Source: an uncultured Actinomycetes bacterium
GTDB lineage: Bacteria; Actinomycetota; UBA4738; HRBIN12
Length of the DNA stretch: 64,000 nucleotides
Assembly (NCBI GenBank): GCA_963828885.1
Contig: CAWHGC010000002.1
Coordinates: 83,474-147,473, forward strand
Direction of reading: 5' to 3'
The position numbers and the translations under genes were made by a program. The notes beneath the pieces are model-generated. The model was not told the DNA's origin. It did not search any database and worked only from the letters and a program-made list of their open reading frames with translations. Positions 1-64,000 of this stretch are shown piece after piece; position 1 is the first letter of the stretch, and the number at the start of each line of letters is the position of its first letter.

Positions 1-1144
1 AGGCGCTCGCCGACAGCTGGTTCCCGGAGATCATGCGGCGCAAGGGCTACGCCACGTTCTGCGCGACCGGGAATCCATGGGTGGGCCCGGCGACCGGACT
101 CACGTTCGGCTTCGACACCGTCTTCGAGGCCTGGCGCACGGCGCCGCTGCCGAAGCTCGCCGATCCGCTCGGCACCGGCGGCGCGCTCGGCGTCGGCGGT
201 CCGGAAGGCGCAGGTGTACACGCGGCGGGCGCTCGGGCTCGGGGACGGCGGCGCCGCGGCCTCGCTCTCGGTCTTCGGGTCGTTCCTCGACGGGCGCGGA
301 GGGCGGCCGTTCCTCGCGTTCTTCAACGTGATGGAGCCGCACGCGCCGTACGCGCCGCCGCGGGGCCACCGGCGCGCGCCGAGCCTGGCCGCGCTCCGGG
401 TCGTGCGCCGGTGGAACGCCGACCGGATGCTCCGGTACAACACGGGCCGCGAGGAGATCGCCGACGACGAGCTCGCGCTGCTGCGGTCGCAGTACCGCGG
501 CGAGATCTCCTACACCGATGCGTGGCTCGCGCGGCTGCTCGACCGGCTCGACGGTGCGGGGCTCGCGCACGACACGGTCGTGGCGGTGACGGCCGACCAC
601 GGCGAGAACCTCGGCGAGCACCACCTGCTGTCGCACGTGATGTCGATGCACGAGACGCTGCTGCACGTGCCGCTGGTGGTCGCGGGTCCCGGGGTGGCGG
701 CCGGCGAGGAGCGCGCGCCCGTCGGGCTCACGGCGCTGCCGGCGACCCTGCTCGCCGCGCTGGAGGGGCGGTGGCAGGATCCCGCGGCGGTGGGAGGCGG
801 GCGGCGGCGTGCCGGTCGCCGAGTACGAGTCCGCCGCCGCGCAGGTCTCCGGCGCGCGCCGGCTCGACGAGCAGGTGCCGCCGGAGCTCCGCGAGCGGCT
901 GCGCGCTCGCTGGTTCGCCGCGTACGAGGGCTCGTTGAAGTACACCGCGTCGTCCGGCGGCCACGAGCGGCTCGTCGACCTCGAGGCCGACCCCGCCGAG
1001 GAGCACGACGTGTCGCCGGCGCATCCCGAGCCGCTCGCGCGGCTGCGCGCGGCTCGCCGCGGCTGGGCCGGCGACGCCGAGACCGGCGGCGAGGTCCTCG
1101 ACGCCGAGATCACCGCGCACCTCGAGGGGCTGGGCTACCTGTGA
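1..1144 (+). CDS. Sulfatase-like hydrolase/transferase (alkaline phosphatase superfamily), 5' truncated by the window, frameshifted
   Basis: Pieces in three frames: GYATFCATGNPWV, FLAFFNVMEPHAPY, YRGEISYTDAWL, VTADHGENLGEH..HVPLVV, and C-terminal HLEGLGYL*. Paralogous to 11477-12901. Confidence 0.8.
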
Positions 1145-1813
1145 GGCGGACGGCGGCCGCCGCCGTCGTGGCGCTGCTGGCCGTCTCGTGCACACCGGCG
1201 GCATCCTCGCCCGGGCCCTCCGGGCGGCCGCTGCCGAGCCCGGCCTCGAGCTTCGTGATCCCGAGCCCGATCCTGTCGCCGCGCCCGTTCACGGCCGACG
1301 ACCTCGCGTCGATCGTGCTCGGCCGTGGCGACACGCCGCGCGGCACCGAGTTCGCGTCGGCGTTCTCGACCGACCAGACGATCGACCAGTTCGCCTCCGA
1401 CAGCGAGGAGCTGACCGAGCTCCGCCAGGACCGGTTCGTGCTGGGTCACGTCTCGCTGTTCGTGCCGACGGGCCAGCTCGATCACGACGCCCCGCCCGGC
1501 GGAGCCCGGCGCGATCTTCGTGCAGTGCATCGCCGGCGTGTTCGAGACGGCGGCCGGCGCCGATTCCTCGCTGCGGCGCTACGTGGCGAACCTGCGCGTG
1601 TTCCAGCTCCGCAACGAGGTCCGGATCGCGGCCGGCGGCCTCGGCGACTCGTCCGAGGGGCTCCGCGGCAGGAGCGACGGCGAGGACGTCACCGTGTACG
1701 CGTGGCGGACGGCGAACCTCCTGCTGGTCGTGAGCGGCTCCGGCACGATCGCGCCCGAGGCCGTCAGGGCCCTCGCGGATCTGGTGCAGCATCGCGCCGA
1801 GCGCGCGCGCTGA
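1141..1813 (+). CDS. Putative lipoprotein, unknown function (frameshift near 1500)
   Basis: GTG overlaps the upstream stop. VRRTAAAAVVALLAVSC is lipobox-like and is followed by a Pro/Ser linker. The reading continues in ORF 1520-1813. Confidence 0.6.
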
Positions 1814-2912
1814 GCAGCTCCCCGAACAGCTCCGCGTACGCGTCGGCGACGGGCGCGATGTCGAGGCTCGCGCCGGCCTCGCGCGCGGCCGCCGCCGCCC
1901 GCGCCCGGCGGTCCGGATCCTCGACGAGCTCCGTGACGGCGCGCGAGAGCGCGGCCTCGTCGCCGGGCGGGACGAGCGCCCCGGTGTCGTCGCCGATCAC
2001 GTCGCGCACGCCGCCCATGTCGTGTGCGACGACCGGCACGCCCGCCAGCAGCGCCTCGACGAACACGCCGGGCGCGCCCTCGGTGCGGCTCGTCGACACG
2101 AGCAGGTCGGCGGCGGAGATCAGCGACGGCGCGTCGACGCGCTCGCCGGCGAGCGTGAGGCCGCCGGCCGCGTGGGCGGCCGCGCGAACCTCGGCCTCGA
2201 GCGGACCGGTGCCGACGATCGCGAGGTGCGCCGCGGCCGGCAGCCGCTCGGCGAGGCGGACGGCGGCGACCGGGTCCTTCTCGGGCACGAACCGGCCGGC
2301 CCACACGACGAGCACCTGCGTCCGGCCCGGCGCCCAGCTCCGCGCGGATCGCCCGCCGCCGAGCGTCGTCGAGGGCCGGCGCCCGGAGCCGCCCGTTGCG
2401 GATCACGCGGATCCGCTCGGGCGCGATGCCGAACACGTCGACGAGCTCGTCTCGCAGCGAGCCGCTGACGGCGACGAACGCGTCGACGCGTCCGTACGCG
2501 AGCCGGAGCGACCGGGATCGGGCGGGCGTGCGCAGGTCCGGCGTGACGGCCGCCACGCGGATGTAGACGAGCGGCGCCCGATGGTGCAGGCCCGCGAGGA
2601 CCGCGTGCCGCAGCGGGTCGCCGCCGTGCGCGACGATCACCTGTGGTGCGAACGCGGCGGCCCGCGCCCGCAGCGAGCCCCGCGACCTCCAGAGGCGGCC
2701 GGGACCGTCGGGTACGCCGGGCGCGACGTCGACGGGCGGCTCGTCGCCGATCCACGCCCGTTGCTCGCCGCCGCCCGAGGAGAGCGGGCATGAGCCGCGG
2801 CTCGAACCGATCGCGCAGCGCGACCTCGAGGTGCTGCGCGAAGATCTCGGCACCGCGCAGCTGCAGCCGCGGCACGATGTCGGCCACCCTCGGTGCGCGC
2901 CGCGTCCGTCAT
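1764..2912 (-). CDS. Glycosyltransferase family 4 (frameshifted)
   Basis: IVPRLQLRGAE, FVAVS, IRNG, WAGRFVPEKDP and STSRTEGAPGVFVEALLAGVPVVA (GT-B E-x7-E motif) spread over three frames. Confidence 0.85.
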
Positions 2913-3854
2913 GAACGCGCGGACCGCCGGCCGAGTCGCTTGCGGGCGTGGCTCGCGGCGCCCCGCAGGTCCAGCGCGCCCGATCGCAGGGCGCCCTCCA
3001 CCCGCTCGCGCGCGGCCACGTCCGGGAACCGCCGCTCGTACCCCAGGTCGCCCAGCAGCTCGCCGGCGACGGCCTCGAAGTGGCGGACGTCGTCGGGCGC
3101 CATCTGCGTGCGCCAGTCCCGCGCGCCGGCCGCCACCTCCTCCTGCGAGCGGGCGTGGAACGCGCGGCCCTCCTCGGGCGCCAGCGTCGGATGCTCCTGC
3201 CGCGCGCCCGGGTCGAGCATCGCCTCGTCGAACGGCGAGGTCGGCGAACGCGCAGATCGCCTGCAGCGCCGCCTTCGCATCGGCCACGAGGTCCTCGTAC
3301 CGCACCTCGAGGTAGCGGTCGGTTCCGAGCGGCTGACCGTCGCGGATGCCGGCCGTCACGTCGCGCCGCCACTTGTGCGCGGCCGCCCACACCGTGTCCG
3401 GACCCCAGTGCAGCGAGCGGTAGCTGAGGGCGACGTCGCGCCCGTCGCGGATCAGATGCACGAACCGCGCGTCGGGCCACAGGGAATGCAGCAGCGGGAT
3501 CGACCGCACGTAGATCGGTGTCTTGTCGCCCCACCGCGACTTCCCGTGCTCGTCGGCGTTCGCGAGGAAGGCCGCCTCGATCACGCCGGCGAACGACGGG
3601 TGCTCCATCGCTCGCACGCGCTCCCACACCGAGGATTCGGCCACCTTCCAGTGCCGGAAGTGCGGCGTTCGAAGCAGCGCCGGCGTGAGGACCTCGGGAT
3701 CGACCGGGTCGGGGAAGCGCCGCCGCAGCTCCGGGATGAAGTGCGACTCGCCCGGCACCGCGAGGTCGGGGTGCGCGTCCAGCATCAGCCGCAGGAGCGT
3801 GGAGCCCGAACGACCGCAGCCGACCACGAACAGCGGCGGGGCGGGGTCGCTCAT
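2909..3854 (-). CDS. PAPS-dependent sulfotransferase (Sulfotransfer_3-like), frameshift near 3235
   Basis: FVVGCGRSGSTLLRLMLDAHP (5'-PSB loop), WGDKTP, HLIRDGRDVALS (3'-PB), VRYEDLV. Confidence 0.9.
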
Positions 3855-3902
3855 GGCGCGAGTCTATGCGGCGCCTGCACGGCAGCCTGCTAGCGTCCGG
3901 CC

Positions 3903-4680
3903 GTGACCACCGACGAGCGCTACCTGTACGGGGACGACGACCTCGCCGCCGAGCGGCTCGATCTGGTCGCGCGCCTCTTCGAGCCGTCGACCGCCGTCCT
4001 GCTCGACCGGTTCGGTCCGCTGACGCCGGCGCTCGCGATCGACGTCGGCTGCGGGCCCGGACACACCACGAGGCTGCTGCACCGGGTGCTGTCGCCCCGC
4101 CGGACGCTCGGCCTCGACCAGTCGGAGCGATACGTCCGCCGGGCGTCCGAGGACGCGCCCGACGGTGTGGCGTTCGCGTGCCACGACGCGCGCGAGGTCC
4201 CGTTCCCCGAGACGCCGGCCGACGTCGTGTACTGCCGCCTGCTGCTCGCGCACCTCAACCGCCCGATGGACGTGCTGGCCGGGTGGGCGACGCAGCTCGT
4301 GCCCGGCGGCGTGCTGATGATCGACGAGCTCGACCGCGCCGAGACCGACGACGCCGCGTTCCGCCGCTACCTCGAGGTCGCCGTCGCCGTCATCGAGCGC
4401 CAGGGGAGCGTGCTGTTCGCCGGGCCGGCGATCGCCGCCGCCGACCCCGCCCGCCGGCACCCAGACCGTCTCGAACGACACGGCGACGATCCGGCTCTCG
4501 CCGGCCGACGCCGGCCGCATGTTCGGCATGAACCTGCGCGTGCTGCGCCGGGACGGACAGGTCCCCGCCGACGACGCGGAGCTGGACGAGCTGCAGGCGA
4601 GCCTCGACGCCGCGGTCGCCGGCGAGGTCCGCCCCACCTGCGTCCTGCATCAGCGTCAGATCGTCTACCGGCGCGTCTGA
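3903..4680 (+). CDS. Class I SAM-dependent methyltransferase (frameshift near 4450)
   Basis: IDVGCGPGHT motif I, GLDQS, DVVYCRLLLAHL, LVPGGVLMI. Confidence 0.8.
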
Positions 4681-4683
4681 GCG

Positions 4684-5635
4684 TCAGGCGTCCTCCTCGC
4701 GGCGCCGCCGGCGGCGCGCGCCCCACAGACGGCGCTTCACCCGCCCGCTCGCGACGTGCCACGCCGCCCTCGCTCGCAACGCCGGGTCCGGCGGCGGTGC
4801 GCCGCGTTCGTACCCGAGCTCGTCGAGCAGGTCGCCGGCGACGGCCTCGAACGCGGCGACGTCGGCCTCCGGCATCTCCGCGCGCCAGTCGCGGAGGCCG
4901 GCGGTGGGGGGCCGATCCTCGTGGCGGTGCTGCGAACGACGATCGTCGGGCAGGGCCTCGTCGACGCCGCGGTGGTACTCGAGCATCGCGGCGTCCCACG
5001 GCAGGTCGATCACCTCGCAGATCGCTCGCAGCTCGCGCTCCGGATCGGCGACGAGGGCCTCGTACCGGACCTCGGAATATCGCTGCGGGCCGAGGCGCCC
5101 GCCGTCGCGCCGGCCCGCGCGCACCCGCCGCGCCCAGAACCCGGCCGCGCTCATCGGATCGTTCGGGCCGAAGCGCACCGAGCGCAGCGACATCGCCACG
5201 TCGCGGCCGTCGCGCACGATGTGCACGAACCGCGATCCGGGGAACAGGCGGTCGAACAGCGGGATGTCGAGGACGTACCGCGGGGTCTTGTCGCCCCACC
5301 GGCTCGCGCCGCGCGGCTGCGCGTACACCGTGTACACCGCGTCGATCACGTCGGCGAACGAGGCCGGCGCCGCCAGCGAGCGCACGCGTTCGAGCACGTC
5401 CTCGTCCGGCACCTTCCATGCGGCGAAGGTCTTCGTTCCGCATGACGTCGGCGGCGAGCCGTTCGGCGTCGACCCCGCCGCCTGCTGCGGCGTACCGGTC
5501 GATCGCATGTCCGAACCGCGACAGGAAGTGCGACTCCGGCGGGATCGCGAGGTCGGGGTGCGCGTCCAGCATCAGCCGCAACAGCGTGGTGCCGGAGCGG
5601 CCGCATCCCACGACGAACACCGGCGGTGTCCTCAC
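4684..5635 (-). CDS. PAPS-dependent sulfotransferase (frameshift near 5435)
   Basis: VFVVGCGRSGTTLLRLMLDAHP..PPESHF; WGDKTPRY; HIVRDGRDVAMS; VRYEALV. Confidence 0.9.
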
Positions 5636-5696
5636 GGGGCGCGAGTCTACCGTCGGCGCTGTCCCGCGCTCGGCGGCGGCCGATAGGGTGAGCGAC

Positions 5697-6227
5697 GTGC
5701 CGGCGAACGAGGAACCCGAGGGTGTGCTCATCACCGGCCTGTTCGGCGTCGGCAAGTCGTCCGTCACGGCCGAGATCGCCGACCTGCTGGAGGCGAACCA
5801 CGAGCGGTACGCGGCCATCGACCTCGACTGGCTGACGTGGGCCGACACGGGCACCGGGCAGGAGGGCGCCGAGCACCGGATGCTGCTGACGAACCTCGCG
5901 TCGGTGGCCGGCAACTACCTCGAGGCCGGCATCCGCCGCTTCGTGATGGCTCGGTCGCTGCGGGACCGCTCGGAGCTCGAGAGCCTGCGGGCGGCGATCC
6001 CGGTGCCGGTCCGGGTCGTGCGGCTGACGGTGACGATGGACGAGGTCGACCGCCGCCTGCGATCCGATGTCACGGCGGGCCGTGAGGACGATCTCCGGGA
6101 GGCCGGGGAGTGGGTGGCCGCCGGCCTCGGCGAGGGGTTCGAGGACCTGACGGTCGCGAACGACCGGCCGATCCGCGAGGTCGCGTCCGAGATCGTGGGC
6201 TGGCTGGGTTGGGCCCGCTCCGTATGA
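5697..6227 (+). CDS. Small P-loop NTPase/kinase of unknown substrate
   Basis: VLITGLFGVGKSS Walker A and AAIDLDWL. GTG at 5697 follows a TAGGGT -10-like hexamer. Confidence 0.7.
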   Translation: MPANEEPEGVLITGLFGVGKSSVTAEIADLLEANHERYAAIDLDWLTWADTGTGQEGAEHRMLLTNLASVAGNYLEAGIRRFVMARSLRDRSELESLRAAIPVPVRVVRLTVTMDEVDRRLRSDVTAGREDDLREAGEWVAAGLGEGFEDLTVANDRPIREVASEIVGWLGWARSV

Positions 6228-6234
6228 TTCGCTG

Positions 6235-6717
6235 ATGCCCGGCTGGGATCAGGTCGTGCGAGAGGCGCCCGAGCTCGCCGCCGCCGTGCAGGGGCGGTTC
6301 GACGCGAACCGGCACAAGGTGATGGGCACGCTCCGCGCCGATGGCTCGCCTCGGCTGAGCGGCATCGAGGTGACGTTCCGCGACGGCGACCTGTGGCTCG
6401 GCATGATGCCGGATTCGCTCAAGGCGCTCGATCTTCGGCGCGACCCGCGCCTCGCCCTGCATTCCGCGACCGTCGATCCCGAGCTCGTCGAGGGCGACGC
6501 GCGGATCTCGGGCCTCGCGGTCGAGGCCACCGGCGCCGGCGCCATGATGGCCCTGGTCGAGGGCGACACCCGCCACGAGGACGGCGCCCCCGCCGGCCAC
6601 GTCTTCCGCGTCGACGTGACGGAGCTGATGCTCATCAAGATCGGCGACACGGCTGACCACCTCGTGATCGAGTCCTGGCACGAGGGGCGGGGAGTGGAGC
6701 GTATCGAGCGCCGGTAG
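6235..6717 (+). CDS. Pyridoxamine 5'-phosphate oxidase family protein (PPOX class, likely F420-binding)
   Basis: GTLRADGSPRLSGIE...SLKALDLRRDPRLALHS. Confidence 0.85.
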   Translation: MPGWDQVVREAPELAAAVQGRFDANRHKVMGTLRADGSPRLSGIEVTFRDGDLWLGMMPDSLKALDLRRDPRLALHSATVDPELVEGDARISGLAVEATGAGAMMALVEGDTRHEDGAPAGHVFRVDVTELMLIKIGDTADHLVIESWHEGRGVERIERR

Positions 6718-6929
6718 CGAGGGGCGGCGCGGCGTTCCGCGTGTCAGCGTGCTGACGCGCGACCGGAGAGGGTTCGCACGCCGCAGGTCGTCAGAACCTT
6801 GACGTCGTCGAGGCGTTCGATGATTGACGACCTGTGATCCTCGACCCGCCGATGCGTGTCATCGAGGCTGACACGGTCGCTCCTGAGGACGCCGGTGTGC
6901 ACCTCACCACGCGCGGCCGACGCCGCGCC

Positions 6930-7907
6930 TTACCAGCGACGCGGCGGCGGCAACGCCTCCGGGTGCCGTGCGAGCGCCACCCGCATCCGCGCCGCGCGCG
7001 CCGCGTGCCGCGCGCCGTCGAACGCCAGGATCGCCGCCGCCCTCGCCCGCACGCCGGCGCCCACGCGCGGGAACCGACGCTCGTAGCCCAGCGACGACAA
7101 TTCGTCGCCGGCGACGGCCTCGAACAGTTCCTGATCGGCGTCGCTCATCCGCTCGCGCCAGTCGCGCAGGCCCGGGGTCGGCGGGCTCGCGAGGTTCCGG
7201 TGGTGCCCCCAGTTGCGTTCCGGCACCGACGCGGCCGGATCCTCCCGGTGGTAGTCGAGCATGGCCGGCGTGTAGTCGAGCGACGCCACCCCGCAGATCT
7301 GCTTGAGCGCGGACTCGGGGTCGTCGACGAGCGCCTCGTATCGCAGCTCTAGGTACCGTAGCTCGCCGAGCGCTGCCCCGTCGGCGCGGCCCTTCGACAC
7401 CCGGTACCGCCAGACCTGCGCGGCCTCGGCGAACGATCGCGGCGGCCGCGGTACCTCCATCAGCGAGAGCGCGACGTTCCTCCCGTCCCGGATCAGGTGC
7501 ACGAACACGGCCTCGGGGAACAGCTCCGAGATCAGCGGCAGCTCGACCGAGTAGCCGGGCGTCTTGTCGCCCCACCGCGATGCCCCGTGCGCGTCCGCGT
7601 ACGCGACGAAGAAGCACTCGATCGCGGCCGCCAGCGTGGCCGGCCGCCGCTCGCGGATCGCTCGCCGCACGTCCTCCGCCGGCAACCCCCAGTCCTGGAA
7701 TCGGAGGCCGCGCATCACGTCGGCCGCCATGTGCTCGGCGTCGAAGCCGCTCGGCTGCTCGTATCGGGACCGCACGCGCGCAACGAGGGGGATGAAATGG
7801 GACTCGGGCGGGATCGCGAGCGACGGGTGCGCGTCCAGCATCAGCCGCAGCAGTGTGGTGCCGGAACGAGGGCAGCCCACCACGAAGATCGGTGGCGCCT
7901 CGCTCAC
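6930..7907 (-). CDS. PAPS-dependent sulfotransferase
   Basis: Intact 325-aa ORF with IFVVGCPRSGTTLLRLMLDAHP, WGDKTP, HLIRDGRNVALS, LRYEALV. Confidence 0.92.
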   Translation of the reverse strand: MSEAPPIFVVGCPRSGTTLLRLMLDAHPSLAIPPESHFIPLVARVRSRYEQPSGFDAEHMAADVMRGLRFQDWGLPAEDVRRAIRERRPATLAAAIECFFVAYADAHGASRWGDKTPGYSVELPLISELFPEAVFVHLIRDGRNVALSLMEVPRPPRSFAEAAQVWRYRVSKGRADGAALGELRYLELRYEALVDDPESALKQICGVASLDYTPAMLDYHREDPAASVPERNWGHHRNLASPPTPGLRDWRERMSDADQELFEAVAGDELSSLGYERRFPRVGAGVRARAAAILAFDGARHAARAARMRVALARHPEALPPPRRW

Positions 7908-8767
7908 CGGACCGCCTCGCTCGGTGCCGGGCCGAGCGCCCGGACGCCGGCCTCGACCGTGCGCGACACCACCACCTGCTGATCGGCGAAGGTCTGGAAG
8001 CGGTGGATGTCGGTGCCGGGGACGACCTCGAGGTGGACCCGCGCGTGCTCCTCGGGCGTCAGCTGCCGGCGCAGCTCCTCGATCAGCCGTTCGGCCTGTG
8101 GCAGCTCCTTCGTCGTCTCACCCATCACGAAGCGGACCTCCGAGCGCCTCGCCGTCTCGGCCGTGTCGCGCAGGAACGGCGGGCTGACGACGAGCACCGG
8201 CGTGTCCCGGCGCTGTGCCACCTGCGTCCTCGCGCGCTTCACGCGCGGGTTGCGAAGGAGCCTCGCGCCGAGCTCGCTGCCCTTGAGGCGCTGCCGGATC
8301 CGCCGGCGGAGCGGCGCCCTGGTCGGCGCGGTCGCCGGCACGAGGATCGGCAGCGGGAACACGGTGACGGACACCACGTCCCGGCGTTGCGCGGCCGCCG
8401 CCATCGCCGTGCGGCCGCCGAAGCAGGTGGCGACGAAGGCCAGCCGCGACACGCCGGTCGCCGCTTTCAGCAGGTCGGCCACGCCGTTCGCGTCGGCGTC
8501 GAGCGCGACCTCGAGCTCCATCACGACCCGGCCGGTGCTGTCGCCGACGCCGTGGTAGTCGAACCGGACCGAGCAGATCCCGCGCCCGGCGAGCTCTCGG
8601 GCCGCACGTACCCACATCCGGTTGCGGTGCGTGCGGGTGTAGTTCGAGCCGGTCAGTAGCACCACGCCGAGATCCTCGATGTCGCCGGTCGGTGCGCACA
8701 CGACGGCGGCCAGACGTTCCCCGCCGGCCGGTACGTACACCGGGTACTCCTCGTACGCGCGCGTCAC
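7904..8767 (-). CDS. Alpha/beta hydrolase, Cys at the nucleophile elbow (resembles exosortase A-associated hydrolase 1)
   Basis: NRMWVRAARELAGRGICSVRFDYHGVGDSTG, elbow FVATCFGG, C-terminal DIHRF. Confidence 0.7.
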   Translation of the reverse strand: MTRAYEEYPVYVPAGGERLAAVVCAPTGDIEDLGVVLLTGSNYTRTHRNRMWVRAARELAGRGICSVRFDYHGVGDSTGRVVMELEVALDADANGVADLLKAATGVSRLAFVATCFGGRTAMAAAAQRRDVVSVTVFPLPILVPATAPTRAPLRRRIRQRLKGSELGARLLRNPRVKRARTQVAQRRDTPVLVVSPPFLRDTAETARRSEVRFVMGETTKELPQAERLIEELRRQLTPEEHARVHLEVVPGTDIHRFQTFADQQVVVSRTVEAGVRALGPAPSEAVR

Positions 8768-9687
8768 CCGGCCCACTCCGCCACGATGCGGCCCAGGTCG
8801 GCCACGACCGGCTCCATCACGTCGGTGCGGACGTTCATGTCCTTCGTGGTGGCGACGAACGAGGCGCTGCCGAACGTCGAACCCGCCGGCTCCCGCAGGA
8901 CCTCGGTGCGGACGGCGCCGCCGCCGGCCTCGAGGCGGTCGCGCAGGGCCTCGAGGTCCTTCGAGAGCGCCGGCCGCTTCGCGACCTGCACGATCAGCGC
9001 TTCGCCGCCGAACGAGCCGGCGTCGGCCGCGAGGTCCACCTCCTGCAGCGCGTCGACCAGCGCCGCCGGCAGCGCGTAGCCGAGGACGTCGAGGACGCCG
9101 TCGCGATGGAGGTCGGCGAGCAGCTCGTCCGTGCCGCGGCGGTCGCCGCCGTCGGGATCCGCCATGCGCACGACGCTCATCTCGCGCAGGAACGACCGGG
9201 TCCACCGCGCGCCGCTCACGGCCGGCTGCACGAGCGCCATTCGGTCGACGCCGCCCTCGCGCGCGAGCAGGCCGGCGAGCAGGCCGCCGAACCGGGCGCC
9301 TACGAGTCCGACGCGTCCGGCGCCCGTGGCGCTCACCAGGTGCTCGCGGGCGGCGCGGAGATCCGCGAGCTGCCGCTCGAGCGTGGCGTCGTTCGGATCG
9401 CCCTCCGAGTCGCCGAACCCACGCCGGTGCACGAACAGCACCGGGTGTCCGGCGGCGGCGAGCGCGCGGGAGACCCCGCGCTCGGCGCGCCGGAGCGTGA
9501 GGACCTCGAGTCCGAACGAGTGCACGGCCACGAACCCGAGGTCCGTGGCGGCGGCGGGATCGGCCGGCTCCGTCATGAGCGCGAACAGGCGGTCGCCCTC
9601 GACCTCGAGGTGGAACGCCCGCTCCGTGACGCCGTCGAGGGTGTGCTGCGCGTGCTCGGCCAGCAGGGTGTGGTTCAGCGTGGGCAT
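8764..9687 (-). CDS. Alpha/beta hydrolase, Arg at the nucleophile elbow (resembles exosortase A-associated hydrolase 2)
   Basis: HSFGLE..LRR, ALAAAGHPVLFVHRRGFGDSEGD, elbow GLVGARFGG, LVQPAVSG. Confidence 0.7.
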   Translation of the reverse strand: MPTLNHTLLAEHAQHTLDGVTERAFHLEVEGDRLFALMTEPADPAAATDLGFVAVHSFGLEVLTLRRAERGVSRALAAAGHPVLFVHRRGFGDSEGDPNDATLERQLADLRAAREHLVSATGAGRVGLVGARFGGLLAGLLAREGGVDRMALVQPAVSGARWTRSFLREMSVVRMADPDGGDRRGTDELLADLHRDGVLDVLGYALPAALVDALQEVDLAADAGSFGGEALIVQVAKRPALSKDLEALRDRLEAGGGAVRTEVLREPAGSTFGSASFVATTKDMNVRTDVMEPVVADLGRIVAEWAG

Positions 9688-9730
9688 CCTGCCGGCCATG
9701 CTACGGCGCGTCCGTCGGCGGCCGTGGAGC

Positions 9731-10609
9731 TCAGGAGCCGTCGAGGAACCCAAGCAACGCTCGCGCGACCTCGTCCGGCGCCTCCTCGGCCAGGAAATGG
9801 CCGGCGTCGATGCCGCGTCCGCGGACATCGTGTGCCCAGCCGCGCCAGGTCTGCAGCACGTCGAACCAGGTCGGGAGTTCGTCGCGCGCCGACCATAGGG
9901 CGAGGACCGGGCACTCGATGCGCCGGCCGGCGGCGCGGTCGGCCTCGTCGAGGTCGTCGTCGATCGTGGCGCCGGCGCGGTAGTCCTGGCACATCGCGTG
10001 CACCGTGCCCGGGTCCGCGACCGCGCTCCGATAGTCGGCGAGCGCCTCGGCGTCGAAGCGGGAGGTGTCGCCGGCGTAGTAGTACGCGCCCGGGTCGGCG
10101 CCGATGATCCGCTCGGGACGCGGCGCAGGCTGCGCGAGGAAATACCAGTGCCAGTCAGCGAGGCCGAACGCCTTCCCCGCGCCCTCCGCGAAGCGCCACA
10201 TGTCGGCAGTCGGCACGATGTCCAGGACCGCCAGCCGCGTCACACGTCCGGGATGGTCGAGGGCCATCCGGTAGGCGACCCGCCCTCCGCGATCATGTCC
10301 GACCACGGAGAAGGCGTCGAAGCCGAGTATCGACATCAAGGCCACCTGATCGAGCGCCATCGCTCGTTTGGAGAACGCGGCGTGGTCCCCCTCCCGCGTA
10401 GGGGCCGGCGACGTCGATCCGCCGTAGCCCCGGAGGTCAGCCGCCACGATGGTGTGTGCGGCCGCGAGGTCGGGCGCCACCCGGTGCCACATCACGTGGG
10501 TCTGCGGATGCCCGTGGAGGAGGAGGACCGGCGGGCCGGAGCCGCCGACGCGGACGCGGAGCGTGACCTCGCCCACATCGACCTGTCGGAGCTCGAATCT
10601 CTCGAACAC
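9731..10609 (-). CDS. Haloacetate (fluoroacetate) dehalogenase-like alpha/beta hydrolase
   Basis: LLHGHPQTHVMWH, DLRGYG, SKRAMA, GHDRGGRV, LDIVPT, WHWYF, CQDYRA, GHFLAEEAP. Confidence 0.88.
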   Translation of the reverse strand: MFERFELRQVDVGEVTLRVRVGGSGPPVLLLHGHPQTHVMWHRVAPDLAAAHTIVAADLRGYGGSTSPAPTREGDHAAFSKRAMALDQVALMSILGFDAFSVVGHDRGGRVAYRMALDHPGRVTRLAVLDIVPTADMWRFAEGAGKAFGLADWHWYFLAQPAPRPERIIGADPGAYYYAGDTSRFDAEALADYRSAVADPGTVHAMCQDYRAGATIDDDLDEADRAAGRRIECPVLALWSARDELPTWFDVLQTWRGWAHDVRGRGIDAGHFLAEEAPDEVARALLGFLDGS

Positions 10610-10633
10610 ACGTGGATGCTCCCACGCGAGCCG

Positions 10634-11449
10634 TCAATCGGGGTCGACCACACGCCCCAGCCGCCCGCGGACGAAGTCGCGGATCCCCATCCACCACCAC
10701 CGCAGCGAGCGGCGCTTCCCGGGCTCGAGCAGCACGATCGAGGCCAGCTTGCCGAGCGCGCCGCCGACCGCGCGAGCGACGCCCTTCACCGTTCGCCGGC
10801 GGATCCGCAGGCGGTACTCGAGCGTGTTGCGGACCTCGTAGTAGAGCTGCCAGTTCCGCGCCTGCCCGCGCCGGCGCGCGCCCGGGTTCAGGTGCATGAC
10901 CTCGGCGGCGGGCACGTGCGTGCGGCGGTGGCCGGCCTCGCGCAGGCGCGCGACGTACTCGGTGTCCTCGGCCCAGAAGAACAGGTCGGCGCGGGGCACG
11001 CCGACCTCGCGGACGACGGCGGCGTCGAACAGCGGGCCGTTCCAGCTCGGCGGGAAGCCGCGCACGCCTCCGGGCTTGCGCTGCAGCGGCACCGCGACTG
11101 CGGCGCCGGCGGACCACGCAACCACCAGCTGCTCGAGACACCCGGGCTCCGGCACCACGTCGTCGTCGACGGTCCAGATCGCGTCGGCGTCGCGTGCCAG
11201 CGCCTGCGTGAACCCGAGCGCGTACCCGCCGGCGGGCCCGAGGTTCTCGCCCGCCTCCACGATCTCGACGCCGGGCCGATCGGCGCCGAGGACCTCTCGC
11301 GCCATGCCGCCGTTGTCGATCACGAGCGTGCGGTCGGGCGGTCGCGTCTGCCCTTCGATCGCGTCGACGCACCGTTCGAGCAGCTCCCGGCGCCGATACG
11401 TGACGACGACCGCCACCACGCGCCGCGCGTCTGGCCGCTCCGGTCCCAT
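10634..11449 (-). CDS. Glycosyltransferase family 2 (rhamnosyl/galactofuranosyl transferase-like)
   Basis: VAVVVTYRR, IDNG, ENLGPAGGY, IWTVDDD, FFWAEDTEY. Confidence 0.88.
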   Translation of the reverse strand: MGPERPDARRVVAVVVTYRRRELLERCVDAIEGQTRPPDRTLVIDNGGMAREVLGADRPGVEIVEAGENLGPAGGYALGFTQALARDADAIWTVDDDVVPEPGCLEQLVVAWSAGAAVAVPLQRKPGGVRGFPPSWNGPLFDAAVVREVGVPRADLFFWAEDTEYVARLREAGHRRTHVPAAEVMHLNPGARRRGQARNWQLYYEVRNTLEYRLRIRRRTVKGVARAVGGALGKLASIVLLEPGKRRSLRWWWMGIRDFVRGRLGRVVDPD

Positions 11450-11476
11450 CGGGGCCCGAGCCTATACTCCGCCTCG

Positions 11477-12901
11477 ATGCCGGACCGGCCGAACCTCCTC
11501 GTCGTCGTCCTGGACACCGCTCGCGCCGATCACCTCCCGCCGCACCGCACCGACCTCGCGCCGCGCCTCGCTCGCGAGGCCGCCCGCGGCCTCGCGCTCG
11601 ACACGTTCCGGTCCACCGCGCCGTGGACGCTGCCGAGCCACGCCTCGCTGTTCACCGGCGCGTACCCGACCGAGCACGGGATCCACGGGCGCGCGGCCGT
11701 GCGGCGGGACGCGCGCGTCGCGACCGTGCGCGCCGCCGTCGAACGCCAGGACGAGCGGTGGCTGCCCGAGGCCCTGCGACGCGCCGGTTACCGCACCTGG
11801 GGCGTGAGCGCGAACCCGTGGGTGTCCGAGCCGATGGGCCTCGCGTACGGCTTCGCGACGTTCGTGCCGGTCGGTGCCGCGAAGCTCCGGCCCCGGGGGA
11901 CGGACGCCGGCACGTCGAAGCGGCCGTCGGACCGGATCCCGGACGTCGTCCGCCGCCCGCTCGGCCGTGCGGCGCGCCACTGGGTCGAGTGGCGGCGCGG
12001 CATCGATGCCGGCGGGGCACGCGGCGTCGACCACGCGCGGCGGCTCATGGGCGAGCGTTCCGACGTCCCGTTCTTCGGCTTCGTGAACCTGATGGAGGCG
12101 CACGTGCCGTACGCGCCGCCGCCCGCACACTCCGAGCTGCACGGCCTGGCGGGGCTGCGCGCGCCCGCGGTGAGCCGGAAGCGCCGGAGCTACCAGCACA
12201 CGCTGAGCTACAACCTCGGGCGCGACATGTTCTCGCCGGCCGAGCTCGAGACGATCCGCGCGCTGTACCGAGGCGAGATCCGCTACCTCGACGCGCTGGT
12301 CGGGCGCCTGCTCGACGCGGTGCCGGCCAACACGATCGTCGCCGTCACGGCCGATCACGGCGAGGCGCTCGGCGAGCATCATCAGCTCGACCACCAGGTC
12401 ACGATGATCGAACAGGTCCTGCGCATCCCGCTGCTCGTCCTCGGCGACGCACCGGCGACCGGCGGTCTCACGACGATCCGCGATCTCACCGGATGGCTCG
12501 CCACGGCGGCAGGGCTGGACCCCGGGCCGTGGGACGAGCGGCGCCGCGTGCCGGCCGGCGTCGCCGTCGCCGAGTACGAATCGACGGTGGCGCACGACCG
12601 GCGCAGCGTCGGCGTCGCCCGCACCGGTGGCTTCGCGCCCGAACAGGTCGCGCTGCTCGAGGCCGAGATGGCGGCCGTCACCGACGCGGATCGCAAGCTC
12701 CTGCGCATCGCCGGCGTCGACACGTTGCTCGACGCCGACACCGACGAGCCGGTCGAGGACGACCCGGCGACGCGCGAACGACTCGCCGCGCACCTCGTCA
12801 CCGCACGCGCGACCGTCGCCCCGGAGCCACCGCACGAGGGCTACTCCGCACAGGAAGGGTCGGAGATCGAAACACGCCTTGAGCAGCTGGGCTACCTGTA
12901 G
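11477..12901 (+). CDS. Sulfatase-like hydrolase/transferase with a TxPSH active-site motif
   Basis: PNLLVVVLDTARADH, STAPWTLPSHASLFTG, NLMEAHVPY, TADHGE, RLEQLGYL*. Confidence 0.88.
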   Translation: MPDRPNLLVVVLDTARADHLPPHRTDLAPRLAREAARGLALDTFRSTAPWTLPSHASLFTGAYPTEHGIHGRAAVRRDARVATVRAAVERQDERWLPEALRRAGYRTWGVSANPWVSEPMGLAYGFATFVPVGAAKLRPRGTDAGTSKRPSDRIPDVVRRPLGRAARHWVEWRRGIDAGGARGVDHARRLMGERSDVPFFGFVNLMEAHVPYAPPPAHSELHGLAGLRAPAVSRKRRSYQHTLSYNLGRDMFSPAELETIRALYRGEIRYLDALVGRLLDAVPANTIVAVTADHGEALGEHHQLDHQVTMIEQVLRIPLLVLGDAPATGGLTTIRDLTGWLATAAGLDPGPWDERRRVPAGVAVAEYESTVAHDRRSVGVARTGGFAPEQVALLEAEMAAVTDADRKLLRIAGVDTLLDADTDEPVEDDPATRERLAAHLVTARATVAPEPPHEGYSAQEGSEIETRLEQLGYL

Positions 12902-12912
12902 ACTCGCCCGCG

Positions 12913-14055
12913 ATGGACCCCTCCCCGCCCCGCGACCCGTCCTCCGGCGCGGCCGGTACCACCCCCGGGGAGGCCGCCCCGGACTTCGAGCAGGAACGCC
13001 GATGGGTGAAGCGCGCGAACCGCGACGCCGGCGGGTTCGTCGGCATCGAGGACGACGCGATGTCCGCGCCTGGCGAGGCCGAGCAGCTGATCGAGCAGGA
13101 GCGGCTGCACCGCGTGATCCCGCGCGTGAAGCCGCGAACCACCGAGGAGCTCGACGTCGAGCCCCCGCCGAAGCAGCGGTACCCGGTCGAGCTTCGGCGC
13201 GCCCTGCGCGAGCTGTGGTCGACCCGCGAGGTCCTGCTTACGTTCGTCGAGCGCGACCTGCGCGTGCGCTACAAGCAGGCGGCCCTCGGCGCCTTCTGGG
13301 CGATCGTGCAGCCGATCATGCTGATGGTGATCTTCACCGTCGTGTTCGGGAAGATCGCGAAGGTCGGCTCGGAGGGGCTGCCGTACCCGGTGTTCGCGTA
13401 CGCGGCGCTGGTGCCGTGGTCGCTGTTCACCAGCTCGGTCAACTACGCGACCTCGTCGATCATCGGCAACTCGGCCATCGTGCGGAAGATCTACATGCCG
13501 CGGGAGATCTTCGCGCTGTCCGGCATCGCCTCGAGCGGCGTCGACTTCCTCATCTCGTTCGTGATCCTGGTGGGGCTGCTGGTCTTCTACCGCGTCACTG
13601 CGGAGAACTGTCCGAACTGCCTGCCGGGGCTGACGTGGCTCGCGCTGCCGCTCCTGCTGGGAGTGCTGCTGATGCTGACGGTCGCGGTCTCGCTGGTCGC
13701 CGCCGCCGTCACCGTGTACTACCGCGACACGCGCTACGGCATCCCGATGCTGATGCAGATCCTGCTGTACGCGACGCCGGTCGCGTATCCGATCAGCAAG
13801 TTGATCGGCCCGTGCGAGCAGGTGGCCGGCCTCACGGAGCCGCAGTGCGGCGTCTTGCACGGCTTCTGGGCCGATGCGTACCAGTACCTGAACCCGCTGG
13901 CGCCCATCATGAACGGCTTCCGTCGCGTGCTGACACAGGGCCTGTGGCCCGAATGGGCTCCCTTCGGCTCGGCCGCAGCCGTCTCCTTCGTCGCGATGTG
14001 CCTCGCCTACGCCTGGTACAAGCGGATCGACCGCACCTTCGCGGACGTGATCTAG
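12913..14055 (+). CDS. wzm: Polysaccharide ABC transporter permease (Wzm-like)
   Basis: RDLRVRYKQAALGAFWAIVQP, KIYMPRE, YRD, YATPVAYP, LNP, FADVI*. Confidence 0.9.
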   Translation: MDPSPPRDPSSGAAGTTPGEAAPDFEQERRWVKRANRDAGGFVGIEDDAMSAPGEAEQLIEQERLHRVIPRVKPRTTEELDVEPPPKQRYPVELRRALRELWSTREVLLTFVERDLRVRYKQAALGAFWAIVQPIMLMVIFTVVFGKIAKVGSEGLPYPVFAYAALVPWSLFTSSVNYATSSIIGNSAIVRKIYMPREIFALSGIASSGVDFLISFVILVGLLVFYRVTAENCPNCLPGLTWLALPLLLGVLLMLTVAVSLVAAAVTVYYRDTRYGIPMLMQILLYATPVAYPISKLIGPCEQVAGLTEPQCGVLHGFWADAYQYLNPLAPIMNGFRRVLTQGLWPEWAPFGSAAAVSFVAMCLAYAWYKRIDRTFADVI

Positions 14056-14874
14056 ATGAGCGCGAACGGCGAACGCGCGATGGTGGAGCTCGATCACGTG
14101 TGGAAGCGGTTCAAGCTGGGCGAGCGCCGCAAGGGCGTCACGAAGAAGCGCACGCTGCAGGGACAGCTGAGCGCGGCGATGGAGCGGAGCGGCCTGAAGG
14201 GAGGCGACGGCGGCGGCTCGATCGCGAACATCTGGGCGCTGGCCGACGTGAGCATCCGCGTGCACGAAAGCGAGGCCGTCGGCATCATCGGCCCGAACGG
14301 GAGCGGCAAGTCCACGGCGCTGAAGCTGATTTCGCGCATCACCGACCCCTGGTCGGGCACCGTTCGCACCCGAGGTCGCATCGGCTCGCTGATCGAGATC
14401 AAGAGCGGCATCCACCCCGAGCTCACCGGTCGCGAGAACATCTACCTGTACGGGACGATCCTCGGGCTCTCGCGGAGGGACGTCCGTGCGAAGTTCGATG
14501 AGATCGTGGACTTCGCCGAGCTCGGCCGCTTCATCGACACGCCCGTGAAGCGCTACTCGAGCGGCATGGAGGTGCGGCTGGGCTTCAGCGTCGCCGTGCA
14601 CCTGGAGCCCGACGTCCTGCTGATCGACGAGGTCCTGTCGGTCGGCGACGAGGCCTTCCAGCGCCGCTGCCTCGCGCGGATGGACGAGCTCCGCGCCCGC
14701 GGTCAGACCCTCGTGTTCATCTCCCACATCCTGCCCGACGTGCAGCACCTGTGTCCTCGTGTGGTGTATCTCGAACGCGGCGTCGTGCGCATGGACGGCC
14801 CGGCCGAGCAGGTCATCGAGCAGTACGTGAGCGACGTGAACGCGCGGCAGGCCGAGCGCGGGGGAGCGCCCTAG
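14056..14874 (+). CDS. wzt: Polysaccharide ABC transporter ATP-binding protein (Wzt-like, no C-terminal carbohydrate-binding domain)
   Basis: GPNGSGKST, HPELTGRENI, YSSGMEVRLGF, LLIDEVLSVGD; 272 aa. Confidence 0.92.
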   Translation: MSANGERAMVELDHVWKRFKLGERRKGVTKKRTLQGQLSAAMERSGLKGGDGGGSIANIWALADVSIRVHESEAVGIIGPNGSGKSTALKLISRITDPWSGTVRTRGRIGSLIEIKSGIHPELTGRENIYLYGTILGLSRRDVRAKFDEIVDFAELGRFIDTPVKRYSSGMEVRLGFSVAVHLEPDVLLIDEVLSVGDEAFQRRCLARMDELRARGQTLVFISHILPDVQHLCPRVVYLERGVVRMDGPAEQVIEQYVSDVNARQAERGGAP

Positions 14875-15587
14875 TCGGGCACGGCCTCGAGAAACAGGAA
14901 TGTCGGCCCGTCGGACCACGCCGGATCGTTCGAGGGATGGAGCGCAACCATCTCAGGATCGGGCAGCGGTTCCCGGTAGCGCCGGATCAGGAAGCCTGCT
15001 TCCTCGAGCGCACGCATGATCTCCTCCATCGTGCGCCGGCGGAATCGGAGCGTGGCGCCGAACGACTCCCAATGGTCTTCCACGATGCCGGTCTCGTAAT
15101 AGCTGGCCAGCGCGAACCACTGCCAGTCGATGAACGGGTGGTGGGTGGAGAGCACGAGCGATCCGTCCGGGGTCAGCACGCGGCGGAACTCGCGCAGGGT
15201 CGGGCCGAGCTCGTCGAGGTAGTGGATCGTGAGCGAGCACACGACGACGTCGATCGAGCCGTCGTCGAGGAAGTCCAGCGGCTCGCGGAGGTCGCGCACG
15301 CGGGCCTCGCCGCGGCCGGCCAACCGTTCTTGCGTCCGCTCGACCATCCTCGCACTGATGTCGACGGCCGTGACGACGGCGCCGTGGTCCGCCAGCCACT
15401 CGCTGTGGTGGCCGGCGGCGCAGCCGGCATCGAGCACGCGCTTCCCAGCCACGTCCGGCAGGAGCGAGCGCAGCACGGGACGTTCGAAGTGCTCGTTCGC
15501 GAGGTTGTCGCCGGTGATCGACTCGTACACGGACGCGATGCGGTCGTACTCGTCCCGCGCCGCGGCGCTCAGGTCGTCCTCGTTCAC
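14871..15587 (-). CDS. Class I SAM-dependent methyltransferase
   Basis: ERPVLRSLLP..VLDAGCAAG, AVDIS, SLTIHY, STHHPF. Confidence 0.85.
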   Translation of the reverse strand: MNEDDLSAAARDEYDRIASVYESITGDNLANEHFERPVLRSLLPDVAGKRVLDAGCAAGHHSEWLADHGAVVTAVDISARMVERTQERLAGRGEARVRDLREPLDFLDDGSIDVVVCSLTIHYLDELGPTLREFRRVLTPDGSLVLSTHHPFIDWQWFALASYYETGIVEDHWESFGATLRFRRRTMEEIMRALEEAGFLIRRYREPLPDPEMVALHPSNDPAWSDGPTFLFLEAVPD

Positions 15588-16429
15588 GTTGGCTCCTCGA
15601 TGGTGCGGGTCGATCGGCCGACCGCCGTCACGGCGTGTCCGAACGTCTTGGGGTCGGGGCGCGCGAGGAACGACCTCGCGTAGGCGCGGCGGGCCATCGC
15701 GCGGTCGCCGTACGTCGCCGCCATCAATCCGATCCGCTTCCAGGCGAACGCGCGGGCACGGCGGTGCGTGGCGAAGTAGTCCGCGTGTTCGCGCAGCAGC
15801 AGCTCGCGGGAGCGCACCCGGCTGGCGAGTCCCGTTCGCGTGCGCTCGCCCTCGTGCCGGCGCACCAGGTAGCCGATGCGCCGGACGGTCGTGACGGTGA
15901 CGCCGTCGGCCTGCGCGAGGCGCAGCCACCACTCGATGTCCTCGGCCGCGTCGAACCGTTCGTCGAAGGCGGGGGCGAGCTCGCGGCGGAGCGCCGTGCG
16001 GCCCAGGTGCGGCGCCATGTCGTCGAGGATCGTGTCGGCGACGTCGCCCTCGACGGCGACCGGCCGGCCGGCCGGCATGTCGAGGTACCGGTTGAAGCAG
16101 CACGCGACCGGCGCCCGCTCGAGGCCCTCGACCGCCAGGTGCAGCCGCTGCGGCGCGAACAGGTCGTCGTCGTCGCAGAACGCGAGGTAGGTGCCCGTCG
16201 CCACCGACATCCCCGTGTTGCGGGCGGCCGCCGGGCCGCCGTTCGTGCTGCGCCGCAGCAGCCGGACCCGCGCATCCTCCACCGGGAGCTCGACCGGCTC
16301 GGGGGAGGCGTCGTCGACGACGATCACCTCGAAGTCCTCGACGGACTGCTGCAGGATCGACGCGAGGCACTCGCCCAGGAACTCGGGCCGGCCGTACGTC
16401 GGCACCACGATGCTGAACAGCGGCGTCAT
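15584..16429 (-). CDS. Glycosyltransferase family 2
   Basis: FSIVVPTYGR, VVDDAS, GPAAARNTG, AFCDDDD, AEDIEW. Confidence 0.9.
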   Translation of the reverse strand: MTPLFSIVVPTYGRPEFLGECLASILQQSVEDFEVIVVDDASPEPVELPVEDARVRLLRRSTNGGPAAARNTGMSVATGTYLAFCDDDDLFAPQRLHLAVEGLERAPVACCFNRYLDMPAGRPVAVEGDVADTILDDMAPHLGRTALRRELAPAFDERFDAAEDIEWWLRLAQADGVTVTTVRRIGYLVRRHEGERTRTGLASRVRSRELLLREHADYFATHRRARAFAWKRIGLMAATYGDRAMARRAYARSFLARPDPKTFGHAVTAVGRSTRTIEEPT

Positions 16430-17340
16430 CGGCGCACGACCGTGCGCGCCGTCCGCCGCCCCGACCTCGTCACGGCCGACCGCGCGCGCGAAGCCACCGC
16501 GCGCCCGCGCGCGACGAGCGGCACCTTCGGGAACCGGCGTTCGTACCCGAGCTCGGACAGCAGGTCGCCGGCGACCGCCTCGACGAGCGCGATGTCTGCA
16601 TCGGGCATGTCACGCCGCCAGTCGCGCAGCCCCGGCGTCACCGGCCACTCGAGGTTCGCGTGGTGGGGGCGCTCGCCCTCGGGCAGCAGCATCGCGCCGT
16701 CCTCGGGGTGCAGCATCTCGTCGACGAACTCGAGCTCGAGGAACGCGCACACGGAGCGGAGCGTCGCCGCCGGCTCGGCGACCAGCGACTCGTAGCGGAT
16801 CTGGAGGTGGCGCTCGGGTCCGAGGCGTGCTCCGGAGGCCCGCCCCGCCGTCACCCGCCGCTGCCAGACCTCGGCCGCCCTCGCGAGGCGGTCCGGCCCG
16901 AACGACGTCTGCACGAGCGAGCGGGCCACGTCCCTGCCGTCGCGGATCACGTGCACGAACCGCGTCTCGGGGAACAGCCCCGCCAGCAGCTCCATGTGCA
17001 GCACGAACGGTGGCGTCTTGTCGCCGTACCGATCGGCGCCGTGCGACGCCGCGTACGCCACGTACACCGACCGCACGGCATCGGCGTAGTCGGCGGAGCC
17101 GGAGAGGTCGGGCACCGGCATACCCCACTCCCGGAAGCGAACGTTGGCGCCCAGGTCGCTCGCGAACGCCGCCGGATCGAAGGCGCCGCGCCAGTGCCGG
17201 CGGTGCAGGGAGACGGGGAAGTAGGACTCGGGCGGGATCGCGATCTGTCCGCCGCGTTCGAGCATCGCGCGGAGCAGCGTGGTGCCGGAGCGTCCGCACG
17301 CGACGATGAACGGGAAGGGCCGAAGGTCGCCGCTGGTCAT
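16426..17340 (-). CDS. PAPS-dependent sulfotransferase
   Basis: FIVACGRSGTTLLRAML, PPESYF, YGDKTP, HVIRDGRDVARS, IRYESLV. Confidence 0.9.
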   Translation of the reverse strand: MTSGDLRPFPFIVACGRSGTTLLRAMLERGGQIAIPPESYFPVSLHRRHWRGAFDPAAFASDLGANVRFREWGMPVPDLSGSADYADAVRSVYVAYAASHGADRYGDKTPPFVLHMELLAGLFPETRFVHVIRDGRDVARSLVQTSFGPDRLARAAEVWQRRVTAGRASGARLGPERHLQIRYESLVAEPAATLRSVCAFLELEFVDEMLHPEDGAMLLPEGERPHHANLEWPVTPGLRDWRRDMPDADIALVEAVAGDLLSELGYERRFPKVPLVARGRAVASRARSAVTRSGRRTARTVVRR

Positions 17341-17386
17341 CGTGCCGAACGCTAGCAGCCGAGGCCGCTGCTACAGTCGCGCCGCC

Positions 17387-18519
17387 GTGGCCCATCGCGT
17401 CCTCTACCTCGTCGATTCGCTGGGGACCGGCGGCGCCGAGCGGGGCCTGACACTCACGATCCGGCATCTGGACCGCGCGAAGATCGAGCCCGAGGTCGCG
17501 TACCTGTGGGAGCCCTCGCCGCTCCGTGCGGACCTCGAGGCCGCCGGCGCCCGTGTGCATCGGATCGGCGTGCGTCCCGGGCCCGGCGCGTTCCTCGCGA
17601 TCCCGCGGATCCGGAAGCTCCTCCGAGCGGGCGGCTTCGATGCGATCCACACACAGGTGCTGTGGTCCTCGATCACCGGTCGGATCGCGGGACGGCTGGC
17701 CGGCGTGAAGGTGATCTCCCACATCGCGAACGTGGAGACCGGCGGCTTCCGCGACCGCGAGCTCCCGCCCGGCACCGCCCGCAAGGCGCGGCTCCTCGCG
17801 AAGCTCGACGGGTGGACCGGCAGCCGGTTCGTCGACCGGTTCGTCGCGATCAGCGAGGCCGTGCGGGACGACCCGATCCGCGGGGCCGGCTGGGACCGCT
17901 CGAGGATCGACGTCGTGCTTCGTGGCCAGGAGCTCGACCGGCTGCGGGAGCTCGCCGCCGAGCCGGTCTCGCCGCCGCTGGACCTGCCCGGGTCGCCGGC
18001 GCTCCTGTGCGTCGGCCGGCTCGCCGAACAGAAGGGCCACCGGTTCCTGCTCGAGGCCATGCCGGCGATCCTCGCTGAGCACCCGGATGCCCATCTGCTC
18101 CTGGCCGGCGACGGTCACCTTCTCCATGAACTGCAGGAGCAAGCCCGGCCGTTCGGCGACCGTGTCTCGTTCCTCGGCGTCCGCGAGGACATCCCGGCGC
18201 TGATGGCCGCGGCGGACCTGTTCGTGTTCCCGTCGCTCTGGGAGGGGCAGGGCAACGCGCTCCTCGAGGCCATGGCCGTCGGCGTTCCGATCGTCGCCAC
18301 CGACATCCCGTCCACCCGGGAGACGGTCAGGAACGGTGAGCACGCGATGCTGGTCCCGCCAGGCGACGCCGCTGCGCTGGCCGCAGCGGTCAACCGGTTC
18401 CTCGCGGACCCCGTGCCGGCCGCCCGGCTGGCGGACGCCGCCCGGTGCGCGCGCAGGACTACGACATCGAGCGAACGACCCGCGACCTCGAGGCCGTCTA
18501 CACGCGCGTCTTTGACTGA
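17387..18519 (+). CDS. Glycosyltransferase family 4 (frameshift near 18445)
   Basis: VLYLVDSLGTGGAE, VGRLAEQKGH, FPSLWEGQGNALLEAMAVGVPIV. Confidence 0.9.
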
Positions 18520-18570
18520 ATCGTCGACCTGCAGCTTGTTCCGGTCCGACCGGTGCGCCAAGGTACTCAC

Positions 18571-18876
18571 GTGCTGCTGCAGACCACGACCTCCTACCAG
18601 CTCGATCCGGCCGTCTTCCTGATCGCGGCCGGCCTCGGCCTCGTGGTCGGACTGATCGCTCGCAGCAAAGGTCGCAGCTTCATCGGGTGGTGGTTCTTCG
18701 GCTTCATGTTGTTCATCGTCGCGATCATCGTGATCCTGGTGCTGCCGGCGAAGAACCGATCCACCGCTCTGGGTCCGTCGGACTGGCAGCCGGCGGTTCC
18801 ACCCGGCACGATCCCGCCCCCGCCGCCGGGCGGCCCGTCGCAGGGATCACAGCCGCTTCCGCCGCCGCCGCCCTAG
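18571..18876 (+). CDS. Small two-TM membrane protein with a Pro-rich tail
   Basis: IARSKGRSFIGWWFFGFMLFIVAIIVILVLP, followed by poly-Pro. Confidence 0.65.
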   Translation: MLLQTTTSYQLDPAVFLIAAGLGLVVGLIARSKGRSFIGWWFFGFMLFIVAIIVILVLPAKNRSTALGPSDWQPAVPPGTIPPPPPGGPSQGSQPLPPPPP

Positions 18877-19667
18877 CCGCCGATCGGGGCGCCGTCGGCG
18901 CCGATGTGCAGCGGCCCGTACTGACCCTTCGCGATGTACCAATCATCCGCATAGGTGGTGACGTCGCCGAACGTGTTCGTGACACCGCCCACCTTCTGCC
19001 GGGGGTTCGCCCTGTTCCGACCGCCACTCGTCGTGAGCGCGACCTCGAGGGTCGCGACCTCCTGGTCGTCGGGGCCGTACACCCACAGCCGGGTCGGCAC
19101 GGACTCGCCGTAGCTCATCTCGACGACGACGTCGAACCACTGGTCCACCGGCGCGCGCCAGGTCGTCCGGGGTTCCTCGGGTCCCTTGAACTCCCCGAGC
19201 GAGAGCGTCCGGTCGGCCGTGTAGATCCGCAGCTCGATCGGGTTCAGCGGCTGCGTGCCGTCGCCGGGGGAGAGCTGCATCAGCTCGATGAATGGCTTCT
19301 GCGCGCTCGGCAGGGCCGGGACGCGGAAGGCGCATCCGACGAAGGCGTGTCCGCCCTCGACGGGCACGAGCCGGAGCGCGCCCTGGTGCGTCTCGCCGCC
19401 GCGGCCGATCGACAGGCAGCTCGGCCCGGTCCGGCAGTCGAACGACCCGGTCTCGACCGGCCCCTGGGTGCCGAACTCACACCCCGGACCCGGGTGGTGG
19501 TAGTTGCCGCACACCGGCCGCTCGAAGGACGTCGCCAGGTAGAACCCGCTCGGGTCGACGCTCGCGAGCGGATGCGAGCCGCCGCCGCCGTGACCGCGGT
19601 CGCCGCCCCCGCACGCCACGGCCACGACGGTGAGCACGACGAGGAGGCGATGCGTGCGCGCGGGCAT
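18873..19667 (-). CDS. Lipoprotein, possible beta-sandwich (lectin/polysaccharide lyase-like) domain
   Basis: Lipobox VVAVAC. Beta-rich segments (DQWFDVVVEM, TRLWV, TYADDWYI). The fold assignment is inference. Confidence 0.5.
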   Translation of the reverse strand: MPARTHRLLVVLTVVAVACGGGDRGHGGGGSHPLASVDPSGFYLATSFERPVCGNYHHPGPGCEFGTQGPVETGSFDCRTGPSCLSIGRGGETHQGALRLVPVEGGHAFVGCAFRVPALPSAQKPFIELMQLSPGDGTQPLNPIELRIYTADRTLSLGEFKGPEEPRTTWRAPVDQWFDVVVEMSYGESVPTRLWVYGPDDQEVATLEVALTTSGGRNRANPRQKVGGVTNTFGDVTTYADDWYIAKGQYGPLHIGADGAPIGG

Positions 19668-19755
19668 CTCCCGAGCCTACGTCGCCGCTCCTGCGCGGGT
19701 TCGCCCGAGGGCTGGGGTACCCTGGCTCCCTTCCCCGATCCCGGAGCGCCCGACC

Positions 19756-20949
19756 GTGCCCGACGACATCCCGCTCGCCAAGCCCGACCTCGGTCTCGCC
19801 GAGGAGACGGAGGTCCTCGAGGTCCTGCGATCGGGGCGGCTGGCGCTCGGGCCGAAGACCCTCGAGTTCGAGCGCCTGGTCGCCGGCTTCACGGGCGTCC
19901 CGTGGGCGGCGGCCGTGTCCAGCGGCACCGCCGGACTGCATCTCGCGTTCCGGGCCCTCGGCGTCGGCCCCGACGACTGCGTCGTCACGACCTCGTTCAC
20001 GTTCGTGGCATCCGCGAACGCGATCACGTACGAGGGCGCCGAGCCGGTGCTCCTGGACATCGAGCCGGAGACGATGACGCTCTCGCTCGACGCGCTACGC
20101 ACGTACCTCGAGTCCTGCAAGGAGGGCGACGACGGCGCGCTCCGCGACCCGGTCACGCACCGGCGCGTCGCGGCCGTGGAGCCGGTCGACGTCTTCGGCC
20201 ATCCGGTCCAGCTCGAGCGCGTCCGCGAGATCACCTCGCCGTGGCGCATCCCGGTCGTCGCCGACACGTGTGAGGCGCTCGGCTCCCGCTGGCGGAGCGA
20301 CGACGGCACGTGGGTGCACGCGGGTGCCGGCGCCGAGGCGTCGGTGTTCGCCTTCTACGCGAACAAGCAGATCACGACCGGCGAGGGCGGCATGGTGACC
20401 GGCGCCGACCCCGACCTCGACGAGCGCATCCGGAGCCTGCGCAACCAGGGCCGGCGCCCGGGCGACCCGTGGCTGCACCACACGCGTATCGGATTCAACT
20501 ACCGGCTGTCCGAGCTGCAGGCCGCCCTCGGCGTCGCGCAGATGCGGCGGGTCGACGAGCTCCTCGGCCGCCGGGCGGCGCTGGCCGCCCGCTACACCGA
20601 GGCGCTCGCGGAGGTGGACGAGCTCGCGCCGCCGCGCGCGGCCGAGTGGGCCCGTCCGGCGTGGTTCGTCATGGCGTTGCGCTGCGCGCCGGGCGTCGAT
20701 CGCGATCGCCTGCTCGACCACCTGAACCGCAGCGGGGTGGAGTCCAAGGCGTACTTCGAGCCGCCGGTGCACCGCCAGCCGCCGTACGCGGGTCGGGACG
20801 ACCTCGTGCCGGCGCCGCTCGTCGTGACCGAAGAGGCGGCGGCGAGCATGCTGATCGTGCCCTTCTTCGCCGCCATGCCGCTCGAGGACGTGGACCGCGT
20901 CGTCGCGGCGCTGAAGCAGGGGCTGGCCGAGCCGGGGATGGCCTCGTGA
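19756..20949 (+). CDS. DegT/DnrJ/EryC1/StrS family sugar aminotransferase
   Basis: VSSGTAGLHL, SFTFVASAN, DTCEALG, FAFYANKQITTGEGG (PLP lysine), GFNYRLSELQAALG. Confidence 0.93.
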   Translation: MPDDIPLAKPDLGLAEETEVLEVLRSGRLALGPKTLEFERLVAGFTGVPWAAAVSSGTAGLHLAFRALGVGPDDCVVTTSFTFVASANAITYEGAEPVLLDIEPETMTLSLDALRTYLESCKEGDDGALRDPVTHRRVAAVEPVDVFGHPVQLERVREITSPWRIPVVADTCEALGSRWRSDDGTWVHAGAGAEASVFAFYANKQITTGEGGMVTGADPDLDERIRSLRNQGRRPGDPWLHHTRIGFNYRLSELQAALGVAQMRRVDELLGRRAALAARYTEALAEVDELAPPRAAEWARPAWFVMALRCAPGVDRDRLLDHLNRSGVESKAYFEPPVHRQPPYAGRDDLVPAPLVVTEEAAASMLIVPFFAAMPLEDVDRVVAALKQGLAEPGMAS

Positions 20950-22910
20950 GGGCCACGATGCGGCGGTGGCTCGAGCCGACCGGGCTGAAGCGGATCCTGT
21001 TCTTCGTGGCGGCAGACCTCGTCGTGGTGACGGTCGCCATGCTGCTCGCGTTCGAGCTCCGGTTCGACGGGCGGATCCCGCAGCGCTACTGGCACTCGCT
21101 GCCGGTCTACATCCTGCTCGCGATCGGGCCCATCGTCTTCTCCAACTCGATGTTCCGGCTCTACAACATCACGTGGCGATTCGTCGGCGCGCGCGACGTG
21201 GTGAACGTGTGCGCGGCCACCTTCGTCGGCACGGCCGTCTGGGGGCTCGCCACCTTCCTGCTCCAGCCCACGATGGAGGGGACGAACGCGGCGTACGCGC
21301 CGCTGCCGCGATCGATCCTGGGGCTGTTCTTCGTGCTGACGCTCGTGGGCGTGGGCGGCGTGCGGATGATGAAGCGGCTGCTGCAGGTCTCCACGTCTCG
21401 AGGCCGCACGGACGAGAAGCGCCTGCTGGTCGTCGGCGGCGCCCGCACCGGCGAGCGCCTGATCTACGAGATGTTGAACGACCGCGTGCAGGGTTACCGC
21501 GTCGTCGGCGTCATCGACGACGATCCGAACAAGGCCGGCACGTACCTGCACGGCGTCCGCGTGCTGGGCAGTCGCGAGATCCTCGCCCGCACGATCCGCG
21601 ACGAGCGCATCGACGAGGTCCTCGTCGCCATGCCCGGCGCTGCCGGCGCCGTCGTCCGGCAGGTGGTGGTGGCCGCCCGCACGGCGGGCGCGCCGGTGAT
21701 CCGGATCCTGCCGTCCATGACCGACGTGTTGCAGGGCCGCATCGGCCTGTCGAACGTCCGCGAGGTCCAGGTCGAGGACCTGCTGAACCGCGCGCCGGTG
21801 AAGCTCGACATGGGGCCGGTCACCGACTTCCTGTTCGGCCGCACGGTGCTGGTGACCGGCGCCGCGGGTTCGATCGGGTCCGAGCTCGCGCGGCAGATCG
21901 CCACGTTCTCGCCCGGACGCATGGTGGTGCTGGACCAGAACGAGTCGAACCTGTTCGCGCTGGAGCTGGAGCTGCGCCGGCAGGCGCCCGGGCTGCGCGT
22001 GTTCGCCGAGATCGCCGACGTCCGCGACCGGGAGCGGATGCGGCAGGTCTTCGCGACCTACCGTCCGCAGTCCGTCTTCCACGCGGCCGCCTACAAGCAC
22101 GTGCCCATGATGGAGGCGCATCCGCAGGAGGCCGTGCTGACCAACGTGCTCGGCACGAAGATCATGGCCGAGGTCGCATCGGAGGCCGGCGCCGAGTCGT
22201 TCGTGCTCATCAGCACCGACAAGGCGGTGAACCCCACCAGCGTGATGGGCGCCACGAAGCGCGCGGCCGAGATGGTGGTGCGCCGCCTGAACGAGACCAG
22301 CGCCACCAGGTTCGTGGCCGTCCGGTTCGGCAACGTGCTGGGCTCGCGGGGGTCGGTCGTGCCGATCCTCGAGGACCAGATCCGCCGAGGCGGGCCCATC
22401 ACGGTCACGCACCCCGACATGGAGCGGTACTTCATGACCGTGCCGGAGAGCGTGCGGCTGATCCTGAAGGCCGCGTCGTTCGGTACCGGGGGCGAGGTGT
22501 TCGTGCTCGACATGGGCGATCCGGTGCGGATCGTCGATCTCGCGGAGGCGCTGATCCGCCTATCGGGGTTCGAGCCCGACGTGGACGTGCCGATCCAATT
22601 CACGGGGATCCGGCCGGGGGAGAAGCTCCGCGAGGAGATCCTGCTGGCCGAGGAGGGCATCGACGCCACGAAGGTCGAGCAGATCCACCGCGCGCGGCTG
22701 GGCACCGAGCCCGACCCCTCCGCGCTGGAGCACGCCGTCGTGCACCTGAACGAGGCGGCGCTGCAAGGGGACCCCGCGCGGATCCGCGCGCTGCTGCAGG
22801 ACCTGGTCGTGACGTACCACCCGGGACCGACCGGCGAGAGCGACGAGATGTTCGCCGAGTTCCTCGAGGTCGCGCCGGCCGACGTCGTACACCCGGAGAC
22901 GCGCCGGTAG
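20946..22910 (+). CDS. Membrane-bound UDP-GlcNAc 4,6-dehydratase (PglF/CapD/WbpM family)
   Basis: N-terminal TM helices, VTGAAGSIGSEL, FHAAAYKHVP, STDKAVNPTSVMGATK, VRFGNVLGSRGSV, GIRPGEKL. Confidence 0.93.
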   Translation: MRATMRRWLEPTGLKRILFFVAADLVVVTVAMLLAFELRFDGRIPQRYWHSLPVYILLAIGPIVFSNSMFRLYNITWRFVGARDVVNVCAATFVGTAVWGLATFLLQPTMEGTNAAYAPLPRSILGLFFVLTLVGVGGVRMMKRLLQVSTSRGRTDEKRLLVVGGARTGERLIYEMLNDRVQGYRVVGVIDDDPNKAGTYLHGVRVLGSREILARTIRDERIDEVLVAMPGAAGAVVRQVVVAARTAGAPVIRILPSMTDVLQGRIGLSNVREVQVEDLLNRAPVKLDMGPVTDFLFGRTVLVTGAAGSIGSELARQIATFSPGRMVVLDQNESNLFALELELRRQAPGLRVFAEIADVRDRERMRQVFATYRPQSVFHAAAYKHVPMMEAHPQEAVLTNVLGTKIMAEVASEAGAESFVLISTDKAVNPTSVMGATKRAAEMVVRRLNETSATRFVAVRFGNVLGSRGSVVPILEDQIRRGGPITVTHPDMERYFMTVPESVRLILKAASFGTGGEVFVLDMGDPVRIVDLAEALIRLSGFEPDVDVPIQFTGIRPGEKLREEILLAEEGIDATKVEQIHRARLGTEPDPSALEHAVVHLNEAALQGDPARIRALLQDLVVTYHPGPTGESDEMFAEFLEVAPADVVHPETRR

Positions 22911-23942
22911 ATGGGGCGCACCTCGAACTACGGTCCGACCGAGCCGGGCCGCCGGCAGATCATGGGTCGCACCGGGCTGCACGCCGGCGACCGGTGCCTC
23001 GTGACGGGCGGGGCCGGCTTCATCGGTTCGAACCTCGTGCACGCGCTGCTGCGCCAGGGCATGCGCGTGCGGGTCTTCGACGATCTGTCGACCGGGCGTC
23101 TCGTGAACCTCGAGGACCTGCTCGGCGACCTCGAGGTCGTGGAGGGCGACGTCCGCGACGCCGAGGCCGTGCACGCGGCCACGCAGGGCTGCGCGGTCGT
23201 CTTCCATCAGGCCGCGATCCCGAGCGTGGCGCGAAGCGTCGCCGACCCGGTCGCGACGAACGAGGCGAACGTGACCGGCACGCTCAACGTCCTGCTGGCC
23301 GCCCGCGACGCCGGCGTGCAACGGGTGGTGTTCGCGTCCTCCTCGAGCGTGTACGGCAACGCTCCGGAGATGCCGGTGCACGAGGACCTGCCGTGCCGCC
23401 CGATCAGCCCGTACGGTGTGTCGAAGCTGGCGGGGGAGCGCTACCTCCAGGCGTTCTGGGAGAGCTACGAGCTGCCGACGGTGGCGCTGCGCTACTTCAA
23501 CGTCTTCGGCCCGCGGCAGAACCCCCGCGCTGAGTACGCCGCCGTCGTGCCGAGGTTCGTGACGGCGGCACTGGAGGGCGCGCCGGCCACGATCTTCGGC
23601 GACGGCGAGCAGGCGCGCGACTTCACGTACGTGGGCGACGTCGTGCAGGCGAACCTCCTCGCCGCCGACTCCACGCCGGACGCGTGGGGCCGGGTCTTCA
23701 ACGTCGCGTGCGGCGACCGTCACACCGTGAACCAGCTGCTGGCGTCCGTGCAGCAGGCGGCCGGCGGCCCCGCCGTGCCGCCCGTGCACCTGCCCGCGCG
23801 CGCCGGCGACGTCCGGGAGAGCCACGCCGCGATCCACGCCGCCGAGCGCGTGCTGGGCTACTCGCCCGAGTACGGGTTCGCCGACGGCCTGCGCCGAACG
23901 GTGGCCTGGTACCGGGAGCAGTGGGAGCTCGGACTGCTGTAG
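22911..23942 (+). CDS. NAD-dependent epimerase/dehydratase (WbpP-like UDP-sugar 4-epimerase)
   Basis: VTGGAGFIGS, HQAAIPSV, ASSSSVYG, YGVSK, RYFNVFGPRQ. The start may be ATG 22962. Confidence 0.92.
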   Translation: MGRTSNYGPTEPGRRQIMGRTGLHAGDRCLVTGGAGFIGSNLVHALLRQGMRVRVFDDLSTGRLVNLEDLLGDLEVVEGDVRDAEAVHAATQGCAVVFHQAAIPSVARSVADPVATNEANVTGTLNVLLAARDAGVQRVVFASSSSVYGNAPEMPVHEDLPCRPISPYGVSKLAGERYLQAFWESYELPTVALRYFNVFGPRQNPRAEYAAVVPRFVTAALEGAPATIFGDGEQARDFTYVGDVVQANLLAADSTPDAWGRVFNVACGDRHTVNQLLASVQQAAGGPAVPPVHLPARAGDVRESHAAIHAAERVLGYSPEYGFADGLRRTVAWYREQWELGLL

Positions 23943-23963
23943 CGTCGAACGCGAGGTCCACCC

Positions 23964-24049
23964 GCCCGGGTGTCGGAACTGGCAGACGACGGCGCCTTAA
24001 AAGCGCCTGCTCCGCGAGGAGCGTGTGGGTTCGAATCCCACCCCGGGCA
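23964..24049 (+). tRNA. tRNA-Leu, anticodon TAA (reads UUA; bldA-type isoacceptor)
   Basis: Acceptor stem GCCCGGG/CCCGGGC, anticodon arm GGCGC-CTTAAAA-GCGCC, long variable arm GCTCC-GCGA-GGAGC, T arm GTGGG-TTCGAAT-CCCAC, discriminator A. CCA is not encoded. Confidence 0.95.
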
Positions 24050-24126
24050 CGAGACCATCGACGAGTCCAGGCTGGTCGGAGGTGTTCTCAGCGTTCGAAC
24101 CGCACGGGGAGCATCGGCAGGGGCGG

Positions 24127-24783
24127 ATGATGATCGAACCGGTAGGGGCTACCAGGCGGGCGGAGCGACGGTGGCCGATGGCGCTCGCCGTGCTCTCGGC
24201 GGCGGGGCTCACCGTAGGCACGCCACACGCCGGACGTCTTCCGGGATGGTGGATCGTCCCAGTCTTGGAGGTCGTGCTGCTCGTGATCCTCATCGTCGTC
24301 GATCCGGGCAGGATCGACGATCTCAGCGGTCGAGCGCGACGCATCACGCTCGCGCTGATCACGATCATGACGGCGGGCACGTTGGCGAGCCTGAGTTTGC
24401 TGATGTACGACATCTTCGACAGCAGGCATCTCAGCCCCAACAATCTGCTCGGCCGCGGTGGGGCCATCTGGCTGACCAACGTGATCGCGTTCAGCCTCTG
24501 GTTCTGGGAGCTCGACCGCGGGGGCCCGGCCCGACGAGCCGCAGGTTCCGCGATCCCGCCCAGCTTCGCCTTCCCGGAGAACGCGATGCCGGAGTTCGCG
24601 ACGGACGGCTGGACGCCCAGGTATCCGGACTACCTCTACCTGTCGTTCACGAACGCGACGGCGTTCAGCCCCACAGATACGCTGCCCGTGAAGACGTGGG
24701 CCAAGATGGCCATGATGCTCGAGTCGGTCGTGTCGCTGCTCACGGCCATCCTCGTGATCGCACGTGCGATCAACGCCTTCTGA
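24127..24783 (+). CDS. DUF1345-like membrane protein
   Basis: IWLTNVIAFSLWFWELDRGG, FAFP, DYLYLSFTNATAFSPTDT. Confidence 0.8.
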   Translation: MMIEPVGATRRAERRWPMALAVLSAAGLTVGTPHAGRLPGWWIVPVLEVVLLVILIVVDPGRIDDLSGRARRITLALITIMTAGTLASLSLLMYDIFDSRHLSPNNLLGRGGAIWLTNVIAFSLWFWELDRGGPARRAAGSAIPPSFAFPENAMPEFATDGWTPRYPDYLYLSFTNATAFSPTDTLPVKTWAKMAMMLESVVSLLTAILVIARAINAF

Positions 24784-24805
24784 CCCGGGGCGTATCCGTA
24801 ACGCG

Positions 24806-25300
24806 CTACGAGGCGAGCTCGGGGCAGACATCGACCAGCCTGCCCGAGAGCTGCGCCGAGACCACATTGCCCTCCGAGTCGAGCGTCGCCTTTCCCTGAC
24901 CGCTCAGGTACCAGATCCCCGGCTCACCGGTGAGCGGGTTGGGGAAGAACGGCCCGTGACCCATCGCCCGGGCGGAGAGCGAGCCGTCGGGCTCTGCCCG
25001 CAACTGGGACGAACCGGTCCCCATGATGGTGATCGACGCACGCGACCCCGCGTTGGTCAAGGTGATCTTGTTGCCGGGGAAGACCCCGATCTGCTTGACG
25101 GGGTTGCCGGCCGCGTCGACGAACGTGGTGATGATCTCTGGGCCGTCGATGTGAGCAAGGACCGGGAACGCGCACTGGTGGGTGATGACGACGTCATCCT
25201 GACTCGGATGGAACTCCCGGATCGGCTTGGTGGCCCATGCCGGGGACGTGATCGAGAGTGCGAAGAACACGGTCAACACGAACAGAAGCGTTCGCCGCAT
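24806..25300 (-). CDS. Secreted hypothetical protein
   Basis: Sec signal MRRTLLFVLTVFFALSITSPAWA, purine-rich RBS (GAAGGGAG), two Cys. Confidence 0.7.
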   Translation of the reverse strand: MRRTLLFVLTVFFALSITSPAWATKPIREFHPSQDDVVITHQCAFPVLAHIDGPEIITTFVDAAGNPVKQIGVFPGNKITLTNAGSRASITIMGTGSSQLRAEPDGSLSARAMGHGPFFPNPLTGEPGIWYLSGQGKATLDSEGNVVSAQLSGRLVDVCPELAS

Positions 25301-25391
25301 GGCTACTCCCTTCCGAGGGGGGCACGGGCAAGATGCTAGTCCGCGACCTCGCTCGGGGGAACCCGGTGACTTGGCCCCTATCGGCCGTTCG

Positions 25392-26892
25392 CTACGACTC
25401 CGCGACCTGCGGGATCGGGATCGTGTGGACACTGATCGCGGCGGCCGCGGCGCGATCGACGGCTCGAGGGCGCGTCGCGTGGTACCGCCCGAGAAGGATC
25501 GCGATCAGCAGCCCGGCTCCGCAGGTGAGGGCGAGGGCCAAGGACGAGCGCGACAGACCGGACGCCAGCGCCTCTCCCGCCGACGCACCTGCTGTCAGGT
25601 GCTTCTCTGTGGTCGTGCTGTAGATCGTCGCGACCATGGCCACCGCGAGGGAGCCACCGACGTAGCGAGCCATGTTCGAGATGCCCGATGCCTCTCCGAC
25701 CTGGTTCGCCGGCACGGAGGAAGTCGACGCGGACGACGCCGGGCCGTTCGACAGCCCGAGTCCGGCCGAGATCGCGACCAGCGGAAGTACGAAGGCCGCG
25801 TACGCCCACGAGACGCCGACGAACGCGAGGGCCGCGAACCCCGCTGCCGCGACGCCGAAGCCGAGGAGGACCGCGGCGCGAGAGCCGATCTTGACCGCCA
25901 GCGGCGTGATGAACGGAGTGATGGCGATCATCACGGCCGCCGCCGGAAGGGTGGCGAGCCCCGCCTCGAGCGGCGTCATAGCGAACGCGGCCGGGTCTTG
26001 GAAGTAGAGACTCAGCATGTACATCAGCCCGTTGATCGTGCCCGCGACGATGAGGATGGCGATCGTCGATCCGATGAGGACCCGGTTCCGCAGGAGCTTG
26101 AGATCGACGAGCGGCGCGTCGACCCGACCCTCGACCATCACGAATCCGACCGCCCCGAGGACCGAGACCACGAAGCAGCCGAGCGTTGCGAGCGAGGTCC
26201 AGCCCCATTCGCTCCCCTCGCTGAGCGCCAACACGAGTGGGACGAGGATCACGGCGATCAACGCCGTGCCCGCGTAGTCGATCGACTGCGACCGGTTCGG
26301 GTCCCGCGATTCCTGTGACGGTACGGATGGTCACCGGGATGCAGGCCGCGGCGATGACCGCGTCGATCCAGAACAGCCCCTGCCAACCGGTGGTGCCCAC
26401 GAGCACCCCACCGACGAGCGGGCCCGCGGCAGCGCCCGCCGCCGAGGCCGCGCCCCAGAGGGTGATCGCGCGCATCTGCCCGGTACCGGACGCGGCCACC
26501 GACAGGAGACTCATCCCGCAGGCGAGGATGGTCGAGCCCGCAGCGCCTTGGATCATCCGCCCGGCGACCACGCCCGTACCGGATCCCGACAGCGCGATCA
26601 GGGCGCACGAAACAACGAAGAGCACGAGGCCCGCGATGAAGACACGTCGACGGCCGAGCACGTCGCCCAGCGCTCCGGAGGTCACGATCGTCGCAGCGCC
26701 GACGAGCATGTAGCCCGTCACCGCCCATTGGAGCTGGCTGATGGGGGCGCCGAGGTCCTTGCTGATCGATGGAAGCAGGATCGTGACCGCGGACGTGTTG
26801 GCATTGACGACGAATGCGGAGACGCAGGCCGCGACCAGGATGCCCATGCCGGCCGTTCGGTCCGCGGTCGTCGGGGTGTCGGGCCCGTTCAC
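25392..26892 (-). CDS. MFS transporter (DHA2-like), frameshift near 26310
   Basis: QWAVTGYML, GALGDVLGRRRVF (motif A), GPLVGG, PLVDLKLLRNR, ASGISNMARYVGG. Confidence 0.85.
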
Positions 26893-27029
26893 AGCGCGCC
26901 ATCCTATCGCCTTCTGCCGCTGCGACGGTCCTGAGATCGCTGGGGGAGGAGCAGAACTCGACAACTTCCGCCCGGACATGTCAGGATTCGGCCGCCGGCT
27001 GATCATGGCCCCAACCCACTGGCCCAGCT

Positions 27030-28199
27030 GTGCCGCAGATGAAGTCGGCCCGAGCAGGTGTCGGAGGGGGACCGTTGAACGTCGCAGATGCCGTCGACCG
27101 CGATCGGCTCGTGGACACATTCCTCGAGCTCGTTGCGATCGATAGCCCGACGGGCCAGGAAGAGGCCATCGGCCGGGAGCTGGAGATGCGCTTCGGAGCG
27201 CTCGGCTGCCAGGTTCGCATGGACGAGATCGGCAACCTCGTCGCCGTGCTGCCGGGCACGGGCGACGGAGCGGTGCTGATCGCGACGCACATGGATACCG
27301 CCGGAACCGATCGGGGGATCGAGCCCATCATCGGGGAGGACGGCGTGATCCGGACCGACGGCTCGACGATCCTCGGCGCCGACGACAAGTCGGGCATCGC
27401 AGGGTGTCTCGAGCTCCTGACGATCCTGAGAGAGCATCCCGATGTACCGCATCCCTCCATCGAGTTCGTGATCACGGTGGGCGAGGAGCGGGGGCTGGTC
27501 GGCTCCCGCCACATGGACATCGGCCAGCTCACGGCGACCCACGGGTTCGTGCTGGACACCGCTGGTGCGATCACGGCGATCACGTACTGGGCGCCGACGT
27601 CCGTGTATCTCACCGTCACCGTGCACGGCAAGAAGGTGCATGCGGGCGTGGAGCCCGAGAAGGGGATCAACGCGGTGAAGGTCGCCGCCGAGGCGATCGC
27701 TGCCATGCCGCTCGGCCGCATCGACGACGAGACCGTCGCCAACATCGGCACGATCGCCGGCGGGGAGGCTCGCAACATCGTGCCCGGGGAGGTCGTGCTC
27801 GAAGGCATGGCGCGGAGCCACGACCAGGACAAGCTCGACGCGCAGATCGACGCGATGCGTCGGGCGTTCGACGAGGCCGCTGCTCGTCACGGCGCCACCG
27901 TTGATTTCGAGGCCGAGGAGATCTACCGCACCTATAAGATCGCCGAGGACGCGCTGCCGTACCGGGAGGCCGCCCGCGCGATCAGGTCGCTGGGCCTGGA
28001 GGTCATCCCCCGGAAGAGCGGGGGTGGCACCGACGGCAACTTCTTCAATGCGAAGGGGATACCGTGCATCGCGATGTCGACCGGTATGGTGGACGAGCAT
28101 GCTGCGAGCGAGCACATAGCGGTCGAGGACATGATCACCGCCTGCAAGATCATCGTGACGATCGTCACGCAGGGTTCGGAGGGAGGCGACGACGCATGA
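27030..28199 (+). CDS. M20/M25/M40 metallopeptidase (peptidase T-like)
   Basis: IDSPTGQE, THMDT, LGADDKSG, GEERGL, GGTDGN, DEH. True start may be TTG near 27075. Confidence 0.88.
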   Translation: MPQMKSARAGVGGGPLNVADAVDRDRLVDTFLELVAIDSPTGQEEAIGRELEMRFGALGCQVRMDEIGNLVAVLPGTGDGAVLIATHMDTAGTDRGIEPIIGEDGVIRTDGSTILGADDKSGIAGCLELLTILREHPDVPHPSIEFVITVGEERGLVGSRHMDIGQLTATHGFVLDTAGAITAITYWAPTSVYLTVTVHGKKVHAGVEPEKGINAVKVAAEAIAAMPLGRIDDETVANIGTIAGGEARNIVPGEVVLEGMARSHDQDKLDAQIDAMRRAFDEAAARHGATVDFEAEEIYRTYKIAEDALPYREAARAIRSLGLEVIPRKSGGGTDGNFFNAKGIPCIAMSTGMVDEHAASEHIAVEDMITACKIIVTIVTQGSEGGDDA

Positions 28200-28612
28200 A
28201 CGGTGTCCTGCGACGCGGCGGTGCTGTCCTCCTGCTCCCCGGTCTGTTCGCGCTGGTCGCCTGTGGCCATGCAGAGGATCGGGCCCTCTGCCCCCAGTAC
28301 CAGGACTTCCAGGCCGCGGCCGCCCAGGTGCAGGAGCTCGATCCCCAGACGGCGACGATCGACGACGTCCGGGCAGTCAGCGACGAGGTCCTCGATCAGC
28401 TCGACCAGCTCCTGTGGGCGGCCGACGATCAGTACGACACCCTGATCTCGAACCTGCGCGCGTCGCTCCTCGTGCTCCGTGAGTCCGCGGTCGACCTCGA
28501 GACGAGCAACCTGGCCGTCGTGCGCCCACTGATGCAGGATGCCTGGGACGACGTGGTGACCAATTACCAACTGCTCACGCAGCGACTCGATGTCGTCTGC
28601 CCGACCGACTGA
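28196..28612 (+). CDS. Putative lipoprotein, helical
   Basis: ATG overlaps the upstream stop; lipobox ALVAC. Confidence 0.6.
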   Translation: MNGVLRRGGAVLLLPGLFALVACGHAEDRALCPQYQDFQAAAAQVQELDPQTATIDDVRAVSDEVLDQLDQLLWAADDQYDTLISNLRASLLVLRESAVDLETSNLAVVRPLMQDAWDDVVTNYQLLTQRLDVVCPTD

Positions 28613-28627
28613 CGAGGAGAAGAGAAG

Positions 28628-29971
28628 ATGGATGCCAAGTTCGTTCTCGAGGCCGTCGTCGTCCTCGCCGCGATCCTGATGGGCACCCGGGCGGGTGGGA
28701 TCGGGGTCGGCGTGTGGGGCGGCCTGGGAGTTACCGTGCTCGTGTTCATCTTCCATGAGAAGCCGGGAGAGCCGCCGATCTCCGCGATCTTCATCATCCT
28801 CGCGGTCGTGACGTCGGCGTCACTCATGCAGGCAGCCGGTGGCATCGACTGGATGGTGAAGGTCGCCGCCGGCATCATCTCGAAGCACCCGAAACAGATC
28901 AACCTCCTCGCCCCGCTCACCGCCTTCCTGTTCTCGGTCGGAGCGGGGACGAGCAACATCCTGTACCCGCTGTTGCCCGTCATCTACGACGTCTCGTACC
29001 GCAACAACGTCCGGCCGTCGAGGCCCCTGTCGCTCGCCGTGGCCCAGTCGGGGATGGCGCTCGCGTGCTCTCCCGTTTCGGCCGCCATGGCGGCGATGCT
29101 GACGCTGACCTCGGTGTCGCCGTACAACTTCGATCTCATCCAGATCCTCTCGATCACGATCCCGGCCTGCGTGGTGGGCATCGTGGTCACGTCGCTCATC
29201 GTGGGCCGCATGGGGACGGAGCTGGACGATGACCCCGAGGTGCAGGCGCTGGTCGCCGCGGGCACGCTGGAGGCCCCCGGCGGCGGCTCGGGCGCCACCT
29301 CCGTGGAGCTCACCTCCACGAAGGAGGGCCGCAACTCGGCTCTCGTCTTCCTGCTGGGCGTGGTGGTGATCGTGATCTTCGGATTGTTCCCCGACCTCCG
29401 GCCGCATTTCGGCAAGGAAGGGAAGATCCCGATCGACATGACGTTGACGATCACCCTCGTGATGTTCACCGTCGGGGTCCTGATCCTCCTCATCGGGAAG
29501 CCCGCGGTCGCGGACGTGCCCGGCTTGTCCGTGTTCAAGAGCGGGATGACGGCCGCGATCGCGTTGTTCGGCATCGCGTGGTTGACGGCCACATTCATCG
29601 CCGCCCACGAGGAGTACATCGTGACCACGATCGGCGGCTGGGTGACGAACTACAAATTCATCTTCGCCCTCGCCGTGTTCCTGGTTGCCGCGCTCACGAC
29701 GAGCCAGTCGACCGCGACGAACACGATCGTTCCGATCGGACTCGCCGTGGGCCTCAGCCCCGCCCTCGTCTCCGGGATGTGGGCCGGCGGGCTCGAGGGC
29801 GTCTACACGCTCCCGGCCAACGGGACGCAGATCGCGGCGGCGAACTTCGACCTGTCGGGTACGACGAAGCTCGGCACGAAGCTGCTCGACCACTCCTTCT
29901 TCGTCCCGATGCTGTCGATGGCGGTGATCTCCGTCGGCACCGGCGCGGCGATCGCCACCATCTTCTATTGA
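28628..29971 (+). CDS. Anaerobic C4-dicarboxylate transporter (DcuA/DcuB family)
   Basis: GTRAGGIGVG, MQAAGGIDWMV, LLPVIYDV..RPSRPL, SPVSAA, DLSGTTKLG..HSF. Confidence 0.88.
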   Translation: MDAKFVLEAVVVLAAILMGTRAGGIGVGVWGGLGVTVLVFIFHEKPGEPPISAIFIILAVVTSASLMQAAGGIDWMVKVAAGIISKHPKQINLLAPLTAFLFSVGAGTSNILYPLLPVIYDVSYRNNVRPSRPLSLAVAQSGMALACSPVSAAMAAMLTLTSVSPYNFDLIQILSITIPACVVGIVVTSLIVGRMGTELDDDPEVQALVAAGTLEAPGGGSGATSVELTSTKEGRNSALVFLLGVVVIVIFGLFPDLRPHFGKEGKIPIDMTLTITLVMFTVGVLILLIGKPAVADVPGLSVFKSGMTAAIALFGIAWLTATFIAAHEEYIVTTIGGWVTNYKFIFALAVFLVAALTTSQSTATNTIVPIGLAVGLSPALVSGMWAGGLEGVYTLPANGTQIAAANFDLSGTTKLGTKLLDHSFFVPMLSMAVISVGTGAAIATIFY

Positions 29972-30039
29972 GATAGACAGTCAGGCCTGAGAGCGATCGA
30001 GTGACGCGCGTCCCCGGGCGCGCTTGAAGGAGCCCGTGA

Positions 30040-31389
30040 ATGGATGAGCAGCAGATCCGCACCCGCGTGACCGAGATGATGCCCGAGATCATGGCCGACC
30101 TCGAGCGCCTGGTCGCGATCCCCTCGGTGGCGTTCCCCGGCTATCCCCCCGAGCCGGTTCACGAGATGGCGGGCGAGACGCTCCGGTTGTTCGAGGGCGT
30201 CGGATTCACGAACGCGAAGCTGATGGAGGTCCCGACCGGCTATCCGCCCGTGTACGGAGAGATCCCCGGGCCCGACGGGTCCCCCACGGTCATGTTGTAC
30301 GGGCATTACGACGTCCAGCCGGCGCCTCCGGAGCAGGGGTGGACCTCCGACCCGTGGACACCGACCCACAAGGACGGCCGGATGTTCGGGCGAGGCGCCG
30401 CCGACGACAAGGGCGGCCTCGCGATCCACATCGGCACGATGAAGGTCTTCGACGGACAGCCTCCCTGCACCGTGAAGCTGATCCTCGAGGGCATGGAGGA
30501 GACGAACAGCAACCTGGAGGCGTTCGTCGAGGCGAATCCGGACCTCTTCGCGTGCGACGTGTTCATCGTCTGTGACATGGGCAACCTCCGGGCGGGTGAG
30601 CCGACGCTCACGACCACGCTGCGCGGCGACGTCGCCTGCGTCGTGACCCTCCGCACCCTGCAGCATCCGTTGCACTCCGGGCTGTTCGGCGGGCCCGCCC
30701 CGGACGCCATGATGGCGATGGCCGAACTGCTCGCGACCCTGCACGACGACGAGGGGAACGTCACCGTCGAGGGGGTATCCCGCTACGACTGGGACGGCCT
30801 CGACTTCACGGAGAAGGACTTCCGCGCCGCGGCGGACCTGGCCGACGGCGTCGAGCTGACCACCGGATCCGGCTTGGTGAGCACCCGCCTGTGGTCATCG
30901 CCCTCCGTCTCCGCGATCGGCCTGGACATGACGTCGATCGACGGTTCGTCGAACGTCCTGATCCCCGAGGTCAAGGCGAAGCTCTCGATGCGGATCGTTC
31001 CCGGGTCCGATCCGGTCAAGGAGCTGGACGCGCTGGTGCGCCACCTCGAGGCCCACATCCCCTGGGGCGCCCAGCTCACCATCGAGCGGACGAAGGAGGC
31101 GCCCCCGTTCCGGTGCGAGACCGGCGGGCCCGGGTACGCCGCCGCGCGGGTCGCGCTGGAGGCCGCCTATGGTCGTCCCGCCGGTGAGGCCGGTTCGGGT
31201 GGCTCGATCCCCCTCCTGCGGACGTTGCAGCAGGCCGCGCCGAACGCCGAATTCATCCTGTGGGGACCAGAGGACACCGCCCTCGCTCGGATCCACGCCT
31301 CGGACGAGAGCGTGGACCCCTCGGAGATCGAGCACATGATCCTGGCACAGGCGTTCCTGCTGCAACGCCTCGCCGAGCCGGCCGACTAG
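30040..31389 (+). CDS. M20 family dipeptidase
   Basis: YGHYDVQP, GRGAADDKG, EGMEE, HSGLFGG, GGSIP, IHASDE. Confidence 0.9.
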   Translation: MDEQQIRTRVTEMMPEIMADLERLVAIPSVAFPGYPPEPVHEMAGETLRLFEGVGFTNAKLMEVPTGYPPVYGEIPGPDGSPTVMLYGHYDVQPAPPEQGWTSDPWTPTHKDGRMFGRGAADDKGGLAIHIGTMKVFDGQPPCTVKLILEGMEETNSNLEAFVEANPDLFACDVFIVCDMGNLRAGEPTLTTTLRGDVACVVTLRTLQHPLHSGLFGGPAPDAMMAMAELLATLHDDEGNVTVEGVSRYDWDGLDFTEKDFRAAADLADGVELTTGSGLVSTRLWSSPSVSAIGLDMTSIDGSSNVLIPEVKAKLSMRIVPGSDPVKELDALVRHLEAHIPWGAQLTIERTKEAPPFRCETGGPGYAAARVALEAAYGRPAGEAGSGGSIPLLRTLQQAAPNAEFILWGPEDTALARIHASDESVDPSEIEHMILAQAFLLQRLAEPAD

Positions 31390-31413
31390 GGCCGGAAGGA
31401 GGGAGGTGCGGGT

Positions 31414-32121
31414 GTGCTGGCCACCTCTGTGGTCCACCCGCCGTTGTGGATCGAGTTGCCGGCGATCATCGCCGGCGCCCTGGCCGGAGCGCTGTTCGGG
31501 CAGCGGCGAGGACTCGACGCGATCGGCATCCTCGCACTGGCGCTCGTGAACGGACTGGGCGGCGGCATCATCCGCGACGTGCTCCTTGCTCGCGTACCGA
31601 CCGCGCTCGAGGAGCCGAGATACCTGGGTGCCGTCGTCCTCGCCTCGATCGTCGGCGCGTTCTTCGCGGAAGCCATGAACCACATGCGCTCCGCGATCGG
31701 GGCGATCGACGCCATCGCGCTCGGGCTCTTCAGCGTGATCGGCGCACAGAGCGCACTCGCCGCCGATCTGCCGGTCTCCTCGGCGATCATGCTGGGAACC
31801 ATCACCGGCATCGGCGGGGGTGTGCTCCGTGACATCCTCGTCGGAGAGGTGCCGCCGAGGACGCTCCGACGGGGCGCCCCGTATGCCTCCGCGTCGCTCG
31901 TGGGCTCGGCCTTGTACGTCGGCCTGGTTTCGGGCTTGGGGGTCGCGAGGGTCGTGGCGCAGCTCGCCACGGTGGGATTGGTCTGCCTGATCCGGGGAGT
32001 CTCCGTCTGGCGGGGCTGGGAGACGCACGGCACGTCCGACCTCACCCCGGGGTTCCTGCGCCGCGATCCCACGACCGGGGCTGACCCATCGGATACCGAC
32101 AACGGACCGGAAGAGGTATGA
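31414..32121 (+). CDS. TRIC/UPF0126 (YadS-like) membrane protein
   Basis: Duplicated GxGGGxxRD motifs (GLGGGIIRDVL and GIGGGVLRDIL), DAIALG. Confidence 0.85.
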   Translation: MLATSVVHPPLWIELPAIIAGALAGALFGQRRGLDAIGILALALVNGLGGGIIRDVLLARVPTALEEPRYLGAVVLASIVGAFFAEAMNHMRSAIGAIDAIALGLFSVIGAQSALAADLPVSSAIMLGTITGIGGGVLRDILVGEVPPRTLRRGAPYASASLVGSALYVGLVSGLGVARVVAQLATVGLVCLIRGVSVWRGWETHGTSDLTPGFLRRDPTTGADPSDTDNGPEEV

Positions 32122-32177
32122 GCACCCATCGGGGCCGACGCTCCGCCCACCGAAACCGACGACGAGGGAGTTCGATC

Positions 32178-32861
32178 ATGAGGACGAAGATCTGGATCAT
32201 CGCGGTCGTGGTTCCGCTGGCGTTCGCGGTCGCGTGCAACGGGCAGGTCGGGGACGCGATCTCGAGTGCGTCCGGGACGGAACGTCCCACGGTCAGCCGG
32301 TCGATCTCGGTGCCGACGGAGGCTCCCTCGGTACAGCCGACGGAGGCGCCGACCGAAGTGCCGACTCCGGTCAAGTCCGCAGCGGGGGGAAAGAAGAACA
32401 AGTCCGACGATTCGTCAACGGCGCTGTGGTGGCTGCTCGCCATCCTCGTCATCGCGGCGATCGCGGTGTGGCTGATCGCGCGACGCCGCCGTCCGTCGGC
32501 CACGCTGCAGGACGCATACGTCGCGACCGCCGCCGCTCGCGATCGGTTGGCCCTGGAGGCATCGGCCCCGTCCGCCACCCCCGGTGGGGCGGAGGTGCTC
32601 CTCGATCAGGCCGACCAGAAGCTCCGCGCGGCCCAGGTCTCCGCGGCGGATCAGGGCAGCCGCGCGGCGGTGGATCACGCGCTCGCCGCGCTGCTCGAGG
32701 CCCGCGAGGCACTGGCGCTGCGCGCGACGGCTTCCGGAGCGGCCCACGCCAACGAGACAGACATCGAAGCGCGACTGCTGCGGTCGCTCGCCGGCCTGGA
32801 TGCCGCCCTCGGCGCGCTCCGCACCGCGTCGGGAGGTGCGGCACCGACGACCGGCTTCTAG
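32178..32861 (+). CDS. Hypothetical membrane/lipoprotein with a PTE-rich linker
   Basis: RBS GAGGGAG, signal ending AVAC, PTEAP repeats, TM WWLLAILVIAAIAVWLI followed by RRRR. Confidence 0.65.
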   Translation: MRTKIWIIAVVVPLAFAVACNGQVGDAISSASGTERPTVSRSISVPTEAPSVQPTEAPTEVPTPVKSAAGGKKNKSDDSSTALWWLLAILVIAAIAVWLIARRRRPSATLQDAYVATAAARDRLALEASAPSATPGGAEVLLDQADQKLRAAQVSAADQGSRAAVDHALAALLEAREALALRATASGAAHANETDIEARLLRSLAGLDAALGALRTASGGAAPTTGF

Positions 32862-32877
32862 ATGATCCGCCGAATGG

Positions 32878-33288
32878 CTAGGCACGGAGCCGAGACGTTG
32901 AACAGCATTCAGGAACGGTGCTACCGTGCTGGCGGGTCGAGCGGGGGGACTCCCCTTGGACCCTTCCCACGACGCCCCTCCCCGCGAGGGACGTTGTGCG
33001 TGGAGGGCCGGCCGGGTCGCGCGCCGCTCGTGCCGACGGCAAGCTCCGCGTCCGCTCGGTGCGCCGCCGGGCCGCCTCGTAGCGGATCGGGCCGGCGATC
33101 TCCGGGTAGCTCAGGCCCTGGTGGCGCTTCACACGCTCGCCGTTCAGGAGCAGCGCCCGCACCTCGACGTCGGCGACCACCGGCTGCACCTGCTGCAGGA
33201 ATCCCTCCACCTCCTCGCGAGAGGGGGGCGGAGCCTCGTCGAACGTGACCTCGAGCGTCCCCATCTGCTCGTGGAGCTCCCAACGCAT
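32878..33288 (-). CDS. Hypothetical protein (3' end uncertain)
   Basis: MRWELHEQMGTLEVTFDEAPPP...; the first ~70 codons look coding and the remainder does not. Confidence 0.35.
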   Translation of the reverse strand: MRWELHEQMGTLEVTFDEAPPPSREEVEGFLQQVQPVVADVEVRALLLNGERVKRHQGLSYPEIAGPIRYEAARRRTERTRSLPSARAARDPAGPPRTTSLAGRGVVGRVQGESPRSTRQHGSTVPECCSTSRLRA

Positions 33289-33355
33289 GCGCCCGCCGTA
33301 TCCCGGGAGCGCGGGCTCCAAACATCCGCCCCGGGATTTGTCACACTGATGCCCC

Positions 33356-34651
33356 ATGCGAACCAAAGCATCCCTCCTCATCGCCGCGGCAGCCTGCGCG
33401 CTGATCGCCCTCTCCGCCGGCCCCGCCCACGCGACGCCGGGCGATCTCGACCGGACGTTCGGCGACCGTGGCAAGGTGATCACCAACATCAGCAGGGGCA
33501 ACGACGGCGCGAGCGACGTGGCGATCCAGGCGAACGGCAAGATCGTCGCTGTGGGCCGCGCTGCCACCCGCAACTACTACGGGAAGTTCGCGGTCGCTCG
33601 GTACCGGACGAACGGGCACCTCGACCCTACGTTCAGCGGCGACGGTGTCGTGACGACCAACTTCGCCACGCGGCAGGACGCGGCCTCAGCCGTGGCCATC
33701 CAGGCCGACGGGAGGATCGTGGTGGCCGGCTCCGGCTCGGTCACGACGCGCAACGGTTACGTGGCGCTGGCCCGTTACAACGCAGACGGGACCCTCGACG
33801 ACACCTTCGGAGACGGCGGCATGGTGCGGGCGGATCCCACGACCGGCGACGACTACGCCGGCGACGTGGCCATCCAGGCCGACGGGCAGATCGTGGTGGC
33901 GGGGACGATCGGGGCCGGGAAGTTCGCCGTCCTGCGCTTCGACCCCGACGGGACCCCCGACGCCACCTTCAGCGGCGACGGCGTCGTGAAGTCCGACATC
34001 GCTCCCGGATACGACTCGGCGAGCGCGGTGGCCCTCGACGCAGATGGGAACATCGTCGTCGCCGGCACCTCGGGCGACGGCTCCTTCGCAGCGGTCCGGT
34101 ACACGTCCGACGGTACGCCGGACGTGACCTTCGACGGCGACGGCGTCGTCACGACCGACCTGACGGAGGGATACGACTCGGCGAACTCGGTGGCGGTCGA
34201 CGCCGACGGCAACGTCCTGCTGGCGGGGGAGGCGGGCTTCTGCTGCGAGTACACCGGCAGCTTCGGCCTGGTCCGCTACGAGACCGACGGCGCGCTGGAC
34301 CCCACCTTCGGCGGTGGCGACGGCATCGTCGTCACGAACTTCACGCGCACCGACGATGCGGCCCGGGACGTGGCGATCCAGGCGAACGGGAAGATCGTCG
34401 CCGTCGGTACGGGGGGCTTCAACGGCGCCCACTCGAGGTTCGCCCTCGCGCGGTACACGTCGGACGGCGTCCTCGATCCGACGTTCGGTGGCACCGGCAG
34501 GGTCGTGACCGCATTCAGCAAGGGGTTCGACTCAGCCAGCTCGGTCGCGATCCAAGCCGACGGCAAGATCGTCGCGGCCGGAGTGACCTACCCGGACCCC
34601 GACGGGCTCGACGGGCTGTTCGCCATCGCCCGATACGGCGGCGCGGGGTAA
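33356..34651 (+). CDS. Secreted delta-60-repeat beta-propeller protein
   Basis: Signal peptide, then about seven repeats of VAIQADGKIVVAG...ARY..DG.LD.TF.GDG. Confidence 0.9.
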   Translation: MRTKASLLIAAAACALIALSAGPAHATPGDLDRTFGDRGKVITNISRGNDGASDVAIQANGKIVAVGRAATRNYYGKFAVARYRTNGHLDPTFSGDGVVTTNFATRQDAASAVAIQADGRIVVAGSGSVTTRNGYVALARYNADGTLDDTFGDGGMVRADPTTGDDYAGDVAIQADGQIVVAGTIGAGKFAVLRFDPDGTPDATFSGDGVVKSDIAPGYDSASAVALDADGNIVVAGTSGDGSFAAVRYTSDGTPDVTFDGDGVVTTDLTEGYDSANSVAVDADGNVLLAGEAGFCCEYTGSFGLVRYETDGALDPTFGGGDGIVVTNFTRTDDAARDVAIQANGKIVAVGTGGFNGAHSRFALARYTSDGVLDPTFGGTGRVVTAFSKGFDSASSVAIQADGKIVAAGVTYPDPDGLDGLFAIARYGGAG

Positions 34652-34658
34652 GCCGGAG

Positions 34659-35390
34659 CTAGCCGCCGGTCAGCGAGAAGTGCATGTAGTCCTTGAGGGA
34701 GTGCCAGTCGCCGCCCCACGACCACCCGATCCGCGCGAACGACCTGACGACCAGATCTCCCGGATGGATCATGCCCGGGAGGTCCTGCGACCGGTCCAGG
34801 TACGGCTTCGCCGCGCGGCGTAACACCGTGCCGTCGCCGTTCACGTACGGGTTCTCCAACGGGTTGACGTCGACGGCCCACCCGTAGGAGTGCTGCGACA
34901 GGGTCGTGCCGTTCGTGACGGGCCGGCAGTTGAACGAGGCCGTGCGATCGGATGTGTCATCCCAGTCGCTCGGCCGCGTGGGATGCCATCGGTGCGCGAG
35001 GGCCACGTCCCGGATGGGGAAGTCGTGGCGGAACAGCCGGCGGAAGACCCACAGCACATCGCCGGCGACGCGTTCGTTCAAGACCAGCGGGCCCGCGTGG
35101 ACCTCGCCGTCGAACCCGTGATACCGGACCGTGACGACGCGCAGGTCACGCAGCGGCACCGGGCAGCCGCGGTGCCAGGTGCGCCCGACGAGGTCCGCGC
35201 GGAGCTCGGGGCTCAGCCGGTCCACGCTCCAGTTGGGGATCGAGGTGGCAGACGTGGTCGTCGGGACCGGGCTCCTGATGGGTTCCATCATGGTCGTCGT
35301 CGGATGCGCCCGTGGACCGGCGGACGAGCATGCGCCGAGCAGGAGGACGGTCACCGCGAGCGGTCGGATCCCATGCATCGATCTCATCAT
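34659..35390 (-). CDS. M15 family D-Ala-D-Ala metallopeptidase (lipoprotein)
   Basis: Lipobox LLGAC, TASFNCR, SQHSYGWAVDVNP, WGGDW..KDYMHF. Confidence 0.88.
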   Translation of the reverse strand: MMRSMHGIRPLAVTVLLLGACSSAGPRAHPTTTMMEPIRSPVPTTTSATSIPNWSVDRLSPELRADLVGRTWHRGCPVPLRDLRVVTVRYHGFDGEVHAGPLVLNERVAGDVLWVFRRLFRHDFPIRDVALAHRWHPTRPSDWDDTSDRTASFNCRPVTNGTTLSQHSYGWAVDVNPLENPYVNGDGTVLRRAAKPYLDRSQDLPGMIHPGDLVVRSFARIGWSWGGDWHSLKDYMHFSLTGG

Positions 35391-35432
35391 GCATGAGGAC
35401 CCCGCCGTGCAGCGGTCCGTTCCGACGACCGG

Positions 35433-36743
35433 CTAGGCCTTCACGTTCGCGAGGCCCAGGCGCTCGGAGCCGACGCCCGGGAAGATCGTGCCGACCGAGT
35501 TCGCTCGGCAGCGCTTCTCGAGCACCTCGGCAAGCACCCAGCGATAGTCGTTCACGCCGTTCACGTCGCCGTCCACCAGATCGTCCTCGGCCAGTCCCGG
35601 CCACGTGCCGTGGACCTGACCGCCCTTGAGTCCACCGCCCAGCAGCAGCACCGCCTGGCCGAACCCGTGGTCGACGCCGCCCGAGCCGTTCTCCTCGACC
35701 CGGCGTCCGAACTCCGTCAGGGTCACGACCGAGACGTCGTCCATCCCGCCGCCCAGGTCGGTCGCGAACGCGGCGAGCGCGCCCGACAGCTCGGTGAGAT
35801 GGTCGAACATCCATCCCGCGTCGGCCGAGCCCATGTCCGAGTGCATATCCCAGTCGCCGTAGTCGACGGCCGCCACTTGGAGCCCGACATCGGCCTTGAT
35901 CAGCCGTGCGACATCCTGCAGCGCGTCGCCGAGGCCCGAGTCCGCCGGGTACACCGCGCCGTGGTCCGGCGTGTAGCCGGCCGCCTGCAGCGACGCCGTC
36001 GTCTGCAGCGCGTCGAGCGTCGTCGAGGTCGGGGCCGCGAGGACCTCGGGCGCCTCGGCGTGCAGCGCCCGCAGCGCCGTGTCCCACCGAGCTCGCTCGG
36101 CGTCGTCGCCGGCCGCGTCCAGGCCGAACGAGTCGACCGACCACATCGCGAGTTCCTGCGAGTCGTTCCCGAGGAAGGCCGAGGCCGCGAGGTTCGATCC
36201 CATCTGCACGCCTTGGAAGGCGGTGCCGGTGTCGCGAAGGCCGAGCACGCGGTCGATCCATCCGGTGCGCACCGAGGTACCCGGCGCCGCGCGCTCCATC
36301 TCCTCCATGGCCTGGAAGTGCGAACGGTTCGGTTGTGCCATCCCGACCGCGTGCACGACGCCGAAGCTGCCGGCCTCCCAGAACGGCTGGAGCGGGGCCA
36401 TCGCGGGATGCATCCCGAACGTCGCGTCGAGCTGATAGAGCCCCGGGTGGTTCACCGGGATGCCGATGTTCGGTCGCCACAACGGGTAGTCGGGGTCGGC
36501 GACCGGCACGATCGCGTTCAGCCCGTCGAAGCCGCCGCGCAGCGACAGGATGACCAGCACGTCGCCGTCGTAGGGCGGGCCGGCGAACGCGAGGCGGGTG
36601 AACATCCCCTGCGAGGCGATGCCGGCGACGAGCCCGGCCCCCGCCGTCCGCTTCAGGAACGACCGCCTCGAGATCGCGCTCTGCAGCTCGGGACAGCCGC
36701 AGGGCTTGGTCCTCGCGACGGCCGGCACGGTCCGCTTCGACAT
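35433..36743 (-). CDS. DUF1501 domain protein, Tat-exported
   Basis: SRRSFLK Tat motif, LRGGFDGL, RSHF, WDMH, TEFGRRVEENGSGGVDHG. Confidence 0.9.
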   Translation of the reverse strand: MSKRTVPAVARTKPCGCPELQSAISRRSFLKRTAGAGLVAGIASQGMFTRLAFAGPPYDGDVLVILSLRGGFDGLNAIVPVADPDYPLWRPNIGIPVNHPGLYQLDATFGMHPAMAPLQPFWEAGSFGVVHAVGMAQPNRSHFQAMEEMERAAPGTSVRTGWIDRVLGLRDTGTAFQGVQMGSNLAASAFLGNDSQELAMWSVDSFGLDAAGDDAERARWDTALRALHAEAPEVLAAPTSTTLDALQTTASLQAAGYTPDHGAVYPADSGLGDALQDVARLIKADVGLQVAAVDYGDWDMHSDMGSADAGWMFDHLTELSGALAAFATDLGGGMDDVSVVTLTEFGRRVEENGSGGVDHGFGQAVLLLGGGLKGGQVHGTWPGLAEDDLVDGDVNGVNDYRWVLAEVLEKRCRANSVGTIFPGVGSERLGLANVKA

Positions 36744-36748
36744 GGCGC

Positions 36749-38314
36749 TCACCTCACCTCGTGATAGGGCGAGTCGAGGATCAGGGCCACCAGGTACGGC
36801 AGCCGCCAGCCCATCGCCTCGCTGTCGCGGTTGACGGGATCGGACGGGAGCTTCCCGAGGAAGCCCACGACGGCCGCGCGATGCGCGGTCGACAACGTTC
36901 GGAAGACCAATCGCTTGGCGAGGAGGTCGACGAGCTCGCCGTGTGTCTTGGGGTTGACGGTGCCGAGGAGGTTCCGGAGCGGCGGCAGGACCAGCGAGTC
37001 CGGCCACCAGTGAGCGGCCAGCGACATGTGCATGTTCCAGCGGCCGAGCGTGCCGCCCGCCGAGCGCCACGAGGCCGCGTCGTCGGGGTAGCCGTTCGGC
37101 GGCGACCACGCCATCGGCGCCTGCGCGAGGTCCCCGATCATCCAGTAGAGGCCCTGGATCCCGTCGGTGCCGCTGGGGTCGGCCTTCACGCCCAGGATCC
37201 GCAGGGTCGCCACGGTGTCCTCCATGGGCCGGCGGATCTTCGCCCCGAGCGAGGCCGCGAACTCCGGAGAGCGGAACAGCTTGCGCAGCACCGGGACGAC
37301 TGCCGTGTCGGCCGCGAGGTACGCGGCGGCGAGCTTGTCGACGAGCGTCTGCGGCGGATCATCGGCGACGAACCGCTGACAGAGCTTGCGCGCGATCCGC
37401 TGTGCGGTCGAGGGATGATGGGCCAGGTAGCTCAGGTACGACAGGCCCACGTCGTAGCCCCGGGAGGCCCGGTTGTTCGCTGCACTCCAGCCCATCACCT
37501 CCACGGGGCCCGTGTAGTGGGCCCAGGGCGAGTAGACGAAGTGGCCGTTGTCCCAATCCATCCCGAAGCCCGTCATGACGAGCGTCGACTGGCGCATGTC
37601 CTCCTCGGAGTAGCCGGCGTCCACCCCGACCGTGTGGAGCTCCAGGAGCTCGCGCCCGTAGTTCTCGTTCGGGTTGTCCTTGGTCGACTCGGCGTTGTTG
37701 AGGTACAGCATCATCGCCGGGTGGGTGGCGGAGGCGACCAGCATGTCGTGGAACCGGCCCATCGCGTGCTTGCGGATCACCCGCTTGTCGTAGTCGTGGC
37801 GGCCCCACCAGCCGCCGTCGAACGGGTTCGTGACGTTGAGGTGATTGGACCAGAAGTCCACCATCACCTCGAGGAGCTGCCGCTTGCTCCAGGCGGCGCG
37901 CGCGATGGCGGCCTGGCCGAGCTCCATCATCAGGCTCCAGTCGCCGTCGAGGTTGTTCCACGCCTGGTCGAGCGTCCACGACAGGTGCGGGTACCGGTCG
38001 GCGATCAGCGCCTCGCACGCCGAGTCGTCGATCGAGGCCGGCGCGAGCTGCTTGTCGAGCCAGGCGTTGCGTCCCATCGACCTCGCCTGCTTCAGCAGGC
38101 CCGGCGTCGCGCCGTAGGTCGCGCGGCGCAGCAGATGGAGGTCGAGGTCCGCGGGGACGTACGCGGTGGGCTCGCCGCCGGCGATCGCCGGCACGGGGCC
38201 GAGCAGGGTCGACAACGCGGTGCCACCCACTGCGACGCCGGCGCCCAGCGCGGCGGTACGCAGCACCCGGCGCCGGGACAGCGTGGACGCGGCAGCGCCG
38301 GACGGATCGGGCAT
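36749..38314 (-). CDS. DUF1800 domain protein, Tat-exported
   Basis: SRRRVL Tat motif, HLLRRATYG, FWSNHL, MMLYLNN, NENYGRELLELHT, PPNGY. Confidence 0.9.
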   Translation of the reverse strand: MPDPSGAAASTLSRRRVLRTAALGAGVAVGGTALSTLLGPVPAIAGGEPTAYVPADLDLHLLRRATYGATPGLLKQARSMGRNAWLDKQLAPASIDDSACEALIADRYPHLSWTLDQAWNNLDGDWSLMMELGQAAIARAAWSKRQLLEVMVDFWSNHLNVTNPFDGGWWGRHDYDKRVIRKHAMGRFHDMLVASATHPAMMLYLNNAESTKDNPNENYGRELLELHTVGVDAGYSEEDMRQSTLVMTGFGMDWDNGHFVYSPWAHYTGPVEVMGWSAANNRASRGYDVGLSYLSYLAHHPSTAQRIARKLCQRFVADDPPQTLVDKLAAAYLAADTAVVPVLRKLFRSPEFAASLGAKIRRPMEDTVATLRILGVKADPSGTDGIQGLYWMIGDLAQAPMAWSPPNGYPDDAASWRSAGGTLGRWNMHMSLAAHWWPDSLVLPPLRNLLGTVNPKTHGELVDLLAKRLVFRTLSTAHRAAVVGFLGKLPSDPVNRDSEAMGWRLPYLVALILDSPYHEVR

Positions 38315-38423
38315 CGGTCGAACTCCCCCTCGAAGCTGGCTCCTCGATACCGCACGGGTATCGGCAGAACGGGGGATGAAACTTGACGCGAGCGGGGGAG
38401 GAGCGGGCGCTCGGCGACGGCGG

Positions 38424-39746
38424 CTACGTCTGGTCGACGCAGGTGCCGTAGTCGATGTCGCAGAGCTTCACGCCGCCGTAGCCGAAGTTGGCACCGCCGC
38501 CCGGCTCATCCCCGCCCAGCGTGGAGCCGTTCCACCTGAGCACCAGGCAGTGCGCGCTCGAGTTCGGAGCCGGCATCCCGCCGCAGTCGGTCTCCGGGAT
38601 CGTGAAGGGGAAGATGATGCGATTGGGAGTGCGGGTACCGGTCCACGTGAAGTTGCTCGTGACCGGGTCGACGTGATGGTTACTCACGTTCCCCGGCCTG
38701 ACCTGCACGTTCGCGTCCGTTCCGATGAACGTCGCGTTCGACGGGATCGCGCACGGGGTCGCCCCGAGCGCCATGAGGTTCAACGGTGCGGTGACGCCGG
38801 CCGGCAGGTTGAGCGTGCATGAGAGCGGCGCCGTGTTCTGCACGGTCAGGACGTTGTGGATCTCCATCTGAGCGAATCCGATCACGTTGTACTTCGGCAT
38901 CGGCGTTCCGAGCTGCTGCGGCTGCCCGTCGGCCGGTGAGACGCCCACGATCGGGAAGGTTCGGATCTGCCCGATCAGCTGCCGCACGGCCTCCCACACG
39001 TGCGGCTCGGAATGGTTGCCGCTCCGCGTGCACGTCCAGGTCGCGTAGGGGTAGTTGAGGTGGAGCACGTCGACGGGCCGGCTTCCGTCGATCCAGCTCT
39101 CGAGGGTGTTGTCGCCACCGGAGTTGGGGCAGCTCATCCCGGACGGGACGTTCCAGCCGTCCTCGACGTCCAGGAATCCGAAGTTGCCCTGTCCGGACAG
39201 GTTGTTGTCCTCCCAGATGTAGCAGAGCGTCCCGACGGGAACCGTCGGGACGTCGCAATGATGCCCCTGAAAGAAGCCGGTGTAGATGACGAGGGGGATC
39301 ACGGAGGCCGCACCGGTCGGTCCCCACGAGGCGGTGGCCTCGGTGCCGACCTGGCCCACCCGCGCCTGTCCGAGCACAGGGGCGAAGAACAGTCCCTCTT
39401 GCTGTTGGTAGCTCACGGTCACGTGGCCGGGATCGCCGGTGTCGCAGTTGACCGTCTGCGACGGGACGATCCCGCCGTCCGATGCCGTCAGCCCGCCGGA
39501 GTTGTCGACTGCGTACGCATCGGCCTCGGCCTCGGGGACGTCGGTGTCGTCCAGTGTGAAGCAGCTGCGCGCGGCGGAGAGCGCCGCCGCATCGGAGCTG
39601 TTCACCATGGCCCGGCGCCGCAGCAGCAACGATCCCACGTCGACGGTGAGCGCCACCATCGCCATCACGGCGACCAGGCAGATGGCGACCAGCACCGCGA
39701 CGGCGCCGCTGTCATCCCTGGCCGATCCGTTGCGCCACCGGGGGAT
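38424..39746 (-). CDS. TadG-like pilus-assembly (Tad domain) protein
   Basis: DDSGAVAVLVA...VDVGSLLLRRRAMVNSSDAAALSAA and a Cys-rich extracellular domain. The start is discussed in findings. Confidence 0.8.
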   Translation of the reverse strand: MPRWRNGSARDDSGAVAVLVAICLVAVMAMVALTVDVGSLLLRRRAMVNSSDAAALSAARSCFTLDDTDVPEAEADAYAVDNSGGLTASDGGIVPSQTVNCDTGDPGHVTVSYQQQEGLFFAPVLGQARVGQVGTEATASWGPTGAASVIPLVIYTGFFQGHHCDVPTVPVGTLCYIWEDNNLSGQGNFGFLDVEDGWNVPSGMSCPNSGGDNTLESWIDGSRPVDVLHLNYPYATWTCTRSGNHSEPHVWEAVRQLIGQIRTFPIVGVSPADGQPQQLGTPMPKYNVIGFAQMEIHNVLTVQNTAPLSCTLNLPAGVTAPLNLMALGATPCAIPSNATFIGTDANVQVRPGNVSNHHVDPVTSNFTWTGTRTPNRIIFPFTIPETDCGGMPAPNSSAHCLVLRWNGSTLGGDEPGGGANFGYGGVKLCDIDYGTCVDQT

Positions 39747-39861
39747 GGGGACCCCTCCTTCGTGACCGTATGGGGGCCACCGATCGTCCTACGGCGATGA
39801 GCGCGGCGCACGGGCAAAACTGCGCGCCACCGCACCACGAAAGATTGCGTGGTCGGCGGCG

Positions 39862-40338
39862 CTAGCCCAGGACGCGGACGAGGAGGACCGGGGTGTCGTG
39901 GTCGCCCCAGTACCCGGCGAAGTCCCTCGCGAGGGTGAAGCCGTTCGCGGCGTAGAAGGCGCGGGTCGCCTGGTAACCGTCGGCGATCTCGTCCGGTGGG
40001 TCGTTGGGGGACACCGTGAGCACCAGCAGCAGCCGTCGGCCGTCGGCCTCGAGGTCGGCCGCCAGCCGGTCCATCAACGTCCGCCCGACGCCGGCGTGCC
40101 GCTCGGCCGCGTGCACGGCCATCCACGTGATCTCGGCGGCCTCGTCGAAGCGGGGCTCGAACGTGAGGAAGCCCACGACGCGGTCCTCGCGCTCGGCCAC
40201 CAGCCCACGCTGCGAACGCACGGCCGCCGCGCACTCGCGCCGGCCGTCCTCGAGCCCGAAATGGTAGGGCAGGCTCGCGATGATCGCGTCGCAGGCCTCG
40301 GCGTCGGCGGCCTCGAGCGGCCGGATCGTGACGGACAT
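39862..40338 (-). CDS. GNAT family N-acetyltransferase
   Basis: EITWMAVHAAERHAGVGRTL, TRAFYAANGF. Confidence 0.88.
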   Translation of the reverse strand: MSVTIRPLEAADAEACDAIIASLPYHFGLEDGRRECAAAVRSQRGLVAEREDRVVGFLTFEPRFDEAAEITWMAVHAAERHAGVGRTLMDRLAADLEADGRRLLLVLTVSPNDPPDEIADGYQATRAFYAANGFTLARDFAGYWGDHDTPVLLVRVLG

Positions 40339-40368
40339 GCGCCGGATGATAGGGCGCGGACGCCGCGA

Positions 40369-41679
40369 CTACGACGTGACGGGCTCGCCGGTCTCCGCGA
40401 CCCGCTCGATCAGGTCGGCGCCGCGGATCCGGCCGGGGTCGGCGCGGATCGCCTCGGCGTTCGCACGCATCCGCGCGCGCAGCATCTCGTCGGCCAGCAA
40501 CCGGTCGACGGTGCCGGTGAGCTCCCGGGGCTCCCAGCCGTACGTGGGCAGCCGCTCGCCGAAGCCCGTCTCCGACAGGCGCTGAGCGTTGTCGTACTGA
40601 TCCCAGAACAGCGGGAGCCCGATCATGGGGAGTCCGAAGTGGAAGCCCTCGCACACCGTGTTGTTGCCGCCGTGCGTGATCAGCAGGTCGCACTGCGGCA
40701 GGATCGAGGGCTGCGGCAGGAACTGATCCCCGTACATGTTGGGCCCGAGCTTCATCTGATCCTTCAGCGGCCCCATCGACACGATCGTGCGGTGCTCGGT
40801 CTCGGCCATCGCGTCGATCAACCGCTGCATCAGCGCCACGTCCATGCAGCCGAGCGAGCCGAGCGACAGGTACACGACCTTCCCGTCGCCGGGTACGTGC
40901 TCATCGACGTCGAAGGCGGTCTCGTTCGTCCGCACGGTCGAGTTCAGCCGATGCCAGGACGCGTCGAGCGGCCTCGCGCGGGCGTAGTCGGCCACCTCGG
41001 GGAACAGGTACAGATTGCACCAGGGAGAGTTCGTGTTGAACTCGTCGGGTGGGCAGGGCGACACGCCCACCGACGCCCGGAAATCGTTGTGCTCGGCCAG
41101 CAGGTCCTCGTGCTGGCGGTGGTACTCCTCGCGGAAGGCCCCCCACTGGCTCCGATCGTCGACCGGCAGGCCCGACAGCGCCGGCGGGAGGTCGGGATCG
41201 CGCATCTCGAGCGGGTTCGCCGACACGAAGCGCACCCACGGCGCGCCGGCGAGCTCGACGGCCGCGTAGCCGGTCACGTTGTCCGTGCACACGACGTCGG
41301 GGCGGACGTCGTCCCAGATCTCCATCAGGCGGCCGTGCGAGTAGCGCTCGCCGGCGACGAGCGCCTCCCAGATCGGCTTCGTGACGGTGCCGATCTGTTC
41401 GATCGTCGGCGTGGCGAACTCGGGCGCCGTCACGCGGATGAACTCCGCCCACGGGTCGGCGGTGGGGTCGGCGTTCTCCTCGGGCGGCGCCATGCGCATC
41501 AACCGCTCCTCGAACCCGCGCTTGTCGAGCTCGCCCTCGAAGGACTCGTCGACGACGAACACGATGCGGTGACCGCGCTCGGCCAGCACGTTCGCGATGG
41601 CGACGCAGTTGTTCGTCGGACCCCAGGCGCCGGGCTCCGGGAAGAAGACGATCGTCCTGCGGGGCGTCGGTGACTCCAT
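40369..41679 (-). CDS. Glycosyltransferase family 1 (MGT/UDPGT-like)
   Basis: YLSLGSLG, FLPQPSILPQCDLLITHGGNNTVCE..GLPMIGLPLFWDQYDNA (PSPG-like box). Confidence 0.88.
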   Translation of the reverse strand: MESPTPRRTIVFFPEPGAWGPTNNCVAIANVLAERGHRIVFVVDESFEGELDKRGFEERLMRMAPPEENADPTADPWAEFIRVTAPEFATPTIEQIGTVTKPIWEALVAGERYSHGRLMEIWDDVRPDVVCTDNVTGYAAVELAGAPWVRFVSANPLEMRDPDLPPALSGLPVDDRSQWGAFREEYHRQHEDLLAEHNDFRASVGVSPCPPDEFNTNSPWCNLYLFPEVADYARARPLDASWHRLNSTVRTNETAFDVDEHVPGDGKVVYLSLGSLGCMDVALMQRLIDAMAETEHRTIVSMGPLKDQMKLGPNMYGDQFLPQPSILPQCDLLITHGGNNTVCEGFHFGLPMIGLPLFWDQYDNAQRLSETGFGERLPTYGWEPRELTGTVDRLLADEMLRARMRANAEAIRADPGRIRGADLIERVAETGEPVTS

Positions 41680-41764
41680 GGCTCCTCCTGCGGGTCGACG
41701 TGCGCGCAGCGGACTATGCCACAAGGGGTCGCGCGACGCCCGCGCTGCCGGTAGCATCGCGCCG

Positions 41765-42283
41765 ATGCTGAGTCCCGACGAGGCGATCGACACCCTCGCC
41801 CGCGGTCACCGCGAGGTGCACGCGCTGCTGGCCGGCATCTCCCTGGAGGAGCTCGACGAGCCGGCCACGATCGGCGGCGGCGAATGGTCGGCGAAGGACC
41901 TCGTCGGTCACCTCACCACGTGGGAGGAGATCGCGCTCGCGACCGTCGAGGAGTGGCGGGCCGGCGAGGATCCCGCGATCCTGCAGACCCTCGCGGCCGA
42001 CGGCACCGACGAGCTGAACGCGGATGAGGTCGCCCGCAAGTCGGGGACGCCGCTTGAGGACCAGCTCGTCCGCTTCGACGACATCCATCGTGAGCTCGCC
42101 GAGGTCCTCGCGAGCCTGGCCGGCGCGGAGTGGTCCCAGGCGGCGCGGGACGACCGCGAGCCCGAGCGCACCATCGGCTCGCTGCTCGGCGGCGTGCTGG
42201 GAACCGACGAGCGCCCCTTCGATCACATCTCCGCGCACCTGCGGGACCTGCGCGCCTTTTCGGCACCGCGCGCCCCCGGTTAG
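41765..42283 (+). CDS. DinB/MDMPI-like four-helix-bundle protein
   Basis: WSAKDLVGHLTTWE, C-terminal H..AH. Confidence 0.75.
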   Translation: MLSPDEAIDTLARGHREVHALLAGISLEELDEPATIGGGEWSAKDLVGHLTTWEEIALATVEEWRAGEDPAILQTLAADGTDELNADEVARKSGTPLEDQLVRFDDIHRELAEVLASLAGAEWSQAARDDREPERTIGSLLGGVLGTDERPFDHISAHLRDLRAFSAPRAPG

Positions 42284-42364
42284 GTAACGGGCGGGGGACA
42301 GCGGAGTGAACGCTCCTCCCCACGGGTTGACTCCCACGCGGCCGCGTGCACAGACTGATCGTCG

Positions 42365-43051
42365 ATGACCCCCCTCCCCGCCCCCCCGGTGCGACCGACC
42401 GTTCGGGTGCTGCTCGTCGACGACCATCGGATGTTCACGCAGGCGCTCGAGGGGCTACTCGGGGGCGAGGCCGGTATCGAGCCGGTCGGGGTGGCAGGGT
42501 CGGTGGACGAGGCCCTCGCGCAGCTCGACGGCGCCCGGCCCGACGTCGTGCTGATGGACCTCGATCTGCCGGGTGCGAGCGGGATCGAAGGCACCAGAGA
42601 GGTTCGCCGGCGCCGGCCGGAGACGGCCGTCGTCATCGTGACGTCGCACGATGATCCCGATCTGATCGTCGACGCGATCCGCGCGGGCGCGTGCGGTTAC
42701 GTGTTGAAGACCCATGCCGTGGACGAGCTCGTGTCGATCATCCGGCAGGCCGCAGCCGGCGGGATGGTGCTGTCGCCCGACGTCCCGCAGCCGATCGGCG
42801 CCGTTCGTCGCCCTCGGACGGGACGGGATCGTGGCGGCCGGCACCCGCTTACGGAGCGGGAGATGGACGTGCTACGGCAACTCGCGAGCGGACGCTCGAC
42901 CGAGCAGATCGCCGATTCCCTCTTCATCAGCGTGCTCACCGTGCGCAGCCATGTGAAGAGCATCCTCGCCAAGCTCGGCGTGCACTCGAAGCTCGAGGCC
43001 GTCACCTATGCCCTGCACCTCGGGTTGATCGAGGTCAGCCGCCCGGCCTGA
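42365..43051 (+). CDS. NarL/LuxR family response regulator (no adjacent kinase)
   Basis: VLLVDDH, VLMDLDLP, GYVLK, LTEREMDVL...TVRSHVKSILAKLGV. Confidence 0.92.
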   Translation: MTPLPAPPVRPTVRVLLVDDHRMFTQALEGLLGGEAGIEPVGVAGSVDEALAQLDGARPDVVLMDLDLPGASGIEGTREVRRRRPETAVVIVTSHDDPDLIVDAIRAGACGYVLKTHAVDELVSIIRQAAAGGMVLSPDVPQPIGAVRRPRTGRDRGGRHPLTEREMDVLRQLASGRSTEQIADSLFISVLTVRSHVKSILAKLGVHSKLEAVTYALHLGLIEVSRPA

Positions 43052-43790
43052 CCGTGTCGTCGGGCCTCACCGCCCGGATCGTCAGCAGCAGTTGGTAGTT
43101 CGCGGCGTCGTCGGCCTCGAGCTCGTCGGCGGTGAGGTCCTCGGCGGCGAGGCCGTACAGGAACGCGGCGGCCGACAGGACGTTGCCGTGCGCGTGGACC
43201 TCGGCCTCGAGGCCGCTCTCCCGCAGCAGCCGTTCCAGAGATTGGGTGGTGAACCGCCAGAAGTCCCCCCAGAGTTCGGCGTCCGGATGCACGATCGCGC
43301 TGATGCCGGGGGCCGTCGCCAGCAGCACGCCGCCGGGGCGCAGGATGCGTCGGAGCGTCCTCAGGGCGGCCGGCACGTCGTAGATCTCGTGCAGCGTCTG
43401 CGTGAGGACGACGCAGTCGAAGGTGTCATCGGCCAGGCCCTCGCCGGTCGTGAGGTCGCCGACGATCGTGACGCCCGTGTGGCCCTCCTCCAGGTGCAGG
43501 ACGTCGGCGGTCGTGACGTCGGAGCCGAAGCTCCGGAGGTAGAAGTCGGCTCCGAGCTCGAGGCAGTGCCCCCGGATGTCCGACGAGCGCTGCCGGAGGA
43601 AGGCCTCGATGTAGTGGCGGTCGACCGGCTGCCCACGGTCGGAGCCCCACGTCGTCGAGATCGGGGTCGTCCGGCGCAGGTCGCCCAGGTCGATCGGCGC
43701 GTGCGCCCTCCGCGCGCGAGCCCACCGGCGGAGCCGCCGCCGGATCCCGGCCGGGAGCAGCGAGGTCGCCCTCGAGGTCAGTCCAGCCAT
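43035..43790 (-). CDS. SAM-dependent methyltransferase, glycan-locus type
   Basis: DRGQPVDRHYIEAFL, CLELG, FDCVVLTQTL, LRPGGVLL, DFWRFT. Confidence 0.8.
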   Translation of the reverse strand: MAGLTSRATSLLPAGIRRRLRRWARARRAHAPIDLGDLRRTTPISTTWGSDRGQPVDRHYIEAFLRQRSSDIRGHCLELGADFYLRSFGSDVTTADVLHLEEGHTGVTIVGDLTTGEGLADDTFDCVVLTQTLHEIYDVPAALRTLRRILRPGGVLLATAPGISAIVHPDAELWGDFWRFTTQSLERLLRESGLEAEVHAHGNVLSAAAFLYGLAAEDLTADELEADDAANYQLLLTIRAVRPDDTVRPGG

Positions 43791-44485
43791 GCCACGCCTT
43801 CGCCTCCCCGCCGGCGTTCCATCCGGCGCATCGCATCGCGCAGATCGTTCCACGAGCCGTCCCGGCCCGCCGCGAGCTGCGGGAGTTGCGACGCGTACGC
43901 CTCGATCGCCCGCTGCTTGGCGCGGCGGCTCCTCAGTCCCGCCCGCTCGACGGTCCACGCCGGGTCCATCGGGAGCCGCCCGGACAGCGCTCGGCCGCTG
44001 GGCCGTCCCAACCCGACGGCGTAGGGCTGTTCCACGTACAGCCCGAGCCGCCAGCCCGCCGGCCGGCGGTCGACGGCGAGGTCGCACAGCCACCGGTGGT
44101 CGGCGTGCGTCAACGGGAACCCCGGCGCGAGCACGGTGGCGGTGTCGCCGACCGCGTCGAGGACCTCGCGCCAGATCGGATCGTCGTCGACGCGTCCGTA
44201 CTGGGCGTCCCCGTGGTCGAGCCACACCGGCTCGAGGCCCAGCTCCGCGCATGCCGCTCGGTCCTCGGCACGCCGCCGCCGCGCGGCCTCGCCGGCGGTG
44301 GCAGAGCCCGAGGCCGCGTCCCACGGTCCCGCCGGCACCTGTGAGTCCGGCTCACCGGCCAGCACGGTCAGGACGCGGACGCGCGCGCCGCCGCGCGACC
44401 ACCCGGCGGCGGCCGCGCCCAGCGAGAACACACCGTCGTCCAGGTGCGGCGACAGGATCACCACGTCCGGCCCGGGATCGGTCAT
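43778..44485 (-). CDS. PIG-L family deacetylase
   Basis: VILSPHLDD, RRAED, THADH, YVEQPY, YASQ. Confidence 0.85.
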   Translation of the reverse strand: MTDPGPDVVILSPHLDDGVFSLGAAAAGWSRGGARVRVLTVLAGEPDSQVPAGPWDAASGSATAGEAARRRRAEDRAACAELGLEPVWLDHGDAQYGRVDDDPIWREVLDAVGDTATVLAPGFPLTHADHRWLCDLAVDRRPAGWRLGLYVEQPYAVGLGRPSGRALSGRLPMDPAWTVERAGLRSRRAKQRAIEAYASQLPQLAAGRDGSWNDLRDAMRRMERRRGGEGVAWLD

Positions 44486-45909
44486 CGCCAGCACCACCCC
44501 TCGGGCGGCGGGAACGGCTCCAGGATCCTCGGGCGCGGCGGATCGCCGGAGAGGGCTTCCGGACGGCAGTCGGAGAACCACATCCTTGCGTTCCACGCCC
44601 CCGGATCCAGCGGACGGAACGTGAGCACCGGCAGGAAGTACACGAGCCACCCGATCGACGCCGCCACGACCACCACCGTCAGCGCCCGCCCGCTCCTCCT
44701 CGGCCAGATACGCAGCCCGACCCGGGCGATCGCCAGACACAGGAACGGGACCGCGGGCAGGAAGTAGAAGCTGAACGAGAACGAGCGGACCGAGGTGACG
44801 GGCACCCACCAGAGATAGCCGGCCGCCACCCCGGCGAGGATCGCGCCCTCGGGCTCGCTCCACCGCCGGCGCCGCGCCCATCGCACGGCGCACACCACCA
44901 CGCACAGGGTCCCCATCCACCACACGACCGGGTTCCCGATCGCGAGGATCTCCCGGAAGGCGCCGCCGGCATCGTCGAAGTCGAACACGACGGGTCGCTT
45001 CAGCAGCGGCCAGGACCAGGCCGGCGAGCCGTACGGGTGGGACTCGGTGAGTCCCGCGTGATACGTGAGGATGTGGCCCTGGCGACGCAGGAACGCCCAC
45101 GCCCACGATCCACGATCCCACGGCGCGGCGAGGACCGTGCCGTCGAGGCGGCCGGCGAACGAGAGCACGTAGAGGACGAGCGGCAGGGCGACGAGCCACA
45201 CCGTCGTCGGCGCGAGGTCCGCGCGCATCGCCGTCCATCGGCCGGTCTCCCCGCGCTCGCGCGCCGCCGCCCGATCCCACACGAGGACCAGCACGATCGC
45301 GACGAGCAGGAACGGGATGCCCGACCACTTCGAGGCTGCGGCGGCGCCGCCCGCCACGCCGGCCGCCGGCAGCCAGGGCCGGTCGCGCAGGCGCTCGCCG
45401 GAGCGGCGCGTGCGGTCGCGGTCGAGCACCACGAACAGGATCGTGGCGACCGCGAACGTGGCGACGAACACGTCCAGCATCGCGGTCCTCGAGAGCACGA
45501 GGTGCATCCCGTCCACCGCAAGGAGTCCGGAGGCCAGCAACGCCCCGGGCGACGATCGGAGGAGCCGCCGCGCGAGCAGGTACGTGAGCGCGATGCCCGC
45601 GGTGCCGGCGAGGGCCGGCATCACACGCCATCCGAACGGTGTGTAGCCGAAGACCTTGATCCCACCGGCGATCAACCACTTCGCAAGGAGCGGGTGCTCC
45701 TCCGACAGCGGCGACGCGATCCCGCACACCGAGGGCGTCTTCACGAACACGCAGGCGTCCTGCGCGTAGTACACCTCGTCGAACACGATGCGCCCGGGCA
45801 CGGTGAGATGCCAGAAGCGCAGGAACCCGCCGGCCAGCGTCACGAATGCGAGCGCCCAGCCGTCCCATCGCGTCCAGGGGTAGTCGGCGACGGGGTCGTC
45901 GGCGGTCAT
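44482..45909 (-). CDS. Polyprenol-phosphate-mannose:protein mannosyltransferase-like (GT39/PMT)
   Basis: IVFDEVYYAQDA (DE motif), HPLLAKW, FGWR, SRTAMLD, SKWSG, HPYGSPAWSWP, GNPVVWW. Confidence 0.85.
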   Translation of the reverse strand: MTADDPVADYPWTRWDGWALAFVTLAGGFLRFWHLTVPGRIVFDEVYYAQDACVFVKTPSVCGIASPLSEEHPLLAKWLIAGGIKVFGYTPFGWRVMPALAGTAGIALTYLLARRLLRSSPGALLASGLLAVDGMHLVLSRTAMLDVFVATFAVATILFVVLDRDRTRRSGERLRDRPWLPAAGVAGGAAAASKWSGIPFLLVAIVLVLVWDRAAARERGETGRWTAMRADLAPTTVWLVALPLVLYVLSFAGRLDGTVLAAPWDRGSWAWAFLRRQGHILTYHAGLTESHPYGSPAWSWPLLKRPVVFDFDDAGGAFREILAIGNPVVWWMGTLCVVVCAVRWARRRRWSEPEGAILAGVAAGYLWWVPVTSVRSFSFSFYFLPAVPFLCLAIARVGLRIWPRRSGRALTVVVVAASIGWLVYFLPVLTFRPLDPGAWNARMWFSDCRPEALSGDPPRPRILEPFPPPEGWCWR

Positions 45910-46967
45910 GGCGTGTCCGGCGCGAGACGGGAGGCCAGCCGGGTCACGCGGCGTGTCACGTCCCGGACGCGGCGGTCGGCGCCGTCGCGGACATCGTCGG
46001 AGAGCAGGTCCTCCATACGCCGGCCGGTCGCCCACGCCGCGTCCCACGCCCGGCCGAACGCGGTCCTGGTCCTGGCACCGCGGAGCGCCGCGCTCCACCA
46101 GAGCCAACGGACGGCGGACGACACCCAGGCCGCCCACGCGCTTGCGGTGCGCGCACCCCGGTGACGGTCCGACGGCACTCCCGGCCGGGGCGCACGCCGG
46201 TAGTCGTTGCGACCGGCGGCGAACCCCTTCGCGAGGCACACCCGCGGCGACGGCACCGGCGTGCGGTGATGCACGACGGCGTCGGGCACGAACCACACCT
46301 CGCCGCCCGCTGCGCGCACCCGGGTCTGGAACTCGATGTCCTCGTTGAGCTCGGGCCGACCGGTCGCCGGCCGCGTCCCATCGCGCACGCCGAGGTCGTC
46401 GTCCCACGCGCCGAGCCGTTCGAACACGCGACGCGGCACCGCCGTGTTTCCGCCCCAGACCGACTCGGTTGCCTCGAGCGCCCGGCGATCGCCCCAGTCC
46501 ACGAAGACGAGCGACCGCGCCGCCCGGTCCGCGAACCACGAGGGCCACTCCCGGTCCTGCGGCACGGGGTGGATCGCGCCGCCGGCCACGATCAGCTCCT
46601 CGGCCCGGCGGTCGGCGAAGAACCCGAGGTATCCCTGCACGAAGCCGGGTTGCACGATCATGTCGTCGTCGGTGAAGATCAGCAGGGAGCCGAGCGCGGC
46701 GGCGACGCCGGCGTTCAACGCGGGCGCGCGGCCCAGGCGAGCCTCGCGCACGACACGAACGCGAGGGTCGCGCGCGGCCGCCTCGGCGGCGACCTCGGGC
46801 GTGCGATCGGTGGACGCGTTGTCGACGACGACGATCTCGAACGGAGTCGCAGATCTCTGAGCGGTGAGGCTCTCCAGGCAGTCCGCGAGGAGGGACGCGC
46901 GGTTGCGTGTGGGGATCACGACGCTGACCGTCGCCGGGGCGCCGCTCACGACGGGCTCGGGAACCAT
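45906..46967 (-). CDS. Glycosyltransferase family 2
   Basis: VSVVIPTRNR, VDNASTD, NAGV, FTDDD, EDIEF. Confidence 0.9.
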   Translation of the reverse strand: MVPEPVVSGAPATVSVVIPTRNRASLLADCLESLTAQRSATPFEIVVVDNASTDRTPEVAAEAAARDPRVRVVREARLGRAPALNAGVAAALGSLLIFTDDDMIVQPGFVQGYLGFFADRRAEELIVAGGAIHPVPQDREWPSWFADRAARSLVFVDWGDRRALEATESVWGGNTAVPRRVFERLGAWDDDLGVRDGTRPATGRPELNEDIEFQTRVRAAGGEVWFVPDAVVHHRTPVPSPRVCLAKGFAAGRNDYRRAPRPGVPSDRHRGARTASAWAAWVSSAVRWLWWSAALRGARTRTAFGRAWDAAWATGRRMEDLLSDDVRDGADRRVRDVTRRVTRLASRLAPDTP

Positions 46968-47653
46968 CCCCCGAAGGTTCGCCGCGCCAGCGCTCCGGCC
47001 GCCTCCTCGATGCGTTCGACGCGGTGGCTGCTGCCGGCCAGCGTGTCGAAGACGACCATCGAGTTGTACGTCGCCTGCCGACGGTCGACCGATCCGTCGG
47101 CCGCCGTCATGGTGAGCCCGCCGCCATGTCGCTCTTCCCAGCCCGGGGTGAGGTACATCACGAGGGCGACGCGCCGGCTGCGGTTCGCGTCGTCGTGTTC
47201 ACGGAGGAAGTCGCCGACACCGAACTCGTGACACCCGAAGTCGTCGCTCGGCCCGAGCTCGAGGCCGGTGATCGCCTCGAACAGATCGTGGAACGCCGGC
47301 TCCGTCACGAACGAACGCCACTGGAGGTACGTCAGCATGGCGTCGGAGAGCATCTGCTCCGGTCGCTGGCCGCTCAGCTTGCCGAAACGGAAGAAGCGGT
47401 CCTCCTCGGCGGCGGCGTTCCAGGTCTCGGCCGGCACGCCCTCCTCGGACGAGTACACGCCGTGCTCGACGGTGTAGAGGGCGGCATCGGCGAGGAACGT
47501 GGCGAGCCGGTCGGCGACCTCGGGCAGGAGGAACTCCTCCAACACGACCATACGCGCTGGGTGCGAGGTCATGGTCTCGCGATATCCGTCCAGCGCGTCG
47601 CCGGTGAGGTGCTGCGGCTGGATCCAGCGCCCGAGTGCGTTCGTGTCCACCAT
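46946..47653 (-). CDS. 2OG-Fe(II) oxygenase (prolyl-hydroxylase-like)
   Basis: FLREHDD (HxD), VALVMYLTPGW...GGGL, NSMVVF, SHRV (distal His), RRTFGGWF. Confidence 0.85.
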   Translation of the reverse strand: MVDTNALGRWIQPQHLTGDALDGYRETMTSHPARMVVLEEFLLPEVADRLATFLADAALYTVEHGVYSSEEGVPAETWNAAAEEDRFFRFGKLSGQRPEQMLSDAMLTYLQWRSFVTEPAFHDLFEAITGLELGPSDDFGCHEFGVGDFLREHDDANRSRRVALVMYLTPGWEERHGGGLTMTAADGSVDRRQATYNSMVVFDTLAGSSHRVERIEEAAGALARRTFGGWFPSPS

Positions 47654-47741
47654 CGTCCGGCACCTTACCGGTGGTGTCCGGGTCGCGCCAGGCTCGTCGC
47701 CGTTTGACGGGCGTGTTCGGAGCTCGCCACACTGCGCCCGC

Positions 47742-49067
47742 ATGGGCGATCCAGGTCTCGCCGCGGAGGGCGCGCCCGGCCTCGACCGGGTCCTCGACCG
47801 GATCCGCGGCCGAGGTGCCGGCGTCCTCACCGTTGCCCTCCCCGACCCGGACGCGCCGGACGGCCCTCCCGCGCACGTGCATCTGATCGTGGGATCGCGG
47901 GCTCACGAACGGATCGCGCGCGTGGAGCTCGCCGCCGGCGGCTGGTGGGTCCGGCTGGGCGAGCTCGGGGTCTGGCGGCTCGCGCGCACCGTCACGTACC
48001 TGTGGCCCGGCGAGCCCACGATCTCGCTGCACCGTGGCGTGCCGTCCGCGCCGCTGCCGGCCGCGGCCCTGCGCCGTCTGGAGGCAGCGATGCGCGATCG
48101 CGCGGCCGGGGACGGCTCGGTCGACGCGGCGGCCGCCGCCGTGTTCGCCGCGGTGCTGTCGGCGCGTCCCGGGTTCGACCGAGCGACCAGGGTCCGCGCG
48201 TTCGCGGCCATGGCGGCCGCGCTGCAGGACCCGACCGGGGCGCGTGAGCTCGCCGCCGCCACCGGCGTCGCCCGTGCGTTCGCCTGGGCCGAGCTCGCGG
48301 CCGCGTCGTCATCGCCGCCGCGCGGATCGGCCCCGCTCGCCGACGGAGGAGTGGGCGCGCTGCTGTGGCCGGCCGCCCGCCTCGCCGCCCGTGCGAGGCC
48401 TCCACGGCTGCGCGCGCTGCTGCTCGGCACGCCCAGGATCGGCGCCGCGCCCAGCCGCACGCGGTTCGCGGGCCTCGAGCTGGACGGCGGCCCCGCCGTG
48501 TTCGTGCCGAGGAGGATGAGCGAGCCGCTCGTCGGCCTCGCGGTCGAGCGGCTGGCGCCCGGCGACGTGATGGTCGAGGCCGGCACCGGCTGCGGGGCGG
48601 TGGCGCTGGCCGTCGCCCGCGCGCGGGCGGATGCGGAGATCCACGCGGTCGATACCTCGAGCGAGGCGGTCCGCTGGGCGCGGCGCAACGCCGCGAGGCT
48701 CGGCCTGGGCCGGGTCCGTTTCCATCGCGGATCGCTGCTGGAGCCGGTCTCGGCCGAGGTCGTCGGCCGAGTGGGCGTGATCGTCTCGAGCGTGCCGTAC
48801 GTGGCGCCCGGCCGGTGGGGCGACCGGGACCGGTACGGCGCCGTCGAGGGCGCGGGCGCCGACGGGCTCGACCTGCAGCGGGCGCTGGCGGCCCAGGCAC
48901 GAACCGCGCTCCGGCCCGGCGGACACCTGCTCCAGCAGGTGGGCGCCGACCAGTGGAGCGGGCTCGCCGAGGAGCTGGGGAAGATGGGGTTCGAGACCGG
49001 GGAGATCGTCGGCGGGAGCGCCGGCGACGTCCTCACGTGGGCTCGGCGGGATGACGAGAACGGCTGA
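47742..49067 (+). CDS. HemK/PrmC-like methyltransferase fused to a ~240-aa N-terminal domain of unknown function
   Basis: C-terminal VFVPRRMSE, EAGTGCGAVAL, VDTS, ARRN, GSLLEP, SSVPYV (NPPY-like), GADGL. Confidence 0.75.
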   Translation: MGDPGLAAEGAPGLDRVLDRIRGRGAGVLTVALPDPDAPDGPPAHVHLIVGSRAHERIARVELAAGGWWVRLGELGVWRLARTVTYLWPGEPTISLHRGVPSAPLPAAALRRLEAAMRDRAAGDGSVDAAAAAVFAAVLSARPGFDRATRVRAFAAMAAALQDPTGARELAAATGVARAFAWAELAAASSSPPRGSAPLADGGVGALLWPAARLAARARPPRLRALLLGTPRIGAAPSRTRFAGLELDGGPAVFVPRRMSEPLVGLAVERLAPGDVMVEAGTGCGAVALAVARARADAEIHAVDTSSEAVRWARRNAARLGLGRVRFHRGSLLEPVSAEVVGRVGVIVSSVPYVAPGRWGDRDRYGAVEGAGADGLDLQRALAAQARTALRPGGHLLQQVGADQWSGLAEELGKMGFETGEIVGGSAGDVLTWARRDDENG

Positions 49068-49135
49068 CATGCAGGCCGAACGGACCGGCATCGGACCTAG
49101 GTCCATCGCTCCTGGTCTTCTGGCCGTTGGGCCAT

Positions 49136-49165
49136 TTGACATCCCCTGCCTACGACGGTTACTGT
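49136..49165 (+). promoter_or_regulatory. Sigma70/HrdB-type promoter for the lasso precursor
   Basis: TTGACA (49136-41), 18-nt spacer, TACTGT (49160-65). RBS AAGGAGG at 49198-49204. Confidence 0.7.
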
Positions 49166-49208
49166 CCCCCGAAGCGAGCACGTGAACCCCCGACCGCAAG
49201 GAGGCGCT

Positions 49209-49355
49209 ATGCGCTACGAGAAGCCCGAGGTGAAGGACTTCGGTTCGATCGCCGGTCACACCTTCGACAACCCCGGTGTGGGCGACAAGAGCTCGGACAC
49301 CACGTTCGAGACCGACCCGATGTACGGCGAGTACTCGCACCCGGCCGCTTCCTAA
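49209..49355 (+). CDS. Lasso peptide precursor (A), 48 aa
   Basis: MRYEKPEVKDFGSIAGHTF-DNPGVGDKSSDTTFETDPMYGEYSHPAAS. YxxPxV and GxxxxxT(-2) leader motifs, strong RBS, directly upstream of the cyclase. Absent from the ORF track, apparently because of its length. Confidence 0.9.
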   Translation: MRYEKPEVKDFGSIAGHTFDNPGVGDKSSDTTFETDPMYGEYSHPAAS

Positions 49356-49384
49356 GGCCTGGTACCAAACCGAACAACCCTTTC

Positions 49385-49424
49385 GAGAGACGCCCGGCCC
49401 AACCGGCCGGGCGTCTTTCTTTCC
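49385..49424 (+). terminator. Intrinsic terminator-like hairpin between precursor and cyclase
   Basis: Perfect 12-bp stem AGACGCCCGGCC/GGCCGGGCGTCT (49388-99/49405-16), 5-nt loop, followed by TTCTTTCC. Confidence 0.8.
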
Positions 49425-49456
49425 TCCTCCCACAACCCTGCCGATACACTCCCCAC

Positions 49457-51216
49457 ATGGGTGCCCTCGTCGCCGTTCTCACGCGTTCCCACCCCCCGGA
49501 TCAGGGGGTGGCACGCCGCATGCTGGCGGCGGCGCCGCATCGCGGGAGCGTGCAGGACTCGATCGTCCGCGGGCGCTGCGTGCTGGCCGTCGCCACGACG
49601 GAGGAGGCCGGCGACGCCGGACTCGCGGCCGGCGACCGGTTCGCGCTGGCGTTCACGGGCGCCCTCGACAACCGCGAGGCCCTGGCGAAGGAGCTCGGCC
49701 TCGAGGCCGACGCCCCCCCGCCCGAGGTCGTGCTCGCCGCCTTCGGACGCTGGTCGGATGAGACGCCGTCCCACCTGCGCGGTGCCTTCGCCGGCATCGT
49801 GACGGATGGCCGGGCCGTCTGGTGCTTCCGCGACCATCTCGGCTTCCGCACCCTGTTCTTCCGCGAGGAACGCGAGGTCTTCGTCGCCGCCACCGAGGCG
49901 AAGCAGGTGGTCGAGGGGGCCGGACTCGCCAGGCAGCCCGACCTCGAGGTCCTCGAATCGATCTTCTACGGCGACTACGGCGACGACACGCCGTCGGCGC
50001 TCCGCGGCGTCTCGCGCCTGGGGAAGTCCCGCATCTTGCACGTGGGCGAGGGCACCTCGCGCGTACGCCGTTACTGGGATCCTCGCCACCTGCTCGAGAC
50101 CGCGCGGATGTCACCCGAGGAGGTGCAGGAGGCCTTCGACGAGCTCATGACGCAGGCCGTGGGACGGATGATGACCGGCTCCGACGTGGTGTCGCTGTCG
50201 GGTGGCATCGATTCGCCGGCGATCGCCGCCTACGGGGCACCCGAGCACGAACGGCGCTTCGGCCGGCCGCTCGCCGCGCTGTCGGCCGTGTTCCCGCACC
50301 TCCCCTCCGTCGACGAGTCCGAGTACGTGCACATGATGGCCGACCGGTACGGCCTGGAGCTGCACACCTACGAGAAGGCGGCGAAGCCGCTGGACCGGCT
50401 CGGCGAGTGGATGCGCCTGTTGGACGGGCCCATCCCGACGGTGCTGATCACCGACGCCGAGGAGCACTACCGCACCGCGCGCGACCTGGGGTTCCGGACG
50501 ATGCTCACCGGCGAGATCGCGGAGCTCGCGTTCGACATGCGCCGCCGCCTGCTGAAGCACCTGCTCACGCGGGGGCGCCTCAGTGCCGCCCGGCAGCACC
50601 TTGCCGGCCAGCGGAGCAAGGGCGTGGGGACGGCGGCGCTCGTCCGCCAGGTGGGCGCGGCGCTCGTGCCGGTCCGCCTCGAGGTCGCCGCGCGCCGGCT
50701 CCGCCGGCCGAAACCGAACGAGCGGCTGCCCGGCTGGATCGATCTCCGCCGCGCGACCTCGCGCGCGCCCGAGAACCGGTCGCAGGGATGGCGCGCCTGG
50801 CAGCTGTCGTGGTTCGACGGTCCCGGCCTCAGCATGGAGGCCGATGAGATCGTGCAGTCCACGATCGGCGTGTCGAGCCGGCGCCCCTTCGCCGACGTCG
50901 ACCTGTGGGAGTTCTTCATGTCGCTGCCGGCAGAGGTGAAGTTCCCGACGGTGGTCACCAAGGGCCTGATGCGGCAGCTCCTGCGCGGACGCGTACCCGA
51001 CCCGATCCTGGACCGACGGGAGAAGACCGTGTTCAACGAGTCCGTCCGCGAACGGATCGACTACACCGAGCTCCGGCGTCTCCTGGCGTCGCCGTCGCAC
51101 CCGATCGCCGGCGTCGACTACGACGCCCTCCTGGCCCGGATCGACGAGGGCGACCTCGGGGTCTTCGAGTACACGTGGGCGAAGGACCTCGCCGCCACCC
51201 ACGCGTTCATGGACGC

Positions 51217-51220
<4 letters not shown>
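49457..51220 (+). CDS. Lasso peptide cyclase (C; asparagine synthetase-like)
   Basis: RDHLGFRTLF, SLSGGIDS ATP-pyrophosphatase loop, LTGE, PFADVDL, KGLMRQ..PDPILDRREK. Lacks the N-terminal catalytic Cys of AsnB (MGALVAV). Confidence 0.88.
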
Positions 51221-52242
<1,022 letters not shown>

Positions 52243-52246
<4 letters not shown>

Positions 52247-53109
52247 GCGTCGAGGCCGGGCGCCGGCTCAGCGTCTCTCGGGCACGGAGAGCCGCAAGCT
52301 GAGCGCGTTCCTCCGTCGCGACTTCCTGGTCGCGTGGAGCTACCGTCTCTCCTTCGTCAGCGACTGGATCAACCATGCTCGTGCAGGTCGTCGTCTTCAA
52401 CTTCGTCGGCAAGCTGGTGCGACCCGGACGTCGTCGCGCGGCTTCGGCGTGCACCGACGTCGACGTACCTGGAGTACGTCGCGGTCGGTATCGCGTTATC
52501 GTCGTTCATGGCGGTCGCGCCTCGGCCGCGTCAACTCCGTGATCCGCCAGGAGCAGCTGCAGGGGACCCTCGAGTCCCTGCTGCTCACGCCGACCGCCTA
52601 CACGACGATCCAGATGGGCTCGGTCGTGTACGACATCGTGTACGTGCCGATCCGCACCTTCATCTTCCTGGGACTGACGACGCTGGTCTTCGGCACCTAG
52701 CTTCAACTGGACCGGGCTGGGTCCCACCCTCGCGATCCTGCTCGTGTTCATCCCGTTCGTGTGGGGCCTCGGCGTCGTCGCCGCGGCGTGGACCCTGACC
52801 TTCAAGCGGGGCACCGGCGTCGATCGGGATCGCTCACCACCTTCGTCACGATCGTGCCGGGCACGTACTTCCCGATCGGATGTCCTGCCGAAGTGGCTGC
52901 AGGCGATCTTCCAGCTTCAGCCCATGACGATCGCGCTGCAGGGGACCGCGAGGCGCTGCTGGCGGAACGCGGGATGGGCGGAGATCCTGCCGGCGATCGG
53001 CATCCTGATCGCCGTGTGCGTCGTCTCGCTGGCCCTCGGCACGTCTTGCCTTCCGGCGCGCCTTCAGCGAGGGAGCGCCGAGGCTCGCGGGACCCTTGGA
53101 CTGTACTGA
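52243..53109 (+). CDS. ABC-2 exporter permease (several frameshifts)
   Basis: RRDFLVAWSYRLSF, EQLQGTLESLLLTP, GTYFP, GTLGLY*. Confidence 0.78.
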
Positions 53110-53162
53110 TCGACACCGCACGGGAGAGACAACGAGAGCCGGATGAGAGAGAGGATTGGACG

Positions 53163-53463
53163 ATGATCGATCCGAGCACCGTCATCCGCCACGATCCGCG
53201 GGCCACGTTCCGGCGGCTCGCCGACGGGCAGGGCGGCGTGGTGCTGCACCTCGACACCTCCCTGTACCACGGCGTCAACGAGATCGGCGCCGCGATCTGG
53301 GAGCTGTCCGAGGAGGGCATGCCCTTCGCGCGAGCTCGTGGTCGCGCTGCGCGCGCGCGTGGAGGAGCCGCCGGCGGACCTCGAGGGCGACGTCGAGGAG
53401 TTCGTGTACGCGCTGAAGGAGCGCGGGCTGATCCAGCTGGCCTCGCCCGACGACGAGGCCTGA
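53163..53463 (+). CDS. PqqD-family RiPP recognition element (lasso B1), frameshift near 53330
   Basis: GVVLHLDTSLYHGVNEIGAAIWEL...DLEGDVEEFVYALKERGLI. Confidence 0.88.
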
Positions 53464-54384
53464 GTGGCGCGCGCCACCCGAGTCCGGCGGCCGTCGCCTC
53501 GCGCGGCGCGTGCGGCGGCATGCTACGATGGGCGAAGGAGCAGGGCGTCGGCCGCCTGATCGAGGAGGACCAGCTCAATCCGCTCGAGCGGATCCCGCTC
53601 GCCGCCGCCAAGCGGCGCTGGCGCCGCGCGCATCAGGTGGCGCCTCGCGCGGTGCCGGTGTTCGTCGTGGGCCTGCAGCGCTCGGGTACCAACATGCTGG
53701 TGCGCGGCCTCGAGCGCTCGCCCGAGTTCGAGGTGCGGAACGAGAACGACCACGAGGCCTTCGACCGGTTCCACCTGCGGCCCGACCCCGTGATCCGGGC
53801 GCTCGTCGAACGCAGCGGCCAGGCCTACGTGCTGTTCAAGCCGCTGATCGACTCCCATCGCACGAACGAGCTCCTGGACGGACTCGGGACGCCGAGCCCG
53901 GGGCGCGCGATCTGGGCCTACCGCGACGTCGACGGCCGGGTCCGGTCGGCCGTGGCGAAGTTCGGCGACAGCAACCTGCAGGCGCTGCGGCAGATCGCGG
54001 CCGGCGACACCGGCATCTGGCAGGCCGGCGGGCTGTCGGCGGAGCGGCTCTCGCTGATCCGCTCGTTCGACCTCGGGGCCATGACGCCCGAGTCGGGGGC
54101 CGCGCTCATGTGGTTCCTGCGCAACCAGCTCTTCTTCGACCTCGGGCTCGATCGTCGCGCCGACGTGATGCTCGCGTCGTACGGGGAGACGGTCGACGAT
54201 CCCGAGGCGGCGGTCCGCCGCGTCTGCGCCTTCCTGGAGTTCCCGTATCGTCCGGAGCTCAGCGCGCACGTGGACCGGCGCGCGGCCGGCGACGCGGCCG
54301 GCGCTGGATCTCGACGCGCGGGTCCGCGAGCTCTGCACGGAGCTGGAGCGGCGCCTGTCGGGCGCGTACCGCGCCCAGCCGTGA
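53464..54384 (+). CDS. Sulfotransferase-family protein inside the lasso cluster (frameshifts at both ends)
   Basis: PVFVVGLQRSGTNML (5'-PSB), FKPL, WAYRD...RS (3'-PB-like), SYGETVDDPE..RRVCAFL. Confidence 0.75.
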
Positions 54385-54387
54385 GGC

Positions 54388-55560
54388 CTACGGCTCGTCG
54401 GTGACGTCGCGGAGGTAGTCGGCACGGACGCCCTCGCCGCCGGAGGGATGCAGCACGGCGGCGGGCTCGTGGTCACGGCCGCCGCCGCCCGGCTCGCCGA
54501 AGATCTCCCGCAGCACGTTGGCGGGACGCCGGGCGGCCCGCCGCGCGATCGAGCCGGCCGTCGCGAACCGTCCGTCCCGCACCACCTGCGGCCACAGGGC
54601 CGCCGGCGTGAGCTCGCCGTCGGCACGCTCCGTCGGCCACCAGCGATCGAACGCCGCGCCGATCCGCCGCCGCGCCGCGGAGGGCTCGAGGTCGCGCAGC
54701 ACCCAGACGGGCACCTGCGCGCCCAGGACGTCGCGGGCGCGCTGCAGGGTGGACGCGACGGCGGCGCCGGCGCGCCAGGCGAAGGCCCGCGCGACGACCT
54801 CGTCCCAGTCGAGCGTCTCGGCCGCGATCGACCGTTCGAGGTCCTTCATCCAGATCAGCCGGTCGCCGCCGGCGAGCGCCGCGTGCAGCGCGAGGTGCAC
54901 GACCGTGTCGACGGCCGAGAGCGTCTCGACCTCGACGCCGCTGACGACGACCGTCCGGGTGCGGGTGAGCACCGAGCCCATGTCCACGTCGAAGGAGTCC
55001 CGCACGACGGCGCGGTTCAGCAGGTGCCAGTGCAGGTCGGCGACGGTACCCATCGGCAGGGTGAGGTGCAGCTGTCCTCGCCGCTCGCGCCGGATCAGCG
55101 TCCAGTTGCGGTCGATGACGTCGACCCCGCCGCCCTGGAGGTAGGTCACCACCTCGGGGAAGTCCTCGCGCGCGATCAGCAGGTCGAGGTCGCGGTACGT
55201 CCGGAGCTCCGGCCGCTCGTAGCAGCGCTGCGCGAGCACCGGCCCCTTGAAGGTGATCCACTGGACCTCCAGCGGCGCGAGCATCGCGGCGAACCCGGCG
55301 AGATCGGTGACGATGCGCATCTGGTTGGCGGTCTGCGTCACGGCGTGACGATCGAGGGCCTGCATCGTGCGGACGTCGACGCCGTCGACCTCGCGCAGCT
55401 CGCGATGCACGAAGGGCAGCACCCGGTGGTGCCGGGCGAGTTGCAGCAGGGAGCCGAGCTGTCCGGCCTCGAGCACGCGCAGGAGCTCGGGCGGCGCGCC
55501 GCCGTCGTGCTCGCGGACGCAGGCGACGAGGGCGGCGCCCAGCATCGGGTCGGCGCTCAT
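54388..55560 (-). CDS. Nucleotidyltransferase family protein (NTP_transf_5-like)
   Basis: TFKGPVLA..YERPELRTYRDLDLLI, ADLHW, HLALHA, LIWMKDL. Confidence 0.85.
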   Translation of the reverse strand: MSADPMLGAALVACVREHDGGAPPELLRVLEAGQLGSLLQLARHHRVLPFVHRELREVDGVDVRTMQALDRHAVTQTANQMRIVTDLAGFAAMLAPLEVQWITFKGPVLAQRCYERPELRTYRDLDLLIAREDFPEVVTYLQGGGVDVIDRNWTLIRRERRGQLHLTLPMGTVADLHWHLLNRAVVRDSFDVDMGSVLTRTRTVVVSGVEVETLSAVDTVVHLALHAALAGGDRLIWMKDLERSIAAETLDWDEVVARAFAWRAGAAVASTLQRARDVLGAQVPVWVLRDLEPSAARRRIGAAFDRWWPTERADGELTPAALWPQVVRDGRFATAGSIARRAARRPANVLREIFGEPGGGGRDHEPAAVLHPSGGEGVRADYLRDVTDEP

Positions 55561-55955
55561 GCGTACCTCGCCAGCTCTTCGTGACGCCCACGGCCGGGCG
55601 GCGGGCCGACGTCGCGGCCGCCGAGCTCCACCCACGCGTGCGCGTCCTTGTCCTTCGGCTCGAGCGGCAGTCCGATCACGAGCTCCGCGTCGTCGCCCTG
55701 GTCGCGGAGCATGCGGAACAGCACCATCGAGGTGAACAGGCAGCGGGCGCGGAACGGCCCGACGCCGAGGGAGCGGCTCACGATGCGTCCGAGCCGCACC
55801 GGGGGGACGCCGGCGGCCGGTTCCCGCGAGACCCGTCGGAGCCGCGCGACGACGGCCGGCACCGGCTCGCGCCGCAGCCGCGTCCACGTGACGGCGAACC
55901 AGTACCACGAGCGGAGCACCAGGGAGATCTTGCGCGGCACCGAGAGGGAGCTCAT
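55557..55955 (-). CDS. Lasso peptide leader peptidase (B2, transglutaminase-like)
   Basis: RARCLFTSMVLFRML (catalytic Cys), LVIG, AHAWVE (catalytic His). Confidence 0.9.
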   Translation of the reverse strand: MSSLSVPRKISLVLRSWYWFAVTWTRLRREPVPAVVARLRRVSREPAAGVPPVRLGRIVSRSLGVGPFRARCLFTSMVLFRMLRDQGDDAELVIGLPLEPKDKDAHAWVELGGRDVGPPPGRGRHEELARYA

Positions 55956-56855
55956 GGCGATAGGCACGTGGCGATCAGCCGGTCGACGACCCGGTCCAGC
56001 GTATCGAACTCGAGCGGACGGTCGAGCAGCCACAGGGGCACGCTCGCCGCGAGGTCGGCGATGCCGGTGAAGGCTCGCACGCGCTCGGCGTCGGTGGGCA
56101 GGTTGAAGCTCACCGTGAAGAGTTCGGCAAGGAACCGGCTCGGCTCAACCCGGTACAGCTCGATGTTCGGAAGCCCCCGGCGCAGGATCACGACGCCCGC
56201 GAGGGGGACCGGGTCGCCGCTGCCGCGCAGCTCGTGGACGAGCTGGAGATGGACGCGGTCGGGATCGACGGCCACGACCTCGGTGCCGGCGATCGGGCCG
56301 AGTCGCTCGTAGACGTCGGGGCGGATCCGGATGGTTGCGGGCCCCGGCACCACCATGGGCTCGGCGCCCGACCGGCTGCACACGAGGTCCTCCGACAGCA
56401 CACGGTGACCGTTGCGCAGGAACCCGGCCGCGAGGGTCGTCTTGCCGAAGCGGCCCGGCCCGCAGAAGACGAGGGCACGCCCGTCGACCTCGACGGCGGA
56501 CGCGTGCAGGGGCAGGTCCCCGCGCCGCGAGAAGCACAGCGCCGCGGGAACGCCCCACAGGCGCTCCTCCCGACGCACCGCGTCCGCGTCGGGCGGGACC
56601 GTGATGCGGGGGACGTCGGGCTCCACACCGAACCCGCCCATGTCGTCGATCCACACGCCGTAGGCGGACGGATCGCCGTACATCCTCGCGCGGAAGGGGT
56701 TGTCCGGGCCGGGGTCGCCACTCGAGGACCGGCTCGACGTCCGGCTCCGGACCCGGGTCGGCCTCGACGACCACGATCGGGTCGCCGAGGCCGGTCCGCA
56801 GGTACGTGAGGGCGAGCGGGGAGTCGACCTCGTAGCCGTAGACGACCCCCGCCAT
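55952..56855 (-). CDS. HPr kinase-like P-loop kinase (lasso K-type), frameshift near 56715
   Basis: LPLHASAVEVDGRALVFCGPGRFGKTTLA...VLSEDL. Confidence 0.85.
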
Positions 56856-57246
56856 GCGCCTCCGGTGGCTCCTAGCAGCCCGAGACGCTGTCGCCGGCCT
56901 CGAGCCGGCGATGGACAGGCCGGCAACCAGGCTCAGGGAGAGCATGCGCTTCGTCCTCATCTACGTCCTCCTCCTCGGTCGCTCCGGGGGTCATCCGAGG
57001 GTGCAACAGCCTACATCGCGAGGTCGATGGGCCGGAGCGCGGCGGGAGTGGTCGATGGTGCTCCGGATCCGCGGCGAGCCGTACGCGGCGGCAGCGCCAT
57101 GCCGCATCCTGCGGGCGGCTCGGCGACGGCGAGCGCACGGCCTAGGCCACAGGAACGCCACACTTCCCGCCGCTCGGCAGGATGCGTGTGGCCCGAGCCG
57201 CACGGGTACCATGGCAGACCCCGGACGAAAGGCACGAGGTTCACGC

Positions 57247-58249
57247 GTGCAGGTGAAGGCCAACGGCGTCGAGCTCAGGGACTGGACCCACGTCATGGGC
57301 CGGCGCCTCACGCTGCTCGCCGTCATCCCCATCGTCGCCATGATGGTCGCCGGCGTGCTGGCGGTCCTCGAGCCGCAGACCTACCGGGCGACGGCGACGG
57401 TCATCATGCCGGGCCAGGCGACCAGCGGGCCGGTGTCCTCGGCCGTGTCGCAGTTCGTCGCCGACTTCGAGGGCAACATCACGTCCGACAGCGTCGCGCA
57501 GGCGACCTCGGAGGCGACCGGCGAGCCGAAGAGCGCCATCAGCGCCGGCATCAGCACCAAGCGCGAGGGCACGAGCAGCGTCGTCGAGGTCAGCTACACG
57601 GGCACGAACGCCGACCGGGTCGGTCCGGTGGCGGTCACGGCGGCCCGGACCGCGCTCGCGCAGCTCGCGCAGATCAGGCTCGACGTCGACCAGGCGCAGC
57701 TCGACCTCCACCAACGAGGCGTACGACCAGGCGCAGACGGACCTGCAGACCGCGGGCGAGGAGACGGGCATCGTCGACTTCGGCTACTTCCAGCGCGTCG
57801 GGCAGAAGCGTCTGATCAAGCTGGGCGATGCGCTCGGAGCGGCCCAGGAGACCGGCAACGGGGTCGCGCAGGCGCAGCAGCGCTTCGACGAGGCGTCGAC
57901 CCAGTTCACCGAGCGCCAGCAGCGACTACCAGGCCGCGCTCGACGCGCGCGAACGACGTGACGGAGGCTCGGACGTTCTTCACGAGCGAGGTGCTGACCG
58001 CGCAGGGCATCGTGAACCAGGCGCAGGAGAACACGCAGCGTCGAGGCGAGCCCTCCCCGGGCGACGAACCGGGTGACCTTCGTGATCCGGCGCGTGGTCT
58101 TCGCCGGGGCCTTCGGACTGCTGCTGGCGATCGCGCTCATCGTGCTGATGGAGTTCCTGCGGCCCTCGCCGCTGAACCGGATCCGGCGCGAGGCCGGCGT
58201 GCCCTCGGAGCCGGGTTCCCGGCGTGCACCCGGGCAGTACGTCGGGTAG
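57247..58249 (+). CDS. Wzz/chain-length-determinant-like membrane protein (frameshifts)
   Basis: VELRDWTHVMGRRLTLL-TM-PQTYRATATV, coiled-coil middle, C-terminal TM GLLLAIALIVLMEFLRP. Confidence 0.7.
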
Positions 58250-58462
58250 GCTTCTCCGTACCGCATCCGTCTTAGTACGAACGACCTAGTTGGATTCCCT
58301 CAGAATGGGGGAAGATATACCCCCCGTACGTGCTCCATGATGACCCCAGAGCACCACCCCCCGTAGGTCCGGAAGCCTCCGCTCCGTCGACGGCCCGCCG
58401 TTGCCGGGAGGGACACCGTTCGGGCCTGACCGTTGCCTCGTGGCGAAAGGAACCACCACCCG

Positions 58463-59201
58463 ATGGACCCAGAACTGCAGCTGGATCCACAGGCAGGCGA
58501 CGTGATCGTGGACCTCAGCGGTCCGGATGCGGTGATCGATCTCCGTGAGCGCCGGGCCGATGCGCCGGCGGTCCGCGGCCTGCTGTCGGCGCGTCCCTGG
58601 CAGCTGGCGGTGAAGCGAGCGGTGGACCTCGTCGGCAGCACGCTCGGCCTGCTCGTGCTGCTCCCCCTGCTGCTGATCGCCGCGCTGGCCGTGAAGGTCT
58701 CCTCGCCCGGTCCGGTCTTCTACGTCTCCGAGCGCGTCGGCCGCGACGGCCGGCCGTTCCGCATGATGAAGTTCCGCTCGATGACGCACGGCGCCCACGA
58801 CTCCCGGGCCACCCACCACCACCTCAACATCCACGACTCGGGCCCGGTCTTCAAGATCCGCGACGACCCGCGCGTCACGCGCGTCGGCCGGTTCCTGCGC
58901 CGCTGCTCGATCGATGAGCTGCCGCAGCTGTGGAACGTCCTGCGCGGGCGACATGAGCCTCGTGGGTCCGCGTCCGCCGCTGCCGGAGGAGTTCCTGCTG
59001 TACGGCGCCCGCGAGCGGCGCCGCCTCGACGTGAAGCCCGGCATCACCTGCATCTGGCAGGTGAGCGGGAGGTCCGACCTCGACTTCGAGACGTGGGTCG
59101 ACATGGACCTCGCCTACATCGACACGTGGTCGCTCCGCCTCGACGCCCGGCTGCTGGGCCGCACGGTCGCCGCCGTGCTGACCGGCCGCGGGGCGTACTG
59201 A
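58463..59201 (+). CDS. Priming sugar transferase (Bac_transf; polyprenyl-P glycosylphosphotransferase), frameshift near 58948
   Basis: KRAVDL, MMKFRSM, DDPRVTRVGRFLRRCSIDELPQLWNVL, MSLVGPRP, KPGITCIWQVSGRS. Confidence 0.9.
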
Positions 59202-59202
59202 G

Positions 59203-60162
59203 GTGGGAACCGTGCGGGAGCTCGAGCTCATCCGGCCCAGGGTCGCGCGCACGGCGTCCGCGCCGCCCGTGTTCCTGGTCGGCCCGGCTCGATCGGGCAC
59301 CAGCCTGCTGTACAAGCTCCTCTGCCTGCATCCGGAGGCGGCCTGGATCTCGAACTGGCTCGCGCGCGCGCCGGCCGCACCGCCGCTCGCCGCCCTGAAC
59401 CGTCTGGCCGCCGAGGCACCGCACGCGCGCCGCCGCGTGTGGTTCGGCGCGGACGGCAGCAACGCCTACGTCTACGGGGACCGTCGCCGTCACCGCGACC
59501 GGCTGTTCCCGATGCCGCACGAGGGCGAGCCCGTCTACGCCGCGTGCGGCATCCCGCAGTTCCAGCGCCTCGAGGGCGCGCCGGCGGCACGGGCCGCCGC
59601 CGAGCTGCGGAGCGCGGTCGCCGCCGTGCGCCTCGCGAGCGGCGCGCCGGTGTTCGTGAACAAGCGGATCGCGAACAACCGCCGCATCCCGCTGCTGCGG
59701 CAGGCCTTCCCCGACGCGCGCTTCATCTCGCTCGTGCGCGACGGCCGTGCGGTCGCGATGTCGCTGTCGACCGTGAACTGGTGGCCCGACTCGCTCGTGT
59801 GGTGGTACGGCGACACGCCGGCGCACTGGGCGGCCGAGGGCCGCGACCCCTGGGAGCTGTGCGCCCGCAACTGGGTGGAGGAGCTGCATGCGGTGGAGTC
59901 CGGCCTCGAGGACGTCCCCGCCGAGCAGGTCCTCGCGCTGAGCTACGAGTCGTTCCTCGACGCGCCGGTCGACACGCTGCAGCGGCTGGCGGACTTCGCC
60001 GGCCTCGCGCCGAGCCGCGTGTGGGACCGCTCCGTGCGCTCGCTGGCGTTCCCGAACCGCAACGAGGCGTGGCGGATCAAGCTGGACGACGACGCCGTCC
60101 GTACGATCACCGACATCCAGTCCGACGAACTCAGGAGCCACGGGTATGCCCTCGAGCGCTGA
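59203..60162 (+). CDS. PAPS-dependent sulfotransferase
   Basis: VFLVGPARSGTSLL, FVNK, SLVRDGRAVAMS, LSYESF. Confidence 0.88.
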   Translation: MGTVRELELIRPRVARTASAPPVFLVGPARSGTSLLYKLLCLHPEAAWISNWLARAPAAPPLAALNRLAAEAPHARRRVWFGADGSNAYVYGDRRRHRDRLFPMPHEGEPVYAACGIPQFQRLEGAPAARAAAELRSAVAAVRLASGAPVFVNKRIANNRRIPLLRQAFPDARFISLVRDGRAVAMSLSTVNWWPDSLVWWYGDTPAHWAAEGRDPWELCARNWVEELHAVESGLEDVPAEQVLALSYESFLDAPVDTLQRLADFAGLAPSRVWDRSVRSLAFPNRNEAWRIKLDDDAVRTITDIQSDELRSHGYALER

Positions 60163-61082
60163 CCTCGCGTTCGTGCTCGGGACGGGCCGGTGCGGCTCCA
60201 CCCTCGTGCACGAGATCATCGCCCGTCACCCCGACGTCGGGTTCGTGTCGAACCTCGAGGACCGGCTGCCGTTCCTGCCGCTGCCCGCGCGGTTCAACAA
60301 CGACATCTACCGTCGCGTCCCCGACGCCCTCACGACGAAGGGGCGTCTGCGCTTCGCCCCGTCGGAGGGCTACCGGATCCTCGACCGCGAGGTCTCCCCG
60401 GTGGTGTCCGCGCCCGTGCGCGACCTGCTGGCCGAGGACGTCACCCCCTGGCTGGAGCAGCGCTTCCGTGCCTTCTTCACGTCGCGCGCCCGCGAGCAGG
60501 GACGGCCCGTGTTCCTGCACAAGTTCACCGGGTGGCCGCGGTCGGGCTTCGTGCGGCGGATCTTCCCCGAGACCCGGTTCATCCACGTCGTCCGGGACGG
60601 CCGCGCCGTCGCGAACTCCTTCCTGCAGATGCCGTGGTGGCAGGGCTACCGCGGTCCCGACGAGTGGAGCTGGGGACCGCTTCCCGCCGTCGATGGCGAA
60701 GGAGTGGGAGGATTCCGGCCGGTCCTTCGCCGTGCTGGCGGGGCTCGAGTGGAAGCTGCTGATCGAGGCGTTCGAGGCCGCGCGCGCCCTCGTGCCGGAG
60801 TCGCAGTGGCTCGAGGTCCGCTACGAGGACTTCGTGGCCGCGCCGCGCGAGCACATGCGCGCGATGCTCGATCACCTCGGCCTGTCCTGGACGCCCGCCT
60901 TCGAGCAGGGCTTCCGCCGCTACACGTTCGACGCCGGCCGCCGCGAGGCGTACCGGCGCGACCTGGGGATCCACGACGTGGCCATGCTCGACGCGTCGCT
61001 CGCGCCCGTGCTCGCGCCGGCACGGGTACGTCGAGCGCCCGATCGTCGGCCGACCCGCGCGATCGCGCCGCCGGGAGGGTGA
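60146..61082 (+). CDS. PAPS-dependent sulfotransferase (frameshift near 60690; 3' end approximate)
   Basis: FVLGTGRCGSTLV, FLHK, HVVRDGRAVANS, VRYEDFV. Confidence 0.85.
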
Positions 61083-61087
61083 TCAGC

Positions 61088-63277
61088 GTGACCGCCACCG
61101 CGCGCCCGTTCGCCTCCGCTGTCCCTCGCCGTGGTCCTGCTCGGCGGGATGCTGTGGGCGCCGCCGGCCAGCCGGCCGCCTCGGCCGCCGTGTCCCGCAT
61201 CCCGGCCGGCCAGGACGACTGGCCCATGTTCCACCACGACGCGACGCACACCGGCGTGTCGGCCGAGACGACCCTGGATTCGACGAACGCGGCGAACCTC
61301 GGTCTGCGGTGGCAGTCCAACACGGGCTCGCCCTCGTACACCTCCCCGGCGGTCGTCGTACGACCAGACCCTCGGCAAGACCCTCGTGTACGTGGCCAAC
61401 CAGGACGGGACGTTCGGCGCCTACGACGCCGTCGACCGGCGATCGGGTCTGGTACTACAAGGTGCCCGCGCACCTGCAGAGCTCGCCGGCCGTGCTGAAC
61501 GGCACCGTGTACTTCGGCGCCAGCGACTACAAGCTCTACGCGCTGAACTGCGACGACCGGTGCGCTGCGGTGCACGTTCAACACGGGCGGCGCGATCGCC
61601 GCCTCGCCCCTGGCCATCGACCCCGACGGAGCCGGGCCCGAGGGCGTGACCGTCTACTTCGGCGACAACGGGCTCACCGGCACCGACGACGGCGGCCACA
61701 TCTGGGCCGTGCACGGCGTGGATCCGACCGACGCGTCCACGGATTGCACCCAGCGACTGGGTGTTCACGGGCTTCGGCGAGCCCCCCGGCTCGCAGACGC
61801 TGGCCGGCTCGTGGTCGCCGCCGGCCGTTCGGCCGACGTCACCGGCCGCGCGGTGATCGCGGTCGGGGGTTCGAGCCCGGACAACGCGGTGTACGGCCTC
61901 GACGCGCTGACCGGCGCCCGGATCTGGCGGTTCCAGACCAGGTCTTCACGGCATGGACAACGACGTGGGCGCCGGTCCGACGATCTCGGCGCCCGGCGTC
62001 AACGGGTTCGCCAACGGCGTCGCGTACGTCGCCGGCAAGGACCGCATCGTGTACGCGCTCAACCTCAAGACCGGCGCGAAGATCTGGGAGTTCTCGATCC
62101 GCGCCGGACGCGCCCAAGTCCGGCGGCGCGACGCGCTCGACCGCGGCGCTGCGTCGGCAACCGTCTGTACGTCGGCTACGGCAAGGGCGTGTACGCGCTC
62201 GAACGCCACCACCGGCGCGAAGGTCTGGAAGACCGAGCAGAGCGCGGGCATCGCCACCATGGAGGTCATCTCGTCGCCGGCGATCTCGGGCGCGGCCGGA
62301 CAGCGCGTGCTGTTCGTCGGCGACCTCGCCGGCAAGGTGTACGCATTCGACCTGCAGACCGGCGAACGACCTGTGGTCCTACTCGACGGGCGGCTTCATC
62401 TACGGCTCTCCGGCGGTCTCGGCCGGGCGGGTCTACATCGCGTCATCCGACGAGTTCCTCTACGCGTTCGGCCTGGGCGGCGGGACGCCGAGCGACCCGC
62501 CCGAGACCACGCTGACGACTCCGACGAACAACGCCACGCTCGACAATCCGGGACCGTCGCTGCAGCTCGCCGGCAGCGCCAGCGACGACCTCGGCGTCCA
62601 GAAGGTCTACGTCGCAGTGAAGAACAAGAACTCCACGAAGTGGTGGGACGGCGCCACCAGCACCTGGTCCTCGGTGTTCCAGCAGAACCTCGCGACGCTC
62701 GCGAGCCCGGGGGCGGGATCGACCGGCTGGACCTTCAACGTGCCCATGCCCTCGACCGGCGGCGTCTTCTACGCGCAGGCCGAGGCCGTCGACGGCGACG
62801 GGCAGTCCGACGTGAGCGTCGCGAAGGTGAACTTCACGGTCCTGGGCACGGGCAACCCGCCGGAGACCTCCATCTCGAGCCCGGTCTTCAAGCAGATCTT
62901 CACGTTCCCGGGCGGCGTCCGGCAGAGCTTCCCCATCACGATCTCGGGCACCGCCACCGACCCGACCGGCACGAACCGTGGGGTCGCGAAGGTCTACATC
63001 TTCGTGAAGAACCGGGAGCACGGGGAGTACTACTGCGGCCAGGCCGGCTGCGCCGGCGGGAGCGGCCTGGAGCCCGACGTACCGCAAGCTCGAGGCCACC
63101 CTGGCGAACCCGGGCGCCGCCAGCACGACGTGGAGCTTCACCTTCCCGACCTACGACCACCCGCACTCGTATTTCGTGGCGGCCTGGGCGCTGGACCTGA
63201 ACGGGGAGATCGATCAGACACGCGCGACGGTGCAACGCTTCTGCGTCCGGGACCCCGGGGACCTGACGTGCTTCTAG
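61088..63277 (+). CDS. Secreted PQQ-like beta-propeller protein with C-terminal Ig-like domains (many frameshifts)
   Basis: DWPMFHHDATHTG, repeated SSPAV..VY.G..D..YALN..TG...W units, and two PPET...P..N/ GxAxD..GV.KVY modules. Confidence 0.7.
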
Positions 63278-63371
63278 ACGCGCCCGAGACCTTCGACCGG
63301 TGGCGAGATGCCGCCGTTTCTGGTCGAATAGCCGTTTCCTTCCGAGAGAACCGACCTACGAGGAGATGCAG

Positions 63372-64000
63372 ATGATGGGGAAGACCTCCGCCGCACGCCG
63401 CGCCCTGAGGATGGGGACGTCGGCACTGATCGCCATCGGCGTGTTCGTGGGCGCCGCCGCGCCCGCCCAGTCGGTCTCGATCTTCACGCCGGTGGTGGGG
63501 GGGATGTATCCCTCGAACTGGGCGCAGAAGCCCGGCCACGCCCAGATGTACGGGTGGGGCGCCGCAACCCTGCCCAACGGCGACGTCCTCATGGGCGACT
63601 ACTGGAACTACCGGATCCAGAAGGCGACCCTCAACCCCGACGGGACGATCGCCTCGATCAACCCCACCTTCATCAGCAACCCCGGGTTCCAGCCGGGACA
63701 GCACCAGGCGCCGTACGGCATCGGCGTCGATCCCCGCAACGGCAATATCTACTTCGCCGACACCGACCGCTACACCGTCGACATGTACGACCAGAACGGC
63801 AACTACATCATGGAGTGGGGCTCGCAGGGTTCCGGCGTCAACAAGTACCTGTACCCCTCCCGTGTCGCCGTCCGCTCGGACGGCCAGGTCTACGTGAACG
63901 ACACGTGGAGCAACCAGATCGTCGTCGTGAACGTGGACCCCGTTGCGAAGACGGCGACCGAAGTGGGGACCTTCGGAGCGTTCGGCACCGACGTGCCCGG
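63372..64000 (+). CDS. Secreted NHL-repeat beta-propeller protein, runs off the window
   Basis: RBS AGGAG, signal peptide, GDYWNYRIQK, PYGIGVDP..IYFADT, EWGSQGSG..YPSRVAV..VYVNDTWSNQI. Confidence 0.75.
   Translation, partial: MMGKTSAARRALRMGTSALIAIGVFVGAAAPAQSVSIFTPVVGGMYPSNWAQKPGHAQMYGWGAATLPNGDVLMGDYWNYRIQKATLNPDGTIASINPTFISNPGFQPGQHQAPYGIGVDPRNGNIYFADTDRYTVDMYDQNGNYIMEWGSQGSGVNKYLYPSRVAVRSDGQVYVNDTWSNQIVVVNVDPVAKTATEVGTFGAFGTDVP

What the first reader, a model, noticed from the sequence alone, without database searches (positions are those of the whole stretch)
49209..49355. Unannotated lasso precursor with an Asp1 core, probable 7-residue ring, long acidic tail and C-terminal Ser
Seen: leader MRYEKPEVKDFGSIAGHTF fits YxxPx(L/V)xxxGxxxxxTx exactly, giving the 29-aa core DNPGVGDKSSDTTFETDPMYGEYSHPAAS. 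The only acidic residue at positions 7-9 is Asp7. The core has six Asp/Glu and nine Ser/Thr/Tyr. Established: rings close between residue 1 (usually Gly, Cys, Ser or Ala) and Asp/Glu 7-9, and a C-terminal Ser is the kinase target in paeninodin-type peptides. Inference: an Asp1-Asp7 macrolactam, which would be a very unusual first residue. Phe14 or the Tyr residues are candidate plugs, and the Tyr residues in acidic context (DPMYGEY) resemble tyrosine-sulfation sites.
Basis: partly seen in the sequence, partly recalled or inferred. Interest (0 to 1): 0.85.

Follow-up and report, generated by a model that had tools for sequence, protein, structure and literature searches.

The report
Lasso peptide precursor, ring position doubtful

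Summary
The 48-codon ORF at 49209-49355 exists exactly as described. It has 25 close homologues and 33 related genomic loci, and it lies directly upstream of a lasso cyclase. The cluster is paeninodin-like: A, C, ABC exporter, B1 and a sulfotransferase run one way, with an HprK-like kinase, B2 and an NTP_transf_5 nucleotidyltransferase converging on them. So "lasso precursor" is supported, and a kinase and a sulfotransferase really are present.

The proposed Asp1-Asp7 ring is not supported by the family. Only 8 of 22 distinct cyclase-linked cores have Asp or Glu at positions 7-9 after HT(F/Y). One complete cluster (L026) has acidic residues only at core positions 17 and 21. The C-terminal module D-x(1,2)-aromatic-x-E-x-S is present in 24 of 24 cyclase-linked loci and absent from 10 of 10 loci without a cyclase. 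A Lys lies 8-9 residues before its Asp in 18 of 22 cores (shuffles: mean 3.3).

The ring more likely closes on Asp36 or Glu41, which would make DNPGVGDK a spacer. Tyrosine sulfation is not supported, because the Tyr positions are not conserved. The frame breaks in the ABC and B1 genes look like assembly errors. I rate this a new variant of a known kind. No product has been observed.

The parts
49199..49205 (+). Ribosome-binding site AAGGAGG, 3 nt upstream of the ATG
   Evidence: Read from the sequence.
49209..49355 (+). Precursor gene A, 48 aa. Leader is residues 1-19 (Y3, P6, V8, G12, T18). Residues 28-48 carry the conserved module (Asp36, Glu41, Ser43) and the C-terminal Ser48.
49385..49419 (+). 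15-bp GC-rich hairpin between A and C, followed by a weak T tract. Possible attenuator or terminator.
   Evidence: -35.2 kcal/mol, z = -5.6, 0 of 200 shuffles as stable. The consensus terminator scan did not call it.
49457..51220 (+). Lasso cyclase C, 587 aa, Asn-synthetase-like. Intact, in one frame.
   Evidence: Asn_synthase 1e-26 and GATase_7 6e-12; best NCBIfam hit is the lasso isopeptide cyclase NF033535, 4e-41, below that model's cut-off; one in-frame match of about 50% identity to the L020 cyclase.
51230..52221 (+). ABC transporter ATPase. Approximate limits, several frame breaks.
   Evidence: Short-read contigs show 1-nt indels at 51639, 51656, 51796, 51829, 51916 and 52025.
52233..53106 (+). 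ABC-2 type permease. Approximate limits, frame breaks.
   Evidence: Indel at 52518.
53163..53448 (+). B1, the PqqD-like RiPP recognition element. Two halves lie in different frames, with the break near 53328-53335.
   Evidence: PqqD halves in two frames; 65% and 76% identity to the L020 B1; one base is left out at 53331 in a short-read contig.
53500..54404 (+). Sulfotransferase. Start is approximate.
   Evidence: Sulfotransfer_3 2e-9, above cut-off. Homologues at 49-81% identity in 7 of 33 loci.
54388..55635 (-). NTP_transf_5 nucleotidyltransferase
   Evidence: PF14907 2e-35..
55557..56033 (-). B2, the transglutaminase-like leader peptidase. Coordinates give the longest ORF; the true start is probably later.
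   Evidence: PF13471 1.3e-14. NF033537 lasso B2, 46.7 bits against a cut-off of 33.
55952..56713 (-). HprK-related kinase. The ORF runs to 56926, but homologues and the confident part of the model begin near residue 72-77.
   Evidence: TIGR04352 1.6e-9, below cut-off; invariant G161, K162, T164; the fold matches ATP-dependent PEP carboxykinases and HPr kinase/phosphatases.
47874..49067 (+). HemK/PrmC-like SAM methyltransferase directly upstream of A. Possible tailoring enzyme.
   Evidence: Homologues near the cluster in 4 of 33 loci: L029, L031, L033, L034.
46946..47830 (-). 2OG-Fe(II) oxygenase of prolyl-hydroxylase/Ofd1 type, divergent from the A operon. Possible tailoring enzyme.
   Evidence: Syntenic in L018/L030, L020/L025, L027 and L029.
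43035..46967 (-). GT2 glycosyltransferase (45906-46967), PMT-family glycosyltransferase (44482-45870), PIG-L deacetylase (43778-44470) and methyltransferase (43035-43790). Link to the peptide is uncertain.
   Evidence: Partial synteny.

Best explanation
The ORF is the precursor gene (A) of a paeninodin-like, kinase-type lasso-peptide cluster in an uncultured high-GC bacterium. Shown here: the gene content (A, C, ABC ATPase and permease, B1, sulfotransferase; converging on them an HprK-like kinase, B2 and NTP_transf_5), conservation of the peptide, and synteny across many MAGs. Inferred from characterised systems: B1 binds the Y3-x-x-P6-x-V8 leader. The kinase phosphorylates a Ser of the linear precursor, either Ser43 or Ser48. 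The nucleotidyltransferase may extend that phosphate. The leader is removed, C closes a macrolactam, and the ABC pump exports the product. My reading of the ring: it most likely closes on one of the two invariant acidic residues of the C-terminal module (Asp36 or Glu41 of the precursor, core positions 17 and 22), not on Asp26 (core 7). That needs a new N-terminus 8-9 residues upstream. A cut behind the conserved Lys27 would give a 21-residue Ser28-Asp36 lasso of 2273.906 Da. A cut behind Thr32 would give a 16-residue Phe33-Glu41 form of 1782.720 Da. In both cases DNPGVGDK would be a variable spacer and not the ring.
For: Cluster identity. Conservation and synteny. Cyclase homologues are present in 23 of 33 loci that share the leader. 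Ring placement: (1) Asp/Glu at core positions 7-9 occurs in only 8 of 22 distinct cyclase-linked cores. (2) L026 is 68% identical and has all cluster genes as single in-frame matches. Its core has acidic residues only at positions 17 and 21, so a canonical ring is impossible there. (3) The module D-x(1,2)-[FYHW]-x-E-x-[SC] is present in 24 of 24 cyclase-linked loci tallied and in 0 of 10 loci without a cyclase hit. (4) A Lys lies exactly 8 or 9 residues before the module's Asp in 18 of 22 cores. After shuffling the residues before that Asp the mean is 3.3, and 0 of 20,000 shuffles reach 18. The Lys sits at core positions 5, 8, 9, 12 or 14, so the segment between leader and Lys varies in length. 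In all 62 distinct cores the count is 54 of 62. (5) A Cys three residues before the Asp goes with a Cys three residues after the Glu in 8 of 22 cores. In the others the pair is mostly Phe/Tyr/Leu with His, as if these two positions touch. (6) HT(F/Y) is also kept in six loci with A, B1 and kinase but no B2. In LPP precursors a Thr at the same Tyr+15 spacing lies at -1 of a cut made by a different peptidase. So T18 alone does not fix the B2 cut site.
Against: The leader matches the canonical lasso spacing at all five positions, which in characterised systems places the cut one residue after the Thr (Duan et al. 2023). Within the closest homologues, DNPGxGDKS is the best-conserved part of the core, as a ring would be. 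Over all 62 cores Asp/Glu at 7-9 is present in 43, although that set is dominated by near relatives of the query. No second peptidase is seen in the cluster, and no lasso system with a spacer removed in a second step was found in the papers I read. The Lys-Asp spacing fails in 4 of 22 cores (distances 10, 10 and 11, and no Lys in L019). The sequences are kin, so the shuffle test overstates independence. The choice between Asp36 and Glu41 is not resolved. No product has been observed.
Confidence: 0.55

Rival explanations
1. B2 cuts between F19 and D20, and the cyclase joins the alpha-amine of Asp20 to the side chain of Asp26. This gives a 7-residue ring with a 22-residue acidic tail ending in Ser. 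It would be a lasso peptide with Asp at position 1.
For: All five canonical leader positions fit this cut (rule as stated). Asp7 is present in the window and in 43 of 62 distinct cores. DNPGxGDKS is highly conserved among close homologues.
Against: 14 of 22 cyclase-linked cores lack Asp/Glu at positions 7-9. L026-L028 and L031 have Gln1 and Thr7 with intact clusters. Position 1 varies (D, N, Q, G, K, I, T, V, S, L, Y, E). The length of the leader-to-Lys segment also varies, which is unusual for a ring. A 29-residue product with a 22-residue tail would be unusually long (recalled, not tested).
Confidence: 0.22
2. Side-chain ring. After leader removal, the cyclase joins the epsilon-amine of the conserved Lys27 to the side chain of Asp36, a 10-residue side-chain-to-side-chain ring. 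The N-terminal segment stays on as a second free end.
For: The Lys-Asp spacing is conserved (18 of 22; 54 of 62). Lys27 is invariant in the wide alignment. No second peptidase is needed.
Against: In the passages read, the nucleophile of lasso cyclases is always the N-terminal amine. The cyclase-less loci L039 and L046 also carry a Lys near the start of the core, so the Lys has a role that does not depend on a cyclase.
Confidence: 0.08
3. No ring is made here. Either the product is a linear phosphorylated or glycosylated peptide as in LPPs, or the cluster in this genome is dead because ABC ATPase, permease and B1 are frameshifted.
For: Frame breaks in three genes. Linear relatives exist: loci with the same leader but no cyclase, and LPPs in Bacillota.
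Against: The cyclase is intact. The same three genes are intact in the same-genus genome, whose breaks fall in other genes: A, C, 2OG and GT2. Short-read contigs of about 95-97% identical DNA differ from the window by 1-nt indels at the break sites and show none across the cyclase. Similar frame-switch patches occur elsewhere in the window.
Confidence: 0.08
4. Chance ORF in high-GC DNA, not a gene.
For: Many spurious ORFs overlap this region.
Against: Searches show conservation at the protein level across many genomes. There is a ribosome-binding site, and the position next to cyclases is fixed.
Confidence: 0.01

Closest known systems
Paeninodin-type lasso clusters (Paenibacillus dendritiformis and other Firmicutes and Proteobacteria). 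Read in the review PMC8498205 (passages); the original JBC paper is not held.
   Same: Split B1/B2, cyclase, ABC export, an HPr-kinase homologue, an acidic precursor ending in Ser, and in some clusters a nucleotidyltransferase and a sulfotransferase.
   Different: The hosts here are uncultured Actinomycetota and Chloroflexota MAGs (titles). The exporter is a two-gene ABC-2 type. The family's cores often have no acceptor at positions 7-9. The kinase scores below the TIGR04352 cut-off.
Pseudomycoidin (Bacillus pseudomycoides). Seen in review passages and the abstract start in the listing.
   Same: Kinase plus nucleotidyltransferase. The C-terminal Ser is phosphorylated and then glycosylated, and the modification helps hold the threaded fold.
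   Different: No sequence comparison was made here. Per its title, the pseudomycoidin cyclase works without leader and peptidase. This is relevant as a precedent for relaxed processing, but it was not tested for this cluster.
Bsf cluster of Bradymonas sediminis (Duan et al. 2023, PMC10368454; abstract and section 22 read).
   Same: Kinase-type lasso cluster with a YxxPxL leader. B1 assists both the kinase and B2. It departs from the Thr(-2) rule.
   Different: BsfK phosphorylates core Ser3, and the core has Gly1 and Asp8. Here Thr is kept at the canonical place, but the acceptor at 7-9 is not conserved.
Linear polyphosphorylated peptides, LPPs (Popov et al. 2026, PMC13381572; abstract and sections 6 and 7 read).
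   Same: RRE, HprK-like kinase, NTP transferase and exporter, with a leader carrying YxxPxV and a Thr at Tyr+15. They occur next to glycosyltransferase-rich loci. The cyclase-less loci found here (L037-L041, L044, L046, L053) resemble them.
   Different: LPP clusters use an SpI-like peptidase and have no cyclase. The window's cluster has B2 and an intact cyclase.
Fusilassin (passages of PMC12480086).
   Same: The variants quoted there start with Trp and carry Glu at position 9. This is a precedent for an aromatic first residue, as in the Phe33-Glu41 option.
   Different: No kinase-type tailoring. Its core follows the leader directly.

Membership tests
Lasso peptide biosynthetic cluster | Asn-synthetase-like macrolactam cyclase (C) | tested here: met
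   Asn_synthase and GATase_7 above cut-offs; best NCBIfam hit is a lasso cyclase model (141 bits, below its 525-bit cut-off). The gene is intact.
Lasso peptide biosynthetic cluster | B1 (PqqD-like RRE) and B2 (transglutaminase-like peptidase) | tested here: met
   B2: PF13471 and NF033537 above cut-offs. B1: PqqD in two frames, 65-76% identical to an intact B1. The break is probably an assembly error.
Lasso peptide biosynthetic cluster | Precursor leader with Tyr(-17), Pro(-14), Leu/Val(-12), Thr(-2) | tested here: met
   Y3, P6, V8 and T18 relative to D20. Y3, P6, G12 and T18 are invariant in both alignments.
Lasso peptide biosynthetic cluster | Asp/Glu acceptor at core position 7, 8 or 9 counted from the residue after the leader | tested here: inconclusive
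   Met in the window (Asp7). Met in only 8 of 22 distinct cyclase-linked homologous cores and 43 of 62 of all cores.
Lasso peptide biosynthetic cluster | Threaded lariat topology of the product | not testable with these tools
   Needs MS/MS, protease or thermal tests, or NMR.
Paeninodin-type (phosphorylated) lasso peptides | HPr-kinase homologue in the cluster | tested here: met
   TIGR04352 1.6e-9, below cut-off. Invariant G-K-T Walker A residues. The fold matches PEP carboxykinase and HprK/P. A homologue is present in 28 of 33 loci.
Paeninodin-type (phosphorylated) lasso peptides | C-terminal Ser as phospho-acceptor | tested here: inconclusive
   Ser is the last residue in the window and in 47 of 62 cores. 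Ser43 is at least as conserved. Related kinases use Ser3 instead. The site cannot be assigned from sequence.
Tyrosine-sulfated peptide | Sulfotransferase gene in the cluster together with a conserved Tyr | tested here: not met
   The sulfotransferase is present. No Tyr position is shared by the loci that have it, and L055 has no Tyr in its core. Tyr39 and Tyr42 alternate with Phe.
Linear polyphosphorylated peptides (LPP) | SpI-like leader peptidase and no cyclase | tested here: not met
   A cyclase and B2 are present. No signal-peptidase family appeared among the ORFs scanned.

The most novel reading that the evidence does not exclude
The cyclase does not use the new N-terminus at all. It joins the side chain of the invariant Lys27 to Asp36, giving a lasso-like ring that keeps a free N-terminal extension. 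This would be a side-chain-to-side-chain macrolactam made by a lasso cyclase. A milder form of the same idea has a probability of about 0.35. In that form the family has a variable spacer between a canonical leader and the true core, the spacer is removed by a second cut behind Lys, and current core-prediction rules mis-place the ring for this whole family.
Probability: 0.08. Interest if true: 0.85.

Novelty: new variant of a known kind. Interest (0 to 1): 0.55.

Why it matters
Lasso precursors are predicted by a simple rule: the core starts after Thr-x and the acceptor sits at position 7-9. This family keeps a textbook leader and a complete enzyme set, yet breaks the rule in most members. It keeps a C-terminal Asp/Glu module and a Lys at a fixed distance from it. 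If the ring forms there, the family shows a processing step that has not been described for lasso peptides: either a spacer removed in a second cut, or a Lys-based ring. Genome-mining tools would then be predicting the wrong product for it. The finding also extends kinase, nucleotidyltransferase and sulfotransferase lasso clusters, known from Firmicutes and Proteobacteria, to uncultured soil Actinomycetota and Chloroflexota. The cluster includes a sulfotransferase, and no paper listed by my library search reports a sulfated lasso peptide in its title or abstract start.

Tried and rejected
- **Cyclase against genome contigs.** 226 pattern matches were found, but none was confirmed. The genome search on relatives then found the homologues.
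- **Wide alignment A2.** It was too diverse for the search for related loci in both collections. A1 was then used on genome contigs. The metagenome scan was not repeated.
- **Pseudogene reading of the cluster.** Rejected as the main reading.
- **Cut directly behind T18 (Phe19 as residue 1, Asp26 as residue 8).**
- **Tyrosine sulfation.** No conserved Tyr.
- **PDB sequence searches.** No relative for the cyclase at E <= 0.001 and nothing meaningful for B2.
- **Consensus promoter and terminator scan of 48900-49600.** Nothing found. The hairpin has only a weak T tract.
- **Expression.** No RNA holder was listed for this stretch, so there is no evidence on expression either way.
- **Read laying.** Only contigs were laid, and parts of the stretch had no cover. 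The depth spike at 51365-51515 is the conserved ABC Walker A region of many organisms, not a feature of this locus.
- The original paeninodin paper (PMC4919450) is not held.

Full report
**Observation.** The ORF is there as described. ATG is at 49209, TAA ends at 49355, and AAGGAGG lies 3 nt upstream. A 15-bp hairpin follows at 49385-49419 (-35.2 kcal/mol, z = -5.6). The strict terminator scan does not call it. The window has 71.6% G+C and many spurious ORFs, so conservation is the real test. One search returned 25 proteins of 26-84 aa, 23 of them full-length matches at 67-98% identity. One search returned 22 cluster representatives at E <= 0.001 out of 1.84 billion. The close alignment has invariant Y3, P6, D10, G12, S13, I14, H17, T18, P22, G25 and E41. 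The wide alignment keeps Y3, P6, G12, T18 and K27 invariant, and I14, P22, G23, E41 and S43 nearly so. The peptide has no Pfam or NCBIfam family. It is single-copy in the assembled 2.22 Mb of a genome estimated 67% complete.

**Surroundings.**
- Downstream on the + strand lie an intact Asn-synthetase-like cyclase (49457-51220), an ABC ATPase, an ABC-2 permease, a PqqD-like B1 and a sulfotransferase.
- Converging on the minus strand lie an HprK-related kinase, B2 and an NTP_transf_5 nucleotidyltransferase.
- The kinase call rests on four things. TIGR04352 matches at 1.6e-9, below its cut-off. G161, K162 and T164 are invariant in 18 homologues. The AlphaFold model has pLDDT 75.7 overall and above 80 from residue 80. 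Foldseek hits are ATP-dependent PEP carboxykinases and HPr kinase/phosphatases. That these two groups share one P-loop fold is my recollection.
- Upstream lie a HemK-like methyltransferase on the same strand and, diverging, a 2OG-Fe(II) oxygenase, GT2, a PMT-family transferase, PIG-L and a methyltransferase.
- This gene set is the known paeninodin/pseudomycoidin type described for Firmicutes and Proteobacteria (review passages).

**Frame breaks.** The ABC ATPase, permease and B1 genes are each split over reading frames. I read these as assembly errors for three reasons.
1. Frame-switch patches also occur at about 0.2-4.6 kb and 57-62 kb of the window.
2. In the same-genus genome (L018) these three genes are single in-frame matches, while A, C, 2OG and GT2 are the split ones.
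3. Contigs of four public soil or rhizosphere runs that carry about 95-97% identical DNA differ from the window by single-base indels at 51639, 51656, 51796, 51829, 51916, 52025, 52518, 53331, 53468/53470 and 53523. Three contigs that together cover 49466-51232 (the cyclase) show no gap.

The indel at 53331 lies inside the B1 break. By my arithmetic on the frames, one base fewer there puts both halves in one frame. These contigs come from related strains, not necessarily from this organism, so real decay is not excluded.

**Relatives.** Cyclase homologues at 47-55% identity were found in 4 related genomes. Overall 12 of 61 genomes, G000 included, have a match at E <= 1e-10. All 4 have a homologous peptide gene in the same locus: directly upstream of the cyclase in three, and ahead of the ABC genes in L021. 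A pattern scan with the close alignment gave 33 loci, all MAGs titled Actinomycetota (including Acidimicrobiia, Gaiellales, Nitriliruptorales and Jatrophihabitans), Chloroflexota or 'bacterium'. Within up to 8 kb on either side, tblastn with the cluster's proteins found the following:

| Gene | Loci with a hit (of 33) |
|---|---|
| B1 | 29 |
| Kinase | 28 |
| Cyclase | 23 |
| B2 | 21 |
| NTP_transf_5 | 14 |
| Sulfotransferase | 7 |
| GT2 (strong matches) | 6 |
| 2OG oxygenase | 4 |
| PMT | 4 |
| HemK-like methyltransferase | 4 |

Ten loci have no cyclase hit:
- Six have only A, B1 and the kinase (L037, L038, L040, L041, L044, L053).
- Two have everything but the cyclase (L039, L046).
- Two short contigs have no hit at all (L042, L043).

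Four of the ten are contigs under 7.1 kb, so absence of a cyclase is less firm there. These loci recall the cyclase-less LPP clusters of Bacillota.

**Where the leader ends.** All peptides share Y-x-x-P-x-[VILA]-x-D-[FY]-G-S-I-x-x-H-T-[FY], and their sequences diverge directly after it. By the rule used for kinase-type clusters (Tyr-17, Pro-14, Leu-12) the core starts at D20. Two cautions apply. The HT(F/Y) element is equally conserved in the six loci without B2. In LPPs a Thr at the same Tyr+15 spacing is the last leader residue for a different peptidase.

**Where the ring is.**
- Among 22 distinct cores from 24 cyclase-linked loci, only 8 have one. L024 was left out because its peptide equals that of L023.
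- L026, L027, L028 and L031 read Q-T-P-G-x-G-T-K-S, with all cluster genes present as single matches. L026's core has only two acidic residues, at positions 17 and 21.
- What all 24 loci share is the module D-x(1,2)-[FYHW]-x-E-x-[SC] near the C-terminus. None of the 10 cyclase-less loci has it.
- A Lys lies 8 or 9 residues before the module's Asp in 18 of 22 cores, although its distance from the leader is 5, 8, 9, 12 or 14 residues. Shuffling the residues before the Asp gives a mean of 3.3, and none of 20,000 shuffles reaches 18. Because the sequences are related, this figure overstates independence.
- Over all 62 distinct cores, which include 38 proteins of unknown context and are dominated by close relatives of the query, the counts are 43 for an acceptor at 7-9 and 54 for the Lys spacing.
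- If instead the ring starts three residues before the Asp and closes on the Glu (8-9 residues by construction), the residue at -2 is Thr, Ile or Val in 16 of 22 cores (my count from the cores printed) and in 44 of 62. Ile or Val at -2 has precedent in phosphorylated lasso peptides.
- A Cys three residues before the Asp is paired with a Cys three residues after the Glu in 8 of 22 cores. Otherwise the pair is mostly Phe/Tyr/Leu with His.

I conclude that the cyclase's conserved substrate feature is the C-terminal module and that DNPGVGDK is more likely a spacer. I cannot decide between Ser28-Asp36 (21 residues, 12-residue tail) and Phe33-Glu41 (16 residues, 7-residue tail with only small residues at its end). 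I give the first somewhat more weight, for two reasons. The cut site is marked by an invariant Lys followed mostly by Ser or Gly (46 of 54). The tail is also long enough to carry plugs. The weakness of both options is that no second peptidase is in the cluster. Canonical lasso chemistry uses the N-terminal amine and an acceptor at positions 7-9.

**Tailoring.** Which Ser the kinase uses is open. The C-terminal Ser is kept in 47 of 62 cores. Ser43 is nearly invariant. Related kinases use the C-terminal Ser (paeninodin) or Ser3 (Bsf; LPP). The sulfotransferase has no assignable target. No Tyr is common to the loci that carry it, and L055 has none. None of the 12 papers listed by the search 'lasso peptide' + 'sulfation' reports a sulfated lasso peptide in its title or abstract start. 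The link of the oxygenase and glycosyltransferase block to the peptide is suggested only by recurring, rearranged neighbourhood. Such clusters are known to sit in glycosyltransferase-rich loci, so I leave it open.

**Unpublished genomes.** The intact reference architecture first came from L020 (G034, flagged unpublished). A contig of the same length and content was also returned as L025. G002 and G041, also flagged, enter only the tally.

**Verdict.** The specific Asp1-Asp7 ring and the Tyr sulfation are not supported. This is a new variant of a known kind, and all statements about the product are inference.

Noticed in passing
window 200-4600 and 57000-62100: The best coding phase switches every few hundred bases, as it does in 51.2-54.4 kb. 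This suggests patchy single-base indel errors in this assembly.
   Followed up: partly
L037, L038, L040, L041, L044, L053 (peptide at about 8001 in most): Minimal modules of a precursor with the same leader, a PqqD-like B1 and the HprK-like kinase. No cyclase, B2 or exporter hit was found. Their cores lack the Asp/Glu module, and several carry a G-G-S-G-like motif. In L040 the neighbours are housekeeping genes, LeuRS and Lgt. They look like an actinobacterial counterpart of linear phosphorylated peptides.
   Followed up: partly
L039 5671-9564; L046 738-4547: Clusters with A, ABC ATPase, permease, B1, kinase, B2 and NTP_transf_5 but no cyclase hit. Both cores end in Pro-Ser and have a Lys at core position 3-4.
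   Followed up: no
L023 152-295 and L024 8001-8144: One MAG carries two identical precursor genes on two contigs, each followed by a cyclase gene. The second contig also holds the PMT, NTP_transf_5 and sulfotransferase homologues.
   Followed up: no
window 47874-49067 (+): A HemK/PrmC-like methyltransferase with an N-terminal part of about 230 residues that has no family match. It lies directly upstream of the precursor gene. Homologues lie in or beside the cluster in L029, L031, L033 and L034.
   Followed up: partly
Precursor family, positions Asp-3 and Glu+3 of the C-terminal module: Paired change: Cys with Cys in 8 of 22 cores, and otherwise mostly Phe/Tyr/Leu with His. This suggests a disulfide in one subfamily and a contact between these positions.
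   Followed up: partly
window 51365-51515: A depth spike of thousands in all four laid runs. It coincides with the Walker A region of the ABC ATPase and comes from many unrelated organisms. It is an artefact of conserved sequence.
   Followed up: no
window 41597-43051 and 56854-58275: A DinB-like protein and a LuxR-type response regulator lie upstream of the glycosyltransferase block. A Wzz-like chain-length determinant lies beyond the kinase, which hints that the cluster sits in a cell-envelope polysaccharide region.
   Followed up: no
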